Positions 1 through 64,000 of a stretch of 64,000 bases of DNA are shown in pieces. Numbering within the stretch: position 1 is the first letter of the stretch; every line of letters starts with the position of its first letter. The stretch is from NCBI GenBank assembly GCA_047608975.1, contig JBLFYM010000009.1:15826-79825 (forward strand), in the 5' to 3' direction. This stretch comes from Limisphaerales bacterium. Its GTDB lineage: Bacteria > Verrucomicrobiota > Verrucomicrobiia > Limisphaerales > JAYPXF01. The notes beneath the pieces were generated by a model that saw only the letters and a list, made by a program, of their open reading frames with translations, did not search any database and was not told the DNA's origin. A program made the translations under genes and the position numbers.

Positions 1-1326
1 GAAGTCCAAATGATCGTCCTGCAGCTGATAGTTCACACGGTAAACGATCGCGGCGTCCAAGGCGCCCACCCGCATTTGGTTGACCAGAAAATCAGCCGTC
101 GGCACTTCCACCACCACGTTGCTGTGAATCGCCGCATACAACGCGGACGACTGCAACATCCCCTTGGTCATGAACCCCAGCGTGGATTGCTCCGCATTGC
201 ACAAACCGACCCGTAATCCCGGACGGGCCAGATCGGCCAAGGTCTTTATCTTGCCGGGGTTGTCCTTCTGAACGACGATTCCGATCTCGGTCTCGGTCAA
301 CATCACTGACTCTGAAAAGTGCTCAGCAACTGGCGGCACGAAGCAGATATCGCAGGCGTAATAGGCGTCGGGAAACTTCTTCTCATCCTGCATCGCTTCC
401 ATGGAGGCGCAGAGGATTCCACAGCCGTTGAAGACGGTGTTGATGTCCGCCCCTTCCCGATCAGCGAACTCTTTGAGCAACTGCTCGATCGCCGGCCGGT
501 TCACCCCGCCGCTATACAGCAACATCTCGGGCTTCACCGACCAGGTGTCACCCTGAACGTATTCAAACCCAAACTTCTTAAATGACTCCCCTCCCCGCTC
601 CGGCGCGGCGAGGTAGCGGGCAAAACGGAGGGCGGCCGTTGGATTGGCTGAAGCGGTCAGGATCGTCGCGCTCACGGCATCCAACTCTTTGTCGAACTCA
701 GGAATCCTGATCGCTTCGGTTTCCTTGAATTGCGGAACGGTGGAGTTCCAAAGCACAGCCGCATCCACGGCCCCCAGCGTCAGGTCGGCGGCGAGCTCGG
801 TCACCGTGGGTTTCATCGTCACCACCTTGGCTTCGAGTTCCTTCCAGCGATCACCAACGGCCCGACGGGTGGCTTTGCCGATACTGGCGGCTTCCGGATT
901 GGCGACTGCGACCCGCAGATCCGCACGGAATAGATCTTCAATGGATTTGACGCCTTTGGGATTCCCCTTCGCAACTGCGATCACGGGATATTGATTGGCC
1001 AAGGTCAGCACTTCCACCACCGCGCCATGCTCAATCGCAGCTTCCACCGCGCCGTCATCGGCGGCGATAAAGACATCGCCCTGTTTGGCAACCCGCACCT
1101 GTGAAAGCAGGGTTCCGGTCCCGCCGTATTGCAACTGGACCTCGATCCCGAATTCTTCACGGTATCGTTCGGCGGCGGCCGAGACGGGTTTCTTTATCCC
1201 CGCGGCGCAAAACACCAAGAGAGATTGACCGGGACCGGCGGCATTACCGGGGCCGGAGTCTTGTGATGAGCGAAGCGCCAACAGCAAAATCACGATGGCA
1301 CCGACGAGGGCGATAAAATAACGCAT
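1..1326 (-). CDS. Secreted fused double ModA-like (molybdate/tungstate-type) periplasmic binding protein; 3' end lies beyond the left window edge
   Basis: Not in the ORF track because there is no stop in the window. Hand translation of the reverse strand from ATG at 1326 gives MRYFIALVGAIVILLLALRSSQDSGPGNAAGPGQSLLVFCAAGIKKPVSAAAERYREEFGIEVQLQYGGTGTLLSQVRVAKQGDVFIAADD... (signal peptide plus a ModA-like core). A second PBP2-like unit follows: MLLYSGGVNRPAIEQLLKEFADREGADINTVFNGCG...LDAAIVYRVN. The frame stays open to position 1. Confidence 0.7.
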   Translation of the reverse strand, partial: MRYFIALVGAIVILLLALRSSQDSGPGNAAGPGQSLLVFCAAGIKKPVSAAAERYREEFGIEVQLQYGGTGTLLSQVRVAKQGDVFIAADDGAVEAAIEHGAVVEVLTLANQYPVIAVAKGNPKGVKSIEDLFRADLRVAVANPEAASIGKATRRAVGDRWKELEAKVVTMKPTVTELAADLTLGAVDAAVLWNSTVPQFKETEAIRIPEFDKELDAVSATILTASANPTAALRFARYLAAPERGGESFKKFGFEYVQGDTWSVKPEMLLYSGGVNRPAIEQLLKEFADREGADINTVFNGCGILCASMEAMQDEKKFPDAYYACDICFVPPVAEHFSESVMLTETEIGIVVQKDNPGKIKTLADLARPGLRVGLCNAEQSTLGFMTKGMLQSSALYAAIHSNVVVEVPTADFLVNQMRVGALDAAIVYRVNYQLQDDHLDF

Positions 1327-1341
1327 GAGATCAATTAGGTT

Positions 1342-2439
1342 TTAAAGTCGCCCACCGCGGGCAAAGGAAATTCCAAGAAAGCCAAAAACAACAACCATTC
1401 CCACCAGCCAGATTTTGCCCGCTGGGTTTTCTTTTACAGTTTCGGTGCCAGCCCGTCCCGTGGTCTCAGGCGCGGTCGCTTCAATCTTCACCAGTTCCGG
1501 AGCAGCAAAGATCTCCGACTCAGGCTTATCACTCGCTGCCACGGGGCCCGGTTTCGGTTCCGCTACAAAGTTCGTGGCACCGGCCTCGGCCGGCTCTTCC
1601 TGAAGTAATGCGGCTTCCGCGACCATGGCGGATTTCATGAGTCCGGCATCCCAGTCGCAGTCGATCATCAGATCCCAGCCGGGGTTCTGCTGCTTGACCT
1701 GACAGGAACAGGCACCTAGCAGATACATGCAAACCTCATCAATCCCTTCGCTGTCCAAATCCGCGGCCGTCCAGGCACCCAGGGTGCGCCCCCGACCGAA
1801 CACCGGAGCGGCGAACGGGGTATCAGGCAACCACACGTCCGCTTTGCGCGCTCCGGCCAACATGTCGATAAAGGCGGCTTCCTTCGGATCGCTGCGAAGC
1901 ACGCGGATCAGGCTGAATTCCACCTTCAACTCAGGGCCGGGACCCAGCTGACTCTCCGGGTCGAAGGGATCTTGAGGTGGGATTTCGGCGACCGATTTCA
2001 GATAGGTCAGCCGATCATTCAGGCTTTTGGCCAGCGCGTCATCGGCCTTCTTGTTTCCTGAATCCACCATCACCCACACGGCGGATGCGCCCGCGAGGAT
2101 GCGCCTGGCCAGTTCCTGACGGGCGGGTGAATCGAGGAGTATGGTCAGATCCTTGGGCGGCGCGTCACCGGACCAAAGTTCCAAGGGGTTGTGCCCCGGC
2201 AGAAAGAGTTTGTTCTGCCGTTCCTTTTCGTCCTCCGGCACGACCCGCAGATTCAGCGAGCGTTCGTCCAGCAGGTTCAGGAAGTTCGTTCCCGCCGCCG
2301 AGGAGAGCCACGCTTTGGGAACCGTGAGCGCATACGGATCCGGATGCCAACGATCCAAGGCATAGCGAAATACGGGAATCGTACAGGCGGACACTTTCGT
2401 GACTGCGGCGAGGAACAGGATTGTGAAAATACGCTTCAT
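1342..2439 (-). CDS. Hypothetical secreted protein with a C-terminal membrane anchor and a Cys-rich motif
   Basis: Part of ORF 1342..2613. The internal ATG at 2439 gives MKRIFTILFLAAVTKVSA/CTIPVFRYALDRW (signal peptide). It also fits the stop of the upstream gene at 2472. Contains the motif GACSCQVKQQNPGWDLMIDCDWD, an E/P/A-rich linker and a terminal TM helix IWLVGMVVVFGFLGISF. I recognise no family. Confidence 0.6.
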   Translation of the reverse strand: MKRIFTILFLAAVTKVSACTIPVFRYALDRWHPDPYALTVPKAWLSSAAGTNFLNLLDERSLNLRVVPEDEKERQNKLFLPGHNPLELWSGDAPPKDLTILLDSPARQELARRILAGASAVWVMVDSGNKKADDALAKSLNDRLTYLKSVAEIPPQDPFDPESQLGPGPELKVEFSLIRVLRSDPKEAAFIDMLAGARKADVWLPDTPFAAPVFGRGRTLGAWTAADLDSEGIDEVCMYLLGACSCQVKQQNPGWDLMIDCDWDAGLMKSAMVAEAALLQEEPAEAGATNFVAEPKPGPVAASDKPESEIFAAPELVKIEATAPETTGRAGTETVKENPAGKIWLVGMVVVFGFLGISFARGGRL

Positions 2440-2471
2440 ACGACTTGCCCTTCGGTTGCCAATTTCGGCAC

Positions 2472-5400
2472 TCAATTTCCGAATCGCGTTACCTTGCCAT
2501 CCTTGGTCGCAACGAAAAGAGATTTGTTGGCCACGGCCATGCCATCCCAGACTGGCAAGGCCTTCAACGGCAGTTCGACCTTTTGACGACCGTTGCTGAC
2601 GGAGACTGCCCACAGCTTGCCGCCCTGTGCGCCCTGCAGGGCCTGATCCTGCTCACGCAGCAAGCTGTTGATGGATTCGTCCTTCTCCATGATGCGTTCA
2701 AAGGCGTATTCCTCGTCCATCACGTCCGGCGGTCCGGCCACGATCAGAGTATCACCAGCCATCGCCATCGCCTGGGCAAACATCGGAACCGTTCGTGCCC
2801 AATCATGGGCAACATGACTGCCACTCGCTTTGCTCGCCCCGCCTTTGCGAAACCAGAGCGCGCTGCCGACCTTCCCCTTGCCAAAATCCACCCCGGTAAT
2901 TTTTCCGTGGTTCCCCTTCCCGCTCCGATCCTGAGCGTTCTTTTCAAACGAACTCGCCACCGCCGCTTCCGAATCCAACGAACGTGACTTCTCCGGGTCC
3001 CGATGAATGGCTGCGATCTCGACCGCGGACAACGCGCGATGAAAGACCCGCAATTCATCGATCAAACCGGTGAATGTGAAGTTTGCTTTGTAATTCCCGA
3101 CCGAACTGCCGCTGTCAATGCCGACGTCCATTCCCTGCTTGGGTTTTGAAGAGATCAGGCCGGTGGCCTTCCCTTCGGCCACAAGTTCACCGTTCAGGTA
3201 GAGGCGCATTGATTTGTCTTCCCCCAGCACTCCGGCCACATGGCTCCAGCCGCTCTCCAGCGCCGAGTCGGATTTGATGACGACCAGTTCTGAGTCTGCC
3301 CGGACGAGGAAGCTCGGTCGATTGCGGGTAAGGGTGAGTGCGAATCCGTTCAGCGGTCCGCCATGGGCAACCACCACGCCGGCTCCTTTGTCCGGGAACA
3401 CCCACGTTTCCACGGTGATCGCTTTACCCGTCGGGTCGGAACCACTGGCAGCGAACAACGCGCCACCCACTGCCGGGCCACGTCGATTGCCCGGAGCCGG
3501 TGCTTTGGGGATTTCACGCGGAGCAGAGAACAGTTTGTGCTCAATGGTTGTGGTCCATTTCAGATATTGGGCTTCCCGTCCAAAACCGTAAACGTTGGTG
3601 TCATTGAAAACCATCATGCGACCGGCCGGAGCGTATTTGCCGGCCTGGTAGTAGCCGTTGTGTCCACCTGCAAAATTCTTTCCATAGACCCAATACGCAC
3701 GGTGGAAATAGGTATCGTCCAGATAACCCATCGGCGCGAACAGATGGGCACCCTCGCCCTGCTGCGCCGCACCTTGGGCCGCTGCGTTTCCAGAGATGGG
3801 ACCCAACTCAAGACGCTCGCCATCTTCGTCAATCTTCTGCGAGCGCAGGTAAGTGTATTTGCCATCACTGCACAGCACGTCCGGCAATCCAACCTGCATC
3901 TGGAGGGTCTCCAGACGGTTCTGGATGTCTTCACCCGTTTCTGGATCCAGATTGTCCCAGGTCTTCTCCATCAGCTTTTTGCCGGTGCGAACGTCCAACT
4001 TGATCAGTCGGAGACCGGTATCCAAAAACGTCGAGCGCCCCGCAACAAACATTGCCGTCCCATCTTGAACCAGCACTGAGCCATGGACCGGCCAGACTGA
4101 TTCAAGTTGCTCGAACGCCATCACCCTACGATCACGCGGTGCGGCTCGGTAACGCCAGATCAGCTCACCGTCTTCAGCGCGCAGGCAATAGACCCAGCCA
4201 TCCACACAACCGAACACAACCCGCCCCTGCTCGTAGGTCGGGGGGGAATCAATACGTCCACCCGCGGTGAATTTCCATTGCGCCTTGCCGCTCTTGGCGT
4301 TCAGGGCGTGAAGGGTGTGTTGATCAATCTGTGCCACAAACACGTTGCCGCCGGCAATGGTCAGTGCGCTGAGCCGTCCACCCAGAGTGATCTGCCAATC
4401 CTTTTTCAATTCCTCGGGAAGCTTACTCGGACTGTAACCGCTCCGTTTGGAATCGTGACGGAAGGTCGGCCAATCCTCCGGACCCGCCGGGGTTTCCTTA
4501 ACCGATTTTGAAAACGCCGGTCCTTTTTCCAATCGGCTCGCTTCATCAATCTTGGCCGGCAATACCGGAGCAGCGGAAGCGGGAGCCAAGGCGTTGAACC
4601 CGTAGAGCTTGGCTTCGGGGTAGCAGGCACAGTTGTGCGGTGGCGCATAGGTCAGTCCGTTGGCCGGCATGACGCCGTAGAGACAGCCGCCCCGAACCCA
4701 GTGATTGATGTTCCAATCTTCCTTCTTGTGATCGACGAATTCGATCCCTGTGCGTGAGGGCATCAGAAAGTTTTCCGTCGCCTTCGCAAGGTAACAGCGA
4801 TGGTGAAACCAATAGGTGCTCACGTTCGGGGCAAACTGCTGCTTTATCTCGCCGGTCCGCGGATCGCGTCCCGTGTATTCACCCGTGTGCCGACCACTGG
4901 TGGTCGGCGCGGACCAGACCAATCCGGCGACGACCAAAAGATCCTGCGGCGATTGATACCCGGAAGGGTCATGCGTCGATTCCCAAAGCTCCTTACCCGT
5001 GCTCAAATCAAAGCTCTTCATTTTTCCGTCGCCTCCGGCAAAGAGAACAACGTCCTTATAGATCACCACGCGAGGTGCGAAGTTGAACGGAATCAGGCTG
5101 CGCCGACTGGTGCTGCCGCTCTTCCAAAGTTCCTTGCCCGTGTTGCGATCGTTGCAGATCAGTCGATCGCCGTCGTGATGGATGACCACCTCATCATTTG
5201 CAACCAGGGAGAGGGGCGAGATCTTGTCCGACAGATTCCACCGTTCTTTGCCGGTCTTGGTATCGAAGACCCGGATCTCTCGCGGCTTCGCGTTCCAGAC
5301 AAATTCGGTCGCCACGCGTTTCTGATCACCCACATTGTGTGCCGGTGCGTAATCCTTGAGTTCCCAGCCACTCTGGCGGGTGAGAACAATCAGGCTCTCC

Positions 5401-6317
5401 CCCGAATGCACAATCTCCTCCGCGCGCTTACTTTCCTTGAAGGTTTGCAGGGTCTCGCCCGTCGCGGCGTCCAGCTCGAGCACTTCGCCCTCAATATCCA
5501 AGGTCACATAAATGACACCTTCGCCGGCGACCAGGCGTCGCGCCAACTGGGTGGGTCCACTCTTCAAGGGCCAGAGTTGGTGATGCCATTTGCTGATGTC
5601 GCGTTTCCAAAGAATCGTTCCGTTGAACGCGTCGCGCGCAATCAGTTTCCACCGCGAGGGGAGCTGAATCGAAACGCGGGAACCTTCATCCATGATGTAA
5701 AACAACCGGCCGCCTCCGGATACCAATGCGCTCATCGATGCCATGCGATCGTGATGTCGCGACCAACGTGGACTGCCCACCCACTGCATCTGCCGGGGCG
5801 GTCCCACCACCGTATCCTGTGCGACCGCGTTTCCGCTTGGTCCATGAAAATAATGTGTCCAATCATCGATCTCCTCCGGCCTGGCCTTCACAATCTTTTG
5901 CCACTTGCCGTTCTTTCCTTTGACCATCGCCACACCCTCGGGAGCCAAAACCCGCTTCATTTCCTCGACGGAGACGCCAAAGCTTTCCTCGGCGACGATC
6001 AGGTTCACGAAATTATCTATGTAAGGAAGTTCCGCGTTGTCAACTCGATCAACAGATATGGGACCATACTTCCCCTGCCCATGCAGTTCCTTCCGCGCCC
6101 GCGCGATCCGCTCGGGCGAGACGTCGAGCCCATGGACAAGATAGCTGTCGCTCAGTCGGTACCCAGCCAGTTTACCGGCTTGGGCATTGCCCAAATGGAC
6201 AACAAACCCGCCTTTGACACCAGATTGGCTGACCACCGAACGATTCGCCAAAGCAACGGATTGCACCAAGAACGCACTCAGCGTGCACCAAAGGATTTTT
6301 GAAAAACTTTTTAGCAT
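2472..6317 (-). CDS. Giant secreted PQQ-like beta-propeller repeat protein with an N-terminal methyltransferase-like domain and a C-terminal LamG/concanavalin-like domain
   Basis: ORF 2472..6365. The likely start is MLKSFSKILWCTLSAFLVQSVALA at 6317 (signal peptide). Repeated propeller strings of the form G..LW....G occur, for example ATGETLQTF, NTGKELWKS, STGKELWES, KSGKAQWKF and EDGELIWRY. The LamG-like part reads LYLNGELVAEG...FTGLIDELRVFHRALSAVEIAAI. Confidence 0.75.
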   Translation of the reverse strand: MLKSFSKILWCTLSAFLVQSVALANRSVVSQSGVKGGFVVHLGNAQAGKLAGYRLSDSYLVHGLDVSPERIARARKELHGQGKYGPISVDRVDNAELPYIDNFVNLIVAEESFGVSVEEMKRVLAPEGVAMVKGKNGKWQKIVKARPEEIDDWTHYFHGPSGNAVAQDTVVGPPRQMQWVGSPRWSRHHDRMASMSALVSGGGRLFYIMDEGSRVSIQLPSRWKLIARDAFNGTILWKRDISKWHHQLWPLKSGPTQLARRLVAGEGVIYVTLDIEGEVLELDAATGETLQTFKESKRAEEIVHSGESLIVLTRQSGWELKDYAPAHNVGDQKRVATEFVWNAKPREIRVFDTKTGKERWNLSDKISPLSLVANDEVVIHHDGDRLICNDRNTGKELWKSGSTSRRSLIPFNFAPRVVIYKDVVLFAGGDGKMKSFDLSTGKELWESTHDPSGYQSPQDLLVVAGLVWSAPTTSGRHTGEYTGRDPRTGEIKQQFAPNVSTYWFHHRCYLAKATENFLMPSRTGIEFVDHKKEDWNINHWVRGGCLYGVMPANGLTYAPPHNCACYPEAKLYGFNALAPASAAPVLPAKIDEASRLEKGPAFSKSVKETPAGPEDWPTFRHDSKRSGYSPSKLPEELKKDWQITLGGRLSALTIAGGNVFVAQIDQHTLHALNAKSGKAQWKFTAGGRIDSPPTYEQGRVVFGCVDGWVYCLRAEDGELIWRYRAAPRDRRVMAFEQLESVWPVHGSVLVQDGTAMFVAGRSTFLDTGLRLIKLDVRTGKKLMEKTWDNLDPETGEDIQNRLETLQMQVGLPDVLCSDGKYTYLRSQKIDEDGERLELGPISGNAAAQGAAQQGEGAHLFAPMGYLDDTYFHRAYWVYGKNFAGGHNGYYQAGKYAPAGRMMVFNDTNVYGFGREAQYLKWTTTIEHKLFSAPREIPKAPAPGNRRGPAVGGALFAASGSDPTGKAITVETWVFPDKGAGVVVAHGGPLNGFALTLTRNRPSFLVRADSELVVIKSDSALESGWSHVAGVLGEDKSMRLYLNGELVAEGKATGLISSKPKQGMDVGIDSGSSVGNYKANFTFTGLIDELRVFHRALSAVEIAAIHRDPEKSRSLDSEAAVASSFEKNAQDRSGKGNHGKITGVDFGKGKVGSALWFRKGGASKASGSHVAHDWARTVPMFAQAMAMAGDTLIVAGPPDVMDEEYAFERIMEKDESINSLLREQDQALQGAQGGKLWAVSVSNGRQKVELPLKALPVWDGMAVANKSLFVATKDGKVTRFGN

Positions 6318-6445
6318 GGGGTATCGAAATCGGGCGGAAGTAGAACAAGTCCATTCACACCACACAACAACGAAGCAATCCGCATTCGTCCGGCCAATTG
6401 AACTTGCCTGAATACTTCAAGATTCCGATCCTCGGCTGCAACGCC

Positions 6446-7648
6446 ATGACCGAACCTTCCACCCCTCCCCTCAAAGAGAAGAAAAAGGCCAAGCCGTCCA
6501 TTCCGGCAATCACCATACTGCTCTTGATTTTGCTTGGAGTCCTGATCTTTCGTCCTGCGATTGCGGCCGAGGCTGCCCTGCGCGGTTTGCTGGAGGCGGA
6601 CGCCCCAGATCCGCAACTGGTGGAGGAAGCCATCCACCGCTCCAAGAATCCCGCGCGGGTCCTCACCCGCCTCTGGTCCACGGGGAAAATCCCGCATCGA
6701 TGGGAGGTTATCAGCTACATCAACCGCAATTTGCTGGAGCAGCCTGACCTGCTGACGAATGCCGACAAGATCATCGAAGAAGCGCCGATCGATCGGGATA
6801 TCACCGTCCGTTTCATGGGGCTGAACCTGATGCGCCTGCTCAAACATCCAGGCTGGCTCGAGTATTCAAGATATCAACTGGAGGACCCTGATTCGGAGAT
6901 CCGCAGCTTTGCGCTGAAAATGTTCGAACGAGGCAAGGCAACCAATGCACTGCCGGACATCGTGAAACATTTTGACGACACCGATCCCGCTGTGGCTCAA
7001 CAGGCGCGCAATCTGTTTGAGGTCTTCACCGGAGTCGGCCCGGTTCCGGAGAACGCTCATGCAGGGTATCCAACCGATCCTGCTCGCTCTTGGTGGGAGA
7101 CCAATCACCTTCGTTTCCCCATCCTTCCAACGCTCCAACCCAGACGCCTGACTGCCGCACTCGATCTCGGCGAAGTGCCGCTCCTCGACGCCAAGGGGAC
7201 GCCGGTCAAAATCTCTGACTACGCCGGCAAACCTTTAATCCTCGCGCTGTTCTCAAGCTGGTCCTTCAAATCCAAACAGGCATTGCGCGCATTGAATGAG
7301 GTCGAAGAGAATTTCGAAAACAAGGTCTCGATCCGGGCGGTCTCGATCGACGCTGTGCCGGGCGTCAAACATGATCATTCAGCCAAGCCGGATGCAGCGC
7401 CTCCGTCCCTGCTCAATCCGGACGAGTTCACGCAGCTACAGGAAAAGATCGCGTACGTGCTGAAGCAAAACCGCGTAAGCTACGGAGTTCTGTTTGACTA
7501 CGATGGCTCACTTACCTGGAAAGTTGAAGGGAGCGAACTCCCGACCTTTCTCATTATCGGCCAAGACTCTAAGCTCATCCGCCGATTTTCGGGCGAACGA
7601 TCCACAGCCACGTTCACGAATATCATTCACTCAGTACTGACAGACTGA
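6446..7648 (+). CDS. Membrane-anchored HEAT-repeat protein fused to a TlpA/ResA-like thioredoxin fold that lacks both catalytic cysteines
   Basis: ORF 6398..7648 has a TTG start; I prefer the ATG at 6446 (MTEPSTPP...). It has a TM helix IPAITILLLILLGVLIF and HEAT-like segments (DSEIRSFALKMF, DTDPAVAQQARNLF). The C-terminal redoxin fold reads KISDYAGKPLILALFSSWSFKSKQAL, where canonical W-C-x-x-C is W-S-F-K-S. Confidence 0.65.
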   Translation: MTEPSTPPLKEKKKAKPSIPAITILLLILLGVLIFRPAIAAEAALRGLLEADAPDPQLVEEAIHRSKNPARVLTRLWSTGKIPHRWEVISYINRNLLEQPDLLTNADKIIEEAPIDRDITVRFMGLNLMRLLKHPGWLEYSRYQLEDPDSEIRSFALKMFERGKATNALPDIVKHFDDTDPAVAQQARNLFEVFTGVGPVPENAHAGYPTDPARSWWETNHLRFPILPTLQPRRLTAALDLGEVPLLDAKGTPVKISDYAGKPLILALFSSWSFKSKQALRALNEVEENFENKVSIRAVSIDAVPGVKHDHSAKPDAAPPSLLNPDEFTQLQEKIAYVLKQNRVSYGVLFDYDGSLTWKVEGSELPTFLIIGQDSKLIRRFSGERSTATFTNIIHSVLTD

Positions 7649-7660
7649 ACGAATGAAGGG

Positions 7661-7993
7661 TTAGCCAGCGCAGCGGATACACATGACCGCATCGGGCTGA
7701 ACTTCCAACCGATCTTCGGCGATGGGTTTCCGGCACTTGCCGCAGATTCCGAATTTGCCATTCTCGATATTCTTGAGCGCCCGCTCAACCCGCAGCAATC
7801 GCGCCTCCTGCCGGCGTTTCAACTCCAGGGCCATCTGCTGATTCTGCATCGCGTCCATGCGCGACAGTCGTCCGATGGCGGTATCCAATTCCACCACCGC
7901 AGTCTCCTGAGTGTTTGAATTCAGGCCATCCCGAATTTCCTTCGTCAACTCCGTCAGCAATTTTCGAAAATGTTCCAATCGCTCGGAGGTCAC
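7661..7993 (-). CDS. TraR/DksA-family C4 zinc-finger protein
   Basis: 110 aa with a coiled-coil N-terminal half. The C-terminal motif CGKCRKPIAEDRLEVQPDAVMCIRC is CxxC-x17-CxxC. The start overlaps the sulfatase stop by 4 nt. Confidence 0.85.
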   Translation of the reverse strand: MTSERLEHFRKLLTELTKEIRDGLNSNTQETAVVELDTAIGRLSRMDAMQNQQMALELKRRQEARLLRVERALKNIENGKFGICGKCRKPIAEDRLEVQPDAVMCIRCAG

Positions 7994-9573
7994 TTACGAT
8001 TCCCCTTCTTGCGTGGCGGTTCCGCGGCGTGCGACTCCCTGCCCGCCTTCCAGATATCTACGGTGGCCGTGTTCTTCCTTTTGGGGCCAGGCGTCGAACG
8101 GCCTCGGTCAACATAACTCTGAAGCAATTGAGACAACTTTGCGACCACCTGCGGATGTCGGGCTTGGACGTTCTTCGTTTCACCAATGTCCGCATCCAGA
8201 TCAAACAACTGAAGCACCGGCATTTCGCTGAAATCGCTACGTCCGGGACGCGGAGAGCTCCAACCTCCCGAACCCGGGCACAGCGCCAACTTCCACTTGC
8301 CCTGGCGAATCGAAAACGTGCCGTTGATCGAATGATGCACCGTTGCCTCCCGCAATGGGTTCTTATCCCGCCCCAACAATGCCGGGAGAAAACTCACACT
8401 GTCTTCGGCCGCATTCTTCGGAACCCGTTGCTCAATGATGGCAGCAGCGGTCGCGAAGAGGTCGCTCTGACAAATCGTCTGCGAACTGATCGTGCCCGCC
8501 TTCACCTTCCCGGGCCAACGGGCGATGAATGGAACGCGATGTCCACCCTCGAAGATATCCGCCTTGTGCCCGCGATAGACATCACTGGGAAAATGTCCTT
8601 TCGCGGCGAGCTCTGCGAACTTGGCCTGCGGTGAACACCCATTGTCCGTCGTAAAGATCAGCAGCGTGTTGTCGGCCAGTCCAGTCCGATCCAAGGCCTT
8701 CATCACCTGGCCAACAGTCCAGTCAACCTGCATCGTGAAGTCGCCGTATTTGTTCAGCCCGCTCTTGCCCAGAAATTCCTTGGTCGGACTGATCGGTGTA
8801 TGTGGGGCGTTCAACGGGAAGTAGACAAAGAACGGTTTCCCGGCTTTGGATCGCGCCGCGTTGTCACCGATGAACTTCACGGCTTCCTCCGTGATTCGTG
8901 GAAGCACATCCACATCTTCGAAATCCACATCAGCCGGGCCCTTACGAGGAAAACCCTTGGTGACAATCTTCGTCACCAGCGGCTTGTCGTTCCTAATGAA
9001 CACATAGGGCGGCATGTCGAGTGACGCACTGATTCCGAAGAAATAGTCAAAACCCACCGTGGTCGGTCCCTGCTTCACGGGCTTCAGGTAGTCGACCTCG
9101 TAAGCATCGGCGAAATCCTTGACGAAGGTGTCGCCATCGTCTGCATAGCCGCCCCTCTTGAGTGGCCAATTCATTCCCATATGCCACTTGCCGATCGCCG
9201 CGGTCCGATAGCCATTCTTTTGCAGAAAGTTTCCCACGGTAATCCGATCGGGCTCAATCAAACGGCGTGACCACCCCCAGCAGACGCCACTCTGCAACCG
9301 TGATCGCCAGTTGTAGCGCCCGGTCACAATGGCATAGCGCGTGGGAGTACAGACCGACGAACTGGAATGCGCATCGGTGAACGCCATTCCTTCAGAAGCC
9401 AACTGATCCAGATGCGGCGTCTTGATCTTGCACCGCTCACTCAAGACGTCCACATCCCCCACCCCCATGTCGTCCGCGAGAATGAAGATGATGTTAGGAT
9501 TCGCTGCCGAGAGAAATCCGACAATCGGTGTAAGAAACACCAGGGCACAGAGGGAGGCAGTTTTGATCAGCAT
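7990..9573 (-). CDS. Formylglycine-dependent sulfatase (arylsulfatase family)
   Basis: Signal peptide, then PNIIFILADDMGVGD and the sulfatase signature SSSSVCTPTRYAIVTGRY (C-x-P-x-R). GKWHMG follows downstream. Confidence 0.9.
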   Translation of the reverse strand: MLIKTASLCALVFLTPIVGFLSAANPNIIFILADDMGVGDVDVLSERCKIKTPHLDQLASEGMAFTDAHSSSSVCTPTRYAIVTGRYNWRSRLQSGVCWGWSRRLIEPDRITVGNFLQKNGYRTAAIGKWHMGMNWPLKRGGYADDGDTFVKDFADAYEVDYLKPVKQGPTTVGFDYFFGISASLDMPPYVFIRNDKPLVTKIVTKGFPRKGPADVDFEDVDVLPRITEEAVKFIGDNAARSKAGKPFFVYFPLNAPHTPISPTKEFLGKSGLNKYGDFTMQVDWTVGQVMKALDRTGLADNTLLIFTTDNGCSPQAKFAELAAKGHFPSDVYRGHKADIFEGGHRVPFIARWPGKVKAGTISSQTICQSDLFATAAAIIEQRVPKNAAEDSVSFLPALLGRDKNPLREATVHHSINGTFSIRQGKWKLALCPGSGGWSSPRPGRSDFSEMPVLQLFDLDADIGETKNVQARHPQVVAKLSQLLQSYVDRGRSTPGPKRKNTATVDIWKAGRESHAAEPPRKKGNRK

Positions 9574-9708
9574 GATTCCCCATGGTTTAGCCCATTACAG
9601 AAAACGAGCAAGAACTCTGCACGCAGCAATTCCACCCAAGCCATTGTGGGGCAAGTCGCCCTGATTAAGCACTTCCGGAAGCGCGCACTCTGCCTTACCA
9701 TAGGCAGC

Positions 9709-11688
9709 ATGCCCAAGGAACCGAGGTCCACGCCGCCCGCAAACGGCATGGACCTCGGTATCCCGATACTGACAGCGATAGTTTTAACAGTGGCTGGGTT
9801 GGGATTGTGGTTTCAGTTTGGCCGCGAGCCGACCCCAAACACCATCAGGGTATCGCCGCCGCCGGTCACCACACCAGGCGGCTCAGAGATCGTTTACACC
9901 AATGGACAACATCCCCAGGGCTTGACTGCGGCCATGCCAAAAATCGAACCGCGTGACGGGTATGTCGGATCGGACGTCTGCCTTGAATGCCATGCCCAAA
10001 ACCATGAATCATGGTTTAATTCATACCATCGCACAATGACCCAAAAAGCCACCGCTGATGTGGTGATGGCGGATTTCGACAACGTTCAAGTCCGCATAGG
10101 CCCCAAACCTGAGGTCTACAACCTGAGCGTGAGCCAAGGCCTGTGTTTTGTGGAAATGGGCGAGCAACACAAACTACCGTTCTCGAGACCGAACGCGCGC
10201 ATGCGCTTTCCGATCGCAATGACAACCGGTTCACATCACATGCAGGTGTACTGGTTTCCGCTCCAAGATGGTGCGCTGGGCATGCTCCCGATCGCCTATC
10301 TCAAGGCCGATCGGCGTTGGGTTCCGCGTTCGTCCACATTCCTGACGCCCCATACCGATCTCCTTGGGGTGGAACCAGCGCGATGGAACATAGGCTGCGT
10401 TCACTGCCATACCACCCATGGAGATACCGGTCTCTCTCAACGAAACGGCGTTCCCGAGTACAACACACGGAGTGCGGAACTCGGAATTTCCTGCGAGGCC
10501 TGCCACGGTCCCGCCGCGAAGCACGTTGCGCTCCGGCGTAAAAAAGACGTAGCCCCGGTGGATGACCCAATCGTTAATCCCGCGAAGCTTTCCCCTGCTT
10601 TGTCCGCCCAGACCTGCGGTGGCTGCCACAGTTTCAGCCTGCCACATTCAGAGAACATCACTCACCCGGCCGGGGAACCGTTAACCGCTAGCCGCGCCAT
10701 TCGACGATACGATGAAGCAACCAAAGATTACCTTCGCCGACAGTACGAAAACCTGGGATTGAGCGACGGGGAATTGGAAGACGCGTTGAGCGCGGATTTC
10801 GAAGGCAGTTTTTGGCCGGATGGGATGGTGCGCATTGCCGGGCGCGAGTACAATGGGATGCTCGACACCAAGTGTCACACGGCCGGGGAACTGTCCTGTG
10901 TTTCTTGCCACCAACTTCACAAACCTCGCAAAGATCCCCGTTCATACAAGGCCTGGGCTGACGACCAGTTGCACTCCGGGTTTCGAACTGACAAGGCATG
11001 TACCCAATGTCACGACCCGGCCGCGTATTCAGCAACCACCCATACCCACCACGCCGCCGCATCCAGTGGGAGTCGTTGCTACAACTGCCATATGCCGCAC
11101 ACCACCTACGGTGTATTGAAAGCGATGCGCAGTCACACAATCACCAGCCCCACGGTGCTGGAGTCCACCAAATACGGTCGCCCCAATGCCTGCAATCTCT
11201 GTCATCTAGATCAGACCCTCGATTGGACCGCGCACCATCTGGCTGAACGCTACGGACAAGCGGTTCCTCGGCTGAGTGATGATCAGAAGACGATATCTGC
11301 CGCCCTCAGCTGGGCACTCGAAGGCGATGCCGCCCAGCGCGCCCTGATTGCGTGGTCCATGGGATGGCAGCCCGCCCAAGAGGCATCGTCAGCGGATTGG
11401 CTGACGCCGTATCTCGCCTTCCTCATGACCGACTCCTACGACGCCGTGCGCTACATCGCACATCGGTCTCTGAAAAGTCTTGGTGTATCCGATGCCGACT
11501 ACGACTTCATCGCCGCTCCCGATTTACGAAGCCGAAGCGTGAATCAGATCAGAACCCTCTGGCTCAGGCAGCCACACAAAAAGATTCCCCCAACTGTTCT
11601 CATCAATCCAGATCTCAAAATTCAACATCAGGAGATCGACCGGCTCTTGGCCCGCAGGAATCAGCGACGGATTAGAATGCACGAGTGA
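9709..11688 (+). CDS. Membrane-anchored octaheme c-type cytochrome with a HEAT-like C-terminal region
   Basis: ORF 9367..11688. Its first part is antisense to the sulfatase, so I prefer the start at ATG 9709 (MPKEPRS...), which is followed by a TM helix. There are eight CxxCH motifs: CLECH, CVHCH, CEACH, CGGCH, CVSCH, CTQCH, CYNCH and CNLCH. Confidence 0.8.
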   Translation: MPKEPRSTPPANGMDLGIPILTAIVLTVAGLGLWFQFGREPTPNTIRVSPPPVTTPGGSEIVYTNGQHPQGLTAAMPKIEPRDGYVGSDVCLECHAQNHESWFNSYHRTMTQKATADVVMADFDNVQVRIGPKPEVYNLSVSQGLCFVEMGEQHKLPFSRPNARMRFPIAMTTGSHHMQVYWFPLQDGALGMLPIAYLKADRRWVPRSSTFLTPHTDLLGVEPARWNIGCVHCHTTHGDTGLSQRNGVPEYNTRSAELGISCEACHGPAAKHVALRRKKDVAPVDDPIVNPAKLSPALSAQTCGGCHSFSLPHSENITHPAGEPLTASRAIRRYDEATKDYLRRQYENLGLSDGELEDALSADFEGSFWPDGMVRIAGREYNGMLDTKCHTAGELSCVSCHQLHKPRKDPRSYKAWADDQLHSGFRTDKACTQCHDPAAYSATTHTHHAAASSGSRCYNCHMPHTTYGVLKAMRSHTITSPTVLESTKYGRPNACNLCHLDQTLDWTAHHLAERYGQAVPRLSDDQKTISAALSWALEGDAAQRALIAWSMGWQPAQEASSADWLTPYLAFLMTDSYDAVRYIAHRSLKSLGVSDADYDFIAAPDLRSRSVNQIRTLWLRQPHKKIPPTVLINPDLKIQHQEIDRLLARRNQRRIRMHE

Positions 11689-11736
11689 CGCTCGGGCTTC
11701 CCTGTTCGAGACAACAGGTAACGCATCAAGTGTCAT

Positions 11737-13272
11737 TCATCCGACCGTTTCTGCGGCATGTCGCGATTGGCGCTTGGGGCCTGCGACCGCTTTCGCATCC
11801 TTCCCCCTCGCCGCCTCACTTATGTGCCCTCTCAGCGGAAGGGGGATATCGTTTCTCCCCGCACACTGATAGTCAGCCAACAACCTGGAGGCCGCCAGTT
11901 CCGGATCCACACCGTTCATCTCAGTCAGATACCCGAACACAAAGCCAACGAGTTGGGTCAGTGCAATCCCATGGCGACGCCCGGCTTTCTCCGCCAGATA
12001 GTCTGCAAAACTCAGAAAGGCCTGAAACGGCGATCTGTCTCCCGCCCAGATCAATTCTCTTGAGCTCACAAAATTCCCACTGTTCCCGACCAGATCCCAG
12101 TAACGGGCGAAACGACGCATCCGTTGGAACGTGGCGAAATCCAGATCTCGATTTGAGAGTATTTCAAACGGGGGATGAGGACTGTAGATCATTTTGAATT
12201 CGTCATCGTGACGAATGATCGGTGTTCCTTTGAGTCGCTTCAGAATGCCTATCTGAATCTCCTGCGGTCGCATTTTCACGAGCCGATCGAATCCCGTGCC
12301 AAACGAGTCCAAGGTTTCGCCGGGTAATCCCACAATCAGATCGGCGTGGATATGCACCCCGGTATCCCCACGTAGAAAGTGGAAGTTGTCCGCCATCTTG
12401 TCGTAGTTCTGGCGGCGGCTGATATGGGCCGATACCTCGTCGTTAAATGTCTGGATCCCGACCTCGAACTGAAGCGCGCCCGGTGGGAACTTTTTGATCA
12501 ATTCCCGCAGTCCTTCAGGAAGACGATCAGGGATCATCTCGAAGTGCAAAAACAGCCCGTCAAAGAAACGTTCCAGGAAGAATTCCAGAATCGCCTCACT
12601 CACCCGCATATTGAGGTTAAACGTCCGGTCCACAAACTTGAACTCCTTGGCTCCCCGTTGAAGCAATCCCTCCATCGCACCGAGGAACCGATCCAGATCA
12701 AACGCACGAACCGGGATGTCGAGTGAGGACAGGCAAAACTCGCAGGTGAAGGGGCAACCGCGGGAGGCTTCAACATAGATCACGCGATGAGACAAATCCT
12801 CTTCAGTGTAGAGATCGTAGGGCAGTTCCAAGTCCGCCAATTTGGGCAGCAGCGCCGGAATAACCCGCGAGGTTGGGGCTGCGCCGTCCAGAATCTGAGA
12901 GCAAACGCGTCCGAATTCCTGGTCCGCTTCTCCAGTGATCGTATAGTCGGCCAGCTCGACGATGGACTGTTTCCCCGTATCAAAACTGACCTCAGGACCA
13001 CCCAACAGAATCTTCACCGCCGGTGCCAGGCGACGAATCAGCGCGATAACTTCCTCTGACTGGGTCGTGTTCCAAATGTAAATCCCGAAGCCGATAATCT
13101 TGGGATTCAACGCCAGGAGTCGCTCAACGATTTCGAGCGGACGCTGGTTGATGTCGAATTCAACCATCGTTGTTCGGTCCTTCAATTCGCCCATATTCGC
13201 GAGCAGATATCGCAAGCCAAACGAGGCGTGGATATACTTGGCGTTGAGCGTGGTGAGAACGATTTCCGACAC
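11737..13272 (-). CDS. B12-binding-domain radical SAM protein (DUF4080-type)
   Basis: The N-terminus VLTTLNAKYIHASFGLRYL is typical of the DUF4080 rSAM family. The SAM cluster motif is EASRGCPFTCEFC (CxxxCxxC). Confidence 0.8.
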   Translation of the reverse strand: MSEIVLTTLNAKYIHASFGLRYLLANMGELKDRTTMVEFDINQRPLEIVERLLALNPKIIGFGIYIWNTTQSEEVIALIRRLAPAVKILLGGPEVSFDTGKQSIVELADYTITGEADQEFGRVCSQILDGAAPTSRVIPALLPKLADLELPYDLYTEEDLSHRVIYVEASRGCPFTCEFCLSSLDIPVRAFDLDRFLGAMEGLLQRGAKEFKFVDRTFNLNMRVSEAILEFFLERFFDGLFLHFEMIPDRLPEGLRELIKKFPPGALQFEVGIQTFNDEVSAHISRRQNYDKMADNFHFLRGDTGVHIHADLIVGLPGETLDSFGTGFDRLVKMRPQEIQIGILKRLKGTPIIRHDDEFKMIYSPHPPFEILSNRDLDFATFQRMRRFARYWDLVGNSGNFVSSRELIWAGDRSPFQAFLSFADYLAEKAGRRHGIALTQLVGFVFGYLTEMNGVDPELAASRLLADYQCAGRNDIPLPLRGHISEAARGKDAKAVAGPKRQSRHAAETVG

Positions 13273-13358
13273 AGCGTGGGAAGTTGAACAGAAAGCAGGG
13301 ATAGGACACCAGCGGATTCAGCAGGATGCCCGCTAGCTCCAATATCAGCCGACCGAGG

Positions 13359-14129
13359 TTATTTCATGCACGCTGCCTGGCGCGCATCATCGACGGTCTC
13401 AATCCCGTCCTTGGTCAGCACTCGGATCGTGGCAAAGGCCTGCCGTTCAGGGTCGACTCCCCCGGTCGCAGAATCAAACTCAGCGGCGGTCATCAGGAGG
13501 CGGAGCGCAAAGCGAACGGCCTCATCACGCGACATCTCGGAAGGATTGGTATTTCCGTATTTCGATTCGTAGCTGATGACGCTGCGGATGGTCATGGACC
13601 CGGATCCGGTGGTCGCAAAACCAACCGCCTGGAACTGGGCACCAAGCGGATCGTAAAAGAAGATCTGTGGCCGTGGTGAATTGGAACTCTGATCCACACC
13701 CGCAAATATCGGAACCACAATCCCAATTCCTTGCAGGGTCATCGGAACATTGTCGCGCAGCAAGCGGGCCAATGCCCGCACCTTGGCAGCGAGGCTCAGC
13801 GGCTGAAGTTGGCTCCGGCGATAGTATTCGAAGGAGGTTTGCAGGACTCGGGCCATTTCGAAGGCAGTGGCAGGCACTCCGGCAATGGCCAGCAGCGAAG
13901 TCGCGTCGAGTTCGATCACTTTCTCCACGGAATCCGTGACGATCAGATTTCCGGCGGTGGCGCGACGATCCCCCACCATCATAACGCCCTCGGAAAATTC
14001 GAATGCGAAGACGGTTGTACCATGGGTCTGCTCAGGGGCGGCAGACGTCGCGCGCACGTTCAACGGTGGAATGGAACGGGCAGTCAACAGGGAAAGAAAA
14101 TCTCCGGCAATCTGATTGGATTCGCTCAT
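13359..14129 (-). CDS. prcB: 20S proteasome beta subunit (PrcB-like) with a 37-aa propeptide
   Basis: The processing site is ...EQTHG/TTVFAFEF. Counting from that Thr gives Asp17 (VGDRR) and Lys33 (SVEKV) in canonical Ntn-hydrolase spacing. The ATG overlaps the stop of the upstream small ORF (ATGA). Confidence 0.85.
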   Translation of the reverse strand: MSESNQIAGDFLSLLTARSIPPLNVRATSAAPEQTHGTTVFAFEFSEGVMMVGDRRATAGNLIVTDSVEKVIELDATSLLAIAGVPATAFEMARVLQTSFEYYRRSQLQPLSLAAKVRALARLLRDNVPMTLQGIGIVVPIFAGVDQSSNSPRPQIFFYDPLGAQFQAVGFATTGSGSMTIRSVISYESKYGNTNPSEMSRDEAVRFALRLLMTAAEFDSATGGVDPERQAFATIRVLTKDGIETVDDARQAACMK

Positions 14130-14299
14130 TGTCCGGTGCGTTGCCGATAGCGCTTGGCCTGGTCCGGATCGACTTTTTTCATCCGTTTCAAGAGATCCTG
14201 AACATCGGGCTTCTCCACCTTGGGTTCGCTGGGTCCCGCGCCATCTCCCCCGGGACCGTCTGGTCCGCCGGAACGTTCTTTTTGTTTTTGATCAGGCAT
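14126..14299 (-). CDS. UBact/Pup-like small protein modifier (57 aa)
   Basis: An internal ATG at 14299 of track ORF 14126..14365 lies 2 nt after the dop stop (TAG, 14302-14304). The product is MPDQKQKERSGGPDGPGGDGAGPSEPKVEKPDVQDLLKRMKKVDPDQAKRYRQRTGQ. It has a disordered G/P/K/E-rich N-terminal half, a helical C-terminal half and a terminal RTGQ. It sits in the canonical position between dop and prcB. Confidence 0.8.
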   Translation of the reverse strand: MPDQKQKERSGGPDGPGGDGAGPSEPKVEKPDVQDLLKRMKKVDPDQAKRYRQRTGQ

Positions 14300-14301
14300 T
14301 G

Positions 14302-15828
14302 CTATTCGGATTTGTGGTTCAGCAGAAACCGGAATTCGTCCGGGGTTTCGGCTTTTTCGATGCACGAACGATAATGCAGAACGTCAGCCGGCGCGAACAA
14401 ATCGAGCAGCGAAATCTTGATCTCCTGTTGCTCCCCTTGCAGCACCACATGATCCCATTGTGCGGCGAGCACCTGTTCCGGGAATTTGCCGATGCAACGT
14501 CCGCGAATAAATGCGCGGGTGGTATCCGGTGGTTCTTTCTGCGCGGCACGTGCCGTGGCCGGATTTGGAATTGATCGAATGGAACCGCTCTGCTCGAGCC
14601 CGAAGTACAAACCAGATTCGAGATCCAGTCGGTGATACTCCAGATCGAGGCTTTGCACCCATGGATCGTCCGGGGCCAGTCCTTGGGACTTTTGGAACTC
14701 GGTAATCAAGGCGTGCTTGGCAACCCAATCCACCCGATCACGGCATCGCAGCGGGTCCGCTTCGAGATCATTCAGGACACGCTCCCATTCCGTAACGGTC
14801 CAGGACGCGTCGGCATGATCCAGCACACATGACTCACGAACCGCATCAAGATAGCGACGTTGAACATCGATCGCATTCGAACCGGAACGATCCTTCAAGG
14901 TCAGGAACCATTGAAAATTCGGATCCCGCGAAATCGATTTTAGAGTATCGACCGGGGCGACGAGTTCAGGCGGTTCCAGATCCGGATTGCGTATCAGGGC
15001 TTCGAGAACCAGAGCCAGTGTTCCGACTTTCAAGCGCGTTGCAAATGGGGACATGTTGGCATCTCCGAGAATGACGTGAAAGCGGCGCCAGTCCGCCGGA
15101 TTCGCATGGGGCTCGTCCCGGGTATTGATCAGCGGACGTTTCTGCATGGTGTCCACACTCTGCCTCACGGTGAAGAAGTCGCTCCGCTGGGAGATCTGAA
15201 AATTGGACGCGAGCAGTTTGTCTTCGCCCTCCACTGCGAACTTCCCCGCGCCGGCAAAGATCTGGCGCGTGACCATGAACGCCTCGATGGAATGCACCAA
15301 TCGTTCCCATGAAAGCGACCGGGGAAGCAGGTAGTTCTCGTGACATCCGTAGCTGTGTCCCCGGAAATCGGTGTTGTTCTTGTAGATTCGAACCGTGGCG
15401 CCCCGTTCCGCCGAGAGACGTTCCGCACAATCCATCACAATCTGTTCGCCCGCCCGATCGTGCGCGGCCAGTTCGTCGAGCGTAGAACATTCAGGGGTGC
15501 AGTACTCCGGGTGGGCGTGATCGTTGTAGAATCGCGCACCGTTACTCAGGGCAAGATCGCTCTTGATCTCGGCGAAGGTAAGTTCGCGCTGGGCGTCTTG
15601 GGCAAAGTAGTTGGATTCATCGTAGTCCTGCCGCAGTTCCTCCACTTTGAACCCGCGCACATCCGCATGCGGATCTTCGGCGGCGTAGTCCCATTTCATT
15701 CGCACCCCGGGCGCAAGCGCACTGCGCACCAGGGCGATGGACTCCGCGACAACGTCCAAGTCTTCGGCATCATCTCGCGTGATGCCGTACTCAGTTTCGA
15801 TGCCAAAATGGATCAACAGTTTGTCCAC
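14302..15828 (-). CDS. dop: Pup-ligase-family enzyme, Dop-like (deamidase/depupylase type)
   Basis: GIETEYGI at the N-terminus. RMKWDYAAEDPHADVRGF is followed by an extra loop, then SNGARFYNDHAHPEYCTPEC and YGCHENYL. DHAHPEY plus the loop resembles Dop as I recall it, not PafA (DVGSHPEY, no loop). Confidence 0.75.
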   Translation of the reverse strand: MDKLLIHFGIETEYGITRDDAEDLDVVAESIALVRSALAPGVRMKWDYAAEDPHADVRGFKVEELRQDYDESNYFAQDAQRELTFAEIKSDLALSNGARFYNDHAHPEYCTPECSTLDELAAHDRAGEQIVMDCAERLSAERGATVRIYKNNTDFRGHSYGCHENYLLPRSLSWERLVHSIEAFMVTRQIFAGAGKFAVEGEDKLLASNFQISQRSDFFTVRQSVDTMQKRPLINTRDEPHANPADWRRFHVILGDANMSPFATRLKVGTLALVLEALIRNPDLEPPELVAPVDTLKSISRDPNFQWFLTLKDRSGSNAIDVQRRYLDAVRESCVLDHADASWTVTEWERVLNDLEADPLRCRDRVDWVAKHALITEFQKSQGLAPDDPWVQSLDLEYHRLDLESGLYFGLEQSGSIRSIPNPATARAAQKEPPDTTRAFIRGRCIGKFPEQVLAAQWDHVVLQGEQQEIKISLLDLFAPADVLHYRSCIEKAETPDEFRFLLNHKSE

Positions 15829-15874
15829 GGATCTGTTCGAATGAGGCCCACGAATAATTTTGGACTGGCCACCG

Positions 15875-17575
15875 CTAAACCGCCGACGACGAACTTCGTT
15901 TCTTACGCACCGGTCCGAGTCGAACGACGTTCTCCGGATCGAAGTCGGTCAGCTTCAACCAGTCTTCAGTGAGATCCGTCGCCGGAAAGAGATCGTTTTC
16001 TTCATACTCCAATCGCAAAGCGTTCGCCAAATCGTCCCGGCTGATAGCAGGGTCTTTCGCGCCATCCACCGCGCGCCGGATGGCAAGACTCTTGGCCCGT
16101 TCGACCACTGCGGCAATGATGGCCCCGCTCGCGAGGTCGCCGCGATGCAGAACCTCCCGGCGGCCACTCCGATAGTCAACCTCCAGAAATTCATTCTCCG
16201 CGCTACGCGCAAAGTGGCTCGCTGAAACAAAATCAATCAAAGCATCGCGGTCTTCCGCCATGGGGAGAGAATCCTTGAGGTAGATATCGTAGATGGCCCG
16301 TGCGCCGTCAGCGTCCGGCCGTCTGACCCGAATCTTGCGATCGATCCGTCCGGGACGAAGGATTGCCGGATCGATCAAATCAGCGCGATTCGAGGCCAGG
16401 ATAACCACTGTATTCTGAAGCGGTTCAATCCCATCCATCTCTGTGCAAAACATCGGCACCACCGTACTGAGCATGCTGTTGAACCTCCCTGCATGCCGCG
16501 TGCCTAGAATTGATTCAGCCTCGTCGATGAAGAGGAATGCGAGCGAGCCGTCTTTCGCACGCTCCCGGCATTGGGCAAAGAGATCGCGAACCTGACGTTC
16601 ACTTTCTCCCACCCACATGTTCAGAATCTCCGGCCCTTTCAGATGGAGAAAAAACTCCGGTCGATCCACGCCTGTCTCGGTAAGAATCTGTTGCCGCAGG
16701 TTGTACGCGGTGGCTTTGCCCAACAGGGTCTTCCCGCAGCCGGGAGGTCCATGCAGAAGGAAGCCTTTGGGAACATGATGCTCGAACTTTTCGAAGAGAT
16801 CGCGATGCAGAAAAGGCAGTTCGATCGTATCCCGAATTGCCGCCAATGCCTCGTCCTGACCACCAATCGCAGACCACGGAACCGCAGTCACCGTCTCCAG
16901 CGAACGCTCGACCCGTTTTCCAATCCCAATCACCTCCAACGCCACGCGTTGATTCGAATCAAGCCGGATATCCATCCCGGTCTTGAGTTTCTCCTTGGCC
17001 AGCAAATCCGATCGCTGGACCACCAATGATCCTCCCCCACCCTCTTGTCCAATCCTCAAACGACCTTCGGAAAGCAATTCATCGACTCGAACTATGGGCC
17101 CGTTCTTGTCAAATCCCAACGCAGCCACAATGGCATAGGCTTCGTTGCAAAGCAGACGCTGGCCGATCTGCAATTCCGTCACCGGAATAGTGGGATCAAC
17201 CTTGCATACGTAGTCAGTCCCACTGACGCAGACATGAACCTGCTCACGTTCAAGAGCCCCGAGAAAAGTTCCCATGCGTAGTGCAGGAGCGCGCAGTTTG
17301 TCCACGATCTCGTCGAACTTCTCCAACGCCTCGCGGGCGGCATCATTGGTCTCCTCCATCGCGGCGACGCGTTCGCGAAGATAGACGAGGTCGATGAGGG
17401 CACTGTTTCGGGAAGGGATCTTGGAAGCCACCAAGTCGAGAATCTGAAGAATGGAAAGTTGGTCCAATTCTTCCCGACTGAGCAGACCGCTGAGCGACAC
17501 GTCTCCCTCATCCATCTCAAAAGGATCAGCGAGGGGATTGGACTGTTTACGCAGCGGATCCGGCGGTTCATCCAT
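15875..17575 (-). CDS. mpa: Proteasome-associated AAA+ ATPase (Mpa/ARC-like)
   Basis: N-terminal coiled coil, then OB-like region. Walker A is GPPGCGKTLLGKA, pore loop MWVGESE, Walker B FLFIDEAES. It lies directly upstream of dop on the same strand. Confidence 0.85.
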   Translation of the reverse strand: MDEPPDPLRKQSNPLADPFEMDEGDVSLSGLLSREELDQLSILQILDLVASKIPSRNSALIDLVYLRERVAAMEETNDAAREALEKFDEIVDKLRAPALRMGTFLGALEREQVHVCVSGTDYVCKVDPTIPVTELQIGQRLLCNEAYAIVAALGFDKNGPIVRVDELLSEGRLRIGQEGGGGSLVVQRSDLLAKEKLKTGMDIRLDSNQRVALEVIGIGKRVERSLETVTAVPWSAIGGQDEALAAIRDTIELPFLHRDLFEKFEHHVPKGFLLHGPPGCGKTLLGKATAYNLRQQILTETGVDRPEFFLHLKGPEILNMWVGESERQVRDLFAQCRERAKDGSLAFLFIDEAESILGTRHAGRFNSMLSTVVPMFCTEMDGIEPLQNTVVILASNRADLIDPAILRPGRIDRKIRVRRPDADGARAIYDIYLKDSLPMAEDRDALIDFVSASHFARSAENEFLEVDYRSGRREVLHRGDLASGAIIAAVVERAKSLAIRRAVDGAKDPAISRDDLANALRLEYEENDLFPATDLTEDWLKLTDFDPENVVRLGPVRKKRSSSSAV

Positions 17576-17866
17576 GCCCCGACTGTAACTCCGCGGAGGA
17601 GGATTTCAAACTGAATGGTGGAAACGAGATTTAACGTGTCCCCCCTCAGACCATTGGCAGGCCCCCTAATTCGCCGGACGGCAGAGTCACCCCCGACTAA
17701 ATCACCCCGCTCTCCCAACATTGCGTGCTCGACGAGTTTCGAAAATGGAGTGAGGGAAAATCCTCCGGCAGGAAACGGCATTGGACGCAGACCCAGCCAA
17801 TCTCGCATTTTCCCGGCCACCGGGGACTTGTGCTACGCCCGCCTCCGTGCATCCTCCAAATCACCC

Positions 17867-18772
17867 ATGAATACCACGCGAAGAAACTTCCTCAGTAGAG
17901 CTGCACTTGGCACGGCCGCGCTCCCCTTTCTCACCCCGCCATCAGCAACCGCAGCTACCAAGACGAAACCACTTTTCCAGATTTCGCTCGCTCAATGGAC
18001 GCTGGTCAAAGAACTCAAGGCCGGTCGGATCGACAACCTGGAATTCGCAGAGGTCGCGAGCCGCCACCAGATCATGGCGCTGGAATACGTGAATCAGTTC
18101 TTCATGGATAAGGCGGAAAATCGCCCCTACCTGAAACAGATGAAACAACGGGCCAGCGACGCCGGCGTGAAAAGTCTGCTCATCATGTGCGATCGCGAAG
18201 GACGCATCGGAGATCCGGACGCCGCAAAGCGGAAGCAGACAGTGGAGAACCATCGCAAGTGGATCAGCGCGGCGAAATTCCTCGGTTGTCATTCCATTCG
18301 AGTGAACGCCGGAAGTTCCGGGACTTGGGACGAACAACGCGATCTGGCGGCCGACGGACTCGCCCAGCTCACGGTCCATGGTGCCGATGCGGGAATCAAT
18401 GTAATCGTGGAAAATCACGGTGGCCTGTCCAGCAATGGCAAATGGCTGGCATCGGTCATTCGGCAGGTGAATCATCCGCGCTGCGGAACGCTTCCAGATT
18501 TCGGGAATTTCAAGATCGCCAACGGGGATACCTACGACTGCTACCTGGGAGTGAAGGAACTTATGCCGTGGGCAAAAGGGGTTTCAGTCAAGGACCACGC
18601 TTGGGACGACCAAGGCAACGCGATCAAAGTCGATTTCGTGAAAATGATAGAAATCGTTTTGGAGACCGGTTTCCGAGGCTATTGCGGAATCGAATTCGGC
18701 GGCTACGCCGGTTTGAATGATTCGCGCAAGGCATTGGAAAATGCCCGCAGGGCATTGGCTGTGAAGTTTTAG
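17867..18772 (+). CDS. Tat-exported sugar phosphate isomerase/epimerase (xylose-isomerase-like TIM barrel)
   Basis: ORF 17615..18772. The internal ATG at 17867 gives MNTTRRNFLSRAALGTAALPF, a twin-arginine signal. The TIM-barrel body includes GCHSIRVNAG and VIVENHGG. Confidence 0.8.
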   Translation: MNTTRRNFLSRAALGTAALPFLTPPSATAATKTKPLFQISLAQWTLVKELKAGRIDNLEFAEVASRHQIMALEYVNQFFMDKAENRPYLKQMKQRASDAGVKSLLIMCDREGRIGDPDAAKRKQTVENHRKWISAAKFLGCHSIRVNAGSSGTWDEQRDLAADGLAQLTVHGADAGINVIVENHGGLSSNGKWLASVIRQVNHPRCGTLPDFGNFKIANGDTYDCYLGVKELMPWAKGVSVKDHAWDDQGNAIKVDFVKMIEIVLETGFRGYCGIEFGGYAGLNDSRKALENARRALAVKF

Positions 18773-18832
18773 TTTACTCCGTATCGCAGCCCGTTGGAGT
18801 TCACGCTGCGGCCAAATTCAAACGCCACCAAT

Positions 18833-20596
18833 TCAGAGTTTTGTCACGTAGGCGTAATAGGCACCGCACTTGTTGCCATCTTTGTCCGAGAACTTCGCCC
18901 ACATCTCGTCGTTGCCGGCTTCCAATTTTACCCGGAACTTTGCGTTCGTCGCACCTGCTTTGAGATTCGTGGTCAGTTCATTTCCTCCGAGAGTCAGGTG
19001 GGCCCGAACGGCCGAAAACGACTTTCCATCGTTCGCGCGATAAGCACGCGCTCCGGGAACTTGGGGGCCCGCGGGAATCGAAGCGCTGATTGCTTCGTTC
19101 AATGTCTTCGGCCAGCGGCGGAGTTCAACCTCGTAGTTACCGGTCTTGATCACCTTCACGGCCCAGAAGCCCGTGGATTTTTCCGCTGTCACCAGCTTGC
19201 GGATGTGGGCCTGATTCCACGGCGTGCTTCCGTCCGTGATCCAGTCATGTGAGGTCAGGCGAACCGGATTTGCCTTGGGGTGACCCAGATAAATCTCCGT
19301 TGTGAGTTTGAAGGACGGTTCCAGATCAGCCCACCACTTGTCATAGAAACCGGTCAGGCGCTGAACGACCTTCGGGTTCTTCTCAGCGATATTGTATCTC
19401 TGACCGGGATCGGCATCGATGTCGTACAGTTCCTTGCCATTGTTCAGGCGCCAGCGATCGGTCATGACCGCACTCTTGCGCCACTTGATCGGATCACGAA
19501 CCCGTTGGGAGTCGGTGACGAGAATCCGATCGGGCCAGTTCTTGGCCGTGCCATAGAGCAGCGACTTGATGCTGGTCCCGTCAAACTTCACGCCCTTCGG
19601 TGCGGGAACGCCGCACATGTCGATCAAGGTAGGAACGACGTCCACATACGAAGTGATCTTCTTCACATCATGGCCGCCGCCAAGTTTTCCATTGGGCCAA
19701 CTGATGAAGAACGGGACACGATGACCGCCATCATATTCGCTCCCTTTCTGCCCACGCATTCCGTCATTGAATATCTTGGCGCCACTGGAGGAGCCATTGT
19801 CCGTCGTGAAGATGAGAATGGTATCATCCTCAAGCCCGGTTTCACGGAGGAACGTCCGAAGTTTGCCGACGTTGTCGTCGATGTTCGCGATCATTCCGTA
19901 GAAGTTCGCCACGTTCACATGCAGCTGTTTGTAAGGAAGGCTGTATTTCACCGGCGAATGCATGGGGCCGTGCGGCGCGTTCATGCACAAGTAAACCAGG
20001 AACGGGTTATCCTTCTTCTGTTGTTCCTTCATGAACTTCTTAGCTTGGTTGAAGAAGACGTCCGTGCAGAAGCCCTTGGCTGGGACCGCTTTTCCGTTGA
20101 ACCAGTAAGAGCCGTCGAAATAGGCATTGTCCCAGTAGTCAGGAGTCTGTCCGACTCCGCCGCCGCCATGGCGATAGACCCATTCGAACCCGCGATCTTC
20201 CGGACGATACGGATAGTTGTCACCCAGGTGCCACTTGCCGATCATGGCGGTCGAATATCCGCCATCCTTGAAGATCTGCCCGATCGTCACTTCGTTCGCG
20301 CGCAACATCGAGCGGCCCATGATCGTATGCCAAACCCCCGTGCGATTGGTCCAATGCCCGGTGATCAACGCGGCGCGCGTGGGCGAACAGGTGGGTGCCA
20401 CATGGTAGTCTGTCAGACGAACACTCTCGTCGTGGAGCTTGTCGAGATTGGGTGTCTTCAACACCGGGTTCCCGTGACAGGAAAGATCGCCATAACCCTG
20501 ATCATCGGTGATCACGATCACGACGTTGGGTTTCTTGGCATCAACCGATCCGGCGACGCAGGCAATGGCCGTAAGGAGGGAGAGGATTTTCTTCAT
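18833..20596 (-). CDS. Formylglycine-dependent sulfatase with a C-terminal beta-sandwich extension
   Basis: Signal peptide, then PNVVIVITDDQGYGD, the signature APTCSPTRAALITGHW, and GKWHLGD. Confidence 0.9.
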   Translation of the reverse strand: MKKILSLLTAIACVAGSVDAKKPNVVIVITDDQGYGDLSCHGNPVLKTPNLDKLHDESVRLTDYHVAPTCSPTRAALITGHWTNRTGVWHTIMGRSMLRANEVTIGQIFKDGGYSTAMIGKWHLGDNYPYRPEDRGFEWVYRHGGGGVGQTPDYWDNAYFDGSYWFNGKAVPAKGFCTDVFFNQAKKFMKEQQKKDNPFLVYLCMNAPHGPMHSPVKYSLPYKQLHVNVANFYGMIANIDDNVGKLRTFLRETGLEDDTILIFTTDNGSSSGAKIFNDGMRGQKGSEYDGGHRVPFFISWPNGKLGGGHDVKKITSYVDVVPTLIDMCGVPAPKGVKFDGTSIKSLLYGTAKNWPDRILVTDSQRVRDPIKWRKSAVMTDRWRLNNGKELYDIDADPGQRYNIAEKNPKVVQRLTGFYDKWWADLEPSFKLTTEIYLGHPKANPVRLTSHDWITDGSTPWNQAHIRKLVTAEKSTGFWAVKVIKTGNYEVELRRWPKTLNEAISASIPAGPQVPGARAYRANDGKSFSAVRAHLTLGGNELTTNLKAGATNAKFRVKLEAGNDEMWAKFSDKDGNKCGAYYAYVTKL

Positions 20597-20624
20597 AAGG
20601 ATTTCTTTGAAACGGATTCGAAAT

Positions 20625-21509
20625 TCAGAACTTCACTTTCCCAAGATAACTCAGGCTCTTGGCGATCTGATCACCTGCCCAGGGAGATTCATCTTCCAGG
20701 AAATATTGTTCGACTCCGACTTCCTTCGCAGCCTTCAACACCTCAGGCCAGTTCACTTGTCCGGTGCCGATCGTGACGTCGTTCTTTACATCCGTCTTGC
20801 CCGCGAGCGATCCGGTTTCAACGCCCTGTTTGAGATCTTTCACGTGCATCAGTTTCCAACGGTCAGGGTATTTCCGCAGCAGCTTGGCCGGATCCTGTCC
20901 GGGAAACACGATCCACATGACGTCCATCTCGAAACTGACATACTCCTTCTTGCAACTTCGGATCAGCACGTCCGCCAACGTCTCGTCCCCCTGCGGTTCG
21001 AACTCAAATCCGTGGAGGTGATAGAAGAACGTCACGCCTTCCTTCGCCAAGGCCTTGCCCACCGTGTTGAAAACCCGAGCGGCCTCGCGCGTTTCCTTCA
21101 GGTCCCATTCAGCCTTATGCGCAGCCCACGCACAGCCGGCGTATTTCAATCCCAGCGCTTTGGAGTCAGCCACAACACCTGCGACGTCGTCACGTAGACG
21201 TTTGAACGGAAAATGACTGCTGACCGCCTTGAGCCCGCGCTCTGCCAGCATCTTACGAAAGACGGCCGGCTTGTGCTTGAAGGTCGTGTAGAGTTCGACG
21301 TTCTTGATGCCGTAGGCCGCGACCTTGTCCAAGGTTGCAGGAATGCCTCGCGCAGTGAAATCCGCCCGCAGACTGTACAGCTGCAAACCGATCGGTCCCT
21401 TGAAGCTTTTACCGGTGCCTGCGCCGGCAGAAAGATCCCCGGCCCCCATTCCACACGCCAAGGTGGCGACCATTGAAACAACTCTGGTGAAATTCATGGC
21501 GTGCAGCAT
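20625..21509 (-). CDS. Secreted sugar phosphate isomerase/epimerase (xylose-isomerase-like TIM barrel)
   Basis: Signal-like N-terminus. Body contains GIKNVELYTT, TFFYHLHGFEF and QYFLEDES, which are typical of the AP-endonuclease-2/xylose-isomerase-like fold. Confidence 0.75.
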   Translation of the reverse strand: MLHAMNFTRVVSMVATLACGMGAGDLSAGAGTGKSFKGPIGLQLYSLRADFTARGIPATLDKVAAYGIKNVELYTTFKHKPAVFRKMLAERGLKAVSSHFPFKRLRDDVAGVVADSKALGLKYAGCAWAAHKAEWDLKETREAARVFNTVGKALAKEGVTFFYHLHGFEFEPQGDETLADVLIRSCKKEYVSFEMDVMWIVFPGQDPAKLLRKYPDRWKLMHVKDLKQGVETGSLAGKTDVKNDVTIGTGQVNWPEVLKAAKEVGVEQYFLEDESPWAGDQIAKSLSYLGKVKF

Positions 21510-21774
21510 AAAGAAGACAATCCGGGGTGCAAGTCCTCACGCTTGCTGCTCATACGGGAGTTTGGTCAATCGCCGCTCCAGAGCCTGTTCAGCGAATCAG
21601 ACTTCCCAGGATTGCAACACGGATCGATATTGGCCACCGCGCAGATGTTGGACGCGGGGCGAAAATCCGAAGCGGGCGTCAGGGTTCCGGACTGGGCAAC
21701 GGCCCTCGATCAGATCGTCGCGCAAAGAATCGCCGACACCAGGCTTCAAACCGAAATATGGCGACTGATTCACT

Positions 21775-21802
21775 CAAGAGGGCGCTCCAAGAGGGCGCTC
21801 CA
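21775..21802. repeat. 13-bp perfect tandem duplication (caagagggcgctc x2, then a partial third copy) inside a 567-bp non-coding gap
   Basis: Read directly: ...cactCAAGAGGGCGCTCCAAGAGGGCGCTCCAtatcg... Confidence 0.9.
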
Positions 21803-22076
21803 TATCGTGATGTCGAAGCACTACCTCCGTGTTTGGTACACTATCGCTTGTGGCCGCTTGAACGAATCAGCCCACCCTAAACCGAAATTCGTTTTCGCCA
21901 TTCGATTGTGCCTGTCACTCGCGATTGCATCGGCGATCAAGCCGAATCTATCCGGACGACCAATGATTGTGTCAAAAAGACTTTTGTCCCATGGCACCAG
22001 TTATTCTTCGAGTCGTCACAAATCACGAATCAGGACCGGCAGAAGAGTCACGACAAACCCGAGCCATCTCCTCTTC

Positions 22077-23486
22077 TCAGTCTTGCTGTCCGAACTTCTT
22101 GCGCGGCATGGAGCCCCAATCCGTCCGCTTGGCAAGCGCCTGCCAGAAGCCTTGGAGACGCCACCAATTGTTCCACTGCCGGTACCCGAAGTTTTCGACC
22201 ACCGCGCAAAGCGTCAGCATGGCCAGATCCCGGGCCCGAACCGTTTTCGTGACCAACATTTCGAGGAGCAGCGAACCGGTGGAAATAAAGACACCGTAAG
22301 TCACCGTCAGAGCGGCGTAGGCGACGAAAAACTCAGTGCTCACCCGTTCATAGTACCAAGTCAGCGGAATGATGATGTAGCCGAAGAATTCAATCAGCGG
22401 CGCGATGACATCCATGAAAAAGAAGTAACCCATCCCCAACATGCCGACCCTGCCGTAAGAAGGGTTCATGATCATACCGCGATGTTTCCACATCGTTTGC
22501 AGCAACCCACGTTGCCACCGGCATCGTTGGGTCCCTAGCACCCGGTAGGAATCCGGTGCCTGTGTCCAGCAGACCGAATCGGGAACATATCGCATCTGAT
22601 AGTCTTGGCGGTTCTCGATGAAATGGCGGTGCATCTTCACCACGATTTCCATATCCTCACCCACCGTGTCCCGACTGTAACCACCAACGCTGATGGCGGC
22701 ACTCCGCTTGAATAGCCCAAACGCGCCCGAGATGATCAGCATCGCGTTCAGGCGACTCCAGGCCAGACGGGCCACCAGAAAGGCGCGTATGTACTCGATG
22801 CTTTGCAGCAGCGGAAAGACTTGCTTCGGGAGTTGCACTTCGACCACCTGACCCGAGTTTACCTTGCAGCCGTTGACGATACGCAGGCGGCCACCGACCG
22901 CCACCATCTGCTCAGGTTCCTCCACAAACGGACGCATCACCTGCAACAGCGAGTCATGATCAAGAAGCGAATCGGCATCCACCGCACAGAAAAGTGGAAA
23001 GCGACTGAGATTGATTCCGGCGTTCAAAGCATCGGCCTTGCCGCCATTGTCTTTGTCCACCACGAGCAGTCGGGGAAATTCCACACAACCATACACGGCC
23101 TGGACTTTCTCGGTCGGCACTTCCATGTGCCAGGCGCGGTTGACTTCTGTCACCCCCAACCCCGCCTTGATTTCGGCCATGGTTTCGTCCGTCGAACCAT
23201 CATTTACGACGATCACTTCGAACTCGGGATAGTGCAGCAAAAGTAATGAACGGATGTTATCGACGATCGTCTCGGCCTCGTTGTAGGCCGGCACAATGAT
23301 GGAGATTGGCAGCGAAACGCCGCTCGTGAGCATGAACCAAGGGTCCGTAAGGGGAGCCGATCGCCGATGATGCATCAGTTCGAAAAACGCCAGTATCAGC
23401 TGCAGCAGATGGATCGCACTGGTGACCAAAAGAAACGCCAGTACCGCGCCGTTGATCAGAGTGATGGCATCCCAAAAAAGATCCAT
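22077..23486 (-). CDS. Processive family-2 glycosyltransferase (PgaC/cellulose-synthase-like membrane-embedded polysaccharide synthase)
   Basis: N-terminal TM helix, IIVPAYNEAETI, VVNDGSTDET, AVDADS, the Q-x-x-R-W motif GTQRCRWQRG, and several C-terminal TM helices. Confidence 0.85.
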   Translation of the reverse strand: MDLFWDAITLINGAVLAFLLVTSAIHLLQLILAFFELMHHRRSAPLTDPWFMLTSGVSLPISIIVPAYNEAETIVDNIRSLLLLHYPEFEVIVVNDGSTDETMAEIKAGLGVTEVNRAWHMEVPTEKVQAVYGCVEFPRLLVVDKDNGGKADALNAGINLSRFPLFCAVDADSLLDHDSLLQVMRPFVEEPEQMVAVGGRLRIVNGCKVNSGQVVEVQLPKQVFPLLQSIEYIRAFLVARLAWSRLNAMLIISGAFGLFKRSAAISVGGYSRDTVGEDMEIVVKMHRHFIENRQDYQMRYVPDSVCWTQAPDSYRVLGTQRCRWQRGLLQTMWKHRGMIMNPSYGRVGMLGMGYFFFMDVIAPLIEFFGYIIIPLTWYYERVSTEFFVAYAALTVTYGVFISTGSLLLEMLVTKTVRARDLAMLTLCAVVENFGYRQWNNWWRLQGFWQALAKRTDWGSMPRKKFGQQD

Positions 23487-24655
23487 TACGCCGGGGTTGT
23501 CTCCATCAAAACCCCATGCTCCCGCAAAACGTCATTCGCGATCAATGCCGCCCGGCCGGTGATTCCAATGGCACTTTTTTTCAAGGCAGCGAACCCGGGA
23601 GGTCCCATCTTGAACAGGCTGTCCGCGGCGTAATACCGAACCCACCAGCGGTTGTCGTTCAGCAGGTCAATCAATCTGGGAATGGCCTTGGCGGCGCCCA
23701 TACGGCCGAGACACTCCGCCGCGCGCGCCCGAATTTCCCCAACCGGATCCTCGGTCGCCCGGATGAGCGCCTCGATCGAAAGCGGATCATAGAGCTGACT
23801 AAGTGCCTGCATGATCGCGAGCTGAAGCGCAATGCTCCGTCTGATGGGTTGCGGAGTATCGGCAAAACCGCGGTTCCTGGAAATGAATCGCGTCCCTTCA
23901 GTCGCCCCCAACCCAACGTCCGCATCAAGGACCGCAAGCAACGGCCTGACAGCGCGAATTTCTCCGATATAGCCCAGTGCATCCGCGGCGACGACCTTGA
24001 CACTTTCGGGCACATTGGTATCCAAAACCGCCACCAATTCTGGAACCGCCTGCTTACCGAGCGATCGAAAAATCTGCTGCACGGCAAGTGAATGACTCGG
24101 GTCCACCATCGAAAGTCTTGCAACCAATCCGGCCACCGAACTCACTGAACCGAGCTTTGCGAGCGAGCGCGCCGCTTCGATACGCACATTCACCTCCGGA
24201 TCATCCAAGGCATCCTCCAACACGTTCACCACGGTCGGATCCTTGAAATATCCCAGCACCACAGCAGACTCAGCCCGCCGCCACCATTTTGGTGAACGCA
24301 AATCCTTCAGGCTCTGTTGCTGAATGCCCAACTCCTTCATCAGGTGCACAACATTGTCGGCATACTCACCCCGGACCTTTTGAAGCAGGTCAACAAACAC
24401 CTTCGCCAAGAGGCGTTCGTCTCGCGGTTTGAGCTGTTTTTTGAAGGCAGGTATGAACTCCGGTTCTTCCAGATACTCCATCGCCACCGCAAAAAGCTCT
24501 CTTCTTCGTCCGGCATCCTGCTCGCTTCGACGTCGTTGCACAGCCTGGAGCGCGATCAGAATTACAAGTGCAACAATCGTCAACCCGGCGAGCACTGCGG
24601 AAATGTAGTGCACCAGCGAATAAAGTGTCATGTACTGCAACAGCTGTTCTGCCAT
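23486..24655 (-). CDS. Membrane-anchored HEAT-repeat protein
   Basis: N-terminal TM helix (ISAVLAGLTIVALVILIAL). Repeated HEAT/PBS-lyase-like units follow (DDPEVNVRIEAARSLAKLG, PESVKVVAADALGYIG, DPVGEIRARAAECLGRMG, NRWWVRYYAADSL). Its stop shares one nucleotide with the GT2 start (TAATG). Confidence 0.8.
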   Translation of the reverse strand: MAEQLLQYMTLYSLVHYISAVLAGLTIVALVILIALQAVQRRRSEQDAGRRRELFAVAMEYLEEPEFIPAFKKQLKPRDERLLAKVFVDLLQKVRGEYADNVVHLMKELGIQQQSLKDLRSPKWWRRAESAVVLGYFKDPTVVNVLEDALDDPEVNVRIEAARSLAKLGSVSSVAGLVARLSMVDPSHSLAVQQIFRSLGKQAVPELVAVLDTNVPESVKVVAADALGYIGEIRAVRPLLAVLDADVGLGATEGTRFISRNRGFADTPQPIRRSIALQLAIMQALSQLYDPLSIEALIRATEDPVGEIRARAAECLGRMGAAKAIPRLIDLLNDNRWWVRYYAADSLFKMGPPGFAALKKSAIGITGRAALIANDVLREHGVLMETTPA

Positions 24656-24796
24656 CTGGTTGGTCTGGGAGAATAGGCCCGCAATTCACACCCGAAAAGG
24701 ACAATTGCGCCCAGCGCTGGTGGAGATCGCCTGCCCGCAATCACGCGGAACTCTTGACTTGCCCAACAATTTGCCTTTCTACATCCTCCCCGGCGC

Positions 24797-25813
24797 ATGG
24801 CGAAGAAAGCTTTGATCACAGGTATCACCGGGCAAGATGGATCCTATCTTGCGGAATTACTGCTCTCCAAAGGATACGAGGTACACGGCATCATCCGGCG
24901 TGCCAGCACGTTCAACACGCAACGGCTTGAACCCCTTTATCACGATGATTCCGTCCCCACGGAAAACATGCAGATGCATTACGGGGATCTGTCCGATGCG
25001 AGCGGCTTGGCCCGTCTGATCGCCAAGATTGAACCGGACGAAATTTACAATCTGGCCGCGCAAAGTCATGTCCGCGTGAGTTTCGACGCCCCGGAATACA
25101 CCACCGATATCGATGCCACCGGTACGCTGCGCCTGCTTGAGGCAATTCGTGAAGAGGGTATCAACACCCGCTTCTACCAGGCGTCCTCCAGCGAAATGTA
25201 TGGCAAGGTACAGGAAGTTCCGCAGACCGAAAAAACGCCCTTCTATCCGCGCAGCCCCTACGCCTGCGCCAAGGTGTTCTCCTACTGGATCACGGTGAAC
25301 TACCGCGAATCCTATGGCATGCACGCCAGCAACGGGATTCTTTTCAACCACGAATCCCCCCGCCGGGGTGAAACGTTTGTGACCCGCAAGATCACGCGCG
25401 CCGTCTCCTACATCAAGAAAGGTCTGCAGGACAAACTCTATCTCGGCAACCTGGACTCGAAGCGCGATTGGGGTTACGCAAAGGAATACGTCGAAGCCAT
25501 GTGGCTCATGTTGCAACAGGAACAGGGCGACGACTATGTGGTTGCCACAAACGAGACCCACACAGTCCGCGAATTCCTCGAAGTCGCCTTTGGTCACGTC
25601 GGTCTGAATTATCAGGACTACGTTGAAATCGATCCCCGCTACTTCCGCCCCGCCGAGGTGGACCTGCTCATCGGTGATCCGAAGAAATGCCAGGAAAAAC
25701 TCGGCTGGGTTCCCAAAACCAAATTTGAAGACCTCACCAAGATGATGGTCGATGAAGACATGAAAACGCTGACCGATCAGCTCAGCGGCAACGTCCAGAT
25801 CCAACGCCACTGA
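24797..25813 (+). CDS. gmd: GDP-mannose 4,6-dehydratase
   Basis: [50 protein letters not shown] (YxxxK) and [16 protein letters not shown]. Confidence 0.95.
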
Positions 25814-25826
25814 CCCCCACCGCGCC

Positions 25827-26822
25827 ATGCCTCGCGCACTTATCACCGGAATCACCGGACAGGACGGCTCCTACCTTACGGAGTTACTGCTTAAACAGGG
25901 CTATCAGGTCCACGGAGTTGTGCGCCGCACAAGTTCCCTCGACCGCTCCCGGTTGCATGACCTCTATCAGGATCCCGAGGTCTACGGTAAATCGCTGTTC
26001 CTCCATTACGCTGAACTCGATGACGCCACCACCTTCCGCCGAGTGCTCGCGACCGCTGCCCCGGATGAAGTCTATCATCTGGCCGGCCAGAGCCACGTCG
26101 GACTGAGTTTCGAGATCCCCGAATCCACCTGCAAGATGACGGGTATGGCCACGCTCCGGATGCTCGAAATGATTCAGGATCTGGATAAGGTCCCACGTTT
26201 CTTTCACGCCGCCTCCAGCGAAATCTTCGGCAAACCGGTCGAGATTCCGCAGGACGAGAATACTCCCTGCAAACCGGTCAATCCCTACGGCGCCTCGAAA
26301 GCCTTTGCCACCAACATGGTCGGAATCTACCGGGATACCTTTAGCGTATTCGGCGTCAATGGGATCATGTTCAACCATGAGAGCCCCCGTCGCGGAGAGA
26401 ACTTCGTGACGCAAAAGATCTGTCGTGCCGCCGCCGCCATCAAACTTGGCAAACAGGACGAACTTCTGCTCGGCGACACCTCGGCAAAACGCGATTGGGG
26501 ACACGCCCGCGATTACGTCCGCGGAATGTGGCTCTCGCTTCAGCACGCCACGGCGGAAGATTACATTTTTGCGACGGGCCATCTGCACAGCGTGCAGGAT
26601 GTCGTCGAAACCGCCTTCAAAACGGTCAACCTCGACTCGGAGAAATACATTCGTCAGGACCAGCGCTTCATGCGCCCGGCCGAGCCGCAGCGGCTGGTCG
26701 GTAACCCTTCCAAAGCCAAACGACTGCTAAACTGGGAGCCCACAATATCATTCCATGAACTGATTGAGGAAATGACTCAGGCGGAAATGAAACGACTTCA
26801 GGGCGGGAAGGTTGAGGCCTGA
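25827..26822 (+). CDS. Second, divergent GDP-mannose 4,6-dehydratase paralogue
   Basis: [49 protein letters not shown] (YxxxK) and [16 protein letters not shown]. It lies 13 nt after gmd. Confidence 0.85.
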   Translation: MPRALITGITGQDGSYLTELLLKQGYQVHGVVRRTSSLDRSRLHDLYQDPEVYGKSLFLHYAELDDATTFRRVLATAAPDEVYHLAGQSHVGLSFEIPESTCKMTGMATLRMLEMIQDLDKVPRFFHAASSEIFGKPVEIPQDENTPCKPVNPYGASKAFATNMVGIYRDTFSVFGVNGIMFNHESPRRGENFVTQKICRAAAAIKLGKQDELLLGDTSAKRDWGHARDYVRGMWLSLQHATAEDYIFATGHLHSVQDVVETAFKTVNLDSEKYIRQDQRFMRPAEPQRLVGNPSKAKRLLNWEPTISFHELIEEMTQAEMKRLQGGKVEA

Positions 26823-26883
26823 CCGCGTTGGACCGGAGCGAGACTTTCGGCGCGTCCGGGCCATTTTGCTGACATGCCCAGTC

Positions 26884-26929
26884 CCGATCAAAGCGTGTCA
26901 GAAGCCCTCCACTGACACGCTTTGATCGG
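26884..26929. repeat. Perfect 18-bp inverted repeat with a 10-nt loop (strong hairpin); candidate terminator or operator
   Basis: CCGATCAAAGCGTGTCAG-aagccctcca-CTGACACGCTTTGATCGG, read directly. It lies 62 nt after the gmd paralogue stop and 74 nt before the ECF sigma start. There is no U-tract. Confidence 0.85.
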
Positions 26930-27002
26930 ATACAGAAATCCTGTAACCCAAACTGCCAACGTCCGTCACACTCTCGTGCGCTGGATTGGCCGGGCCATTT
27001 AG

Positions 27003-27590
27003 ATGGGCGACCACGAACTGGATGTTGCAGCCTGTTTGAAACTGGTTCGCCGGCGGGACGAAGATGCCGCTCGCGATCTCGTTGAGCATCTGTATCCGCT
27101 CGTCATTAAGATCGTGAGGGCCCGCCTGCCCCGCCGCCTTGATGAGGAAGATCTCGCACAGGACATTTTTGCCAAGATCTTTGCCAACCTCGAACAGTAT
27201 CAGGGCCGCGTTCCGTTAGAACATTGGGTCTCGCGCGTCGCGGTAACGACCTGCCTGGACAAACTCCGGATGCAGAAATGTCGCCCCGAGTGGCGCTGGG
27301 CAGACCTGTCAGAAAAGGAAGCGGATGTGCTGGACGCCGTGCTCCACACAGAGAACGAACCGCACCCGGCCCAAACCATGGGCGCGCATGAACTGGTCGA
27401 AATGCTCCTCGAGATGCTTAAGCCCGAGGACCGCATGATCATCCGGATGCTGGACCTCGAAGGTCTCAGTCTGGCCGAGATCCAGGAGCAGACCGGCTGG
27501 AACAAGACTCTGATCAAGGTGCGAGCCTTTCGCGCGCGTCGAAAAATGAAAAACTTTCTCGAAGAAATCGAGAGCCAAGAAAGAACATGA
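27003..27590 (+). CDS. ECF-type RNA polymerase sigma-70 family factor
   Basis: Region 2-like DLAQDIFAKIFANLEQYQG...EHWVSRVAVTTCLDKLR. Region 4-like MLDLEGLSLAEIQEQTGWNKTLIKVRAFRARRKM. Confidence 0.85.
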   Translation: MGDHELDVAACLKLVRRRDEDAARDLVEHLYPLVIKIVRARLPRRLDEEDLAQDIFAKIFANLEQYQGRVPLEHWVSRVAVTTCLDKLRMQKCRPEWRWADLSEKEADVLDAVLHTENEPHPAQTMGAHELVEMLLEMLKPEDRMIIRMLDLEGLSLAEIQEQTGWNKTLIKVRAFRARRKMKNFLEEIESQERT

Positions 27591-27874
27591 ATCCAACCAA
27601 CCATTGGAAAAAGCTCGCAGCTTGGGGCTGCCGAGGAGCGCCCACACCCACGGACGCCACTGCACCTTGCGGCTTCGCCTCTCGCGTGGCAGCACGTTGG
27701 GCGCGTGGCGATATCCAGACCGTCCCGAACCTCTGGGAACATTTCTCCCTCCGTTCCGTCGCCGTCGCCACCGTGATCATGCTGACAACGATCTCCCTGA
27801 ACTACGATCTGCTGACCGAAGGCATCACCCCTGACGTGGGGATCACAGATGCGATCGAAACCCCGCTCCTCTGA
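27587..27874 (+). CDS. Putative single-pass anti-sigma factor
   Basis: ATGA overlap with the sigma stop. 95 aa with a central TM helix (SVAVATVIMLTTISL). The call rests on position and topology, not on a recognised domain. Confidence 0.5.
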   Translation: MNPTNHWKKLAAWGCRGAPTPTDATAPCGFASRVAARWARGDIQTVPNLWEHFSLRSVAVATVIMLTTISLNYDLLTEGITPDVGITDAIETPLL

Positions 27875-27875
27875 C

Positions 27876-28448
27876 ATGAAGATGCCCACCTCTTTCAAAG
27901 TCATTGCCTCCCTCGTCGCAATCTTCGTCGCCGGTGCCGTCACCGGCTCGGTCATCACCTTTCAGGTCGTGAAACACGTCGTCAACGCCCGCACCAATCC
28001 CGATCAATGGTCCGGCCGCGTATTGCGGGAATACAAGCACCGCCTTGATCTCACTCCGGCACAGATGGATCAGATCAAACCGAAAATGATGACCGCCGGC
28101 CGGGAACTCAAATTTGCCCGCACCGAGTTCATGCAGAACTATTCCGCCATTCTCAGGGAAACCAACGAAGACATCTTCGTAGCCCTCACCCCCACTCAAC
28201 GCAAACACTTCAAACAATTCCGCCGCGAACAGATCGGAAAAATGCGGGCAAGGAATCCCAATCAGCAACCGCGTCCGCGTCCGATGCAGCAACTCCGCCC
28301 CGATCAGCGTGAATTGCAGAATCGCCGAATCGAAGGGGAGCGCAGTCGCGCAAACGGCACCAACCGAACGGGCACCGCTCACCCCAGCCGCAGCCTCAAA
28401 GAATTGAACCGGCGTCCTGAATTCGACAATACCCCCGTCGAAAAGTAG
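27876..28448 (+). CDS. Periplasmic LTXXQ-motif (CpxP/Spy-like) protein
   Basis: Start MKMPTSF at 27876, just after the upstream stop. TM/signal anchor and two LTxxQ motifs (LDLTPAQMDQI, ALTPTQRKHF). The C-terminal tail is basic and Q/R/P-rich. Confidence 0.65.
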   Translation: MKMPTSFKVIASLVAIFVAGAVTGSVITFQVVKHVVNARTNPDQWSGRVLREYKHRLDLTPAQMDQIKPKMMTAGRELKFARTEFMQNYSAILRETNEDIFVALTPTQRKHFKQFRREQIGKMRARNPNQQPRPRPMQQLRPDQRELQNRRIEGERSRANGTNRTGTAHPSRSLKELNRRPEFDNTPVEK

Positions 28449-28514
28449 CAGCCTCTCAATCATTCCCAAATTGCTTGGAGGCGCATCTCCACTCGCATAG
28501 GTTCTGTCCACATT

Positions 28515-29783
28515 ATGGCAGATCAGACAATCAAGATTGCACTTGTCGGCGCGGGTATGTTTGGCGGCGATGTCCACCTGCGAGCCTATGCCGATCTCCA
28601 ACGCTTCGGTTTGGCCGGCCAACTCGCGCGCCTCGGCCTCGACCACTGGACCAATGACATTGCTCCCGTGAAATTCGAACTCGTCGCCGTAGCAACGCGC
28701 TCCGAAAAATCCGCCAACAAATCAGCTGACCATTTCGAATCCATCACCGGACATCGCCCCGCCTGTTTTCATGGCGATGCACCGTGGGATGACATTCTTG
28801 AAGCGTACCCCGATCTGGACGTGATGGCCGTCGCCACCCCCGACCACCTTCACACTCCCGTCGTGCTGGCCGCGCTGAAAAGCAACGTTCATGTCATCAC
28901 CGAAAAACCCATGTGCCTCGCCCTGAGCGAAGCCGACGAAATCATCCACCTCGCCAAGGCCAACGATCGCATCGTCGCCGTGGACATGCACAAGCGCTAC
29001 GACCCGGATCATCTCCGAATCCGCGACGATATTTCAAAACGCATCGGCGATCCAATTTATGGAACGGCCTATCTGGAGGAGCCGTTGGAAGTTTCCACCA
29101 GCACATTCAAATGGGTGGAAGACAGCGATCCGTTCAGCTACGTGGGACCGCACTGGACAGATCTGATCCATCACTACTACCGAAGTCTCCCGGTCTCACT
29201 CACCGCCGTCGGTCAGAAGAAGCGATTGATACGACAGGGCATCGACGCCTTTGACGCCGTTCAGGTCCGTGTCGATTACGCCAACGGGATGAGTATCAAT
29301 TACCACAACAACTGGGTCACGCCCGAGGACTTCGAAGGCCCGGTCAACCAGGGGCATGAAATCGTCGGCACCGATGGCAAGGTCGAGAGCGATCAGCAGT
29401 ACCGCGGCCTCCGCTACTGGAACGCTGGAGGGGGAAGTCGCACGTCGAACAACCACTTTACCCGCGACGTCCGGCGCCCCGACGGATCAAATGCCTACAT
29501 CGGCTATGGAGTCGACAGTCTCACCGCTGGCATGGCCGTCATCTGTCGTTCCAAGTTTCAGTCCGCCACGCGTGATGAACTGGCGGAACTCTACCCAACC
29601 GCAGAAGACGCCCGCATCACCGTGGCGATCGTCGATGCGGCAGCTCACGTCAGAGATCTGAACTTTGCGTCGATACAGGCGGGAAAAGGCGCGCTCGCTA
29701 CCGCCCGGTTCGCTGACGGGATTACTATTTGCGATCCGAACTCGAATCCTGTTGAACGCGAGATTTATCCCCACGCGCTGTAG
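28515..29783 (+). CDS. Gfo/Idh/MocA-family NAD(P)-dependent oxidoreductase
   Basis: Rossmann N-terminus IKIALVGAGMFGG. The EKP motif VITEKPMCL is typical of this family. Confidence 0.85.
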   Translation: MADQTIKIALVGAGMFGGDVHLRAYADLQRFGLAGQLARLGLDHWTNDIAPVKFELVAVATRSEKSANKSADHFESITGHRPACFHGDAPWDDILEAYPDLDVMAVATPDHLHTPVVLAALKSNVHVITEKPMCLALSEADEIIHLAKANDRIVAVDMHKRYDPDHLRIRDDISKRIGDPIYGTAYLEEPLEVSTSTFKWVEDSDPFSYVGPHWTDLIHHYYRSLPVSLTAVGQKKRLIRQGIDAFDAVQVRVDYANGMSINYHNNWVTPEDFEGPVNQGHEIVGTDGKVESDQQYRGLRYWNAGGGSRTSNNHFTRDVRRPDGSNAYIGYGVDSLTAGMAVICRSKFQSATRDELAELYPTAEDARITVAIVDAAAHVRDLNFASIQAGKGALATARFADGITICDPNSNPVEREIYPHAL

Positions 29784-29807
29784 AACGGCCCCCCAAGTAT
29801 CCCCCAG

Positions 29808-30104
29808 ATGCTCCCTCACCCCATTGGATTACTTCGATTCGTCGGCATCATCGAAGGAGTATCATTTCTCATTCTCCTATTCATCGCGATGCCGTTGAAA
29901 TACATGGCCGACCAACCCCTGGCGGTTCGAATTGTCGGAATGGCCCACGGCGTTCTGTTCCTCGCCTATATCGGCGTTCTGATCCGCGCCAAAATTCACG
30001 CGAAATGGACACTGAAACGAACCGCCGCCTTGCTGATAGCCGCACTCCTGCCATTCGGTCCGTTCATAGTCGATCGCAGACTGAAGAAAGAACAGGCGAG
30101 GTAA
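29808..30104 (+). CDS. DUF3817-type small membrane protein
   Basis: 98 aa with three TM helices. LLRFVGIIEGVSFLILLFIAMPLKY...GMAHGVLFLAYI matches my memory of DUF3817. Confidence 0.7.
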   Translation: MLPHPIGLLRFVGIIEGVSFLILLFIAMPLKYMADQPLAVRIVGMAHGVLFLAYIGVLIRAKIHAKWTLKRTAALLIAALLPFGPFIVDRRLKKEQAR

Positions 30105-30221
30105 GATGCACCATCCCCGCTGCTCTCCAAAAGTGCAATGTGGCGGCGAGCGTGAGCGAGTGGACCTTAGGTCAACCGCGTCGTTCTTTCTCCACACCCA
30201 TTGGGGCATCAAAAACGACAG

Positions 30222-30716
30222 CTACAAACTGCGCCGAATCCACTCGATGTAGTAATCCGGCCCCTCCGCTCCATACCCGGATATCTTGCTCACGAACGTT
30301 CCATCGCTCCGCAATACCGCCAGCAACGGATATCCGCCTTCCGCATCAAGTTGTGCGAACAATTGAAATTCAACAACCTCCTGCCGGGCGGGATCCTCTC
30401 CCAATATAGGAAACGTATATTTGCGAACAATCAGCTGCTCTTTCGCAAAAATTTTCCAAGCCGGTTTCGAAAACACGCCTTCCTCCAAGGCACGACAGGG
30501 CGGACAGCTCACCAACGAGTAATATAGCAAAATCACGCGATCCGAATCCGCCGCCTCTTTAACTTTCTGACTCAGCTCTGAACGGAGAGTCTCGTCGAGA
30601 CGCAAAGATTTGAGCGGCAGGCTAAGCGAGTCCTCATCCGGCGCGAGGACGTAGGAAAGTGTGACCAGATAGATCGCCACCACGATCACCCCGAAGACAA
30701 TCCAAGTTCGTTTCAT
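30222..30716 (-). CDS. Membrane-anchored thioredoxin-fold protein with a CPPC active site
   Basis: N-terminal TM helix (WIVFGVIVVAIYLVTL), then ILLYYSLVSCPPCRALE. The start overlaps the DUF1501 stop by 4 nt. Confidence 0.75.
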   Translation of the reverse strand: MKRTWIVFGVIVVAIYLVTLSYVLAPDEDSLSLPLKSLRLDETLRSELSQKVKEAADSDRVILLYYSLVSCPPCRALEEGVFSKPAWKIFAKEQLIVRKYTFPILGEDPARQEVVEFQLFAQLDAEGGYPLLAVLRSDGTFVSKISGYGAEGPDYYIEWIRRSL

Positions 30717-32164
30717 GCCAGAACCTCCTTCACAACGCGCCCATACAGATCTGTCATCCGATAATCGCGCCCCTGAAAGCGGTGAGTCAGGGTTTCATGA
30801 TCAATTCCCAACTGATGAAACATCGTGGCGTAGAGGTCATACACCGACATCGGATCCGCAGCTATGTTGAAGCACCAATCATCAGTCGCACCGTGACTCA
30901 TTCCCGCCTTCACCCCGCCGCCCGCCATCCACATGGTGAAACAACGACCGTGATGATCGCGACCGAACTTCGCCATGCTCGGATTCGAACCTTGCGAAAA
31001 AACAGACCGACCAAATTCACCACCCCAGATCACCAGGGTATCATCCAGCAGCCCGCGTGATTTGAGATCACTGATCAAAGCCGCCGTGGCCTGATCAGTC
31101 TGACCACACTGCCGTGGGATGTCCTCAGGAATGTTGAAGTGGGCATCCCATCCACGATGAAACAACTGGATGAATCGCACGTCCCGCTCGGCCAATCGCC
31201 GGGCCAGCAGACAATTGTAGGCATAAGTCCCCTGCTCCCTCGCATCTGCGCCATACAAGTCAAAGGTCGCATCTGACTCACCCGACAGATCGGTGAGTTC
31301 CGGAACCGACGTCTGCATCCGAAACGCCATTTCGTATTGCGCGATTCGAGTGCGAATCTCCGGGTCTCGATACTCCTGAAAATTCGCTTCGTTCAGTCGG
31401 GCGATGGCATCCAAAGTCTTTCGCCTCAGATCGCGGGACATCCCGGCCGGATTATTGAGATACAGAACCGGTTCCGTCGCGCCACCAAACCGGACTCCCT
31501 GAAATGTGGACGGCAAAAAGGAACTCCCCCACATCCGGTCATAGATCGGAATGCTGCTTGGTTTCCCATTTGAAACCATCACCACGAATGCCGGCAGATT
31601 CTGATTCTCGCTCCCCAGCCCGTAAGACACCCAGGCACCCGCGCTCGGGCGGCCCGGAAACTGCAGACAGCTCTGCATGAATGTCGCCGCCGCATCGTGA
31701 TCAATCTGCGGCGTGTTCATCGACTTGATCACGCAGAGATCGTCAATGACGCGGGCCGTGTGCGGCAACAAATCCGATACCCATGAGCCGTTCTGCCCAT
31801 GCTGCTTAAATCCCCACGGAGATCTCATCACCGGAAAACTCGCCTGCCCCGCCGTCATGCCGGTCAGCCGCTGATCCCCCACGACGGACTTGGGAATCTC
31901 CTGTCCATGCACCGTGTCGAGAAACGGCTTGTAATCGAAGGTCTCCATCTGCGATGGACCACCGTGCTGAAACAGAAATATGACCCGCTTCGCCTTGGGG
32001 GCGAATTGAGGAAACCTCGGCGGCAAGGGATTCAGTCCACCATCCTTTGCCAGAAGATCCTGTTTCAACAGATCCCCCAGCGCTGCCGCACCAACGCCAC
32101 CCGTCATGCGGCCGAAGAAGCTACGGCGCGACATCACATTCCGGAATGTGTCCTGCGGATTCAT
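30713..32164 (-). CDS. DUF1501 (sulfatase-like) protein with a Tat signal
   Basis: RRSFFGRMTGGVGAAAL, KRVIFLFQHGGPSQMETFDYKP, and the C-terminal GGEFGR...GRDHH motif. Confidence 0.85.
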   Translation of the reverse strand: MNPQDTFRNVMSRRSFFGRMTGGVGAAALGDLLKQDLLAKDGGLNPLPPRFPQFAPKAKRVIFLFQHGGPSQMETFDYKPFLDTVHGQEIPKSVVGDQRLTGMTAGQASFPVMRSPWGFKQHGQNGSWVSDLLPHTARVIDDLCVIKSMNTPQIDHDAAATFMQSCLQFPGRPSAGAWVSYGLGSENQNLPAFVVMVSNGKPSSIPIYDRMWGSSFLPSTFQGVRFGGATEPVLYLNNPAGMSRDLRRKTLDAIARLNEANFQEYRDPEIRTRIAQYEMAFRMQTSVPELTDLSGESDATFDLYGADAREQGTYAYNCLLARRLAERDVRFIQLFHRGWDAHFNIPEDIPRQCGQTDQATAALISDLKSRGLLDDTLVIWGGEFGRSVFSQGSNPSMAKFGRDHHGRCFTMWMAGGGVKAGMSHGATDDWCFNIAADPMSVYDLYATMFHQLGIDHETLTHRFQGRDYRMTDLYGRVVKEVLA

Positions 32165-34983
32165 TCTTTGCTTAGGGTCGTGTCGAGATTCAACAACACG
32201 TTGGCTACTGTCACATAGGCGGCCAATTCGACGGAATCCAGAACCTCACCGGGCTCAAGCGCAGCCAACTCATCCGCAGCGCTTCGATCGTTCCGGAATT
32301 CGTTGTGCGCGGCATTCCAAGCGTCCTGCAATACATCCAGCTCGATCCCCCTCGCAGCGCGGGACGTTGCGAGTTTCAGACCGAATCTCAGACGCGAGCG
32401 CAGATCACCAGCCGAGGCCATCATCCTGCGCCCCAGACCTTGGGCCGCATCCACAAAGCCACGCTCATTGAGCGCAGCCAACGCCTGCAAAGGTGTGTTC
32501 GTTCGCCTCGCCCCAACGCTGCAAAACTCACGGTCCGGGGCATCGAACAAAAACAGACTTGGCGGCGCGATCGCCCGACGCCAATAGGTGTAAAGACTTC
32601 GACGGAAAAGATCTTTCCCGGTTGAAGACTCATACGCCCGGTTGCTGGTAAGCCGCCACCGGCCTTCCGGTTGATGTGGAAACACCGAATCCCCTCCAAC
32701 TGTGCCATCCAACAATCCTCCAATTGACAAGGCCTGGTCGCGCAATACCGCTGCGGAGAGCCGATGCCTCGGGCCACGTGAAAGGAATCGATTCTGCGGA
32801 TCACGCTTCCAACTTTCGGAAGTGCCCGATGATGACTGTCGGTAAGTTGAACTCGTCACGATCAACCGAATCAGCGCTTTCAGATCCCAACCCGAACGAA
32901 CGAACTCAGTTGCCAGCCAATCTAGCAATTCCGCCTGAACGGGCCGGGGAGACTGCACTCCGAAATTCTCTGGAGTCTCGACGAACCCAAGACCGAACAA
33001 GTGCTGCCACACGCGGTTCACTGCCACCCGGGCGGTGAGCGGATTTCTGCCATCCACGAGCCAACGCGCGAACCCAAGTCGGTTGCGTGGCTGTCCTGCG
33101 GCCATCGGCGGCAGAATCTTTGGAGTAGCCGCGACAACCCTGGCTCCGAGCTGATCGTATTGACCACGAATACGCATGTGACTCCGTTTCCCAGGTCCTT
33201 CCACCATCACCATCGTCGTTGGCAGTTTGCCGACAAACTCACGGCGGATCGTCTTCGTGGCATCAAGATTCGCGACCGCATTTCGAATCTCCACACTCGC
33301 ACCAGTTCCGAGGAAACACTCGCGAATCAACTGCATCTGCGCGGGGGATCTCCGATTTGTCGAGATACCCGCGATCTGCGGAATCGTTTGCTTCACAGCG
33401 AGCATCGCAACTTCCGCTGCACCGAGATCCCGGCGGTAGAATCGCAATTCGTCAATCGCTCCACGAAATCCCGGCGCGATTTCACTGTAGCCGAGGAAGA
33501 GCGGCTCCTGGATCTTCTTACCATCTATCGCGCTGTCCTGAATCACTCGGATCGGTGCCTCCTGACCATTCAGATAGACATGGTAGGCCAGCAATTGGAC
33601 CCGTCCGTCGCAGGTCAACGCGAAGTGATACCAGTGATTACGTTTCAGTTGCTCCTTCAATTCGAACCAGGTGACTGCGTAGTTCCAACGCGACGACAAC
33701 ATGAACCGAAGTTTCCGTTTTTTGATCTCAACAACCGTCCCCATCCGCAGATCATCCGGGTCGTTGAGTTCTGAAAGAATCACGCCATCGCGCAAATCAT
33801 CCGCCTTGAACCAGAACGAAACCGTGAACCGATCCCGCCCCCAGAGATTGCCAACCTTCTTGTCGAACTCGTAGTAGGAGCGACCGTCGAACTTCATCGC
33901 GCTTCCCAGAACACCCGGAACGAACCGGACCTGTCCCCGTTGGGACTTTCCTTTTGGTTCCATGTCATCAAGCGGGAAGTGGTTCACCAAGCCCTTGGGG
34001 ATGATCCTGTAGGTAGTGCTCGCTTGAATGGCACCTTCCCAATTCACTTGCCCAGCCGCGATCTGCGGCTCCAATTCAGTCAGCTTTTGCTGAGCCTGAT
34101 CCACGTCGGAATCAAGGTGGCGAAGCTCTTGACCTTGCTCACGGGTCGGCGTTTTGACGCGCGGATGCGAGTTGAAGAGGATGGCCTGCCCGTTCTCCGG
34201 CACCTGGTCGAAGAACGCGAGCATCTCGAAGTATTCCCGGGAAGTAATCGGATCAAACTTATGATCGTGGCAGCGAGCGCAGACCATGGTCAGGCCTAAC
34301 CACACGGTGGCCGTCGTTTCGAGCCGGTCAGCCGCGTTTTCAAAAAGAGACTCTGCCTGAATCGTTCCGCTCCCCTTGTCATACCGATGATTACGATTGA
34401 AGCCAGTGGCCAGAATCTGATCCGGGGTAGGCTTGGGAAGCAGATCCCCCGCGATTTGTTCGATCGTGAACTGGTCATATGGCAGGTTACGGTTAAACGC
34501 CTCGATCACCCATTCCCGCCACCGCCACATATGACGCTGCGCATCGCTCTGAAACCCATCCGTGTCCGCGAATCGCGCCGCCTCCATCCAGCCCCACGCG
34601 AAATGCTCACCAAATCGCGGCGAAGCCAGAAAGCGATCCACCAGACGCTCGTAAGCTCCGGAAGAGCGATCCGCTTGAAACTCCGCCAACTCACCTGCCG
34701 AAGCCGGCAAACCACGGAGATCCAACGAAAGCCGCCGGATCAGAATAGCCCGCGACGCCTCCGCCTGAGGCATCCAAGAACGCGGGCCCATCCGTGCCCG
34801 CGCAATTCGATCAACAGCGTTTCGACACCAGTCCAGATCAACCGTCGGTAGTGCCGATCGAACCGGCTGACTGAACGCCCAGTGCGCTTCCCCATCCCCA
34901 CTGGTCCCACTCGCCGGCCCAGCAACGCCAAGCGAAGCCAGCGAGAACACAAACAGCAGATTGATTGGCAGACAGCCGGGCAT
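32161..34983 (-). CDS. DUF1549/DUF1553 (PSD1-type) protein with an inserted LamG-like domain
   Basis: DUF1549 strings (IRRLSLDLRGLPAS, FLASPRFGEHFA, CARCHDHKFDPI). A LamG-like insertion (FRGAIDELRFYRRDLGAAEVAML). A DUF1553 C-terminus (TCVGRRERTNTPLQAL-like: CSVGARRTNTPLQAL). Confidence 0.85.
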   Translation of the reverse strand: MPGCLPINLLFVFSLASLGVAGPASGTSGDGEAHWAFSQPVRSALPTVDLDWCRNAVDRIARARMGPRSWMPQAEASRAILIRRLSLDLRGLPASAGELAEFQADRSSGAYERLVDRFLASPRFGEHFAWGWMEAARFADTDGFQSDAQRHMWRWREWVIEAFNRNLPYDQFTIEQIAGDLLPKPTPDQILATGFNRNHRYDKGSGTIQAESLFENAADRLETTATVWLGLTMVCARCHDHKFDPITSREYFEMLAFFDQVPENGQAILFNSHPRVKTPTREQGQELRHLDSDVDQAQQKLTELEPQIAAGQVNWEGAIQASTTYRIIPKGLVNHFPLDDMEPKGKSQRGQVRFVPGVLGSAMKFDGRSYYEFDKKVGNLWGRDRFTVSFWFKADDLRDGVILSELNDPDDLRMGTVVEIKKRKLRFMLSSRWNYAVTWFELKEQLKRNHWYHFALTCDGRVQLLAYHVYLNGQEAPIRVIQDSAIDGKKIQEPLFLGYSEIAPGFRGAIDELRFYRRDLGAAEVAMLAVKQTIPQIAGISTNRRSPAQMQLIRECFLGTGASVEIRNAVANLDATKTIRREFVGKLPTTMVMVEGPGKRSHMRIRGQYDQLGARVVAATPKILPPMAAGQPRNRLGFARWLVDGRNPLTARVAVNRVWQHLFGLGFVETPENFGVQSPRPVQAELLDWLATEFVRSGWDLKALIRLIVTSSTYRQSSSGTSESWKRDPQNRFLSRGPRHRLSAAVLRDQALSIGGLLDGTVGGDSVFPHQPEGRWRLTSNRAYESSTGKDLFRRSLYTYWRRAIAPPSLFLFDAPDREFCSVGARRTNTPLQALAALNERGFVDAAQGLGRRMMASAGDLRSRLRFGLKLATSRAARGIELDVLQDAWNAAHNEFRNDRSAADELAALEPGEVLDSVELAAYVTVANVLLNLDTTLSKE

Positions 34984-35418
34984 AAATCAGAACTATAGTT
35001 CCGACGCCAGTTCTTGCACAGAATTTCATGGAAATCCGTTGCCCCCGTGTCGCCCCACGCTGGTGCAAAGATTAGCTTCAACGGAGACGAGCCGGAGGGG
35101 ATGTCCCACCACTTCTGGAGAGCTCGACTACGGGATGTGAAGTGCACATCAAATGGAGAACGAAAAGCATAGGCAAAGAAATGGGGAATTCTCCTCAATG
35201 GATCCTATTCCGCGGCCCAACATTCCTTTGCCTGCTCAGGAAGTTTGGAGCTGAAGAGGTGACCCTATGAAGCAAAACAAGCTACGGTAGCAGCCGACCT
35301 GAGGCGGCTCAAACTCAACTGCGAAACACGCGAATAAATAACGAACAATTTTTATCCATCCATAAATGCCACAGTTTCCCTCTATTTTTTTCAGTGTCAG
35401 GAGCCAAGGCTTCAATCG

Positions 35419-36855
35419 CTAGGATACTATTCCGTTCACGACCTGTCCGTGAACATCCGTCAGGCGGAAGTCGCGTCCGGAGTAGCGGTAGGTGAGGCGT
35501 TTGTGATCAAGGCCAAACTGATGAAGGATCGTGGCGTGGAGATCGGGCATGGAGATCGGATTCGTCGCTGTTGCCAGTCCAAATTCGTCGGTGGATCCGT
35601 AGACTGAGCCGGCCTTCACACCGCCCCCGGCCATCCAAATTGTGTAGCCGTCAATGTGATGGTCCCGCCCTACCCGGTTGGGGTCGGTGATTTTGCCTTG
35701 AATCGTGGAGGTTCGTCCCATTTCACCGCCCCAGATGACAAGTGTGTCATCGAGCATGCCACGGGATTTGAGATCAGTGAGCAGTGCGGCGATCGGTTGA
35801 TCAGTATCCGCGCAGAGTGCCTTCAAGCGAGGGATGATTCCGCTGTGGTTGTCCCAAGGTTGGCCGCCGCCGTAATACGCCTGCACGTAACGCACGCCAC
35901 GTTCGGCGAGTCGTCGTGCCATGAGCAGGTTCCGGCCCTGCGTTGTATCGCCATACATCTCCCGAATGGAGGCGGGTTCTTTGGTTACGTCGAACGCATC
36001 CGTCGCGGCGCTTTGCATGCGAAAGGCCAGTTCCATCGAATGTATCCGGCTGTTCAGGCGCTCATCCTCGGGGCGACGTCGCAGGTGGTGTTCGTTGAAG
36101 AAACGGGTGAGCGCAATCTGGGAACGTTGTGATCCTGAGCGGATGTCGTCGCGGGTGAGATGCGGTATCAGTTCCGCGCCCTTGCTCGCCGTTTCGATGT
36201 GTGTGCCTTGGTAGACGCCGGGAAGAAATGAACTTGTCCAATTGCGGGATTGCGCAGTGGGCATACCATTGGGGATCAGGACAACGTATCCCGGAAGGTT
36301 TTCGCTTTCTGTGCCCAGGCCGTAGAGCAGCCAGGAACCGATGCTCGGCCGGGGCAAGGTCGAGTGGCCGGTATTCGTCAGCAACAGTCCAGGCGAGTGA
36401 TTCGCAACTTCACCCACCATGGATCGGATGACGCATAAATCGTCGGCATGACGGGCGACGTTGGGAAAAAGCTCGCTGATGTCCTGACCGCTTTGCCCCC
36501 GCTTACTGAACTCGAATGGTGAAGCGAAGATACTTCCGACCCGGCCACGCTGGGTGCGTTGCAACCGATTTTTGACACTGTCTGGGAGCGGTTTGCCGTG
36601 CAACGCGGCCAACTCCGGTTTCGGATCGAAGGTGTCGATCTGCGAGGGACCGCCATTCATGAAGAGATGAATCACCCGTTTGGCTTTGGCCGGGAAGTGG
36701 GGTTGGCGAACTGCCAGCGGGGCTGTTGATTGCACAGCGGAATCCGGTGCCACATTCGCCATCAGATCCGATGCGGCGGCGGCACCCAAGCCGATCCCTG
36801 CCTGTTGGAGCCAGTCGCGTCGGTTGAGATTGAAGGGCTGGTCCTGGTTCTTCAT
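35419..36855 (-). CDS. DUF1501 (sulfatase-like) protein with a Tat-like signal
   Basis: NRRDWLQQAGIGLGAAAA, KRVIHLFMNGGPSQIDTFDPKP, GGEMGRT...GRDHH. Confidence 0.85.
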   Translation of the reverse strand: MKNQDQPFNLNRRDWLQQAGIGLGAAAASDLMANVAPDSAVQSTAPLAVRQPHFPAKAKRVIHLFMNGGPSQIDTFDPKPELAALHGKPLPDSVKNRLQRTQRGRVGSIFASPFEFSKRGQSGQDISELFPNVARHADDLCVIRSMVGEVANHSPGLLLTNTGHSTLPRPSIGSWLLYGLGTESENLPGYVVLIPNGMPTAQSRNWTSSFLPGVYQGTHIETASKGAELIPHLTRDDIRSGSQRSQIALTRFFNEHHLRRRPEDERLNSRIHSMELAFRMQSAATDAFDVTKEPASIREMYGDTTQGRNLLMARRLAERGVRYVQAYYGGGQPWDNHSGIIPRLKALCADTDQPIAALLTDLKSRGMLDDTLVIWGGEMGRTSTIQGKITDPNRVGRDHHIDGYTIWMAGGGVKAGSVYGSTDEFGLATATNPISMPDLHATILHQFGLDHKRLTYRYSGRDFRLTDVHGQVVNGIVS

Positions 36856-36856
36856 G

Positions 36857-39193
36857 TCAGTCGACGTATTGGAATTCGTTGCTCATGTAGAGAGCCTGAG
36901 CCATCAGCGGCCAGGGTGAGTCGAGACGTGGGGTCTGCTCGTTGTAGAAACGTGATTGCTGGCTGACGAAACGCACCGAGCGTTCGCGTTCGATATCGGT
37001 TGGAGCTCGTTGAACGATCCGGGCAAAAAGGTGATTCACCCGCTCCACATCAGTTTTACAGTCCTTGAATTCCGTCGTCTGTGCGATGGCGCGGGATTGA
37101 TCGATGACAAACGGAGAGTTCATCGTGAACAGTGCCTGCGGGGCCACGATAGATTCACCTCGTTGAGAAGCGCTTTGCATTGCGGACGGGAAATCAAACG
37201 CGCGGAGAGTGGGGTCCAGATTGAAGCGGTTGACGAATCCGTAGATGGACCGCTTCCTCGTATAATCCTTGCCCCAGAGATGGCCGGCGCGGCCCAATGG
37301 GGTAGGATCAAGTTGGCCTGAGGTTGCCAGCAGACTGTCGCGCAATGCCTCCACGTTCAGGTGGCTTCGGTTCGCCCGCCAAAGCAGTCTGTTTTCGGGA
37401 TCCAGTTCCGCGGCTTCGCTGCGATGTCCACTGCGCTGTTGGTAACAGCGTGAAGTTACGATCTGCCGGACCAGATGCTTTAGTGACCAGCCATTCTCGA
37501 CGAAGTCGTTCGCGAGCCAGTCGAGGAGGCGAGGATGAGTTGGGGCTGTTCCCTGCAAACCAAAATCGGAAGGGGTCGCGACCAGATACGAACCCATCAG
37601 GAATCCCCAAATTCGATTCACAAACACGCGGGCGGTCAGCGGGTTGTCATTGGCAACAATGTGATTCACCAGGTCGAGTCGTCCGCTGTATTTTACTGCG
37701 AAGGGCGTGCCTTTCGGGTCCAGAATTTTGAGGAATCGTCGCGGGATTGATGCGCCGCGTTCCCCTCGGTTCCCCCGGACGTAGACGAAAGGCGTGACCG
37801 GCTTGCGGGTCTCCTTCACCACCATGGCCCGAGCGGGTGCTCCTTCATGGAAGAGCAGCAGCTCGGCCAGTTCTGTTTCGCGGATCTTCGCGGCAACCGA
37901 CCGCCGGTTGTTTCTGGATTTTGTATTCCCGGCAGCTTCGACTTTCTTATCGATCGCGGTTCGGCGTCGCTCGTAGTCGGCGGTCGTCTTGGCGTCGCTT
38001 GAAACATTTGGCATCTCTGGCATCGCCTTCTCGTTCAGGGGATCGGAGCGGGAGATGGAAGCGAACACGCCGTGTAAAGAATAGTAGTCGGTCGTGGGGA
38101 CGGGTTCGAATTTGTGGTCGTGGCAGCGGGCGCAGGCCACCGAGATTCCCAGCAGGCCGCGCGTCGTCACGTCGATCCAGTCATCAATGGAATTGTCCGT
38201 GTTCCGGCGGTGCGGGCCAACGGACAAGAAACCTAGCGCGGCCAATTCCGGAGCGTTTTTGTCCATGCCAAGACGATCGGCGGCGAGTTGCTCGCGAATG
38301 AACTGTGGGTATGGTTTGTCCGCGTTAAAGGCCTCGATCACATAATTTCGATAGGTGAACGCGAAGGGGAAATAGTGAGGGGTCTTGGTATCCGCACGAT
38401 AGGTGCTGTCAGTATCGGCATAACGCGCCACGTCCAACCACATACGCCCCAGATGCTCACCAAAGTTACCGGCAGCAAGCAACTGGTCGATCGCGCCCTT
38501 GATCGCAGGTCCACGATTGGCGGCGGCCGCTGCTGCGACAAATGCCGCGACCCCCTCTGGAGTTGGCGGTAATCCGGAGAGATCAAAACTGAGTCTTCGG
38601 ATCAACGTTCGGGCATCGGCTGCCCTGCTCGGTTTCAGGTTGGCTTCTGCAAGGCCGGCGTAAACAAACTGATCGATTGGGTTCCGGTTCCAAACCGGAT
38701 CGCTGACCTGGGGAGGTTTTTCAGCTTTCACAGGTTGGAAGGCCCAGTGATTGGCGGCTTGGGCAAAGAGATACTTTTGATCTCCCAAGCGTGAAAACTT
38801 CGTCTGCCCCATGTCGTCTTTCGGGCCAGGTGCACCGAGTTTGACCCAGCGTTCGAACTCGGCAATGACGCTTGGATCCAACCGATACTTGGGTGGCATT
38901 TGGAGATCCTTGTTGCTGTGTCGAATCGCCTTGATCAGCAGGGATGCATCCGGTTCGCCGGGCACGATCGCGTTCTCCGTGTCCCCTCCTTTGAGCCAGC
39001 CTGATTCACGATCAAGGAGGAGACCTCCTTTGCGTTCCTTGGATTCCTCGGAGTGACAGTCGTAGCAGTGTTCCACCAAAAGCGGTCGGATCCGTATTTC
39101 GAAAAATTTCGCCCCTGACGACGATTTGACTGAGTCTGCTCCGACCGGGAGAGCGAGCACTACCAAGGTCAGGGTGTAGATGAAACAGTTCAT
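36857..39193 (-). CDS. Planctomycete-cytochrome-c (PSCyt1) + DUF1549 + DUF1553 protein
   Basis: The N-terminus IRPLLVEHCYDCHSEESKERKGGLLLD carries a single CxxCH. Then IRRLSFDLSGLPPT, CARCHDHKFEPV, and the DUF1553 C-terminus. Confidence 0.85.
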   Translation of the reverse strand: MNCFIYTLTLVVLALPVGADSVKSSSGAKFFEIRIRPLLVEHCYDCHSEESKERKGGLLLDRESGWLKGGDTENAIVPGEPDASLLIKAIRHSNKDLQMPPKYRLDPSVIAEFERWVKLGAPGPKDDMGQTKFSRLGDQKYLFAQAANHWAFQPVKAEKPPQVSDPVWNRNPIDQFVYAGLAEANLKPSRAADARTLIRRLSFDLSGLPPTPEGVAAFVAAAAAANRGPAIKGAIDQLLAAGNFGEHLGRMWLDVARYADTDSTYRADTKTPHYFPFAFTYRNYVIEAFNADKPYPQFIREQLAADRLGMDKNAPELAALGFLSVGPHRRNTDNSIDDWIDVTTRGLLGISVACARCHDHKFEPVPTTDYYSLHGVFASISRSDPLNEKAMPEMPNVSSDAKTTADYERRRTAIDKKVEAAGNTKSRNNRRSVAAKIRETELAELLLFHEGAPARAMVVKETRKPVTPFVYVRGNRGERGASIPRRFLKILDPKGTPFAVKYSGRLDLVNHIVANDNPLTARVFVNRIWGFLMGSYLVATPSDFGLQGTAPTHPRLLDWLANDFVENGWSLKHLVRQIVTSRCYQQRSGHRSEAAELDPENRLLWRANRSHLNVEALRDSLLATSGQLDPTPLGRAGHLWGKDYTRKRSIYGFVNRFNLDPTLRAFDFPSAMQSASQRGESIVAPQALFTMNSPFVIDQSRAIAQTTEFKDCKTDVERVNHLFARIVQRAPTDIERERSVRFVSQQSRFYNEQTPRLDSPWPLMAQALYMSNEFQYVD

Positions 39194-39241
39194 GAATGGC
39201 GGCGTTTCTACGACGGTCGCTGCCGTGGAGCATTCGAATAT

Positions 39242-40204
39242 CTACGCGTGCAAGGTTTCCGGCAGCTCGAGGGCTTTCAGCGTCGCTTTGAAGTCATCAG
39301 GCCAGGGGGCTTCGCATTCAATAACTTCGCCGCTGGTTGGATGGGTAAAACCGAGCCGGAAAGAGTGCAGCATCTGTCGGGGCGGATCATAACCGTTCAG
39401 GTGCTGAATCTGCGTATTCCGATTCCGTCCATACATCGCGTCGCCCAGTATCGGGTGCCCGAGATATTGGAAGTGCACCCGGATCTGGTGGGTTCGGCCG
39501 GTGTGAATTATTGCTTCTGCCAGACTGGCGTGATTCAGCTGACGGAGACGCCGATAGCTGGTGTGGGCTTGCTTCCCTTCATCATCGTCCAGTGCCGCCA
39601 TTCGTTTTCGGTGAGTGGGATGACGGGAAATCGCCGCGCGGATCTCGCCGGCCAGTCGCGTTAACTGACTGCAGACAATGGCGTGATAGACCTTCCGGGT
39701 CTCGCGATCGGCAAATTGCCGACAAAGCTCGATGTGCGTCGGGTCATTCTTGGCCACCACGATGCAGCCGCTCGTATCAAGATCCAAACGATGAACGATT
39801 CCCGGGCGGGCGACGCCACCGATTCCACTCAGATCGCCTTTGCAATGGTGAAGAAGTGCGTGGACCAACGTCCCGGTCTCGTGGCCGTTTCCGGGATGCA
39901 CGCAGAGACCCGGGGGCTTGTTGATGACCAGCAGATCCTGATCTTCAAAAAGCACGTCGAGGGGGATGTCTTCCGGTTCCGGGATCGACGGACGGACATC
40001 GGGCCAGCTGACCACGACCACCTCCCCGGCCTTGGGAGTATGCTTCGGTTTGACTGACTCACCATCGACAGTGATGTGCCCTTCCTTGATCAGGCGTTGG
40101 ATGGTTCCACGCGACACCGCTTGGAATACGCCGCCAAGATACTGATCCAGCCGCTCGCGCGGCCGGGAAAACTCGACGGTATGGGTATCACTTCGATCCG
40201 ACAT
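39242..40204 (-). CDS. rluD: RluA-family 23S rRNA pseudouridine synthase (RluD-like) with an S4 domain
   Basis: S4-like N-terminus (RLDQYLGG...SRGTIQRLIKEGHITVDG). Catalytic HRLDLDTSG and HTGRTHQIRVH motifs. Confidence 0.85.
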   Translation of the reverse strand: MSDRSDTHTVEFSRPRERLDQYLGGVFQAVSRGTIQRLIKEGHITVDGESVKPKHTPKAGEVVVVSWPDVRPSIPEPEDIPLDVLFEDQDLLVINKPPGLCVHPGNGHETGTLVHALLHHCKGDLSGIGGVARPGIVHRLDLDTSGCIVVAKNDPTHIELCRQFADRETRKVYHAIVCSQLTRLAGEIRAAISRHPTHRKRMAALDDDEGKQAHTSYRRLRQLNHASLAEAIIHTGRTHQIRVHFQYLGHPILGDAMYGRNRNTQIQHLNGYDPPRQMLHSFRLGFTHPTSGEVIECEAPWPDDFKATLKALELPETLHA

Positions 40205-40469
40205 CGGCGCGAGTGTAGCGCACCCGGGTGGGAGCGAATAGCCCCTTCGGTCTTGAATCCGGATTGGGCAGGTCTATCGATCTCCAACGGCTTGCAATAA
40301 TGTCCTCTCTTGTCTGAATGTTTTAGCCCTCCGCCTTTTGCCTGCCAGTTCGGCGATTGTGGCGGACTCGATGGTGAAAATATGTGGGACAAAAATGTTC
40401 AATCATCCTCAAGTGCCCGTAGCGAAACGGAAATAGAATGGAATAATCCGGGCCGTTCTCTATCCTGTC

Positions 40470-41420
40470 ATGCGAATGAACCGATTCGACGAAAAGCTGG
40501 CCGAGCATGGATTCAGCCTGACGCGGACGGCTCTGGAGACCCTCCAGATCAACGTCGGGCGTAAATGCAATCAGGCCTGTCGGCATTGTCACGTGGACGC
40601 GGCACCTTGGCGGACGGAGATGATGAGCGAGGCGACCGCGCATCGGATCGGCGACTGGATTACGCAGCATCGGCCCGCTGTGCTCGATATTACCGGTGGT
40701 GCTCCGGAGCTGAGCGAGTTTTTCAGATACTTCGTGGAAAAGGGAAGCGAAGTGGGAGCCCGGATAATTGACCGCAATAACCTGACCATCATCGAAGAGG
40801 AGGGCTTTGCCTGGCTCCCGGCTTATCTCGCTGAGTACAACGTGGATGTCATCGCCTCCCTGCCCTGTTATTCGGCCAAGAACGTCAACCAGCAGCGCGG
40901 CAATGGTGTGTTCGACAAAAGTATCTCGGCCTTGAAGAAACTGAACGCCTTGGGATATGGGACCAAACACACGCTGCACCTCGTCTACAATCCCTTGGGG
41001 GTGAATCTTCCCGGCCCGCAGGGGGAACTCGAAGCCGACTACAAGGAAGCGTTGCACAACGAGTTCGGAATCACTTTCAACAGTCTGTTGACCATTACGA
41101 ACCAACCAATCGCCCGGTTCGCGGAAGATCTGCGCAAGCAGGAAAAATGGGACGAGTATCTCGAACTGCTCGTGAATAGTTTTAATCCCGGGACGCTCGA
41201 AGGCCTGATGTGCCGGGGCACGCTGAGCGTTGGCTACGACGGGGACCTCTACGACTGTGACTTCAATCAGATGCTCGGCATGCAGTTGAAGAACGGGAAA
41301 CCGCTCAATCTCTGGGACATCACGCCGGACTATCTCGCCGGACGGGCGATTGAGACCGGGATTCATTGTCTCGCCTGCACGGCGGGAGCGGGAAGCAGCT
41401 GTAATGGAGCGCTTGCGTGA
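40470..41420 (+). CDS. arsS: ArsS-family radical SAM/Cys-rich-domain protein (Cys variant)
   Basis: INVGRKCNQACRHCH (CxxxCxxC). The C-terminal Cys-rich tail reads GIHCLACTAGAGSSCNGALA. In some family members, as I recall, the position before N-G is selenocysteine. Here the codon is TGT. Confidence 0.65.
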   Translation: MRMNRFDEKLAEHGFSLTRTALETLQINVGRKCNQACRHCHVDAAPWRTEMMSEATAHRIGDWITQHRPAVLDITGGAPELSEFFRYFVEKGSEVGARIIDRNNLTIIEEEGFAWLPAYLAEYNVDVIASLPCYSAKNVNQQRGNGVFDKSISALKKLNALGYGTKHTLHLVYNPLGVNLPGPQGELEADYKEALHNEFGITFNSLLTITNQPIARFAEDLRKQEKWDEYLELLVNSFNPGTLEGLMCRGTLSVGYDGDLYDCDFNQMLGMQLKNGKPLNLWDITPDYLAGRAIETGIHCLACTAGAGSSCNGALA

Positions 41421-42157
41421 ACATGGGCGGCGGTCTTCGGGCATTGCTGTTTTTGGTATTGCTCGCCGCTCGTTTGTCGGCGGCGGAAGATCCGACCATG
41501 GCGCTCCGCAAAATGGGCGGCTACGTGGGGACAAATTCGCAGGGAACCGTAATCAAGGTCAATCTGAACGGCTTACCTGCCATCACCTCCAAAACGCTGA
41601 AGCAGGTTGCCAGATTCCCTGATCTGACCGATCTGTCCCTCGAAGGCACTCCGGTGGATGATGGGGCGTTGGAACAGCTCGGTAAACTCGCTCGGCTGGA
41701 ATGGCTCAACCTTTACCGCACCAAGATCACTGATCGATCGACGGCGATACTTTCGGGACTGACGTCTCTAAAAATGCTACCGATCGGTTCCACGGAGATC
41801 TCAAACTCCGGCCTCACGAATTTGGCCCGGCTTTATCAGTTGGAATACCTGGGATTACGGGACACCCAAATCACTGACACTGGGCTTGCCTGCCTCAATG
41901 CCCTCACGAATCTTACCGGATTGCATCTGGGTGAAACGAAAGTGACTGATCAGGGGCTCTATCAAATTTCCCGCTTGTCCAAACTGGAGAAGCTCTGGCT
42001 TCACGACACCTCAGTCACGGACGATGGAGTTCAGAAACTGAGAACACTCTCCAAGCTGAAACAGTTGATCGTTTACGGCACGAGCGTTACGGCGGCGGGC
42101 TACGCGAGATTGCAAAAAGCGCTTCCAGATTGCTTCATCCTGTATCGGCTCGAATAG
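41417..42157 (+). CDS. Secreted leucine-rich-repeat protein
   Basis: GTG start at 41417 overlaps the arsS stop; an alternative ATG lies at 41423. Signal peptide LRALLFLVLLAARLSAA. About eight 24-aa LRR units of the form L..L..L.L..T.ITD.GL. Confidence 0.8.
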   Translation: MNMGGGLRALLFLVLLAARLSAAEDPTMALRKMGGYVGTNSQGTVIKVNLNGLPAITSKTLKQVARFPDLTDLSLEGTPVDDGALEQLGKLARLEWLNLYRTKITDRSTAILSGLTSLKMLPIGSTEISNSGLTNLARLYQLEYLGLRDTQITDTGLACLNALTNLTGLHLGETKVTDQGLYQISRLSKLEKLWLHDTSVTDDGVQKLRTLSKLKQLIVYGTSVTAAGYARLQKALPDCFILYRLE

Positions 42158-42283
42158 ATAGCAGCGCGTCATTTCAAAGCCGGTTTTGAGCGGCGGCGAA
42201 CAACAGTCGCAAGTGGCGAGAGGAACGAAAATCCTGACCACAACTCGAGTTACCCAAATGCTTGGCCAAGCGCAACTGGACGG

Positions 42284-42463
42284 GCCGGAAAGGTAAATCA
42301 TGACCCGAAAGTAATCAAAGGAACGGAAGCCACGGGACTTTCGTTTGGCCGTTTGGATCAGCCCATTGACGACCTCGGCAGGCCCGTTGGTCAGACGCAT
42401 CCAAAAAACTGTACCAAAATGACCCTTGTACTTTTGAAAAATGAGTAGGGATGCAAACAGAGC
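42284..42463 (-). pseudogene. Relic of a transposase C-terminus (ISL3-like family)
   Basis: Within ORF 42011..42595 is the string LIFQKYKGHFGTVFWMRLTNGPAEVVNGLIQTAKRKSRGFRSFDYFRVMIYL. It matches the conserved ISL3-type C-terminal pattern (..SNG..EG.N.kIK..KR...GfR.fe.fr..I.L). I saw no catalytic domain and no inverted repeats. Confidence 0.55.
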
Positions 42464-42501
42464 ATCCCGCCTCGGAGTCGAACGGTGTGAGAGATAAGGA
42501 T

Positions 42502-43239
42502 CTACTTCCCCTTGCGCGATTTCTTCGTTTTGGCGGGAGTCGGAGGTTCTTCGATGAGGGCATCCGGGCTGAGTCGGGTTTGGCCTTGGGTCCATTCTGT
42601 CGCGCGGTGAACCAGTGCGGTGGCATCTCCCAAGCTCAACTTGTGTTTGATGTTCTCGCGGTAGGTTTCGATGGTCTTGAAGCTGAGTCCCAGCGATTCG
42701 GCAATATCTCGGGTCCCCTTGCCGGTTCCCAAGAGGCGGAACACCTGCAGTTCCCGGTCGGAAAGTGTATCAACGTCGGTTCCTTCTGCTTCGCTCCGGG
42801 ATTCCACCATTCGTTTGACCGCCAGCGCAGCGACGCGTTTGCTTACAAAAAGATCGCCCTCGAGAACCGTCTTGATACCGATGAGAACGTCGTCGGTCGC
42901 ACGCTCCTTCATGATGTAACCCTGAGCTCCGGAACGCAGCGCTCGTTCGGCATAGAGTGCCTCGTCGAGCTGAGAGAGGACTAGGATCGGCAGGTCTGGT
43001 TCAATCGCCCTGATTGACTTGATCAGTTCCAGACCGTCGCGGTCACCGAGACAGAGATCCATTACGAGAACATCCGGCTGGAGCTTTTCCACACCGGCGA
43101 GGGTCTGGGAGAAGTCTTCCGCTTCGCCGCAACATTTCATATCCGGTGTTGCGTCGATCATGCTCTTGATACCGAGACGCAGGAACGGATGATCATCTGC
43201 AATCAGCACCTGCACTTTTTTGTTGTCTGCATCGCCCAT
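42502..43239 (-). CDS. NarL/FixJ-type response regulator (REC + LuxR HTH)
   Basis: Start MGDADNKKVQVLIADDHPFLR at 43239. The receiver domain has DVLVMDLCLGD. The HTH reads LSDRELQVFRLLGTGKGTRDIAESLGLSFKTIETYRENIKHKL. Confidence 0.9.
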   Translation of the reverse strand: MGDADNKKVQVLIADDHPFLRLGIKSMIDATPDMKCCGEAEDFSQTLAGVEKLQPDVLVMDLCLGDRDGLELIKSIRAIEPDLPILVLSQLDEALYAERALRSGAQGYIMKERATDDVLIGIKTVLEGDLFVSKRVAALAVKRMVESRSEAEGTDVDTLSDRELQVFRLLGTGKGTRDIAESLGLSFKTIETYRENIKHKLSLGDATALVHRATEWTQGQTRLSPDALIEEPPTPAKTKKSRKGK

Positions 43240-43249
43240 TAGATTTGTT

Positions 43250-44392
43250 TCAGCCCACCACGGTGGCGGCAGGATCTTTGTGCGGCAACTCATTCATATG
43301 AGTCACGCGGTTGCGTCCGGTCAGTTTGGAGTGGTAAAGGGCTTCGTCGCTGAGCGCGACCAAATCGGCCGGCGTCTTCACGTCCGAGGTCATGGTGCCG
43401 ACGCCAATACTCACGGTGATCGCACGCTGTTCCCAAGATACGGATTCGATCTCGGCACGAACGCGCTCAGCCAATCCCAATACCACGTCGCGTTGGGTAA
43501 AGGGCAGGATTACTACGAACTCCTCGCCGCCGTAACGCGCCACAAAGTCGGTGCTCCGGGTGGCCTTTGTCAGACATGTGGCCACGATCTTCAGCACTTC
43601 ATCACCGGCTGGATGACCGTAGGTGTCGTTGAATATTTTAAATTTGTCCACATCGAGCATCATCAGGCTGAGCGGAAGCTCGTACCGGGCGGATCGATTG
43701 TATTCGTCCTCCAGTCGCTCTTTGAATGCACGGTGGTTATTCAGTCCGGTCAGGCCATCGGTGCGCGCCAGCTCAGAGAGTTGCTCATTGGCAATGCGCA
43801 GCTGTTCCTGTTGCTCGCGGAGTTGCTGGTTACGATCATGCAGTTCGGCCTGGGTCTCGATCAGCTGGTTGTTCTGCCTGACCGCGCTGTCATAGGTGGA
43901 GAACAGCAGATTGACCATCTGCCGCCGGCCGGCGGTAACCTGGTGCTCGTCTCCCTCCACGAACACGTCAAGAGGTGTCTCTGGGGGTTCGGGTGCTCCC
44001 GGCGGATGGACGAAAAGTTCAGTCACGCTGCGCAGCAGGAAATCGCGGGTATAAGGTTTGGTCAGGTAATAATCCGCGCGGGCCTTGAGGCCGGCGAGAA
44101 TGCTCAGCGGGCTGGAAAGGGTCGTCAGCAGAATGACGGGAATATGATTCCGTTTGGCGTCTTCCTTGATGGCCGAGCAAAGTTCATAGCCACTCATGCC
44201 CGGCATGTTTATGTCGGAGATGATCAGGTCGACCTGGTTCTTTCCCAAGGCCTTGAGCGCTTCGTCCCCGCTGCGGGTGATAATGGGCTCGTGACCGCCG
44301 TACCGAAGAATGTTCCGCAACGCCAAAGATTCTGTTGGGCTGTCTTCGGCCACCAAGATGCATTGGCCAGTTTTATCCGCAGCTACGCTCAT
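43250..44392 (-). CDS. Response regulator-diguanylate cyclase (REC, coiled coil, GGDEF)
   Basis: The receiver has ILVAEDSPTE and DLIISDINMPGMSG. A Q/E-rich coiled coil follows. The GGDEF domain has the active site RYGGEEF and an RxxD I-site (RSTD) five residues upstream. Confidence 0.9.
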   Translation of the reverse strand: MSVAADKTGQCILVAEDSPTESLALRNILRYGGHEPIITRSGDEALKALGKNQVDLIISDINMPGMSGYELCSAIKEDAKRNHIPVILLTTLSSPLSILAGLKARADYYLTKPYTRDFLLRSVTELFVHPPGAPEPPETPLDVFVEGDEHQVTAGRRQMVNLLFSTYDSAVRQNNQLIETQAELHDRNQQLREQQEQLRIANEQLSELARTDGLTGLNNHRAFKERLEDEYNRSARYELPLSLMMLDVDKFKIFNDTYGHPAGDEVLKIVATCLTKATRSTDFVARYGGEEFVVILPFTQRDVVLGLAERVRAEIESVSWEQRAITVSIGVGTMTSDVKTPADLVALSDEALYHSKLTGRNRVTHMNELPHKDPAATVVG

Positions 44393-44425
44393 AGGAAACG
44401 CCGGTAATCTCGCACGGGGAAAGGC

Positions 44426-45364
44426 CTACTCACGATAAAAATCGAGGGTCTCCTTCAGGCCTTCCCCGAAGGAAACTTCGGGCTCGTAGCCCAGTCCGGC
44501 GCGGGCCTCGGAGATGTCCGCCTGTGAATCCTTGATATCGCCGGCACGCGCTTCCTTGTGGACTGGTTCGAGGCTTTGATCGGTCAGCTTGTTCAGTTCC
44601 GCAGCGAGCTGAAGCAGGTCGATGCTTACTCCGCAGGCCACGTTGAACACTTTGCCCGCCACCTTCGCCGAATCGCCTTCCGCCGCCAGGAGGTTTGCGT
44701 TGACCACGTTCTTCACAAACACGAAGTCGCGGGACTGTTTGCCGTCGCCGAAAATAAAGGGCGCATTGCCTTCGAGTATGGAGGTGCAAAATTTTGCAAT
44801 CACACCGGAATAGGGCGAGTCGAACGACTGGCGCGGACCAAACACATTGAAGTAGCGGAAACTGACTGCTTCCAGCGCATAGAACTGGTGGAACATCACG
44901 CCGTAGCGTTCGGCGGCGTACTTCTGCAAACCGTAGGGGGAAATGGGACAGACACCATCTGTCTCCTGTTTGATGGGCTTGGGAGCATCTCCATAAACCG
45001 CCGATGAAGAGGCGAACATGAAGCGTTTCACTCCAAAATCCCGGGCGGCTACGAGCATCTGCAATGAGGCGTCCAGATTTTCCTCGTGCGTTTTCACCGG
45101 CTTTTCGATGGACAACGGTACCGACGGCTGAGCGGCTTCATGAAAGACCCACTCAGAGCCCTCAGTCAGTTTGCGAATCAAATCGGTATCGCAGACATCG
45201 CCTTTGACGAATTCGATATCATCGCCGTTCCCGGCCCAGGCGAGGTTCTTCTCATCGCCCGTGCTCAGGTTGTCGAGAATGACCACTTTGGAGCCACGGC
45301 GACAAAGTTCCTGAGTGATATGCGAGCCAATGAACCCGGCGCCCCCCGTTACGAATGCTTTCAT
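44426..45364 (-). CDS. NAD-dependent nucleotide-sugar epimerase/dehydratase (extended SDR)
   Basis: KAFVTGGAGFIGSH, SSSAVYG and YGLQKYAAE (YxxxK). Substrate specificity cannot be read from the sequence. Confidence 0.8.
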   Translation of the reverse strand: MKAFVTGGAGFIGSHITQELCRRGSKVVILDNLSTGDEKNLAWAGNGDDIEFVKGDVCDTDLIRKLTEGSEWVFHEAAQPSVPLSIEKPVKTHEENLDASLQMLVAARDFGVKRFMFASSSAVYGDAPKPIKQETDGVCPISPYGLQKYAAERYGVMFHQFYALEAVSFRYFNVFGPRQSFDSPYSGVIAKFCTSILEGNAPFIFGDGKQSRDFVFVKNVVNANLLAAEGDSAKVAGKVFNVACGVSIDLLQLAAELNKLTDQSLEPVHKEARAGDIKDSQADISEARAGLGYEPEVSFGEGLKETLDFYRE

Positions 45365-45623
45365 AGTCTGTTTGTCTGCCTCAAAAGACTCATGGCAAGA
45401 GTCGATGTGCGCCGGCAGTGTCTTACCCGGCGGGAATCAGGAGCAAGTTCAAAAGTGGATTCGGATGAAAATGCGGAATCCTTCGCCGGGAAAATCGCTG
45501 TTCGAGATTTGGCCGCTGAAAACAGCTTCACGCTCGCGGCTGCATTTCAGGGACAGTTTGGCAGCGACACGAGAATTAAGGTTGGCGATTTCTGGGATTC
45601 TCTTAGGCTTTCGCAACTGAACG

Positions 45624-46361
45624 ATGTCAGGCGACACTTTACAGCGAATGCCCTGCCCGAATTGTGGGAAGAAGATCAAGTTTGGACCCGAAGATGTTGG
45701 TTCGGACGCCTTCTGCCCGCATTGCGATACTCCGGTCGTACTCAGAGCCCCGGGCGTTTCACCGGCACCACCGCCCAAGCCGACGGATGGAATGTCGAAG
45801 AAGCAACTGATCGCCATCCCCTCCATTATTTTCGCTGTTGTGTTTTCGTTGATCGCCGGAATTGGGCTGCTGAAGCGTGGCAAGGGCGCGAAGCAGGCCA
45901 AGGCGGAGATCGAGAACATGTCCGATGAGGATTGGCTGAAGGCAAAGAAGAGCAACAAACCTACAGCCAACGGGACCGCCAAGAAAAAAGGCAAGCAAGT
46001 GGCCTTGCTCAGGGGGTACAAACGGCCGTTGGAGAAGTTCGTTCAAAAGAAGGTGATTTGGGGCAATCCCACGAAACGCAAAAGCGGTTCGCCCGTTCAG
46101 CTCATGGGGCACAAGATCGACAAGGCGGAAACTGGCAGTCTCACCTACGTGGTCGGGTTGGTGCAGAATCACACGGGCGGCCAGCTCTACAACGTTGAGG
46201 CTTTCTTCGATCTTTACGACGGAAAGGGCAAAAAGGTCGGCGACACCAAGGATTACTTTGGTATTCTTGCTCCGAAGGGGAAGTGGGAATTGCGCGCGAC
46301 GATCTTCCAGCGGGGCGTCACATCGGCCAAGCTTCGCGATATCAAGTACGAGGCCGAATGA
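45624..46361 (+). CDS. Zinc-ribbon / TM / FxLYD-domain protein
   Basis: CPNCGKK...CPHCDTP zinc ribbon. TM helix IAIPSIIFAVVFSLIAGIGLL, a lysine-rich linker, and a C-terminal domain containing FFDLYD. Confidence 0.65.
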   Translation: MSGDTLQRMPCPNCGKKIKFGPEDVGSDAFCPHCDTPVVLRAPGVSPAPPPKPTDGMSKKQLIAIPSIIFAVVFSLIAGIGLLKRGKGAKQAKAEIENMSDEDWLKAKKSNKPTANGTAKKKGKQVALLRGYKRPLEKFVQKKVIWGNPTKRKSGSPVQLMGHKIDKAETGSLTYVVGLVQNHTGGQLYNVEAFFDLYDGKGKKVGDTKDYFGILAPKGKWELRATIFQRGVTSAKLRDIKYEAE

Positions 46362-46415
46362 TCGGCTCATCCGTTCTCGTGCCGGTCTACATTCTTCTGC
46401 AGAACACATTCATCC

Positions 46416-47702
46416 ATGATTTCTCACGACAAATCTGAGGCCCTTTTTGACGAATCACTCAAACACATTCCAGGTGGCGTAAACTCTCCGGTAAGGGCAT
46501 TTCGGGCAGTGGGCGGAAAACCGTTCTTTGTTGATCGTGCCAAGGGCCCGCATATCTGGGATATCGACGGAAACCAGTATGTCGATTACGTGGGCACTTG
46601 GGGACCGGCGATTCACGGACACGCGTTCGAACCGATCGTTCAGGCCGTCCAATCAACCGCGGTGAATGGAACCAGCTTTGGGATTCCCAATCCGCTCGAG
46701 GTGGACATGGCCAAGCTGATCAAGGAGTTCTTCCCGAGCATTGAGAAGGTGCGAATGGTGAATTCGGGAACTGAAGCGTGCATGAGCGCAATTCGCCTCG
46801 CCCGGGGATTCACGAAGCGTGACAAGATCGTAAAGTTCGAGGGCTGTTATCACGGACATCACGATTCACTGCTGGTAAAGGCGGGTTCTGGTGCTCTTAC
46901 CTTTGGCAATCCGGATAGTGCCGGCGTGCCGGCTGAATTCACCCAACATACGATCCTGGTTCCTTTCAACGACGTGGCGGCCGTGGAGGCGGTGTTCGCG
47001 GCAAATCCGGGACAAATTGCTGGCATAATTCTCGAACCGGTCATCGGCAATGCCGGCTTGATCCTGCCGCACGACGGTTTCTTGGAACGACTCCGCAAGC
47101 TTACCGAGCAGAACGGCTCGCTGCTGATCTTCGACGAGGTCATGACCGGATTCAGGGTTGCCCGGGGGGGAGCGCAGGAACGGTTTTCGATCAAGCCGGA
47201 TATTACCTGTCTCGGGAAGATAATCGGTGGAGGATTGCCGGTCGGGGCATTCGGTGGACGGGCTGATGTCATGGCGTGCCTGGCCCCGGAAGGACCGGTC
47301 TATCAGGCTGGAACGCTGAGCGGAAACCCTTTGGCCATGGCGGCGGGCATTGCCGCATTGAATGCCCTTAAATCGGGCGCAGCCCACGCGCGTCTGGAAG
47401 AGTTGGGGGCGCGTCTGGAAGAAGCGATGACCCGGGCAGCGCAGGACGCCGGGGTCGCCGTCACGATCCAGCGCTGCGGCTCGATGAGCTGCGCATACTT
47501 TGGGGATCACGAGGTGCGCAATCTCGACGATGCGATGAAATGTGATCGCGATCGGTTCGCGAAGTATTTCCACGGTATGCTCCAGGCGGGCATCTATGTC
47601 GCGCCATCCCAGTTCGAGGCCGGCTTCATCTCCACCGCGCATACGGAAGACGACATCGACCGGACGGCGGCGGCGGCGGCGGCAGTATTGAGAACCCTCT
47701 GA
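46416..47702 (+). CDS. hemL: Glutamate-1-semialdehyde 2,1-aminomutase
   Basis: IPGGVNSPVRAF, YVDYVGTWGP, LIFDEVMTGFR, and the PLP-lysine context CLGKIIGGGLP. Confidence 0.95.
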   Translation: MISHDKSEALFDESLKHIPGGVNSPVRAFRAVGGKPFFVDRAKGPHIWDIDGNQYVDYVGTWGPAIHGHAFEPIVQAVQSTAVNGTSFGIPNPLEVDMAKLIKEFFPSIEKVRMVNSGTEACMSAIRLARGFTKRDKIVKFEGCYHGHHDSLLVKAGSGALTFGNPDSAGVPAEFTQHTILVPFNDVAAVEAVFAANPGQIAGIILEPVIGNAGLILPHDGFLERLRKLTEQNGSLLIFDEVMTGFRVARGGAQERFSIKPDITCLGKIIGGGLPVGAFGGRADVMACLAPEGPVYQAGTLSGNPLAMAAGIAALNALKSGAAHARLEELGARLEEAMTRAAQDAGVAVTIQRCGSMSCAYFGDHEVRNLDDAMKCDRDRFAKYFHGMLQAGIYVAPSQFEAGFISTAHTEDDIDRTAAAAAAVLRTL

Positions 47703-47705
47703 CTC

Positions 47706-48122
47706 ATGCGTGTTCTGGGACTTGATTACGGAAGCAAGCGCGTTGGAGTCGCGCTCAGCGATGAACTGCAGATGATCGCGCAGCCGCTTGAGTTTATTCT
47801 GGCCAAACCGTTTGATGAGTTTCTGAAGCGGCTGAAAGAGCTCCTGACGAGTCAGAATGTGGAGACGATAGTGGTCGGCATGCCTCGCAACATGAATGGC
47901 ACTTACGGCCCCGCTGCCGAATCCGCGAAATCGTTCGCCAACAAGATCGGCGCTGAAGTTTCACAACCCATTCGGACCTGGGACGAACGCCTGACGAGCG
48001 TAGAGGCAAACCGTATTCTTATCGCGGGAAACGTCCGGCGGGGCAAACGGAAAGAGAAGGTCGACAAGATGGCCGCCGCTATCCTGCTGCAGAGCTTCCT
48101 CGATGCGCAGTCGCTGGCATGA
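47706..48122 (+). CDS. ruvX: Holliday-junction resolvase-like nuclease YqgF/RuvX
   Basis: MRVLGLDYGSKRVGVALSD...VVGMPRNMNGT...WDERLTS. Confidence 0.9.
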   Translation: MRVLGLDYGSKRVGVALSDELQMIAQPLEFILAKPFDEFLKRLKELLTSQNVETIVVGMPRNMNGTYGPAAESAKSFANKIGAEVSQPIRTWDERLTSVEANRILIAGNVRRGKRKEKVDKMAAAILLQSFLDAQSLA

Positions 48123-48910
48123 ACGAGCAGCAGGAGCATCTGAAATTCAGGCTGACGATCGCCTACGACGGAACGAATTACGAAGGATGGCAGGTTCAGA
48201 AGGTCGGACTTGGCGTGCAACAAAAGGTCGAAGAGGCAATTCAGGTTATTTTTCCGTCGGTGCGGCGGATCCACAGTTCCAGTCGGACGGATGCCGGAGT
48301 TCACGCCCGTGGCATGGTGGCGCACGTGGAAATCCCCAAGGCTGAGTTTCGGATGCCAATTCGGAAGCTGTCATTGGCACTCAATGCGAATCTGCCGGAA
48401 GATATCCGGATCACCCGCGCGGTTCGCTCCCCTGCCCGCTTCCATGCGCGGTTCGATGCCAAGGGCAAGCAATACCGGTATCAGGTCTGGAACCATCGAG
48501 TCATGAATCCGCTTTTGCGGCAAGTCGCGTGGCATGTTGCGCGAGATCTGGATATCGCCGCCATCCGTGAGGCGGCGAAGTGTTTTATGGGCCGACGTGA
48601 CTACCGCTCGCTGGCCAACAGTCGTGAGTATGAGATGGAGAACACAGTGCGGACTCTCTTTCGCTGTGATGTGCGCAAATCGTCTGATTTGCTGACGTTC
48701 GTAATCGAGGGAGATGGCTTCCTCTACAAAATGTGCCGGAACATCGTCGGCATGCTGGTCCAAGTCGGTCAGGGAAAGCTCAGCGCTGGGGATATCGAAA
48801 CTAGTCTGGCAGCATGTGATCGCAAAGCCGCCGGGGTCGCCGCACCTGCGAAAGGGCTTATCCTATGGGAGGTCTACTACTCGCCCAGAAAGGCGGCTTC
48901 CTCCAAATGA
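48119..48910 (+). CDS. truA: tRNA pseudouridine(38-40) synthase
   Basis: LTIAYDGTNYEGWQVQ...SSRTDAGVHARG...GDGFLYKMCRNIVG. 4-nt overlap with ruvX. Confidence 0.9.
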   Translation: MNEQQEHLKFRLTIAYDGTNYEGWQVQKVGLGVQQKVEEAIQVIFPSVRRIHSSSRTDAGVHARGMVAHVEIPKAEFRMPIRKLSLALNANLPEDIRITRAVRSPARFHARFDAKGKQYRYQVWNHRVMNPLLRQVAWHVARDLDIAAIREAAKCFMGRRDYRSLANSREYEMENTVRTLFRCDVRKSSDLLTFVIEGDGFLYKMCRNIVGMLVQVGQGKLSAGDIETSLAACDRKAAGVAAPAKGLILWEVYYSPRKAASSK

Positions 48911-49386
48911 ACGTTGTTCTGGTTGAGCCTGAGATTCCGCCGAACACCGGCAACATCGCGCGGCTATGCGCGGCTACCCGATCTCCACTCCATCTGATTG
49001 AACCGCTCGGTTTTGAGCTTAACGATCGCCGCCTCAAGCGCGCTGGCATGGATTATTGGAATCATGTTGAGTGGAAAGTTTGGCCGAATTGGCCGGCGTT
49101 CGATCAGCAACGCGGCGAGGGCAGGCTTTGGTTGATCGAGTCTGGTGGCATCAAAAACTACAGTGAGATCGACTTTGGCCCCGATGATTTCCTGATATTT
49201 GGTCGGGAGACAGCCGGGTTGCCGCCGGGATTATTGGCCGAGCATCAGGAGGATGTCCTCCACATTCCCATGTTCAACGATCAGGCCCGATCTCTCAACC
49301 TGGCGAATTGCGTCGCATTAGTGCTTTTTGAGGCACTTCGGCAACAAGGATTTCCCGGACAGACTCCAATTGCCCCGTACACGTAA
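48907..49386 (+). CDS. trmL: tRNA (cytidine/uridine-2'-O-)-methyltransferase TrmL (SpoU/TrmH family)
   Basis: Internal ATG at 48907 gives an ATGA overlap with the truA stop. MNVVLVEPEIPPNTGNIARLCAAT...FGRETAGLP...SLNLANCVALVLFEALRQ. Confidence 0.9.
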   Translation: MNVVLVEPEIPPNTGNIARLCAATRSPLHLIEPLGFELNDRRLKRAGMDYWNHVEWKVWPNWPAFDQQRGEGRLWLIESGGIKNYSEIDFGPDDFLIFGRETAGLPPGLLAEHQEDVLHIPMFNDQARSLNLANCVALVLFEALRQQGFPGQTPIAPYT

Positions 49387-49516
49387 CAAACGTTTAGGGA
49401 CAATTCAGTATTGGTGTTTTGGAGTTCAGAAACTAACCTTGCCTGTCCCACTAAACGACCAATTGACAACGCCTTACGGCGGTCATTAAGATGCAAAAAA
49501 CCCAAGTGATCCAGTT

Positions 49517-51247
49517 GTGCCAGTAAAAGACGATTACCTTGTAGAAACGCTCGCAGATATGGGCTTGGTCACCGACGACGATGTGCAGATCGCACGCGCG
49601 GAGGTCGAGTCCGGTGAGTTCGAAGATCAGGGGATCATCGACCGCCTGATCGCAGCGCAGATCATCGCCCCCGCCCATCTTACCCAAGCCAAGGCGATTC
49701 AGTACGGTGTTGAGACCATCGACCTGGACGGAATGTCATTGGAGGACGAAACGGTGCAGCAGGTGCCCCGTCACATCGTCAAGCAGAACAACATCATTCC
49801 CGTATTCTTCTCCGAAGGCGTACTCACCATCGCGGTCGCTGATCCTTCGGATCTCGATATGATGGACCGGTTGAACCACCAGTTGAAGGTGGATTCGATC
49901 GAGTATCGCGTCGCAACCCAAGATCACATCGATAGACTGATCAAACAATACTACGGAGGCTCAGAGGAAACCGATAGCACCAACATCGGGGCGATGATCC
50001 AAGACATCACCGAAGGTGAAATCGACTTGGGCTTCGTAAAGGACGAGACCTTCGGGGAGGGGCGTGACGAAGTCGAGGCTGACGCCCCCCTTGTCAAACT
50101 GGTGAACAGTATTATCGCCGACGCGTTCCGTGGACGTGCCTCTGATATTCACATCGAACCGATGGAGAAGGTGCTCCGCGTTCGGTATCGGGTGGACGGC
50201 TGCCTGGAAGAGGTGAGCAGTCCGCCAAAGAAACTTCAGAATGCGATCATCAGTCGATTGAAGATTCAGTCCGGCATGTCCATTGCTGAACGCCGCAAGC
50301 CGCAGGACGGACGTATCCAGCTTGAGATCTCCGGCAAGCCGATCGATTTGCGTGTCAACTCGCTCCCCACGACCCAGGGCGAGAGCATCGTCATGCGTAT
50401 CCTGGACAAGAGCGGTCTGAGCCTCGGACTGTCAGAATTGGGATTCATGGCGGATGATCAGGCTTCGTTCGAACGGATGATCGGCCTGCCTGACGGAATT
50501 CTGCTTGTGACCGGGCCGACCGGTTCAGGGAAGACCACGACTCTTTACTCCTGCCTCAACTACATCAACCGGCCCGATCGGAAGATTATTACGGTCGAGG
50601 ATCCCGTTGAGTATGTGCTGTCCGGCATCAACCAGGTGCAGGTGAACAATGCTGCGGGACTGACCTTTTCAACTGCGCTCCGCGCCATGCTCCGGCAGGC
50701 GCCAAACGTCGTGATGCTCGGGGAAATTCGAGATATGGAGACCGCGACCATCGCCATCAACGCGGCGCTCACCGGTCACCTGGTTTTCTCGACCCTCCAT
50801 ACCAACGACGCACCGAGCGCAGTTTCCCGTCTCATCGACATCGGGATCAAGCCATTCTTGGTGGCCTCAGCGGCGCGCGGAATCATGGCGCAACGACTCG
50901 TGCGGGCGATCTGCAAGAAATGCAACCAACCTCACACTCCCACCGACCGCGAAATGCGGGCCTTGGGCATCACCCAAGATATGCTCAATTCGGGCGCCCC
51001 ACGCAAAGGCGTGGGCTGTCGGGATTGCACGAACGGATACCGCGGCCGGAAAGGCCTCTTTGAGGTGTTCGTCATCGATGACAATGTGCGCAAACTGATT
51101 TTTGAACGGGTCTCCAGCACAGTTCTCCGCGCTCGCGCCCGGGAAATGGGAATGAAGAGTCTCCGTGAAGATGGCACCCGCAAGGTGCTGGCCGGAATCA
51201 CCACGGCCGAAGAAGTGATCGAGGCGACCGTCGGCGACGAGACTTGA
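49517..51247 (+). CDS. pilB: Type IV pilus / type II secretion assembly ATPase (PilB/GspE family), copy 1
   Basis: N-terminal T2SSE_N-like domain. Walker A is [10 protein letters not shown], with Asp/His boxes and the tetracysteine motif CKKC...CRDC. GTG start as in the track. Confidence 0.85.
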   Translation: MPVKDDYLVETLADMGLVTDDDVQIARAEVESGEFEDQGIIDRLIAAQIIAPAHLTQAKAIQYGVETIDLDGMSLEDETVQQVPRHIVKQNNIIPVFFSEGVLTIAVADPSDLDMMDRLNHQLKVDSIEYRVATQDHIDRLIKQYYGGSEETDSTNIGAMIQDITEGEIDLGFVKDETFGEGRDEVEADAPLVKLVNSIIADAFRGRASDIHIEPMEKVLRVRYRVDGCLEEVSSPPKKLQNAIISRLKIQSGMSIAERRKPQDGRIQLEISGKPIDLRVNSLPTTQGESIVMRILDKSGLSLGLSELGFMADDQASFERMIGLPDGILLVTGPTGSGKTTTLYSCLNYINRPDRKIITVEDPVEYVLSGINQVQVNNAAGLTFSTALRAMLRQAPNVVMLGEIRDMETATIAINAALTGHLVFSTLHTNDAPSAVSRLIDIGIKPFLVASAARGIMAQRLVRAICKKCNQPHTPTDREMRALGITQDMLNSGAPRKGVGCRDCTNGYRGRKGLFEVFVIDDNVRKLIFERVSSTVLRARAREMGMKSLREDGTRKVLAGITTAEEVIEATVGDET

Positions 51248-51300
51248 TCATACTATTTTTCAACAATAACCGAAGATACAGAGAAAGGTCAGAATAGAAC

Positions 51301-52413
51301 ATGGGTGCTTATGCGATGTCGGATTTGCTGCAGTTGATGGTCTCCGAGGGGGCCGCCGATCTGCATGTTCGGGTGGGAATCCCACCTTGCTACCGGGCTC
51401 ACGGGACGCTCGAGCGAATCCAAGGGCCGCCTTGTGCTCAGGACGATGTCGAGGAATTGATGACCAGCATTTGCAGCGAGGATCATATTCAACAGATCCG
51501 GACCAATGGTGGCGCTGACTTCGGATTTGCATTCGGTGAACTGGCCCGTTTCCGGGTAAGTGCCTTCAAGGAACGCGGTAATTTCGCCCTCGTTCTCCGG
51601 CAGATCCCAACGGATCTCCTGCCCATGAGCGTCATTGGCCTCTCGCCCAATCTGATCGACGAACTGCTTCACAAACCACGTGGAATGATCCTGGTCACAG
51701 GCCCGACAGGTTCCGGTAAATCCACGACGCTGGCATCAATGGTAAACATGATCAACGAAGAGCAGGATCATGCCCATATCATCACGATCGAAGATCCGAT
51801 CGAGTTTTACCACAAACACAAGAAGGCGGTAATTACACAGCGCGAGGTCCACATTGATGTCCCCAGTTTTGCCGAAGCCCTGCGGCGCGCGTTGCGTCAG
51901 GATCCGGAAGTCATCCTCGTGGGCGAGTTGCGCGATCTCGAAACAATTGAAGCCGCGCTGACCGCTGCGGAAACCGGTCACGTTGTCTACGGTACGCTGC
52001 ATACGAATTCAGCGGCGAAGACGATCGATCGTATCGTCAATGCCTTTCCGATCAACGCTCAGGAGACGGTCCGAATCCAGCTGTCTACCGCGCTGGTATG
52101 CGTGATTGCACAGATTTTGGTACCGACCTGTGACAAGCCAGGGCGCGTGGCTGTGCACGACATCATGGTCCAGACGCCATCGATTGCGGCGCTCATCCGT
52201 GACAACAAGACATTTCGTATTCCTTCCGATCAACAAACCGGAGCCAAGTACGGCATGGTGACCTTGGATATGGGAATGCTCGACTGGTATCGCAAAGGCC
52301 GCATCGCCCGCGAAGAAGTCATTAACCGCTGCCTTGATCCTCAGGGTATCCTGGCCAAGATCGCCGAGGTGGATGCCGAGATCGAAGCCGAGGTCGACGA
52401 CGACGACGATTGA
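51301..52413 (+). CDS. pilT: Type IV pilus retraction ATPase PilT
   Basis: About 370 aa without the N-terminal extension. ASDLH-like AADLHVRVG, Walker [11 protein letters not shown], and [15 protein letters not shown]. The tail is acidic. Confidence 0.9.
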
Positions 52414-52423
52414 TACCAAGCCT

Positions 52424-54133
52424 ATGTCGATTAGCATATCCGATCCCCTACTTTCCCTGATCAAGGATCAGGGACTGATTGATGACCTCCAGCTGCATGA
52501 GGTCGTTCAGGAGAATACCAAATCTGGGAAACCGGTGAGCCAGATTCTGGTAGAGTCTGCGATTCTGGATATGGCGAGCCAGTTGAACATCATCGCCGAA
52601 TATTTGGGGACCGATGTAATTCCGGACCTGGCTGACATCGACATCCCCGATGAGGTGATTGCCATGATACCGCCGAACACGGCGCGCATGTATCAGTGTC
52701 TGCCCATTGAAGCGCATGGCGACACCCTCAAGGTCGTCTTGGCGGATCCGCTAAACCCGTCAATTCTGGATGAACTGTCGTTCATCATTGCCAAGGAAGT
52801 GCATGTGGTCGTCGGCGATCCGGCGCATGTGGAGACTCTGCTTTCCAAACACTATCAGGAGCAGGCTGAAAGCTTTGCTGATATCCTCGGAGAAATGACC
52901 AACGAGGAGGATATGGTCCGGGAGATCCAGGCGCTCGAGGATGAGGAAAATGAGGACGCGTTGACCAGTCTGGCAAATGAGACCCCGATCATCCGCTTCG
53001 TGAACCTCGTCCTCTATCAGGCGATCAACGACCGCGCGAGTGACGTTCATTTCGAACCGTTTGAAGATGAATACAAGATCCGCTACCGCGTGGACGGTTC
53101 CCTCTACGAGATGGCGCCTCCTCCCAAGTACTTGGCCACCCCGGTCACCTCGCGTATCAAGATTCTGGCGAATCTGAACATCTCGGAAAAGCGCCTCCCC
53201 CAAGATGGTCGTATCTCGATGTCGCTGGGTGGCAAGCGTGTCGATCTTCGTGTTTCTACGCTCCCCACCAAATTTGGGGAGTCCGTCGTGCTTCGTGTTC
53301 TGGATCGATCCAACGCGTCGTTGGACCTCGAAAACCTTGGCTTCCAGAAAAATGTCTTCGAGCAGGTTGGCGATATTATCTCGCAACCCAATGGCATCTT
53401 CGTAGTGACTGGTCCTACCGGCTCTGGAAAAACGACCACGCTCTACGCCTGCCTCCGCCGGCTCAACCAAATCGAAACCAAGATTCTGACGAGTGAAGAT
53501 CCGGTTGAGTATGACTTGGAGGGAATTATTCAGGTACCGATCAACGAGGCTGTCGGCATGACGTTTGCGGCCGCATTGCGCGCCTTTTTGCGTCAGGATC
53601 CAGACATCATTATGGTCGGAGAGATGCGTGACCCTGAAACAGCCCAGATCTCCGTTCAGGCCTCGCTCACCGGTCACTTCGTGTTATCCACCCTGCACAC
53701 AAACGACGCTCCTGGTGCTGTTACCCGATTTACAGATATGGGGGTTGAACCCTTTCTGATTTCGTCCACTTTGATGGGTGTTTTGGCTCAACGGCTCGTG
53801 CGAACCGTCTGTTCGAAGTGCTGTTCGCCGTTCGAACCAACTGAGAACCAACTGCAACAATTGGGCCTTTCAGTCTACGATATCGGCGACAAAACGTTCT
53901 ATTACGGGCGCGGCTGCGAGACTTGCGGAGACGCCGGTTACTCAGGTCGACAGGGTATTTACGAATTGCTCGAAATTTCCGATGCTCTCAGACATCAGAT
54001 CAATGAAAGAGCTCCGGCGGTGGTGATGAGACAGAAAGCGGTTGAGCTGGGCATGTCGACCCTGAGAGATGACGGCCTGCGATTGATCTTTGATGGCAAG
54101 ACGACCGTTGAAGAAGTGGTCAAGTGCACGTGA
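52424..54133 (+). CDS. Second PilB/GspE-family assembly ATPase, copy 2
   Basis: Start MSISISDP at 52424; the earlier part of ORF 52334.. overlaps pilT. T2SSE_N-like N-terminus, Walker [11 protein letters not shown], tetracysteine CSKC...CETC. Confidence 0.85.
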
Positions 54134-54180
54134 TCGATCCCTGAGCGCCCTCAAAATCCGAAAAGAACCGAAGGAATCTT

Positions 54181-55470
54181 ATGCCTACATACAGCTACGT
54201 TGCGATGGACAACAAGGGGAAGGAAACAAAGGGCACCCTTGACGCCGCGAACCAGAACGAAGCGCTGACCCGTCTGAAGGAGATGAATTACTTCCCCACA
54301 AAGGTGGTGGAGGTTGAGAAGAAGGAAAAGAAAGGTAAAGGTAAAGGTAAAGGCAAGGGGAAGGCGAAAGGCAAGGGCGGCGGCGGCGGCGGTGGATTTA
54401 AGATCAAAATCCCGTTCTTTTCAGGGAAGGTCAAACCCAAAGTACTCAGTACCTTCACCCGCCAGTTGGCCACATTGGTCGATGCGGGTCTTCCCCTGCT
54501 CCGCGGGCTGCGCGTGCTGCAAAAGCAGGAGCGGAATCCCACCCTGAAGGACATTCTCGGAGAGCTCGCTATTGCCATTGAAGGCGGCAGTACATTCTCG
54601 GAATCTCTGGCCTCGCATCCGAAGACTTTTAACAAATTGTTCGTCAACATGGTCAAGGCCGGTGAGCTTGGCGGTGTTCTTGAAGTCACCCTCACACGGC
54701 TGGCTGAATTCGCGGAGAAAGCTGAGAAGATCAAGGGCGTGGTCAAGGCTGCCATGTTCTATCCAATCGCCGTGCTGGTCGTCGCGGTCGTCATCGTCGG
54801 TATTTTGATGGTGTTCGTGGTGCCAAAGTTTGAAGCGATCTTTGCCGATATGTTGGACGGGGCCTCGCTGCCCGAGTTTACCCAATTTGTGCTCGGCATC
54901 AGCAACTTCATCAAAACCAACGTGATGATGACGATCGGGATCGTGATCTCGTTCTTCGTCTCGCTAAAGCTCCTGCTAAAAACCAAACTCGGACGCAAAG
55001 CGTTCGACAAGATCATACTCATCGCCCCGGTATTTGGCCCGGTAGTCAGCAAGGTCGCCATCAGCCGATTCTGCCGCACACTGGGAACTCTGATCAGTTC
55101 CGGTGTTCCGATCCTTCAATCACTCAACATTGTGAAGGATACTGCCGGCAACGTCATTATTGAGGCTGCGGTTCAATCGATCCACGACAGCGTCAAAGAG
55201 GGTGAAACGATTATCGCGCCAATGGAGGCAGCGAAAGCATTTCCACCCATGGTGGTCAGCATGGTGGACGTCGGTGAGCAGACCGGTGCCTTGCCCGAAA
55301 TGTTGATGAAGATAGCGGACAACTACGAGGAAGAGGTCGACAATGCGGTATCCGCGATGGTCTCCCTGCTTGAGCCGATCATGATTGTCTTCCTGGCGGT
55401 CGTCGTGGGTAGCATCGTTATTGCGATGTTCATGCCCCTAATCGTGATGATCGACAAGTTGGGTTCCTGA
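54181..55470 (+). CDS. pilC: Type IV pilus platform protein PilC/GspF family
   Basis: Two T2SSF repeats (FTRQLATLVDAGLPLLRGL and FCRTLGTLISSGVPILQSL) and three TM segments. A K/G-rich insertion follows the first roughly 45 aa. Confidence 0.9.
   Translation: MPTYSYVAMDNKGKETKGTLDAANQNEALTRLKEMNYFPTKVVEVEKKEKKGKGKGKGKGKAKGKGGGGGGGFKIKIPFFSGKVKPKVLSTFTRQLATLVDAGLPLLRGLRVLQKQERNPTLKDILGELAIAIEGGSTFSESLASHPKTFNKLFVNMVKAGELGGVLEVTLTRLAEFAEKAEKIKGVVKAAMFYPIAVLVVAVVIVGILMVFVVPKFEAIFADMLDGASLPEFTQFVLGISNFIKTNVMMTIGIVISFFVSLKLLLKTKLGRKAFDKIILIAPVFGPVVSKVAISRFCRTLGTLISSGVPILQSLNIVKDTAGNVIIEAAVQSIHDSVKEGETIIAPMEAAKAFPPMVVSMVDVGEQTGALPEMLMKIADNYEEEVDNAVSAMVSLLEPIMIVFLAVVVGSIVIAMFMPLIVMIDKLGS
54319..54396 (+). 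repeat. In-frame Lys/Gly-coding simple-sequence tract inside pilC, containing (GGTAAA)x3 and (GGC)x5
   Basis: aag aag gaa aag aaa ggt aaa ggt aaa ggt aaa ggc aag ggg aag gcg aaa ggc aag ggc ggc ggc ggc ggc ggt gga encodes KKEKKGKGKGKGKGKAKGKGGGGGGG. Confidence 0.9.
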
Positions 55471-55500
55471 ACCCGGCCGGTCCTGATAACTTCGAAAAAA

Positions 55501-55541
55501 CAACCCTCCGGCTTGTCAAAGCCGGAGGGTTGTTTCATTTT
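55501..55541 (+). terminator. Intrinsic (rho-independent) terminator after pilC
   Basis: 14-bp perfect stem CAACCCTCCGGCTT-gtca-AAGCCGGAGGGTTG, followed by TTTCATTTT and preceded by an A-tract (GAAAAAA). It lies 31 nt after the pilC stop. Confidence 0.85.
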
Positions 55542-55550
55542 CCTTCCCGC

Positions 55551-56117
55551 ATGACAGAAGAACGGGTGTTGGAAATTTTTCGCAATTCAGGCGCACTGCT
55601 TGAAGGGCACTTCATTTTGCGGAGTGGGTTGCGTAGTCGGCAATTTTTCCAGTGCGCCCTGGCGCTCCAGCAGATGCCCGACGTGGAGGAACTCGGTGCC
55701 GGTCTCGCCGAGAGAGTTCGGGACCTGAAGATCGAGACCGTGCTCGCTCCGGCAATGGGCGGGCTGGTGATCGGTCAGGAGGTGGCGCGACAACTTGGAT
55801 GCCGCTACATCTTCGTAGAAAAAGAGAACGATCGACTCGTTCTCCGTCGCGGGTTTCAGATCCGACCGGGCGAGAGAGTTCTCATCGTCGAAGATGTCGT
55901 CACCAAGGGGGGGCGCGTCCGCGAAACCTTGGACATTGCCACGCAACACCAGGCCGACGTGAGGGGGGTAGCGATGATCGTTGACAGGTCAAACGGCAAA
56001 GTGGATGTCGGGGTTCCCACCCACTCATTGCTTTCCATCGAAGTTGAAACCTTTGATCCCGAAAAACTCCCCGCAGATCTGCAAGGAACTGAGGCCGTAA
56101 AACCCGGCAGCAAATAG
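55551..56117 (+). CDS. pyrE: Orotate phosphoribosyltransferase
   Basis: Start MTEERVLEIF at 55551; the track's earlier start would run through the terminator. GALLEGHFILRSGLRSRQFF. PRPP-binding motif VLIVEDVVTKGG. Confidence 0.85.
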   Translation: MTEERVLEIFRNSGALLEGHFILRSGLRSRQFFQCALALQQMPDVEELGAGLAERVRDLKIETVLAPAMGGLVIGQEVARQLGCRYIFVEKENDRLVLRRGFQIRPGERVLIVEDVVTKGGRVRETLDIATQHQADVRGVAMIVDRSNGKVDVGVPTHSLLSIEVETFDPEKLPADLQGTEAVKPGSK

Positions 56118-56123
56118 ACCGCC

Positions 56124-57227
56124 ATGTATAACGAAGAACAGCTTCGCCACATTTCAAAACAGTTCCAGATCCACGGCGAGATCCGGCATGCCGAGTTGTG
56201 CAAGATTGGGCACATCAACGAGACCTACACCGCGACCTATGATCAGGGCGGCGTTCCGGTCCGCTACGTGCATCAGAAGATCAACCAGGGCGTCTTTCGC
56301 AAGCCGGCCCAGGTCATGCGCAATTTTGTCAGGGTCACAGGGCATATTCGCAATCAGCTGGAAAACGATCGCGTAAGCGATGTGACTCGCCGAGTGATCA
56401 CCTTGGTTCCCACCCGAAAGGACAAACCGTATTTCAGGGATAAGAACGGAGATTTTTGGCGGACCTTCGTGTTTATTGAACGCGTCCAGACTTTCGAGGC
56501 GGTAGAAACTCCGAAGCAAGCCTATCAAGCCGCCTATGCGTTTGGGCTGTTCCAGAACCAATTGGTCGATCTCCCCTCCCCGCGCCTGCACGAGACCATC
56601 AGCAATTTTCACAATTCCCGGATCCGGTTCGAAAGATTGAAGAAGGCGGTGAATGAAGATCACTTTAATCGCGCCTCCTCCGCAAAGAAGGAAATCGAAT
56701 TCGCTTTAATGCAGGAGAAGATCGTGGACGTGATCCTCAAGGGTATGGCGAGCGGGCGTATTCCCGAACGGGTCACTCACAACGACACCAAATTCAACAA
56801 TGTCATGTTGGATGTCGATTCGGGTGAGGCAATGTGTGTCGTGGATCTCGACACCGTAATGCCCGGCTGCGTGTTGTATGATTTTGGTGACATGGTGCGC
56901 ACGACCACCAGCCCGACGATGGAAGATGAGCCGGACCTCTCGAAGGTTCAGATGCGAATGCCGATGTTCAAACAGTTGGCCAAGGGATACATCAACGCCA
57001 CTCGAGATTTCCTCACCAAACCCGAGCGCCGCCTGATCGCGTTCTCAGGCAAGCTCATCACGTTCACCATAGGAATCCGCTTTCTGACGGATTATTTGAG
57101 TGGGGACACCTATTTCCGTGTGCATCGTCCGCACCACAATCTGGACCGCGTCCGCACCCAGTTTAAACTGGTCGAATCGATCGAGCGCAAGGAAGCGGCA
57201 ATGCAGAAGTTTGTCGACAGTCTCTGA
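56124..57227 (+). CDS. N-acetylhexosamine 1-kinase-like phosphotransferase (APH/NahK family)
   Basis: GHINETYTATYD...RYVHQKINQGVF, catalytic VTHNDTKFNNVMLD, and DLDTVMPGCVLYDFGD. The C-terminal FLTDYLSGDTYF...HHNLDRVRTQFKLV closely parallels bifidobacterial NahK as I recall it. Confidence 0.7.
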   Translation: MYNEEQLRHISKQFQIHGEIRHAELCKIGHINETYTATYDQGGVPVRYVHQKINQGVFRKPAQVMRNFVRVTGHIRNQLENDRVSDVTRRVITLVPTRKDKPYFRDKNGDFWRTFVFIERVQTFEAVETPKQAYQAAYAFGLFQNQLVDLPSPRLHETISNFHNSRIRFERLKKAVNEDHFNRASSAKKEIEFALMQEKIVDVILKGMASGRIPERVTHNDTKFNNVMLDVDSGEAMCVVDLDTVMPGCVLYDFGDMVRTTTSPTMEDEPDLSKVQMRMPMFKQLAKGYINATRDFLTKPERRLIAFSGKLITFTIGIRFLTDYLSGDTYFRVHRPHHNLDRVRTQFKLVESIERKEAAMQKFVDSL

Positions 57228-57232
57228 CCGGC

Positions 57233-58777
57233 ATGGCTTACGAATCCTATGCCGAATTCGTCGACGCCTTGGATCGGGCGGGCGAACTCATTCGTATCGC
57301 GACACCGGTTGCCACCGAACTGGAAATTACCGCCATCGCGGATCGGGAGATGAAGAAACCCGGCGGCGGCAAGGCGCTGCTTTTCGAAAAACCAACCATC
57401 AACGGCGAGTTGAGTCCGTTTCCGGTAGCCATCAACACCCTGGGGTCGTGGAAGCGAATGGCGATGAGCATGAACGCCGACACGGTGGATGATGCCGCCG
57501 CCGAGCTGGGTTCGTTGATGAAGGCGAAACCACCGACCTCCATTGCTGAGTTCTTAAAACTGTTCGGAACGGCACTGGAACTACGGCACGCCAAACCAAA
57601 GTCGGTTCGGACCGGTCCGTGCAAGGAAGTCATTCACCGCTTCGATTCACCTTCAACGCAAACGCAACCCTGGCCGGACGCACCGGATGTCAATGACCGG
57701 AGCAGTTTTCCAAGCCTGCATGAAACGCTCGCCCAGATTCCTATCCTCCAATGCTGGCCCTTGGATGGTGGCAGATTCATCACGTTGCCCTGCGTGGTCA
57801 CCCGCGATCCGGACACCGGTGATCGCAACGTGGGCATGTATCGCATGCAGGTGTACGATGGGCAAAGTACTGGCATGCACTGGCAGCTGCAGAAGGTCTC
57901 AGCCCGGCACGGACGTCGCTACTATGAAAAGGGCGAACGCATGCCAGTTTCGGTCTTCATCGGTGGTGATCCGATGTATCCTTTCTGCGCGACTGCGCCG
58001 TTGCCCGATGGACTGGATGAATTCTTGTTGGCCGGGTATCTCCGTAAGAAATCGATCGGCCTCGTGAAATGCGAAACGAACGACCTCGAGGTGCCGGCTA
58101 ACGCAGATTTCGTGATCGAAGGCTACATTGATCCCAAGGAACCCCTCCGCGCCGAAGGACCATTTGGAGATCACACCGGCTACTACACCCTTCCCGATCC
58201 CTATCCGGTCTTCCACATCACCGCGATCACCCACCGTGCGAACGCTGTCTATCCCGCGACGATCGTGGGAATTCCACCGATGGAGGATTTCTACATTGGC
58301 GGGGCATCAGTGAAACTATTTCTGCCCATCTTCCAGATGAACTTTCCGGAGATTGTCGACATCGCCCTCCCGGCGGAAGGGGTTTTCCATAACCTGGTCT
58401 TCGTCAGCATCCGGAAGACCTACCCCATGCAGGCGTTCAAGATCATGCATGGATTGTGGGGAATGGGGCAGATGATGTTTACCAAGTACCTCATTATCGT
58501 CGATGAAGGAGTCGACGTGCACAACACCAGCGAAGTCTTGTTCCACCTCTGTGCAAATACTGATCCTCAGCGGGATTCGATCATGACCCGCGGCCCGGCG
58601 GATGTCCTTGATCACGCGACTCCAACAGTAGCCGTCGGGAGTAAGCTCGGAATCGACGCCACCAAAAAACTGGCGGGGGAAGGTTTTGAACGCGAGTGGC
58701 CGCCCCTTATCAAGATGGACCCGGCCGTGGAGTCTAAAGTTGAGGGACTCATTGCTGAATTGTCGCGGCACAAGTAG
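57233..58777 (+). CDS. UbiD-family (prenyl-FMN-dependent) decarboxylase, menaquinone-biosynthesis-decarboxylase-like
   Basis: LLFEKP, NVGMYRMQV, EGPFGDHTGYY. The length of about 514 aa is typical of UbiD. Confidence 0.85.
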   Translation: MAYESYAEFVDALDRAGELIRIATPVATELEITAIADREMKKPGGGKALLFEKPTINGELSPFPVAINTLGSWKRMAMSMNADTVDDAAAELGSLMKAKPPTSIAEFLKLFGTALELRHAKPKSVRTGPCKEVIHRFDSPSTQTQPWPDAPDVNDRSSFPSLHETLAQIPILQCWPLDGGRFITLPCVVTRDPDTGDRNVGMYRMQVYDGQSTGMHWQLQKVSARHGRRYYEKGERMPVSVFIGGDPMYPFCATAPLPDGLDEFLLAGYLRKKSIGLVKCETNDLEVPANADFVIEGYIDPKEPLRAEGPFGDHTGYYTLPDPYPVFHITAITHRANAVYPATIVGIPPMEDFYIGGASVKLFLPIFQMNFPEIVDIALPAEGVFHNLVFVSIRKTYPMQAFKIMHGLWGMGQMMFTKYLIIVDEGVDVHNTSEVLFHLCANTDPQRDSIMTRGPADVLDHATPTVAVGSKLGIDATKKLAGEGFEREWPPLIKMDPAVESKVEGLIAELSRHK

Positions 58778-58831
58778 CTGAGTTTTGCTTTTTGCTCGCA
58801 AGTTCACACCTCGCGGGATATTGCGTCCTTA

Positions 58832-59278
58832 GTGGAAGTTCAAATCGCCAGCTTATGTGACTGCGCCGCTGACTACGGCGGCGGCAAACTCAGTTTCCTC
58901 GGAGCCTTCGACACCATATTGGTCCAGAACTTCCCCGCCGTTCATCCACATTGCTCGGTGGCACTACGAATCATTTTTCGCGATACCGACGAAGGCGAAC
59001 ATGATCTTCAACTGACGATGATCGATGAAGATGGGCGGAATCAGCTGCCTAATCTGCCCCCCGCCCGCATCAACGTGAAGCTGGGCGAACACATGTTTTT
59101 TTCCAGCAACAATTTCGTATTCAACCTCCAGGGGCTACAGTTTCCCGCTGCCGGTCAGTACTCCATCGATATCACTATGGATAAGACGATCATCGCGCGA
59201 ATCCCGCTGCAGGTGATCCAGGTTCAGGCCGGTCAGATGCCCGGCCCACAACCGCCCCCTGCCCCACCGACGGGCTGA
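58832..59278 (+). CDS. Hypothetical protein (beta-rich, Pro-rich tail)
   Basis: GTG-start ORF of 148 aa with a coding-like composition. I cannot confidently name a family. Confidence 0.5.
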   Translation: MEVQIASLCDCAADYGGGKLSFLGAFDTILVQNFPAVHPHCSVALRIIFRDTDEGEHDLQLTMIDEDGRNQLPNLPPARINVKLGEHMFFSSNNFVFNLQGLQFPAAGQYSIDITMDKTIIARIPLQVIQVQAGQMPGPQPPPAPPTG

Positions 59279-59284
59279 TTCGCG

Positions 59285-60022
59285 ATGTTTGGATTCGACC
59301 CTGACACAACGATTGCGGATCTCACAGAGTCCGCTGACGCGCCAACAATTCGAAATTACCGCAGCGACGTTCTGATCGGTTCACTCGGGTTCTGCATTAT
59401 CAGCCTGCTCGTATTTGCGATCTGGGCCTTTGCTGGCCGCGCACTTTCGAGATCGATCGGAGAAGGCGGTTTCTATGCGGTCTGTGCGGTCGCGTTCGTG
59501 GGACTTTCCGGAGTGCTGTTCGACCGTCAGGTGTTCGGACGTCGCACGCTGGGAAAGTTCTATCTGCTCTTCACCACGGCGTTCTTCGCATACTCGACAC
59601 TCTGGTGCGTCGCCTGGTTCCTCTTCCGACGACCGAGCACAGAATGGTATGGCTTCCTCACCGGGCCGCGGCCCGCCGGGGTAGAGGGCGCTCTGCTGGG
59701 TATCATGGCAATGGCGGCCGTGCTTTGCCGTGGATTTCGAAACTGGAAGCCCTTCGGCATCATTTGCGTGATCCTTTTTGCAACCAACGCGGTCGGGTAT
59801 TTCCTTGGTGACGCGACCTTCAGTTGGCTGCTGAGTGAAAATGCAGCGGAGTCCCTGTCATTGACGAAAGCCAATCGGATCCTGCTGGCGAAATTGAGTT
59901 GGGGGCTATTCTACGGACTTGGATTTGGCTACGGAATCGCAGATGCACTCTACCGGCTGCAATCTCCGATCTGGGAGCACTTGAGTTCCACTCCGAACGC
60001 AACCAAGTCGCCCCCGGTCTGA
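59285..60022 (+). CDS. Hypothetical polytopic membrane protein
   Basis: 245 aa with about 6 hydrophobic helices. It lies 6 nt after the preceding ORF. Confidence 0.55.
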   Translation: MFGFDPDTTIADLTESADAPTIRNYRSDVLIGSLGFCIISLLVFAIWAFAGRALSRSIGEGGFYAVCAVAFVGLSGVLFDRQVFGRRTLGKFYLLFTTAFFAYSTLWCVAWFLFRRPSTEWYGFLTGPRPAGVEGALLGIMAMAAVLCRGFRNWKPFGIICVILFATNAVGYFLGDATFSWLLSENAAESLSLTKANRILLAKLSWGLFYGLGFGYGIADALYRLQSPIWEHLSSTPNATKSPPV

Positions 60023-60114
60023 TCTCCAAAAAGTATCGATTCCCGGAAATTGGACTTGCACGGTTGAGTCCCCCTCGACTAGGTTCCACGCCCTTCGCCT
60101 TTGGTGAAGACGGT

Positions 60115-60189
60115 GGGTTGGTAGCTCAATGGTAGAGCAGCGGCCTTTTAAGCCGTTGGTTCTCGGTTCAAGTCCGAGCCAGCCTACCA
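60115..60189 (+). tRNA. tRNA-Lys (anticodon UUU), CCA encoded
   Basis: Cloverleaf folded by hand. Acceptor stem GGGTTGG/CCAGCCT with two G-U pairs. D arm GCTC-AATGGTA-GAGC. Anticodon arm GCGGC-CTTTTAA-GCCGT (anticodon TTT). Variable loop TGGTT. T arm CTCGG-TTCAAGT-CCGAG. Discriminator A, then CCA. Confidence 0.9.
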
Positions 60190-60224
60190 CCTCTTTTCCT
60201 CTCCTTTGTTCGCCTCTCGACGGG

Positions 60225-60446
60225 CTACTGCTTTATTTTTCCGATCAGCCACATCAGGAACGACAGCCCGACACTGATGAGCACACAGGTGACGATCGGG
60301 AAATGAAAGCTGTAGTTCTCCCGCGAGACATTGATGTCCCCCGGCAATCGGCCGATTGGTGTGCGCGCTCCACCCAGCCAAATGAATAGTCCGATGGCAC
60401 AAAGAACGACGCCTGCAATGAAGATCCCTTTGCCAACGTCTTGCAT
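60225..60446 (-). CDS. DUF2905-family small membrane protein
   Basis: 73 aa with two TM helices flanking GRLPGDI...F.FP, the DUF2905 hallmark as I recall it. Confidence 0.7.
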   Translation of the reverse strand: MQDVGKGIFIAGVVLCAIGLFIWLGGARTPIGRLPGDINVSRENYSFHFPIVTCVLISVGLSFLMWLIGKIKQ

Positions 60447-60467
60447 CTTTGTCGGGACCGCGCAGGT

Positions 60468-61184
60468 CTAATGCTCCAAGGCCGCCAGAATAGCGCGAGC
60501 CACATCGTCACCCAACGCCTTGGAACCTTCCGCGGTGTAGTGCACGTTTGCGGGACGCATGAGTTCTTTCATCCGTTCCTTGCTCATCGTAAACAGATCA
60601 TGAGTCGGGATGCCGTGTTTCTTCATGATCTTCGCTGCGACTTTGTTGTAAGCTGCGGAGTCGCCGACATAGCGTCCCTTCGCACCCGGAGGCACCGGAG
60701 TCGTGTTACGCCAAATCAGTTTCGCGCCCGTCTTCTTCATCCGGTTCACCAAGATTTCGAGATTCTTCGCATAGGCGTCCGGAGCGACCTGTTGATGGCC
60801 GCCCTTTTCTTTGGGAAAAAGATTCTCTCCTTTGGGCCCCATGTATTTCAGGTCGTGGAGGCCCCAGTTGAAATGAATGACGTCCCATTTGCCATCGCCG
60901 AGCCATGCGTCGATCTCGGCGACGCCCTTGGTGGTCGGGCCGCAATTGGTCCGCGGACGATGCACGTTTGCTTTGCCCTTCAGCGCCATCCGGGTGGGAA
61001 CGGTGTAACCGATTGAAATTGAATCACCGATAATCAGAACTCGGGGAAGTCCGGGCACATCCTTCACAGCGGCCATCGCCGAATTGGGTTTACGAGCGGG
61101 TTTCTTGGCCTTCTTTGCAGCGGCGACCGAATCTGTCGATGAAACGGCGATCATAAGGGCAATGGCGACGGGAATGATTTTCAT
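60468..61184 (-). CDS. Secreted SGNH/GDSL-family hydrolase
   Basis: Signal peptide. Block I is VLIIGDSISIGY. Later come a GxND-like block and IHFNWGLHD. The C-terminal DDVARAIL provides a DxxH-like region. Confidence 0.75.
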   Translation of the reverse strand: MKIIPVAIALMIAVSSTDSVAAAKKAKKPARKPNSAMAAVKDVPGLPRVLIIGDSISIGYTVPTRMALKGKANVHRPRTNCGPTTKGVAEIDAWLGDGKWDVIHFNWGLHDLKYMGPKGENLFPKEKGGHQQVAPDAYAKNLEILVNRMKKTGAKLIWRNTTPVPPGAKGRYVGDSAAYNKVAAKIMKKHGIPTHDLFTMSKERMKELMRPANVHYTAEGSKALGDDVARAILAALEH

Positions 61185-61389
61185 AGTGGTAACGGGTCGG
61201 ATATCGCCTCATTTGTAGTCCGCCGGAGAGACACACTCAATCTGCAAATTCAGCGTGATATCCACCGACTGCATTGTCTCCCGTAGTCGATCAAACCGGT
61301 CCCACCGGCGCAATTCGTTCATTGCCGCGGGAGGAAAAGAAGTCGACTTGCATGACACTTTGACTGCAATCGGAGCCCAGCGGCTGCGG

Positions 61390-62160
61390 TCAAGCACCTG
61401 CGCAGCAGCTGCTCCCGGATGGGCGAACGCGGACTTTCTGAAAATTCATCGACCGCATATCTCCGGTAAGCAAACGCCCAATCAACGGCTCACCACAGCC
61501 GGTGGCAAGTTTGACAATCTCACTCGCTGCCATGGATCCGACCGTCGATGAAACCGCTCCCAACACTGGGAACTGCCGTTTCCAATACGGCGGTGACTCG
61601 GGATACACGCAACGCATGCAGGGTCCCCTGCCTACCCCGCTCCCCGCCCAGTAGACGCTGAGCTGAATTTCAAAATCGAACATGGCCGCATCCACCATTG
61701 GCTTACCCGCACGCACGCAGGCGTCGTTCATGGCGAATCGTTCAGGAAAGAGCGGCGCACAACTCGCCACCATGTCTGTCCTGGCAACCAGTGCGTCGAC
61801 ATTCTCTTCAGAGACATTCTCGGGAACGACCTCGATTTCGATGTGCGGATTAAATTCTTTCAATCGCCGTTCAATGGAATCCGCGCGCGAAGATCCGAGT
61901 CCCGCGTCGGTCATGAGCAACTGACGATTCAGGTCGCTGGGTTTGATATTGCCCGCATGAGCGATTACCAGTTTCCCAATCCCTGCCGCCGCCAGTTGCA
62001 GCGCGACGACGCCGCCGACGCCACCGCAACGCGAGATCAGAACCGAAGTATTCTTCAGGCGACGTTGGCCCAATTCCCCAATTCCGGGGCACCACATCTG
62101 CCACTCATAGCGTGCCCGATCCGTCTCGGTCAGTTCGGGCAATTCATCAAGCGAATCCAT
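61390..62160 (-). CDS. ThiF/MoeB/HesA-family E1-like adenylyltransferase
   Basis: Start MDSLDELPELT at 62160. RYEWQM (the RYxRQ-like motif), nucleotide loop ISRCGGVGGVVALQLAAAGIG, DLNRQ, and a CMRC pair. It overlaps the ABC ATPase stop by 14 nt. Confidence 0.8.
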   Translation of the reverse strand: MDSLDELPELTETDRARYEWQMWCPGIGELGQRRLKNTSVLISRCGGVGGVVALQLAAAGIGKLVIAHAGNIKPSDLNRQLLMTDAGLGSSRADSIERRLKEFNPHIEIEVVPENVSEENVDALVARTDMVASCAPLFPERFAMNDACVRAGKPMVDAAMFDFEIQLSVYWAGSGVGRGPCMRCVYPESPPYWKRQFPVLGAVSSTVGSMAASEIVKLATGCGEPLIGRLLTGDMRSMNFQKVRVRPSGSSCCAGA

Positions 62161-62800
62161 TTGGCAACTCCTCCACCCCGCCCTCATCCAGTTGGAACAC
62201 GATGTCAGCCAGACGTTCCGCTTCCTGCCGGCTGTGCGTGATGTGTAGTGCCGTCAGCTTATGTTCCCGCTGAATCTCTTTCAGCAAATCAGCAACCTCG
62301 TCGCGCGTATCCTCGTCCAACGCCGACAAAGGTTCATCGAACAGAAGAACTTCGGGCCTGGCAGCCAAGGCGCGTCCCAGCGCGATTCGTTGCTTTTCAC
62401 CACCTGACAATCCCGGTGGTTTGCGATCTAGCAAATGCGTCACGGAAAGTTGCTCGGCCAACGCCTCGACCATCGCGTCTTTCTCATCCTGCGGCGTCCG
62501 CTTTAGTCGCAGCGCAAAGCCGATCTGTTCGCGCGCGGTCATGGTGGGAAAGAGCGCGCCATCCTGCGGGACATAGCCCAATCCGCGTTTGGCTGGCGAC
62601 AGATCTTGAACCTCACGATTGCCGATGATGATCCGTCCACAATCGGGCCAGCGAAGCCCGCAGATCAGTTCGACGATACTCGTCTTGCCAGATCCGGTTC
62701 GCCCCATCAAAACGGCATACTTTCCAGTGGGAACCGTAAAGCTGACGTCCTTCATTTCAAAATCCCCGGCGGCCCAACTGATGCGATCGAGGCGAATCAT
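62147..62800 (-). CDS. ABC transporter ATP-binding protein (short ModC/CysA-like, no C-terminal regulatory domain)
   Basis: Walker A GRTGSGKTS, signature LSGGEKQR, Walker B LLFDEPLSALD, H-loop ITHS. Confidence 0.9.
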   Translation of the reverse strand: MIRLDRISWAAGDFEMKDVSFTVPTGKYAVLMGRTGSGKTSIVELICGLRWPDCGRIIIGNREVQDLSPAKRGLGYVPQDGALFPTMTAREQIGFALRLKRTPQDEKDAMVEALAEQLSVTHLLDRKPPGLSGGEKQRIALGRALAARPEVLLFDEPLSALDEDTRDEVADLLKEIQREHKLTALHITHSRQEAERLADIVFQLDEGGVEELPNGFA

Positions 62801-63660
62801 ATTCGTTCTCCCAACCAGCGAACCGTGACCAGCACGATCATCGCAAAAACGACCATCAGGATACTGACGGCAACGGCCTCCTCCAGATTTCCCACGCTCA
62901 TTTCGAGCCAGACCGTCGTCGGGAGAACTTCGGTCTTCATTCGCGCCGCCCCGGCAAAAACCAGGATGGGACCAAACTCACCGAGGCTTCTCGCCCACGC
63001 CACGCTCATTGAAGCCAGCATGCCGCGCCAGGCTGCCGGAAGCGTCACCAGGCAAACAGCCATCCCGCGTGAACAGCCCAGCGTCATCGCCACATCTTCG
63101 GGCCGGGAAGAAAGATGATCGAAGGTGCCCCGCATCGTGCGGATTGCGAACGCGGCACCGATGACGAACTGCGCCAACACCACGCCATAGACTGTGTAGG
63201 TAAATTTTTGACTGCTCTCCTCAATCCAGTTTCCAAACGCAGTCTGGAAGAAGATCAGCAGACACAGACCAATCACCATTGGCGGCAGGACGATCGGGAT
63301 ATCCAGGATCGACTCGACAAAATTCTTTCCCCAGAACTTGCCCCGCGCCAAGAGGTAGCCGATCGGGACCGCCACCAGCAGGCTCAGCAACGCGCTCAAG
63401 GTGCAGGTCACCAGACTCAACTTGATCGAATGCTGAATCTCCCGGCTCTCCAATGCGGACACCATGTCCTGCGGGGAGCTGTAGGCCGCGGTCGCCTGCA
63501 GCAGCAGGAAGATGAAGATCACATAGGCGGCCGTGACGGCACCGATGCTTGCCCAGAACGGCGAGAATCGGAGAGGAAAACCCCGGCGGGCCAGTTTCTC
63601 TGGGGGCGGGATAATGATCACCGGCACCAGAACGTCTAGCGGGATGTCTGGCAGCAGCAT
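62797..63660 (-). CDS. ABC transporter permease (ModB/CysT-like oxyanion type)
   Basis: About six TM helices. The EAA-region string ARSLGEFGPILVFAG resembles ModB-type permeases. 4-nt overlap with the ATPase gene. Confidence 0.8.
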   Translation of the reverse strand: MLLPDIPLDVLVPVIIIPPPEKLARRGFPLRFSPFWASIGAVTAAYVIFIFLLLQATAAYSSPQDMVSALESREIQHSIKLSLVTCTLSALLSLLVAVPIGYLLARGKFWGKNFVESILDIPIVLPPMVIGLCLLIFFQTAFGNWIEESSQKFTYTVYGVVLAQFVIGAAFAIRTMRGTFDHLSSRPEDVAMTLGCSRGMAVCLVTLPAAWRGMLASMSVAWARSLGEFGPILVFAGAARMKTEVLPTTVWLEMSVGNLEEAVAVSILMVVFAMIVLVTVRWLGERI

Positions 63661-63666
63661 GGTCTT

Positions 63667-64000
63667 TCAGCCGGCGGGACTTTTGGTGAACGAAGAAACA
63701 CCGCTTTGCTTCATGCTGATAAACCCAACGACGATCAGAATCGCCGCACCGATGATGTCCAAAATCGGAATTTGGGTCCCGGCACGGCCCGGAAACAACG
63801 AAAAGGCCGCCGCCACAAGCAGTGTGATCCGAAGCGAAACTGTGAGTGGCGCAAAGAAGAATCCGGCCAAGGCCGCTGCCAACGCCACGATCCCGATCAC
63901 CGCCGCGAGCACGGCGAGGACTACTTTTATTATCACCAGGTCTCCTCCGGCAGGGGCCAGCAGCAACAGTTCTGGGCGATACACAAACATGAACGGCAGC
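63667..64000 (-). CDS. Hydrophobic membrane protein, possibly truncated by the right window edge
   Basis: ORF 63667..63990 encodes about 3 TM helices. The frame stays open upstream of the ATG to position 64000, so the true start may lie outside the window. Confidence 0.45.
   Translation of the reverse strand, partial: LPFMFVYRPELLLLAPAGGDLVIIKVVLAVLAAVIGIVALAAALAGFFFAPLTVSLRITLLVAAAFSLFPGRAGTQIPILDIIGAAILIVVGFISMKQSGVSSFTKSPAG

Follow-up and report, generated by a model that had tools for sequence, protein, structure and literature searches.

A UBact-proteasome gene cluster without prcA and pafA in two Limisphaerales-type lineages

Of the six genes that make up the UBact-proteasome system, four are clustered in the window, a stretch of 64 kb from a Limisphaerales bacterium that was analysed here at its full length. 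On the minus strand, mpa, dop, ubact and prcB follow one another and are succeeded by a gene for a B12-binding radical SAM protein with a DUF4080 domain; prcA and pafA are not part of the cluster. This pattern is no peculiarity of one odd genome: it is carried by two separate lineages of the same large Limisphaerales-type clade and is not private to the window genome. The four-gene state is recurrent and derived, inside a clade that otherwise keeps the canonical six genes, and the four genes remain under purifying selection that is as strong as before. We consider it likely, with moderate confidence, that the UBact system works as usual and that prcA and pafA are encoded elsewhere in the genome.

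Gene Order and Composition of the Cluster

Domain and family models confirmed the five gene calls and minus-strand positions of a first-pass annotation (Table 1), and the co-directional string indeed ends after prcB, with the radical SAM gene following 86 nt further on. The genes mpa and dop are separated by 46 nt and dop and ubact by 2 nt, whereas there is a 4-nt overlap between the ubact stop and the prcB start. The identical gene order was read on 22 contigs, with six places from six different samples displayed, and an assembly artefact is therefore not the source of the four-gene arrangement. Between positions 11400 and 17900, only one sigma-70-like match occurs, a promoter-like site immediately upstream of mpa; since shuffled sequence averages 2.4 such matches, it carries no significance by itself. 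The true start of ubact is the ATG at position 14299, which gives the protein of 57 amino acids annotated in public assemblies. A 79-aa GTG open reading frame overlapping dop was rejected as ubact.

Table 1. Features of the cluster and its surroundings in the window
Feature	Position	Strand	Models or basis
mpa, proteasome-associated AAA ATPase, 566 aa	15875..17575	-	PF17758, PF16450, PF00004
dop, Dop-type Pup-ligase family member (deamidase/depupylase type, predicted), 508 aa	14302..15828	-	PF03136
ubact, ubiquitin-like modifier UBact, 57 aa, end RYRQRTGQ	14126..14299	-	PF20513, NF033388
prcB, 20S proteasome beta subunit, 256 aa, propeptide ~37 aa	13359..14129	-	PF00227
B12-binding radical SAM gene with DUF4080 domain, 511 aa	11737..13272	-	PF02310, PF04055, PF13311
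Promoter-like site TTGAAA-16-TACAGT, just upstream of mpa	17582..17609	-	sigma-70-like match

The earlier statement that no PrcA- or PafA-like reading frame is present in the 64 kb was upheld. Neither HMMs built from the Dop, PrcB, PrcA and PafA proteins of relatives nor tblastn searches with PrcA and PafA queries from the same clade revealed a second family member in the six-frame open reading frames or the DNA of the window. prcA and pafA are also not among the called, Pfam-labelled genes in the approximately 7.5 kb and 4.8 kb that lie beyond its two ends, which adds about 12 kb of flanking sequence. Around the cluster, the sequence in which neither gene was found covers 13 kb to one side and 50 kb to the other, and four of the six components are present in the 64 kb plus flank. 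Likewise, neither gene lies within 10 kb of the cluster in 14 related species.

Proteins Encoded by the Cluster

Mpa possesses the N-terminal coiled coil, the two proteasomal-ATPase OB domains (PF17758, PF16450) and the single AAA module (PF00004) of its family. With 423 bits, TIGR03689 falls short of its cut-off of 505 bits, and the Mpa of M. tuberculosis (7PX9/7LJF) aligns to residues 45-564 with 302 bits. The GQYL tail, which is the docking motif for the alpha ring, is not found at the C-terminus of the window Mpa, which reads ...SSSAV. However, the Mpa proteins of complete, alpha-encoding UBact loci also lack GQYL and end in ..QII, ..QIV or ..GVV; the motif is therefore not diagnostic in the UBact branch.

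The Dop protein is matched by PF03136 with 484 bits, and the Dop model TIGR03688 outscores the PafA model (425 vs. 324 bits), although the TIGR03688 equivalog cut-off of 492 bits, set for a model built on actinobacterial sequences, is not reached. Acidothermus Dop (4B0R) matches the window protein end to end with 334 bits, whereas PafA (4B0T) aligns only from residue 88 with 211 bits. The motifs GIETEYG (GxExE) and YNDHAHPEY, the latter with the catalytic Asp, are those of a Pup-ligase/glutamine-synthetase-like fold. They are 89 residues apart, compared to 59 for PafA of the UBact type and 45 for that of actinobacteria, and this spacing corresponds to the Dop loop, an insertion of around 40 residues before the catalytic Asp. 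Judged against Table 1 of PMC7947786, the stretch D-H-A-H-P-E-Y-C-T-P fits the Dop-type residues, in that His-Ala follows the Asp and a Pro stands three residues past HPEY. On these matches and motifs, the window enzyme is a clear Dop orthologue that is linked to mpa and prcB. The first-pass annotation had suggested that Dop might act as the only Pup-family enzyme; this is unsupported, as both the Dop loop and alpha-loop of the four-gene lineages are the same as in Dop from complete loci, i.e., from Dop that is encoded beside PafA.

UBact is recognized by PF20513 (78.7 bits; cut-off 27.8) and NF033388 (80.5 bits; cut-off 35). It is a small protein with the R-[TS]-G-[EQ] end, encoded directly 3' of dop, and the same holds true for the relatives; in total, 537 homologues were found. 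The C-terminal Gln also occurs in UBact proteins from complete loci of the same clade and is thus unconnected with the absence of PafA.

PrcB contains the Proteasome domain PF00227 (94 bits). The best model is the bacterial beta subunit model TIGR03690, which scores 169 bits and remains under its cut-off of 192, whereas HslV models reach just 19-26 bits. The top solved relatives are the PrcB proteins of Rhodococcus and M. tuberculosis with 110-114 bits, and residue 38 of the window protein pairs with residue 1 of their mature chains. The processing site would therefore be ...THG/TTVFAFEFSEGVMMVGDRRATAGNLIVTDSVEK (G/TTV), with Thr38 as the catalytic Thr1. Asp17 and Lys33 could also be read from the sequence, and Thr1/Asp17/Lys33 are kept in all relatives. 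PrcB is a member of the true 20S beta family.

Complete Loci and Independent Losses among Relatives

The canonical order mpa-dop-ubact-prcB-prcA-pafA is kept in L122, L124, L126 and L129 of the same clade, and in L022, which was also grouped with the complete relatives, prcA begins right after prcB. L122, L124, L126 and L129 share 69-75% (Mpa), 61-65% (Dop) and 66-68% (PrcB) identity with the window proteins. Alpha subunits were verified with a PrcA HMM in L125 and L126 and by tblastn with L122 PrcA in L022, L124 and L125; TIGR03691 verified those of the outgroup loci. The four-gene state is therefore derived. In a tree of Dop and PrcB, the whole clade is supported by 100%, the group of the window by 98% and the second four-gene group by 100%. 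The two four-gene groups are joined in just 1.5% of 200 bootstraps; they do not group together, so prcA and pafA must have left the cluster at least twice.

Other arrangements were also found. In L125, the order is prcB-osmC-prcA without pafA in cis, L033 and a sister clade encode mpa-dop only, and marine loci are ordered mpa-dop-prcA-ubact-prcB-pafA. This dispersal of UBact genes was counted in favour of prcA and pafA being encoded elsewhere. In actinobacteria, pafA can be split from the locus by unrelated open reading frames (PMC3511204). Around 40 more distant metagenomic loci with the complete six-gene type were also recovered. Some relatives show decay: L031 is reduced to fragments, dop is frameshifted in L029, and ubact and prcB are missing in L012, L030 and L033.

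Selection on the Four Remaining Genes

The dN/dS values lie between 0.04 and 0.17 across mpa, dop, ubact and prcB, compared to 0.07 in one pair of complete loci, and the distances to the outgroup are equal for complete and four-gene members (PrcB: 0.88 against 0.84 and 0.87), although the loss of a single interaction surface could easily escape such tests of rate and selection, whose power is limited. Lineage-wide changes at sites that are invariant elsewhere were found at none of 59 sites in PrcB, none of 126 in Dop and one of 121 in Mpa. None of the four reading frames is disrupted in the window, nor in at least 14 related species whose synonymous sites have diverged to saturation.

The Radical SAM Gene

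The gene behind prcB encodes a class B (B12-binding) radical SAM protein with a C-terminal DUF4080 domain. PF02310 (50.7 bits), PF04055 (54.5 bits) and PF13311 (47.3 bits) all score over their cut-offs, and the CxxxCxxC motif reads CPFTCEFC. No specific NCBIfam family reaches its cut-off; only generic B12-radical SAM models match, far below theirs. A terminator-like site was not seen in the 86-nt gap, and the gene is probably co-transcribed with prcB.

The first-pass annotation had marked the radical SAM gene as unexplained and proposed comparing the adjacency of the two genes across relatives; this adjacency proved to be conserved in part. In the window as well as in L008, L021 and L130, the next co-directional gene after prcB is the radical SAM gene; in the last three loci, the end of prcB and the start of this gene overlap by 4-13 nt. 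However, the gene is not found after prcB in L007 and L009/L035/L036, which belong to the window's own lineage, nor in any of the ten species of the second four-gene lineage or any complete locus. As the adjacency does not extend beyond a part of the lineage to which the window belongs, a functional tie between this gene and the UBact system is weak by the criterion that the first-pass annotation had set. One could imagine that the enzyme is a new functional partner in the prcA/pafA slot, which for instance modifies UBact, PrcB or substrates. The shared position in these four loci, the overlaps and the gap without terminator-like site would agree with such a role; its patchy distribution and its generic family matches speak against it, and we know of no precedent that links a radical SAM family of this kind with Pup or UBact systems. 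We regard this partnership as very improbable.

Comparison with Known Systems

In the canonical Gram-negative UBact locus (PF20513/NF033388), these four proteins are encoded in an identical order and with the same tight spacing, and the locus shares the RYRQRTG[QE] end of the modifier and an Mpa that ends in a hydrophobic dipeptide instead of GQYL. This locus differs from the window in that the cluster studied here and its available surroundings lack prcA and pafA, and that a radical SAM gene follows prcB. The Pup system of the M. tuberculosis type has homologous Mpa (302 bits), Dop (334 bits, Acidothermus) and PrcB (110-114 bits) proteins in the same gene order, and actinobacterial Pup likewise ends in a Gln that needs deamidation. 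In contrast to that system, the modifier in the window is UBact with an RTGQ rather than a GGQ end, Mpa has no GQYL, the proteins score under all equivalog cut-offs, and the alpha subunit and the ligase are not encoded in the locus.

The pupylation locus of Corynebacterium is also naturally reduced and under selection, and it retains the ATPase; however, it misses prcB and prcA and keeps PafA, with pup directly before pafA, whereas the window locus keeps the beta subunit and misses the alpha subunit and the ligase (PMC3511204). Single-copy Dop/PafA-like enzymes of Planctomycetes and the membrane-anchored Pup ligases of Rhodopirellula and Plesiocystis also stand as one family gene beside the modifier, in the same superphylum as the window enzyme, but they either stand about as far from Dop as from PafA (29-31% identity) or contain transmembrane inserts, and they show no linkage to proteasome genes (PMC7947786, PMC2588565). 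HslUV, Anbu and BPH consist of beta-like subunits only and would be an analogy if PrcB works without an alpha subunit, namely a homo-oligomeric Ntn-hydrolase ring with an AAA unfoldase. In contrast to them, the window PrcB falls into the true 20S beta family and is undiverged from orthologues that adjoin an alpha gene.

Fate of prcA and pafA

The cluster probably represents what is left of a canonical UBact-proteasome operon in this place, namely its 5' four-gene part. In the ancestor of the lineage that includes the window, a rearrangement would have removed the final two genes, prcA for the alpha subunit and pafA for the UBact ligase, thereby putting an unrelated radical SAM gene beside prcB. 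We infer that both genes are still present in the genome. By analogy, the biochemical roles would be those established for the actinobacterial Pup system: Dop would deamidate the C-terminal Gln of UBact and strip UBact from proteins, a PafA encoded elsewhere would ligate UBact to lysines, and tagged proteins would be unfolded by Mpa and degraded by a 20S particle of PrcB and a PrcA encoded elsewhere. The first-pass annotation had named a split locus and a reduced system as the two options. As rates, selection, invariant sites and the Dop loop are all unchanged, we lean to the missing parts being encoded elsewhere. Against this stands that, in the sequence around the clusters, prcA and pafA were found for no genome bearing the four-gene locus. 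The same pair has also gone twice, for which deletion would be simpler than two relocations unless the ancestor had a second copy, and the system is visibly being lost in L031, L029, L012 and L030.

Alternatively, the system could be truly reduced, with prcA and pafA deleted from the genome and the remaining four genes working without them. One possible form is a beta-only particle to which Mpa docks in the way that HslU docks to HslV; another is a UBact system without a PafA-type ligase, in which Dop moves UBact-Gln straight to lysines or a different ligase acts. Every four-gene locus and its flanks lack the pair, deletion is the simplest account of two independent departures, and the remaining genes are clearly functional by dN/dS. 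Moreover, an engineered Dop variant could conjugate a modifier with a Gln end directly, and HslV and Anbu are examples of proteasome homologues that are homo-oligomeric (PMC7947786, PMC5666114). However, the ligase activity of the engineered variant required changes in exactly the Dop loop, the D-H-A motif and the alpha-loop, and wild-type Dop has no detectable ligase activity (PMC7947786); the Dop studied here keeps these three elements of Dop proteins that coexist with PafA. UBact proteins with a Gln end are also encoded in the complete loci of the clade, and PrcB, Dop and Mpa show neither acceleration nor an invariant-site shift nor relaxed selection relative to these loci. Bacterial beta subunits need alpha subunits for assembly, and the known ones do not assemble alone. 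Thus, a reduced system is weakened as an explanation and appears unlikely, though it deserves consideration. That the cluster is a remnant, non-functional since the loss of prcA and pafA and heading to pseudogenisation, is extremely improbable: the decay seen in five relatives would fit, but the reading frames are intact in so many species with saturated synonymous sites, dN/dS is low, and both Thr1/Asp17/Lys33 in PrcB and the catalytic motifs in Dop are preserved.

If the system were nevertheless truly reduced, two verrucomicrobial lineages would have lost the alpha subunit and the UBact ligase and yet kept Mpa, Dop, UBact and a catalytically intact PrcB under strong selection. It would follow that Mpa directly serves a proteasome particle made of beta subunits only, and that there is UBact tagging, or another use of UBact, that is independent of a PafA-type ligase.

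Genes of the cluster

Gene calls together with domain and family models confirmed that the window contains a co-directional string of mpa, dop, ubact and prcB, which is followed by a B12-binding radical SAM (rSAM) gene 86 nt past prcB. All five genes lie where the first-pass annotation had placed them, and only the start of ubact had to be corrected.

Coordinates and features of the cluster and of two further gene groups in the window
Feature	Position (nt)	Strand	Characteristics
mpa	15875-17575	minus	two proteasomal-ATPase OB domains and one AAA module
dop (Pup-ligase family, Dop type)	14302-15828	minus	425 bits with the Dop model versus 324 with the PafA model
ubact	14126-14299	minus	57 aa, C-terminal RYRQRTGQ; above the cut-offs of both curated UBact models
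prcB	13359-14129	minus	start overlaps the ubact stop by 4 nt; about 37 residues of propeptide before Thr1; Asp17 and Lys33 present
rSAM gene	11737-13272	minus	B12-binding, radical SAM and DUF4080 domains, CxxxCxxC motif
PSCyt/PSD1 region	30713-39193		two tandem PSCyt/PSD1 (DUF1549/DUF1553) and DUF1501 pairs, several sulfatases
Secretion ATPase genes	49517-54133		three successive type II/IV secretion ATPase genes (T2SSE family), two with MshEN domains

The alignment with M. tuberculosis Mpa spans residues 45-564 of the window protein. The solved Dop of Acidothermus can be aligned end to end with the window enzyme, whereas the alignment with the ligase PafA starts only at residue 88. The GxExE motif and the catalytic Asp are separated by 89 residues, compared to 59 in UBact-type and 45 in actinobacterial PafA, which indicates that the Dop loop is present, and the catalytic Asp is followed by His-Ala, which is Dop-like when compared with Table 1 of PMC7947786. 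Many public proteins of the Pup-ligase family are of a mixed type and match the textbook description of neither Dop nor PafA: the cluster representatives P0273, P0312, P0316, P0342, P0365 and P0368 have the Dop-type Asp-His-Ala/Gly motif and a short N-terminal segment, but no Dop loop. The nearest relatives of the window PrcB are the beta subunits of Rhodococcus and M. tuberculosis. At NCBI, several PrcB orthologues (P0127, P0142, P0156 and others) are named 'proteasome subunit alpha'; these proteins carry Thr1, Asp17 and Lys33 and score best with the beta model, and counts of alpha subunits taken from annotation would therefore mislead. The rSAM protein stays below the cut-off of every characterised family model.

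Absence of prcA and pafA around the cluster

It had also been noted that the 64 kb contain neither prcA nor pafA, and this was borne out by HMMs, tblastn and Pfam. With HMMs built from 25 PrcA and 32 PafA proteins of canonical UBact loci, the best PrcA match over the window and the related loci had an E-value of 1 (7.8 in the window itself), and dop was the only PafA match in the window. PrcA and PafA of the same clade, a large Limisphaerales-type clade which comprises the truncated lineage of the window, a second truncated lineage and complete loci, gave no match in the window when used as tblastn queries, and HMMs derived from Dop and PrcB of relatives detected no second member of either family among its six-frame ORFs. 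Pfam revealed no other ligase- or proteasome-like protein among 20 further genes of the window, which are typical of the PVC group (DUF1501, PSCyt/PSD1, pilus ATPases, sugar epimerases); its PSCyt/PSD1, DUF1501 and sulfatase content marks the window as typical of this group. Both genes are also missing from the flanks present on public contigs, which extend about 7.5 kb on one side, with nuo genes only, and 4.8 kb on the other, with DctM and epimerase genes. An assembly artefact could be dismissed, since the same gene order is found on 22 contigs and the six places listed correspond to six different samples. A hidden alpha subunit was sought among the ORFs upstream of mpa and downstream of prcB in the relatives and was likewise discarded; none matches the PrcA HMM, and these ORFs encode FabI, SecA, a prepilin-type protein, a phosphate transporter or toxin-antitoxin pairs, or belong to no family. 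PafA of the clade had no match in viral contigs. When a verrucomicrobial PafA was sought among the best 150 representatives at 50% identity, a list that is not exhaustive, the Gemmatimonadota protein P0305 was the only UBact-type PafA. Leave-one-out tests showed that a left-out lineage would fall outside the 120 matches listed in a search with an outgroup PafA or PrcA, and a putative PafA specific to the clade would accordingly be missed with such queries.

Truncated and complete loci among relatives

The key result is that complete loci, with the order mpa-dop-ubact-prcB-prcA-pafA, occur within the clade. They were found via a UBact search and context look-ups, and in their similarity to the window their proteins equal those of many relatives with a truncated locus; as neighbours within the clade, members with complete and with truncated loci share 60-75% identity. 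Mpa, Dop and PrcB show 69%, 64% and 67% identity to the window in L122/L123 and 75%, 61% and 68% in L126-L128; for L124, whose Mpa is not in the locus, the values are 65% for Dop and 66% for PrcB, and L129 is also listed as a complete locus of the clade. At the contig end of the species locus L022, the first 79 residues of a PrcA, 89% identical to that of L122, are encoded directly 3' of prcB. JGI names these PrcA proteins of 246-247 aa 'proteasome alpha subunit'. In L122, L126 and L129, prcA occupies 10944-11684, 8287-9027 and 10938-11678, and pafA 11791-13203, 9024-10463 and 11675-13090, respectively; the motif DEPPGNGGFLFNGGRxYxDMGHLEY and the absence of a Dop loop characterise the PafA of the clade. 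The more distant L125 (10174-12463) has the order prcB-osmC-prcA with an OsmC-family insert, followed by purine-synthesis genes, and no pafA. A WYL-domain regulator, which resembles the actinobacterial PafBC regulators, is encoded directly upstream of mpa in the complete-locus lineage L126-L128 (2703-3641, 655-1590 and 2706-3641, respectively), and L126, L129 and L033 have rho upstream.

Beyond the clade, at least 80 loci were obtained when metagenomes were scanned with Dop queries of greater distance, and about 40 of them have the complete six-gene order. In the canonical outgroup loci, the gene 3' of prcB is recognised by TIGR03691, the model for bacterial alpha subunits, and the final gene encodes a PafA-type paralogue without Dop loop and with the motif DEPPGNGGFLxNGGRxYxDMGHxEYAxPEC. 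A low-GC marine group (L099, L100, L114, L117) has the order mpa-dop-prcA-ubact-prcB-pafA (e.g., L099 9983-14965), and L100 contains an additional truncated prcB-like ORF (11481-12119).

Truncated clusters are not confined to the window. When one genome was scanned for each species, at least 26 loci were found, nearly all of them labelled Verrucomicrobiota, Limisphaerales or Pedosphaera, whose Dop is 63-79% identical to that of the window. The cluster stops after prcB in the 14 species with enough downstream sequence, and the genes that follow vary and are often on the opposite strand. Protein searches revealed that the family of truncated-cluster proteins is very large in metagenomes, and one member, L035, lies on a closed chromosome of 4.31 Mb. 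The 4.31-Mb chromosome ERZ28548085 masthead_4__contig_37743_pilon is assigned to the lineage of the window, and the MAGs WRPG01, JBDKJY01, CAZCBE01 and CALQJI02 to the second truncated lineage. Smaller clusters exist as well: L023 and L033, the latter within the clade and on a 6.03-Mb chromosome, have mpa and dop only (as has the 6.03-Mb chromosome ERZ25039534 contig_1519), and no ubact, prcB, prcA or pafA is present within 10 kb of the intact mpa-dop pair of L033 (8155-11533). The same holds true for a sister clade (L102, L103, L105, L107, L109-L113, L115, L116), whose loci consist of an intact mpa-dop pair, with an Mpa of 54-56% identity, and lack the other four genes within 10 kb. In several relatives of the second truncated lineage, mpa and dop are separated by inserts, namely toxin-antitoxin genes of type II (ParD/ParE, Phd/YefM-like) and a DMP19-like gene (L012 8674-9946; L019 8119-8673); the cluster of L012 is limited to mpa and dop with a toxin-antitoxin pair between them. 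In some relatives the locus is decaying: nothing but pieces of mpa, dop and prcB is left in L031, in a stretch of 1.8 kb (9227-11050), L029 has a frameshifted dop without mpa, ubact and prcB (9983-11294), and L030 has dop alone (9983-11506).

Loss of prcA-pafA from the cluster and the rSAM gene

A neighbour-joining tree, which is a simple method, was calculated from Dop and PrcB (760 columns, 200 bootstraps). The whole clade received 100% support, the group of the window (window, L007, L008, L009, L021) 98% and the second truncated group (L010 to L028) 100%. Both truncated groups were united in only 1.5% of the replicates, while the complete loci and the second truncated group were joined in 73%; earlier tree versions gave the same picture. 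The six-gene cluster is therefore the ancestral state, and prcA-pafA left it at least twice.

The adjacency of prcB and the rSAM gene pointed out in the first-pass annotation is conserved only in part of the lineage of the window. Besides the window, L008, L021 and L130 have the rSAM gene 3' of prcB, with an overlap of 4-13 nt between its start and the prcB stop in these three loci; it is not found there in L007 and L009/L035/L036, which belong to the lineage of the window, in the whole second truncated lineage or in any complete locus. The gap in the window contains no terminator-like site, and read-through from prcB would thus be possible. In the simplest reading, the rearrangement that removed prcA-pafA in the lineage of the window would have set the rSAM gene beside prcB, a position which some descendants may then have retained. 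No evidence was seen for a functional link between the rSAM gene and the UBact system.

Split operon or reduced system

The remaining genes are not a dead remnant, as dN/dS values of mpa, dop, ubact and prcB range between 0.04 and 0.17 in both truncated lineages (0.07 for a complete-locus pair) and the four reading frames are unbroken in species whose synonymous sites are saturated. Two candidate markers had to be rejected: Mpa lacks the alpha-docking motif GQYL, but its absence is uninformative because Mpa of complete UBact loci lacks it too, and the terminal Gln of UBact is no sign of a ligase-free system, since UBact of complete loci in the clade also ends in Gln. Distances to outgroups do not differ between complete and truncated members, nor do Dop loop and alpha-loop, elements that had to be changed when ligase activity was engineered into Dop (PMC7947786). 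Replacements in the truncated lineages at sites invariant elsewhere (PrcB 0 of 59, Dop 0 of 126, Mpa 1 of 121) match the control. Signs of a new working mode were sought in the truncated lineages and none appeared; these tests have modest power and are indirect, but their outcomes all agree.

An ordinary UBact-proteasome system with a split operon is the most likely interpretation and probably the correct one, given that neighbouring lineages clearly show dispersal of these genes; the pafA of actinobacteria can also lie apart from the locus (PMC3511204). The main rival, considerably less probable, is that the alpha subunit and the ligase were truly lost and the remainder still works. Deletion would fit the repeated disappearance of the prcA-pafA pair; true loss would have to be squared with the unchanged sequences, and it would conflict with the known assembly of beta subunits and the chemistry of Dop. 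Known reduced systems differ from that of the window: Corynebacteria lack both proteasome subunits and kept the ligase (PMC3511204), and in some Planctomycetes there is either one enzyme equidistant from Dop and PafA or a ligase anchored in the membrane, with no proteasome genes (PMC7947786, PMC2588565). The alpha and beta subunits of Gram-negative bacteria, including those of Verrucomicrobia, have been handled as a pair (PMC5666114), and no description of prcB without prcA was found in the literature searched.

If prcA and pafA are truly absent, the system would overturn two actinobacterial rules, namely that the beta subunit forms no active particle without alpha and that a Pup-type modifier requires the ligase PafA. 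It would also be a natural test case for the conversion of Dop to a ligase, for which protein engineering has been the sole route to date (PMC7947786). If both genes are encoded elsewhere, as the more probable split operon implies, the window adds no more than a documented case of the break-up of the UBact-proteasome cluster in Verrucomicrobia, which happened twice, each time at the 3' end.

Follow-up and report, generated by a model that had tools for sequence, protein, structure and literature searches.

A UBact gene between dop and prcB in a verrucomicrobial operon without adjacent PafA and PrcA genes

Introduction

Modifiers of the beta-grasp type, which include ubiquitin, the archaeal SAMPs and bacterial ubiquitin-like proteins (Ubls) of the TtuB/BilA type, are comparable with the small modifier UBact in their C-terminal attachment to lysines and, for some of them, in directing proteins to the proteasome. 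Their fold and enzymology are unrelated, however: they rely on E1-type adenylation and thioester chemistry, whereas the UBact/Pup-type enzymes are a glutamine-synthetase-fold carboxylate-amine ligase/hydrolase pair (PMC2588565).

A closer counterpart is Pup (prokaryotic ubiquitin-like protein) of Actinobacteria, likewise small and for the most part disordered, helical in its C-terminal part and ending in Gly-Gln/Glu. Like UBact, it is encoded beside Dop and proteasome genes, with neighbours homologous to Dop, Mpa and PrcB, and the two modifiers presumably share deamidation followed by formation of a gamma-glutamyl-lysine isopeptide bond. Conjugation has been demonstrated for Pup, whereas neither a report nor an experimental study of UBact conjugation was found in the literature searched. 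The name UBact was reportedly given in 2017 by Lehmann, Udasin, Livneh and Ciechanover, in BBRC 483:946 (cited in PMC12751074). Pup-like proteins with a G[EQ] end had been described in Verrucomicrobia, Nitrospirae and Planctomycetes by Iyer et al. 2008, with a bihelical unit and an extended tail; in that study the verrucomicrobial (Methylacidiphilum) proteins were recovered as Pup orthologues by PSI-BLAST/HMMer, the G[EQ] end being common to both (PMC2588565).

The UBact family comprises Pup-analogous modifiers of Gram-negative phyla. Its members in Verrucomicrobiota are proteins of 56-58 aa, with a Gly/Pro-rich N-terminal half and an invariant KVDP[DE]QA[KR]RYRQRTG[QE] C-terminus, and their genes follow a Dop-type gene and immediately precede that for PrcB. 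The protein described here shares all these features and differs from the family in nothing of note; its locus differs in carrying neither PrcA nor PafA, and their absence from the operon is the sole unusual point of the locus. We consider it probable that this is a genuine, translated UBact gene in a Mpa-Dop-UBact-PrcB operon of a Limisphaerales-like member of the Verrucomicrobiota, whose product serves as a Pup-analogous tag, with the ligase and the proteasome alpha subunit encoded elsewhere.

Results

In the window, by which we mean the whole 64-kb stretch of DNA analysed, the locus consists of four genes only, in the order Mpa-Dop-UBact-PrcB. All four lie on the minus strand and are listed in the order of the operon, with coordinates in plus-strand numbering and the basis of each assignment in brackets:

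15875-17575, minus strand: Mpa/ARC-like proteasomal AAA+ ATPase, 566 aa, the operon's first gene (Pfam domains, NCBIfam, C-terminus)
14302-15828, minus strand: Pup_ligase-family enzyme, a deamidase/de-conjugase of Dop type, 508 aa (Pfam, NCBIfam and PDB scores, motifs)
14126-14299, minus strand: UBact gene, 57 aa, small modifier ending ...KRYRQRTGQ (PF20513, NF033388, homologues, selection, public gene calls)
13359-14129, minus strand: PrcB-like proteasome beta subunit, 256 aa (Pfam, NCBIfam, alignment to mature PrcB)

The reverse complement of 14126-14299 with its upstream flank reads ...tcc gaa TAG ca ATG cct gat ... gga caa TGA. The UBact ATG at 14299 lies 2 nt past the TAG of the Pup_ligase-family gene, and the TGA (14126-14128) overlaps, as ATGA, the ATG at 14129 of the proteasome-subunit gene, which opens with ATGAGC. 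The exact product is MPDQKQKERSGGPDGPGGDGAGPSEPKVEKPDVQDLLKRMKKVDPDQAKRYRQRTGQ, in which KRYRQRTGQ is followed directly by the stop. Mechanical ORF calling starts at a GTG at 14365 and gives an ORF of 79 aa, whose first 22 codons come before the internal ATG and overlap the dop 3' end in a different frame. The earlier note on this DNA had claimed both a 57-aa ORF filling the dop-prcB gap exactly and its position inside the 79-aa ORF, and both statements agree with the minus-strand reading. Such tight junctions suggest that UBact is translationally coupled to dop and prcB.

The product is mostly disordered by prediction. Gly and Pro make up 42% of its N-terminal 31 residues, and AlphaFold2 models residues 1-32 as coil (block-mean pLDDT 51-63), followed by two short helices at 33-41 and 45-55 (block-mean pLDDT 70-78). 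This bears out the Pup-like layout that had been proposed from the letters alone, and agrees with the bihelical unit described for Pup-like proteins (PMC2588565).

Profile searches place the protein in the UBact family, with the curated cut-offs of two independent HMMs far exceeded: Pfam PF20513 (UBact) scores 79.6 bits against a cut-off of 27.8, and the NCBIfam equivalog NF033388 scores 80.9 bits against 35, matching residues 6-57 to model positions 2-54 of 54. A homologue search returned 537 sequences, many of them labelled "ubiquitin-like protein UBact", the nearest at 82% identity. The start of the gene is fixed by M1 and P2, neither of which varies among 26 homologues; across these 26 sequences R50-G56 are likewise invariant and the final residue is Q or E, giving an RYRQRTG[Q/E] C-terminus that is also kept at 84 loci. 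Small ORFs with this end lie directly upstream of PrcB at all 80 of the best related genome loci (80/80). The UBact identity advanced in the earlier note, R-T-G-Q ending included, is thus upheld by scores and conservation alike. Comparison with five same-length orthologues placed 29-35 of 45-55 nucleotide differences at third codon positions, and over the last 22 codons counted 10-13 synonymous against 0-3 non-synonymous changes. By these sequence comparisons, the 57-codon ORF is a genuine UBact gene and an ordinary member of its family. No Rfam match indicating an overlapping non-coding element was found at the gene.

The enzyme encoded next to UBact matches Pfam Pup_ligase with 484 bits. It scores 425 bits on the NCBIfam Dop model versus 324 on that for PafA, both under the actinobacterial equivalog cut-offs, and against the PDB it matches Dop chains with 334 and 299 bits and PafA with 211. 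It carries the GIETEYG ATP motif and a 33-residue Dop-loop insertion, reads YNDHAHPEY where PafA-type paralogues read YVDMGHLEY, and has an alpha-loop that is not PafA-like. By the features that discriminate Dop from PafA (PMC7947786), its sequence classifies it as Dop-type rather than PafA-type, with intact catalytic signatures.

The Mpa-like ATPase has the double OB arrangement, with Pfam domains Prot_ATP_ID_OB_N, Prot_ATP_ID_OB_C and AAA. Its NCBIfam pup_AAA score of 422.6 bits is under the actinobacterial cut-off of 504.75, and its C-terminus, ...SSSSAV, fits the small-hydrophobic-hydrophobic ending present in all related loci. The PrcB-like subunit scores 93.8 bits on Pfam Proteasome and 169 bits on NCBIfam 20S_bact_beta, under the cut-off of 191.9. 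Aligned with mature PrcB from Rhodococcus and from M. tuberculosis, it places T38 at their residue 1, which predicts a 37-residue propeptide (G37|T38), an intact cleavage site and an intact Thr1/Asp17/Lys33 set (T38, D54 and K70). As Dop, Mpa and PrcB all score under NCBIfam equivalog cut-offs trained on Actinobacteria, the activities assigned to them are extrapolated. In the truncated-operon clade these three genes have dN of 0.16-0.28, saturated dS and dN/dS of about 0.07-0.15, and such strong purifying selection argues that the module is in use. A decaying operon remnant was ruled out by these ratios together with the intact catalytic residues. A promoter and terminator scan for operon boundaries gave nothing over shuffled expectation (promoter-like sites 1 vs 2.3 expected; terminator-like 9 vs 6.6).

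Related loci show five operon layouts, to which a UBact-PrcB core is common. The commonest is Mpa-Dop-UBact-PrcB-PrcA-PafA; others are Mpa-Dop-UBact-PrcB-PrcA without PafA, and UBact-PrcB-PrcA-PafA without Mpa and Dop, which indicates that dispersal of components is common in the phylum. UBact lies directly upstream of PrcB in 80/80 of the best related genome loci and directly downstream of a Dop-type gene wherever such a locus has one, and the UBact-PrcB pair is constant in related loci except for two without a PrcB match. An arrangement of two UBact loci per genome, one Mpa-Dop-UBact-PrcB and the other UBact-PrcB-PrcA-PafA, was also considered and is unsupported: the 80 best loci all come from different genomes. 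In the literature searched, no description was found of a conserved, selected Mpa-Dop-UBact-PrcB layout that lacks a neighbouring ligase and alpha subunit.

Queried by tblastn with its own Dop and with three verrucomicrobial PafA proteins, the 64-kb window showed no second Pup_ligase paralogue and no PafA. A corresponding search with the window's PrcB and PrcA from three related loci revealed no PrcA; the best PrcA match (E-value 0.16) fell on PrcB itself. The window extends 46 kb upstream and 13 kb downstream of the operon. In the closest relatives, too, the roughly 9 kb that follow PrcB contain neither PafA nor PrcA, and the layout without PrcA and PafA recurs at eleven loci of the window's clade and at seven of its sister group. 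Among the best 120 of thousands of PafA matches listed, none came from a contig assigned to the window's clade; the matches listed in the search with the L026 PafA all had at least 66% identity, and the search with the L023 PafA, which was aimed at a Methylacidiphilales-like group, gave no expected contig among the best 120 matches listed. Two of five inspected PafA loci, both in other Verrucomicrobiota, consist of a PafA gene standing alone, no related gene lying within 8-10 kb of it. Such stand-alone genes make relocation likelier than loss, and we infer that PafA and PrcA are encoded elsewhere in the genome.

Alternatively, PafA and PrcA may have been lost rather than moved, leaving Mpa, Dop, UBact and PrcB to work alone. 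The Dop-type enzyme might then both deamidate and ligate, or UBact might act on Mpa non-covalently, as its adaptor or regulator; PrcB might assemble into a beta-only protease comparable to HslV, Anbu or BPH. Recurrence of the truncated layout in two groups, the flanking DNA free of paralogues and the purifying selection on all four genes speak for this reading. So does the finding that twenty substitutions, together with removal of the Dop-loop, convert a Dop into a ligase (PMC7947786), which implies a modest functional distance between Dop and PafA. Yet the enzyme here keeps the hallmarks of Dop, namely the Dop-loop and DHAHPEY, with an alpha-loop unlike that of PafA, and the C-terminal tail motif of Mpa is the same as in PrcA-bearing loci, which suggests docking on an alpha ring. 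The stand-alone PafA genes of the same phylum and the dispersal seen in the other layouts also weigh against loss. We therefore think it unlikely that the four proteins suffice, and it is equally doubtful that the Limisphaerales-like clade has a four-gene UBact system with PafA and the alpha subunit absent genome-wide. If it did, it would possess a ligating Dop-type enzyme, a non-covalent role for UBact and/or a beta-only protease served by an Mpa-type unfoldase. True absence of PafA and PrcA would bear on how the Dop and PafA activities diverged, and on the ability of an Mpa-type ATPase to serve a proteasome made of beta subunits only.

The likeness of UBact to Pup, which the earlier note had asserted, holds for layout and gene context and fails for sequence. 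The Pfam Pup model (PF05639) gave no match to UBact at E<=10, while an M. tuberculosis Pup sequence scored 79.7 bits on it; conversely, that Pup sequence did not match the UBact model. A PDB search with the UBact profile returned no Pup chain at E<=10, and hhalign of UBact against M. tuberculosis Pup was not significant (E 0.07, probability 0.8%). A rival reading makes UBact a divergent Pup, a true sequence homologue to which all knowledge of Pup would transfer directly. The hhalign alignment is in register end-to-end over the last 26-30 residues (DLL...A..Y.Q..GQ), the gene neighbours are the same, and Iyer et al. 2008 recovered such proteins as orthologues sharing the G[EQ] end (PMC2588565). 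Against this stand the failure of the Pfam models in both directions, the lack of any PDB Pup chain and the poor hhalign statistics. Moreover, UBact ends in Thr-Gly-Gln and not in the Gly-Gly-Gln/Glu of Pup, only G-[QE] being common, and its helical half bears the opposite charge, with +4 (basic) for the C-terminal half of UBact versus -9 (acidic) for that of Pup. We regard a divergent Pup as very unlikely. Without significant similarity to Pup, and with a basic C-terminal half, recognition of UBact by Mpa, Dop and PafA is not to be deduced directly from Pup structures.

A chance ORF in an untranslated dop-prcB spacer, suggested by the lack of an obvious Shine-Dalgarno sequence before the UBact ATG and by the low complexity of the N-terminal half, is scarcely credible, being already contradicted by HMM scores about 50 bits over their cut-offs, the 537 homologues, the third-position-dominated changes with their synonymous excess in the last 22 codons, and the invariant start and end.

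Discussion

By homology of its enzymes to those of the actinobacterial Pup-proteasome system, the UBact module is likely to involve translation, deamidation, conjugation and degradation. In the pathway we propose, the mostly disordered 57-aa protein would be made with a C-terminal Gln, which the adjacent Dop-type enzyme would deamidate to Glu. A PafA-type ligase would then phosphorylate the gamma-carboxylate with ATP and couple it to the side chains of lysines in target proteins. The Mpa-like AAA+ ATPase would bind the tag by its helical C-terminal half and unfold the tagged protein, passing it into a 20S-type protease containing the PrcB encoded here; Dop may also remove the tag. A terminal Gln kept beside a deamidase makes sense only if the Glu formed from it is afterwards used by a ligase. 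As UBact conjugation has apparently never been shown experimentally, every host of this operon is a candidate for such a demonstration.

The gene itself is a re-discovery of a described family, not a discovery. The ORF had been called hidden in the earlier note, but on four public contigs with an identical dop a 57-aa gene is called at exactly the same position. NCBI routinely gives homologues the name "ubiquitin-like protein UBact". The suggestion that the locus would be evidence for protein tagging outside Actinobacteria is not new either, UBact having reportedly been named in 2017. The Pup-like G[EQ] proteins of Verrucomicrobia, Nitrospirae and Planctomycetes had been described earlier still by Iyer et al. 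2008 (PMC2588565). A small, low-complexity gene could nonetheless be recognised from sequence alone. Homologues already named UBact by the NCBI pipeline occur in hundreds of assemblies of Verrucomicrobiota, Methylomirabilota, Omnitrophota and other groups.

A UBact gene at the dop-prcB junction

The small ORF lies among the following genes (plus-strand coordinates):

15875-17575, minus strand: Mpa-like AAA+ ATPase, 566 aa
14302-15828, minus strand: Pup_ligase-family enzyme, assigned to the Dop type, 508 aa
14126-14299, minus strand: UBact, 57 aa
13359-14129, minus strand: PrcB-like proteasome beta subunit, 256 aa
11737-13272, minus strand: B12-binding radical-SAM/DUF4080 gene, 511 aa, beginning 86 bp past PrcB

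The mechanical ORF list holds a 79-aa ORF with a GTG start (14126-14365), whose first 22 codons overlap the dop 3' end in a different frame. Read on the minus strand, the junctions are ...AAA TCC GAA TAG ca ATG CCT GAT CAA ... ACC GGA CAA TGA, with the internal ATG at 14299 located 2 nt past the dop TAG (14302-14304) and the terminal ATGA doubling as the start of prcB (ATG AGC GAA...). Translation from this ATG gave a product identical to the 57-aa sequence of the earlier note, which had described the 2-nt gap and both overlaps correctly; its observation on the small ORF is confirmed.

The product was recognized by two independent curated profiles, Pfam PF20513 "Prokaryotic ubiquitin-like protein UBact" (79.6 bits, cut-off 27.8) and the equivalog model NCBIfam NF033388 "ubiquitin-like protein UBact" (80.9 bits, cut-off 35, almost the full model covered). 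These scores, far over the cut-offs, bear out the proposed profile search and support assignment to the UBact family. A collection of 5.8 billion proteins yielded 537 relatives at E<=1e-3, the closest 82% identical, many carrying the NCBI name "ubiquitin-like protein UBact" and coming from Verrucomicrobiota, Limisphaerales, Methylomirabilota, Omnitrophica and others. A 26-sequence alignment shows no variation at M1, at P2 or in the block V43-D-P-x-Q-A-x-R-Y-R-Q-R-T-G56, and Q or E as the final residue, which pins down start codon and end alike. Comparison with five same-length orthologues placed 29-35 of 45-55 nucleotide differences at third codon positions. Over the last 22 codons, 10-13 codon changes were synonymous and 0-3 non-synonymous, a pattern that marks a translated frame. 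Judged from its sequence, the 57-aa ORF is a real gene.

Scanning GTDB at one genome per species gave 452 UBact-encoding stretches, the best 80 of which were compared. The genomes behind these 80 are all uncultured, and most bear the labels Verrucomicrobiota, Limisphaerales, Methylacidiphilales or Pedosphaera. This puts the window in that phylum, closest to records labelled Limisphaerales (L005, 77% identity). A small ORF with an RYRQRTG[Q/E] end lies directly upstream of PrcB in every related locus except two, where no PrcB match was found downstream of UBact; the ORF and its end are conserved at the junction where the earlier note placed them. Public MAG records at eight loci with verrucomicrobial-type UBact operons (L015, L017, L022, L025, L059, L065, L074, L081) have titles including Klebsiella pneumoniae, Klebsiella sp., Akkermansia muciniphila, Proteobacteria and Saccharimonadales, and are probably mislabelled or mis-binned.

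The gene had been thought hidden from gene callers and new evidence for tagging outside Actinobacteria, and neither view held. Four public contigs, three from Logan assemblies and one from NCBI MAG GCA_051270135.1, carry an identical dop, and all four have a 57-aa gene called at the exact UBact position. Pup-like proteins ending in G[EQ] have been known beyond Actinobacteria since 2008, from the Verrucomicrobia-Chlamydia clade, Nitrospirae, Planctomycetes and one deltaproteobacterium (PMC2588565), and the UBact family was named in 2017 by Lehmann, Udasin, Livneh and Ciechanover, as cited in PMC12751074 and PMC12441361. UBact here is already known and routinely annotated.

Relation of UBact to Pup

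AlphaFold2 with the UBact alignment predicted residues 1-32 as coil (block-mean pLDDT 51-63), followed by a pair of short helices at 33-41 and 45-55 (block-mean pLDDT 70-78), and Gly and Pro make up 42% of residues 1-31. This matches the proposed layout of a disordered N-terminal half and a helical C-terminal part, and agrees with the "bihelical unit plus extended tail" of Pup-like proteins described by Iyer et al. 2008 (PMC2588565).

Membership of the Pup family itself was rejected, there being no detectable sequence relation. The Pfam Pup model did not match UBact at E<=10. Nor did the UBact model match an M. tuberculosis Pup sequence, which scored 79.7 bits with the Pup model, and a search of PDB with the UBact profile found no Pup chains. 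Alignment of UBact with Pup by hhalign gave E 0.07 and probability 0.8%, still in register up to the last residue (DLL...A..Y.Q..GQ). Of the claim of a Pup-like modifier, UBact identity and layout therefore stand, while Pup family membership by sequence does not. That UBact works like Pup is nevertheless reasonable to suppose, because the enzymes are homologous.

The helical half of UBact (C-terminal 26 residues, 14126-14203, minus strand) is basic, with a net charge of +4, whereas that of M. tuberculosis Pup is acidic, -9 over 30 residues. By eye, the coiled coil near the N-terminus of the Mpa-like protein looks acidic, which hints at an inverted electrostatic match with the basic UBact helices.

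Operon neighbours

The Mpa-like ATPase contains Prot_ATP_ID_OB_N, Prot_ATP_ID_OB_C and AAA domains. The 508-aa enzyme can be assigned to the Dop rather than the PafA type: NCBIfam scores were 425 bits for Dop vs 324 for PafA, and PDB Dop structures aligned over the full length (334 and 299 bits) vs PafA structures only from residue 88 (211 bits). Relative to PafA-type paralogues of related loci, it has a 33-residue insertion at the Dop-loop site and reads YNDHAHPEY vs YVDMGHLEY around the catalytic Asp, the features by which Hecht et al. 2020 separate Dop from PafA (PMC7947786).

Residue 1 of mature M. tuberculosis and Rhodococcus PrcB aligns to T38 of the window's PrcB, giving a propeptide of 37 residues and cleavage at G37|T38, with Thr1, Asp17 and Lys33 at T38, D54 and K70; the protease would be expected to be active. 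Mpa, Dop and PrcB all score under NCBIfam equivalog cut-offs, which were built on Actinobacteria, and we regard them as homologues with inferred activities.

The radical-SAM/DUF4080 gene also follows PrcB in related loci L005, L040 and L064 (67-69% identity), not in L086, and may be co-transcribed with the operon. We know of no functional link between the two.

A four-gene layout without adjacent PrcA and PafA

The commonest layout in related loci is Mpa-Dop-UBact-PrcB-PrcA-PafA (e.g. L026, L030, L034, L078, L093). At the window's locus (11737-17575, minus strand) the operon has Mpa-Dop-UBact-PrcB only, and no PrcA or second Pup_ligase paralogue was found in the whole 64-kb window. The same four-gene layout recurs in the window's clade (L001-L005, L040, L064, L085-L088, one contig being 4.31 Mb) and in a sister group (L007, L013, L017, L022, L046, L065, L081), with sequence reaching ~9 kb past PrcB where contigs are long enough.

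Genes of this layout gave dN of 0.16-0.28 with saturated dS, and dN/dS of ~0.07-0.15 where computable, and are under strong purifying selection rather than decaying. The terminal Gln of UBact is retained in four-gene loci. Mpa-like C-termini at UBact loci (L005-L088) are small-hydrophobic-hydrophobic (SAV, GVV, AII, GAI, SVI), alike with and without adjacent PrcA; the window's (15875-15925, minus strand) ends ...SAV. The actinobacterial Mpa tail is of the Gln-Tyr-Leu type.

Further layouts were also seen. A Methylacidiphilales-like group and L055 have Mpa-Dop-UBact-PrcB-PrcA but lack PafA, some loci have UBact-PrcB-PrcA-PafA but lack Mpa and Dop, and some have UBact-PrcB by themselves. Components are thus commonly dispersed in the phylum, while the UBact-PrcB core stays constant. 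Genomic context was inspected for five PafA-type genes, and two of these, in other Verrucomicrobiota, stand alone, no related gene lying within 8-10 kb:

L092, 10001-11392: PafA-type Pup_ligase on a 538-kb scaffold (ERZ12293637)
L094, 8001-9404: PafA-type Pup_ligase in GCA_964589935.1, 72% identical to a Limisphaerales PafA

No UBact, Prc, Mpa or Dop genes were found within that distance; neighbours include chromate transporter and YchF, or MetH. Because dispersal is common in the phylum and stand-alone PafA genes exist, we consider PafA and PrcA much more likely to have moved elsewhere in the genome than to have been lost. A four-gene UBact module truly lacking ligase and alpha subunit seems improbable.

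Proposed pathway

The window provides a parts list, from which we infer every step of the pathway that is best supported. UBact would be synthesised with a terminal Gln, which the neighbouring Dop would deamidate; a PafA-type ligase would then couple the gamma-carboxylate to lysines, and Mpa would bind the tag and pass the substrate to the proteasome. Dop may also undo tagging. No experimental demonstration of UBact conjugation was found in the literature searched.

Other genes in the window

Several further features were noted:

9367-11688, plus strand: long ORF, 773 aa in the mechanical list and 659 aa in the gene calls of public contigs
2472-6365, minus strand: PQQ-like beta-propeller/LamG protein, 1297 aa
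7990-9573 and 18833-20596, minus strand: two sulfatases
60115-60189, plus strand: tRNA-Lys(UUU) (ARAGORN/Rfam)

The first adjoins the radical-SAM gene in divergent orientation and has multiple CxxCH-type haem motifs with faint Cytochrome_C7/C554 matches. The tRNA is the only RNA gene found in the window by ARAGORN and at Rfam gathering thresholds. PQQ-like beta-propeller/LamG proteins and sulfatases are typical of Verrucomicrobiota and Planctomycetota, and this gene content agrees with the taxonomic placement by UBact loci.
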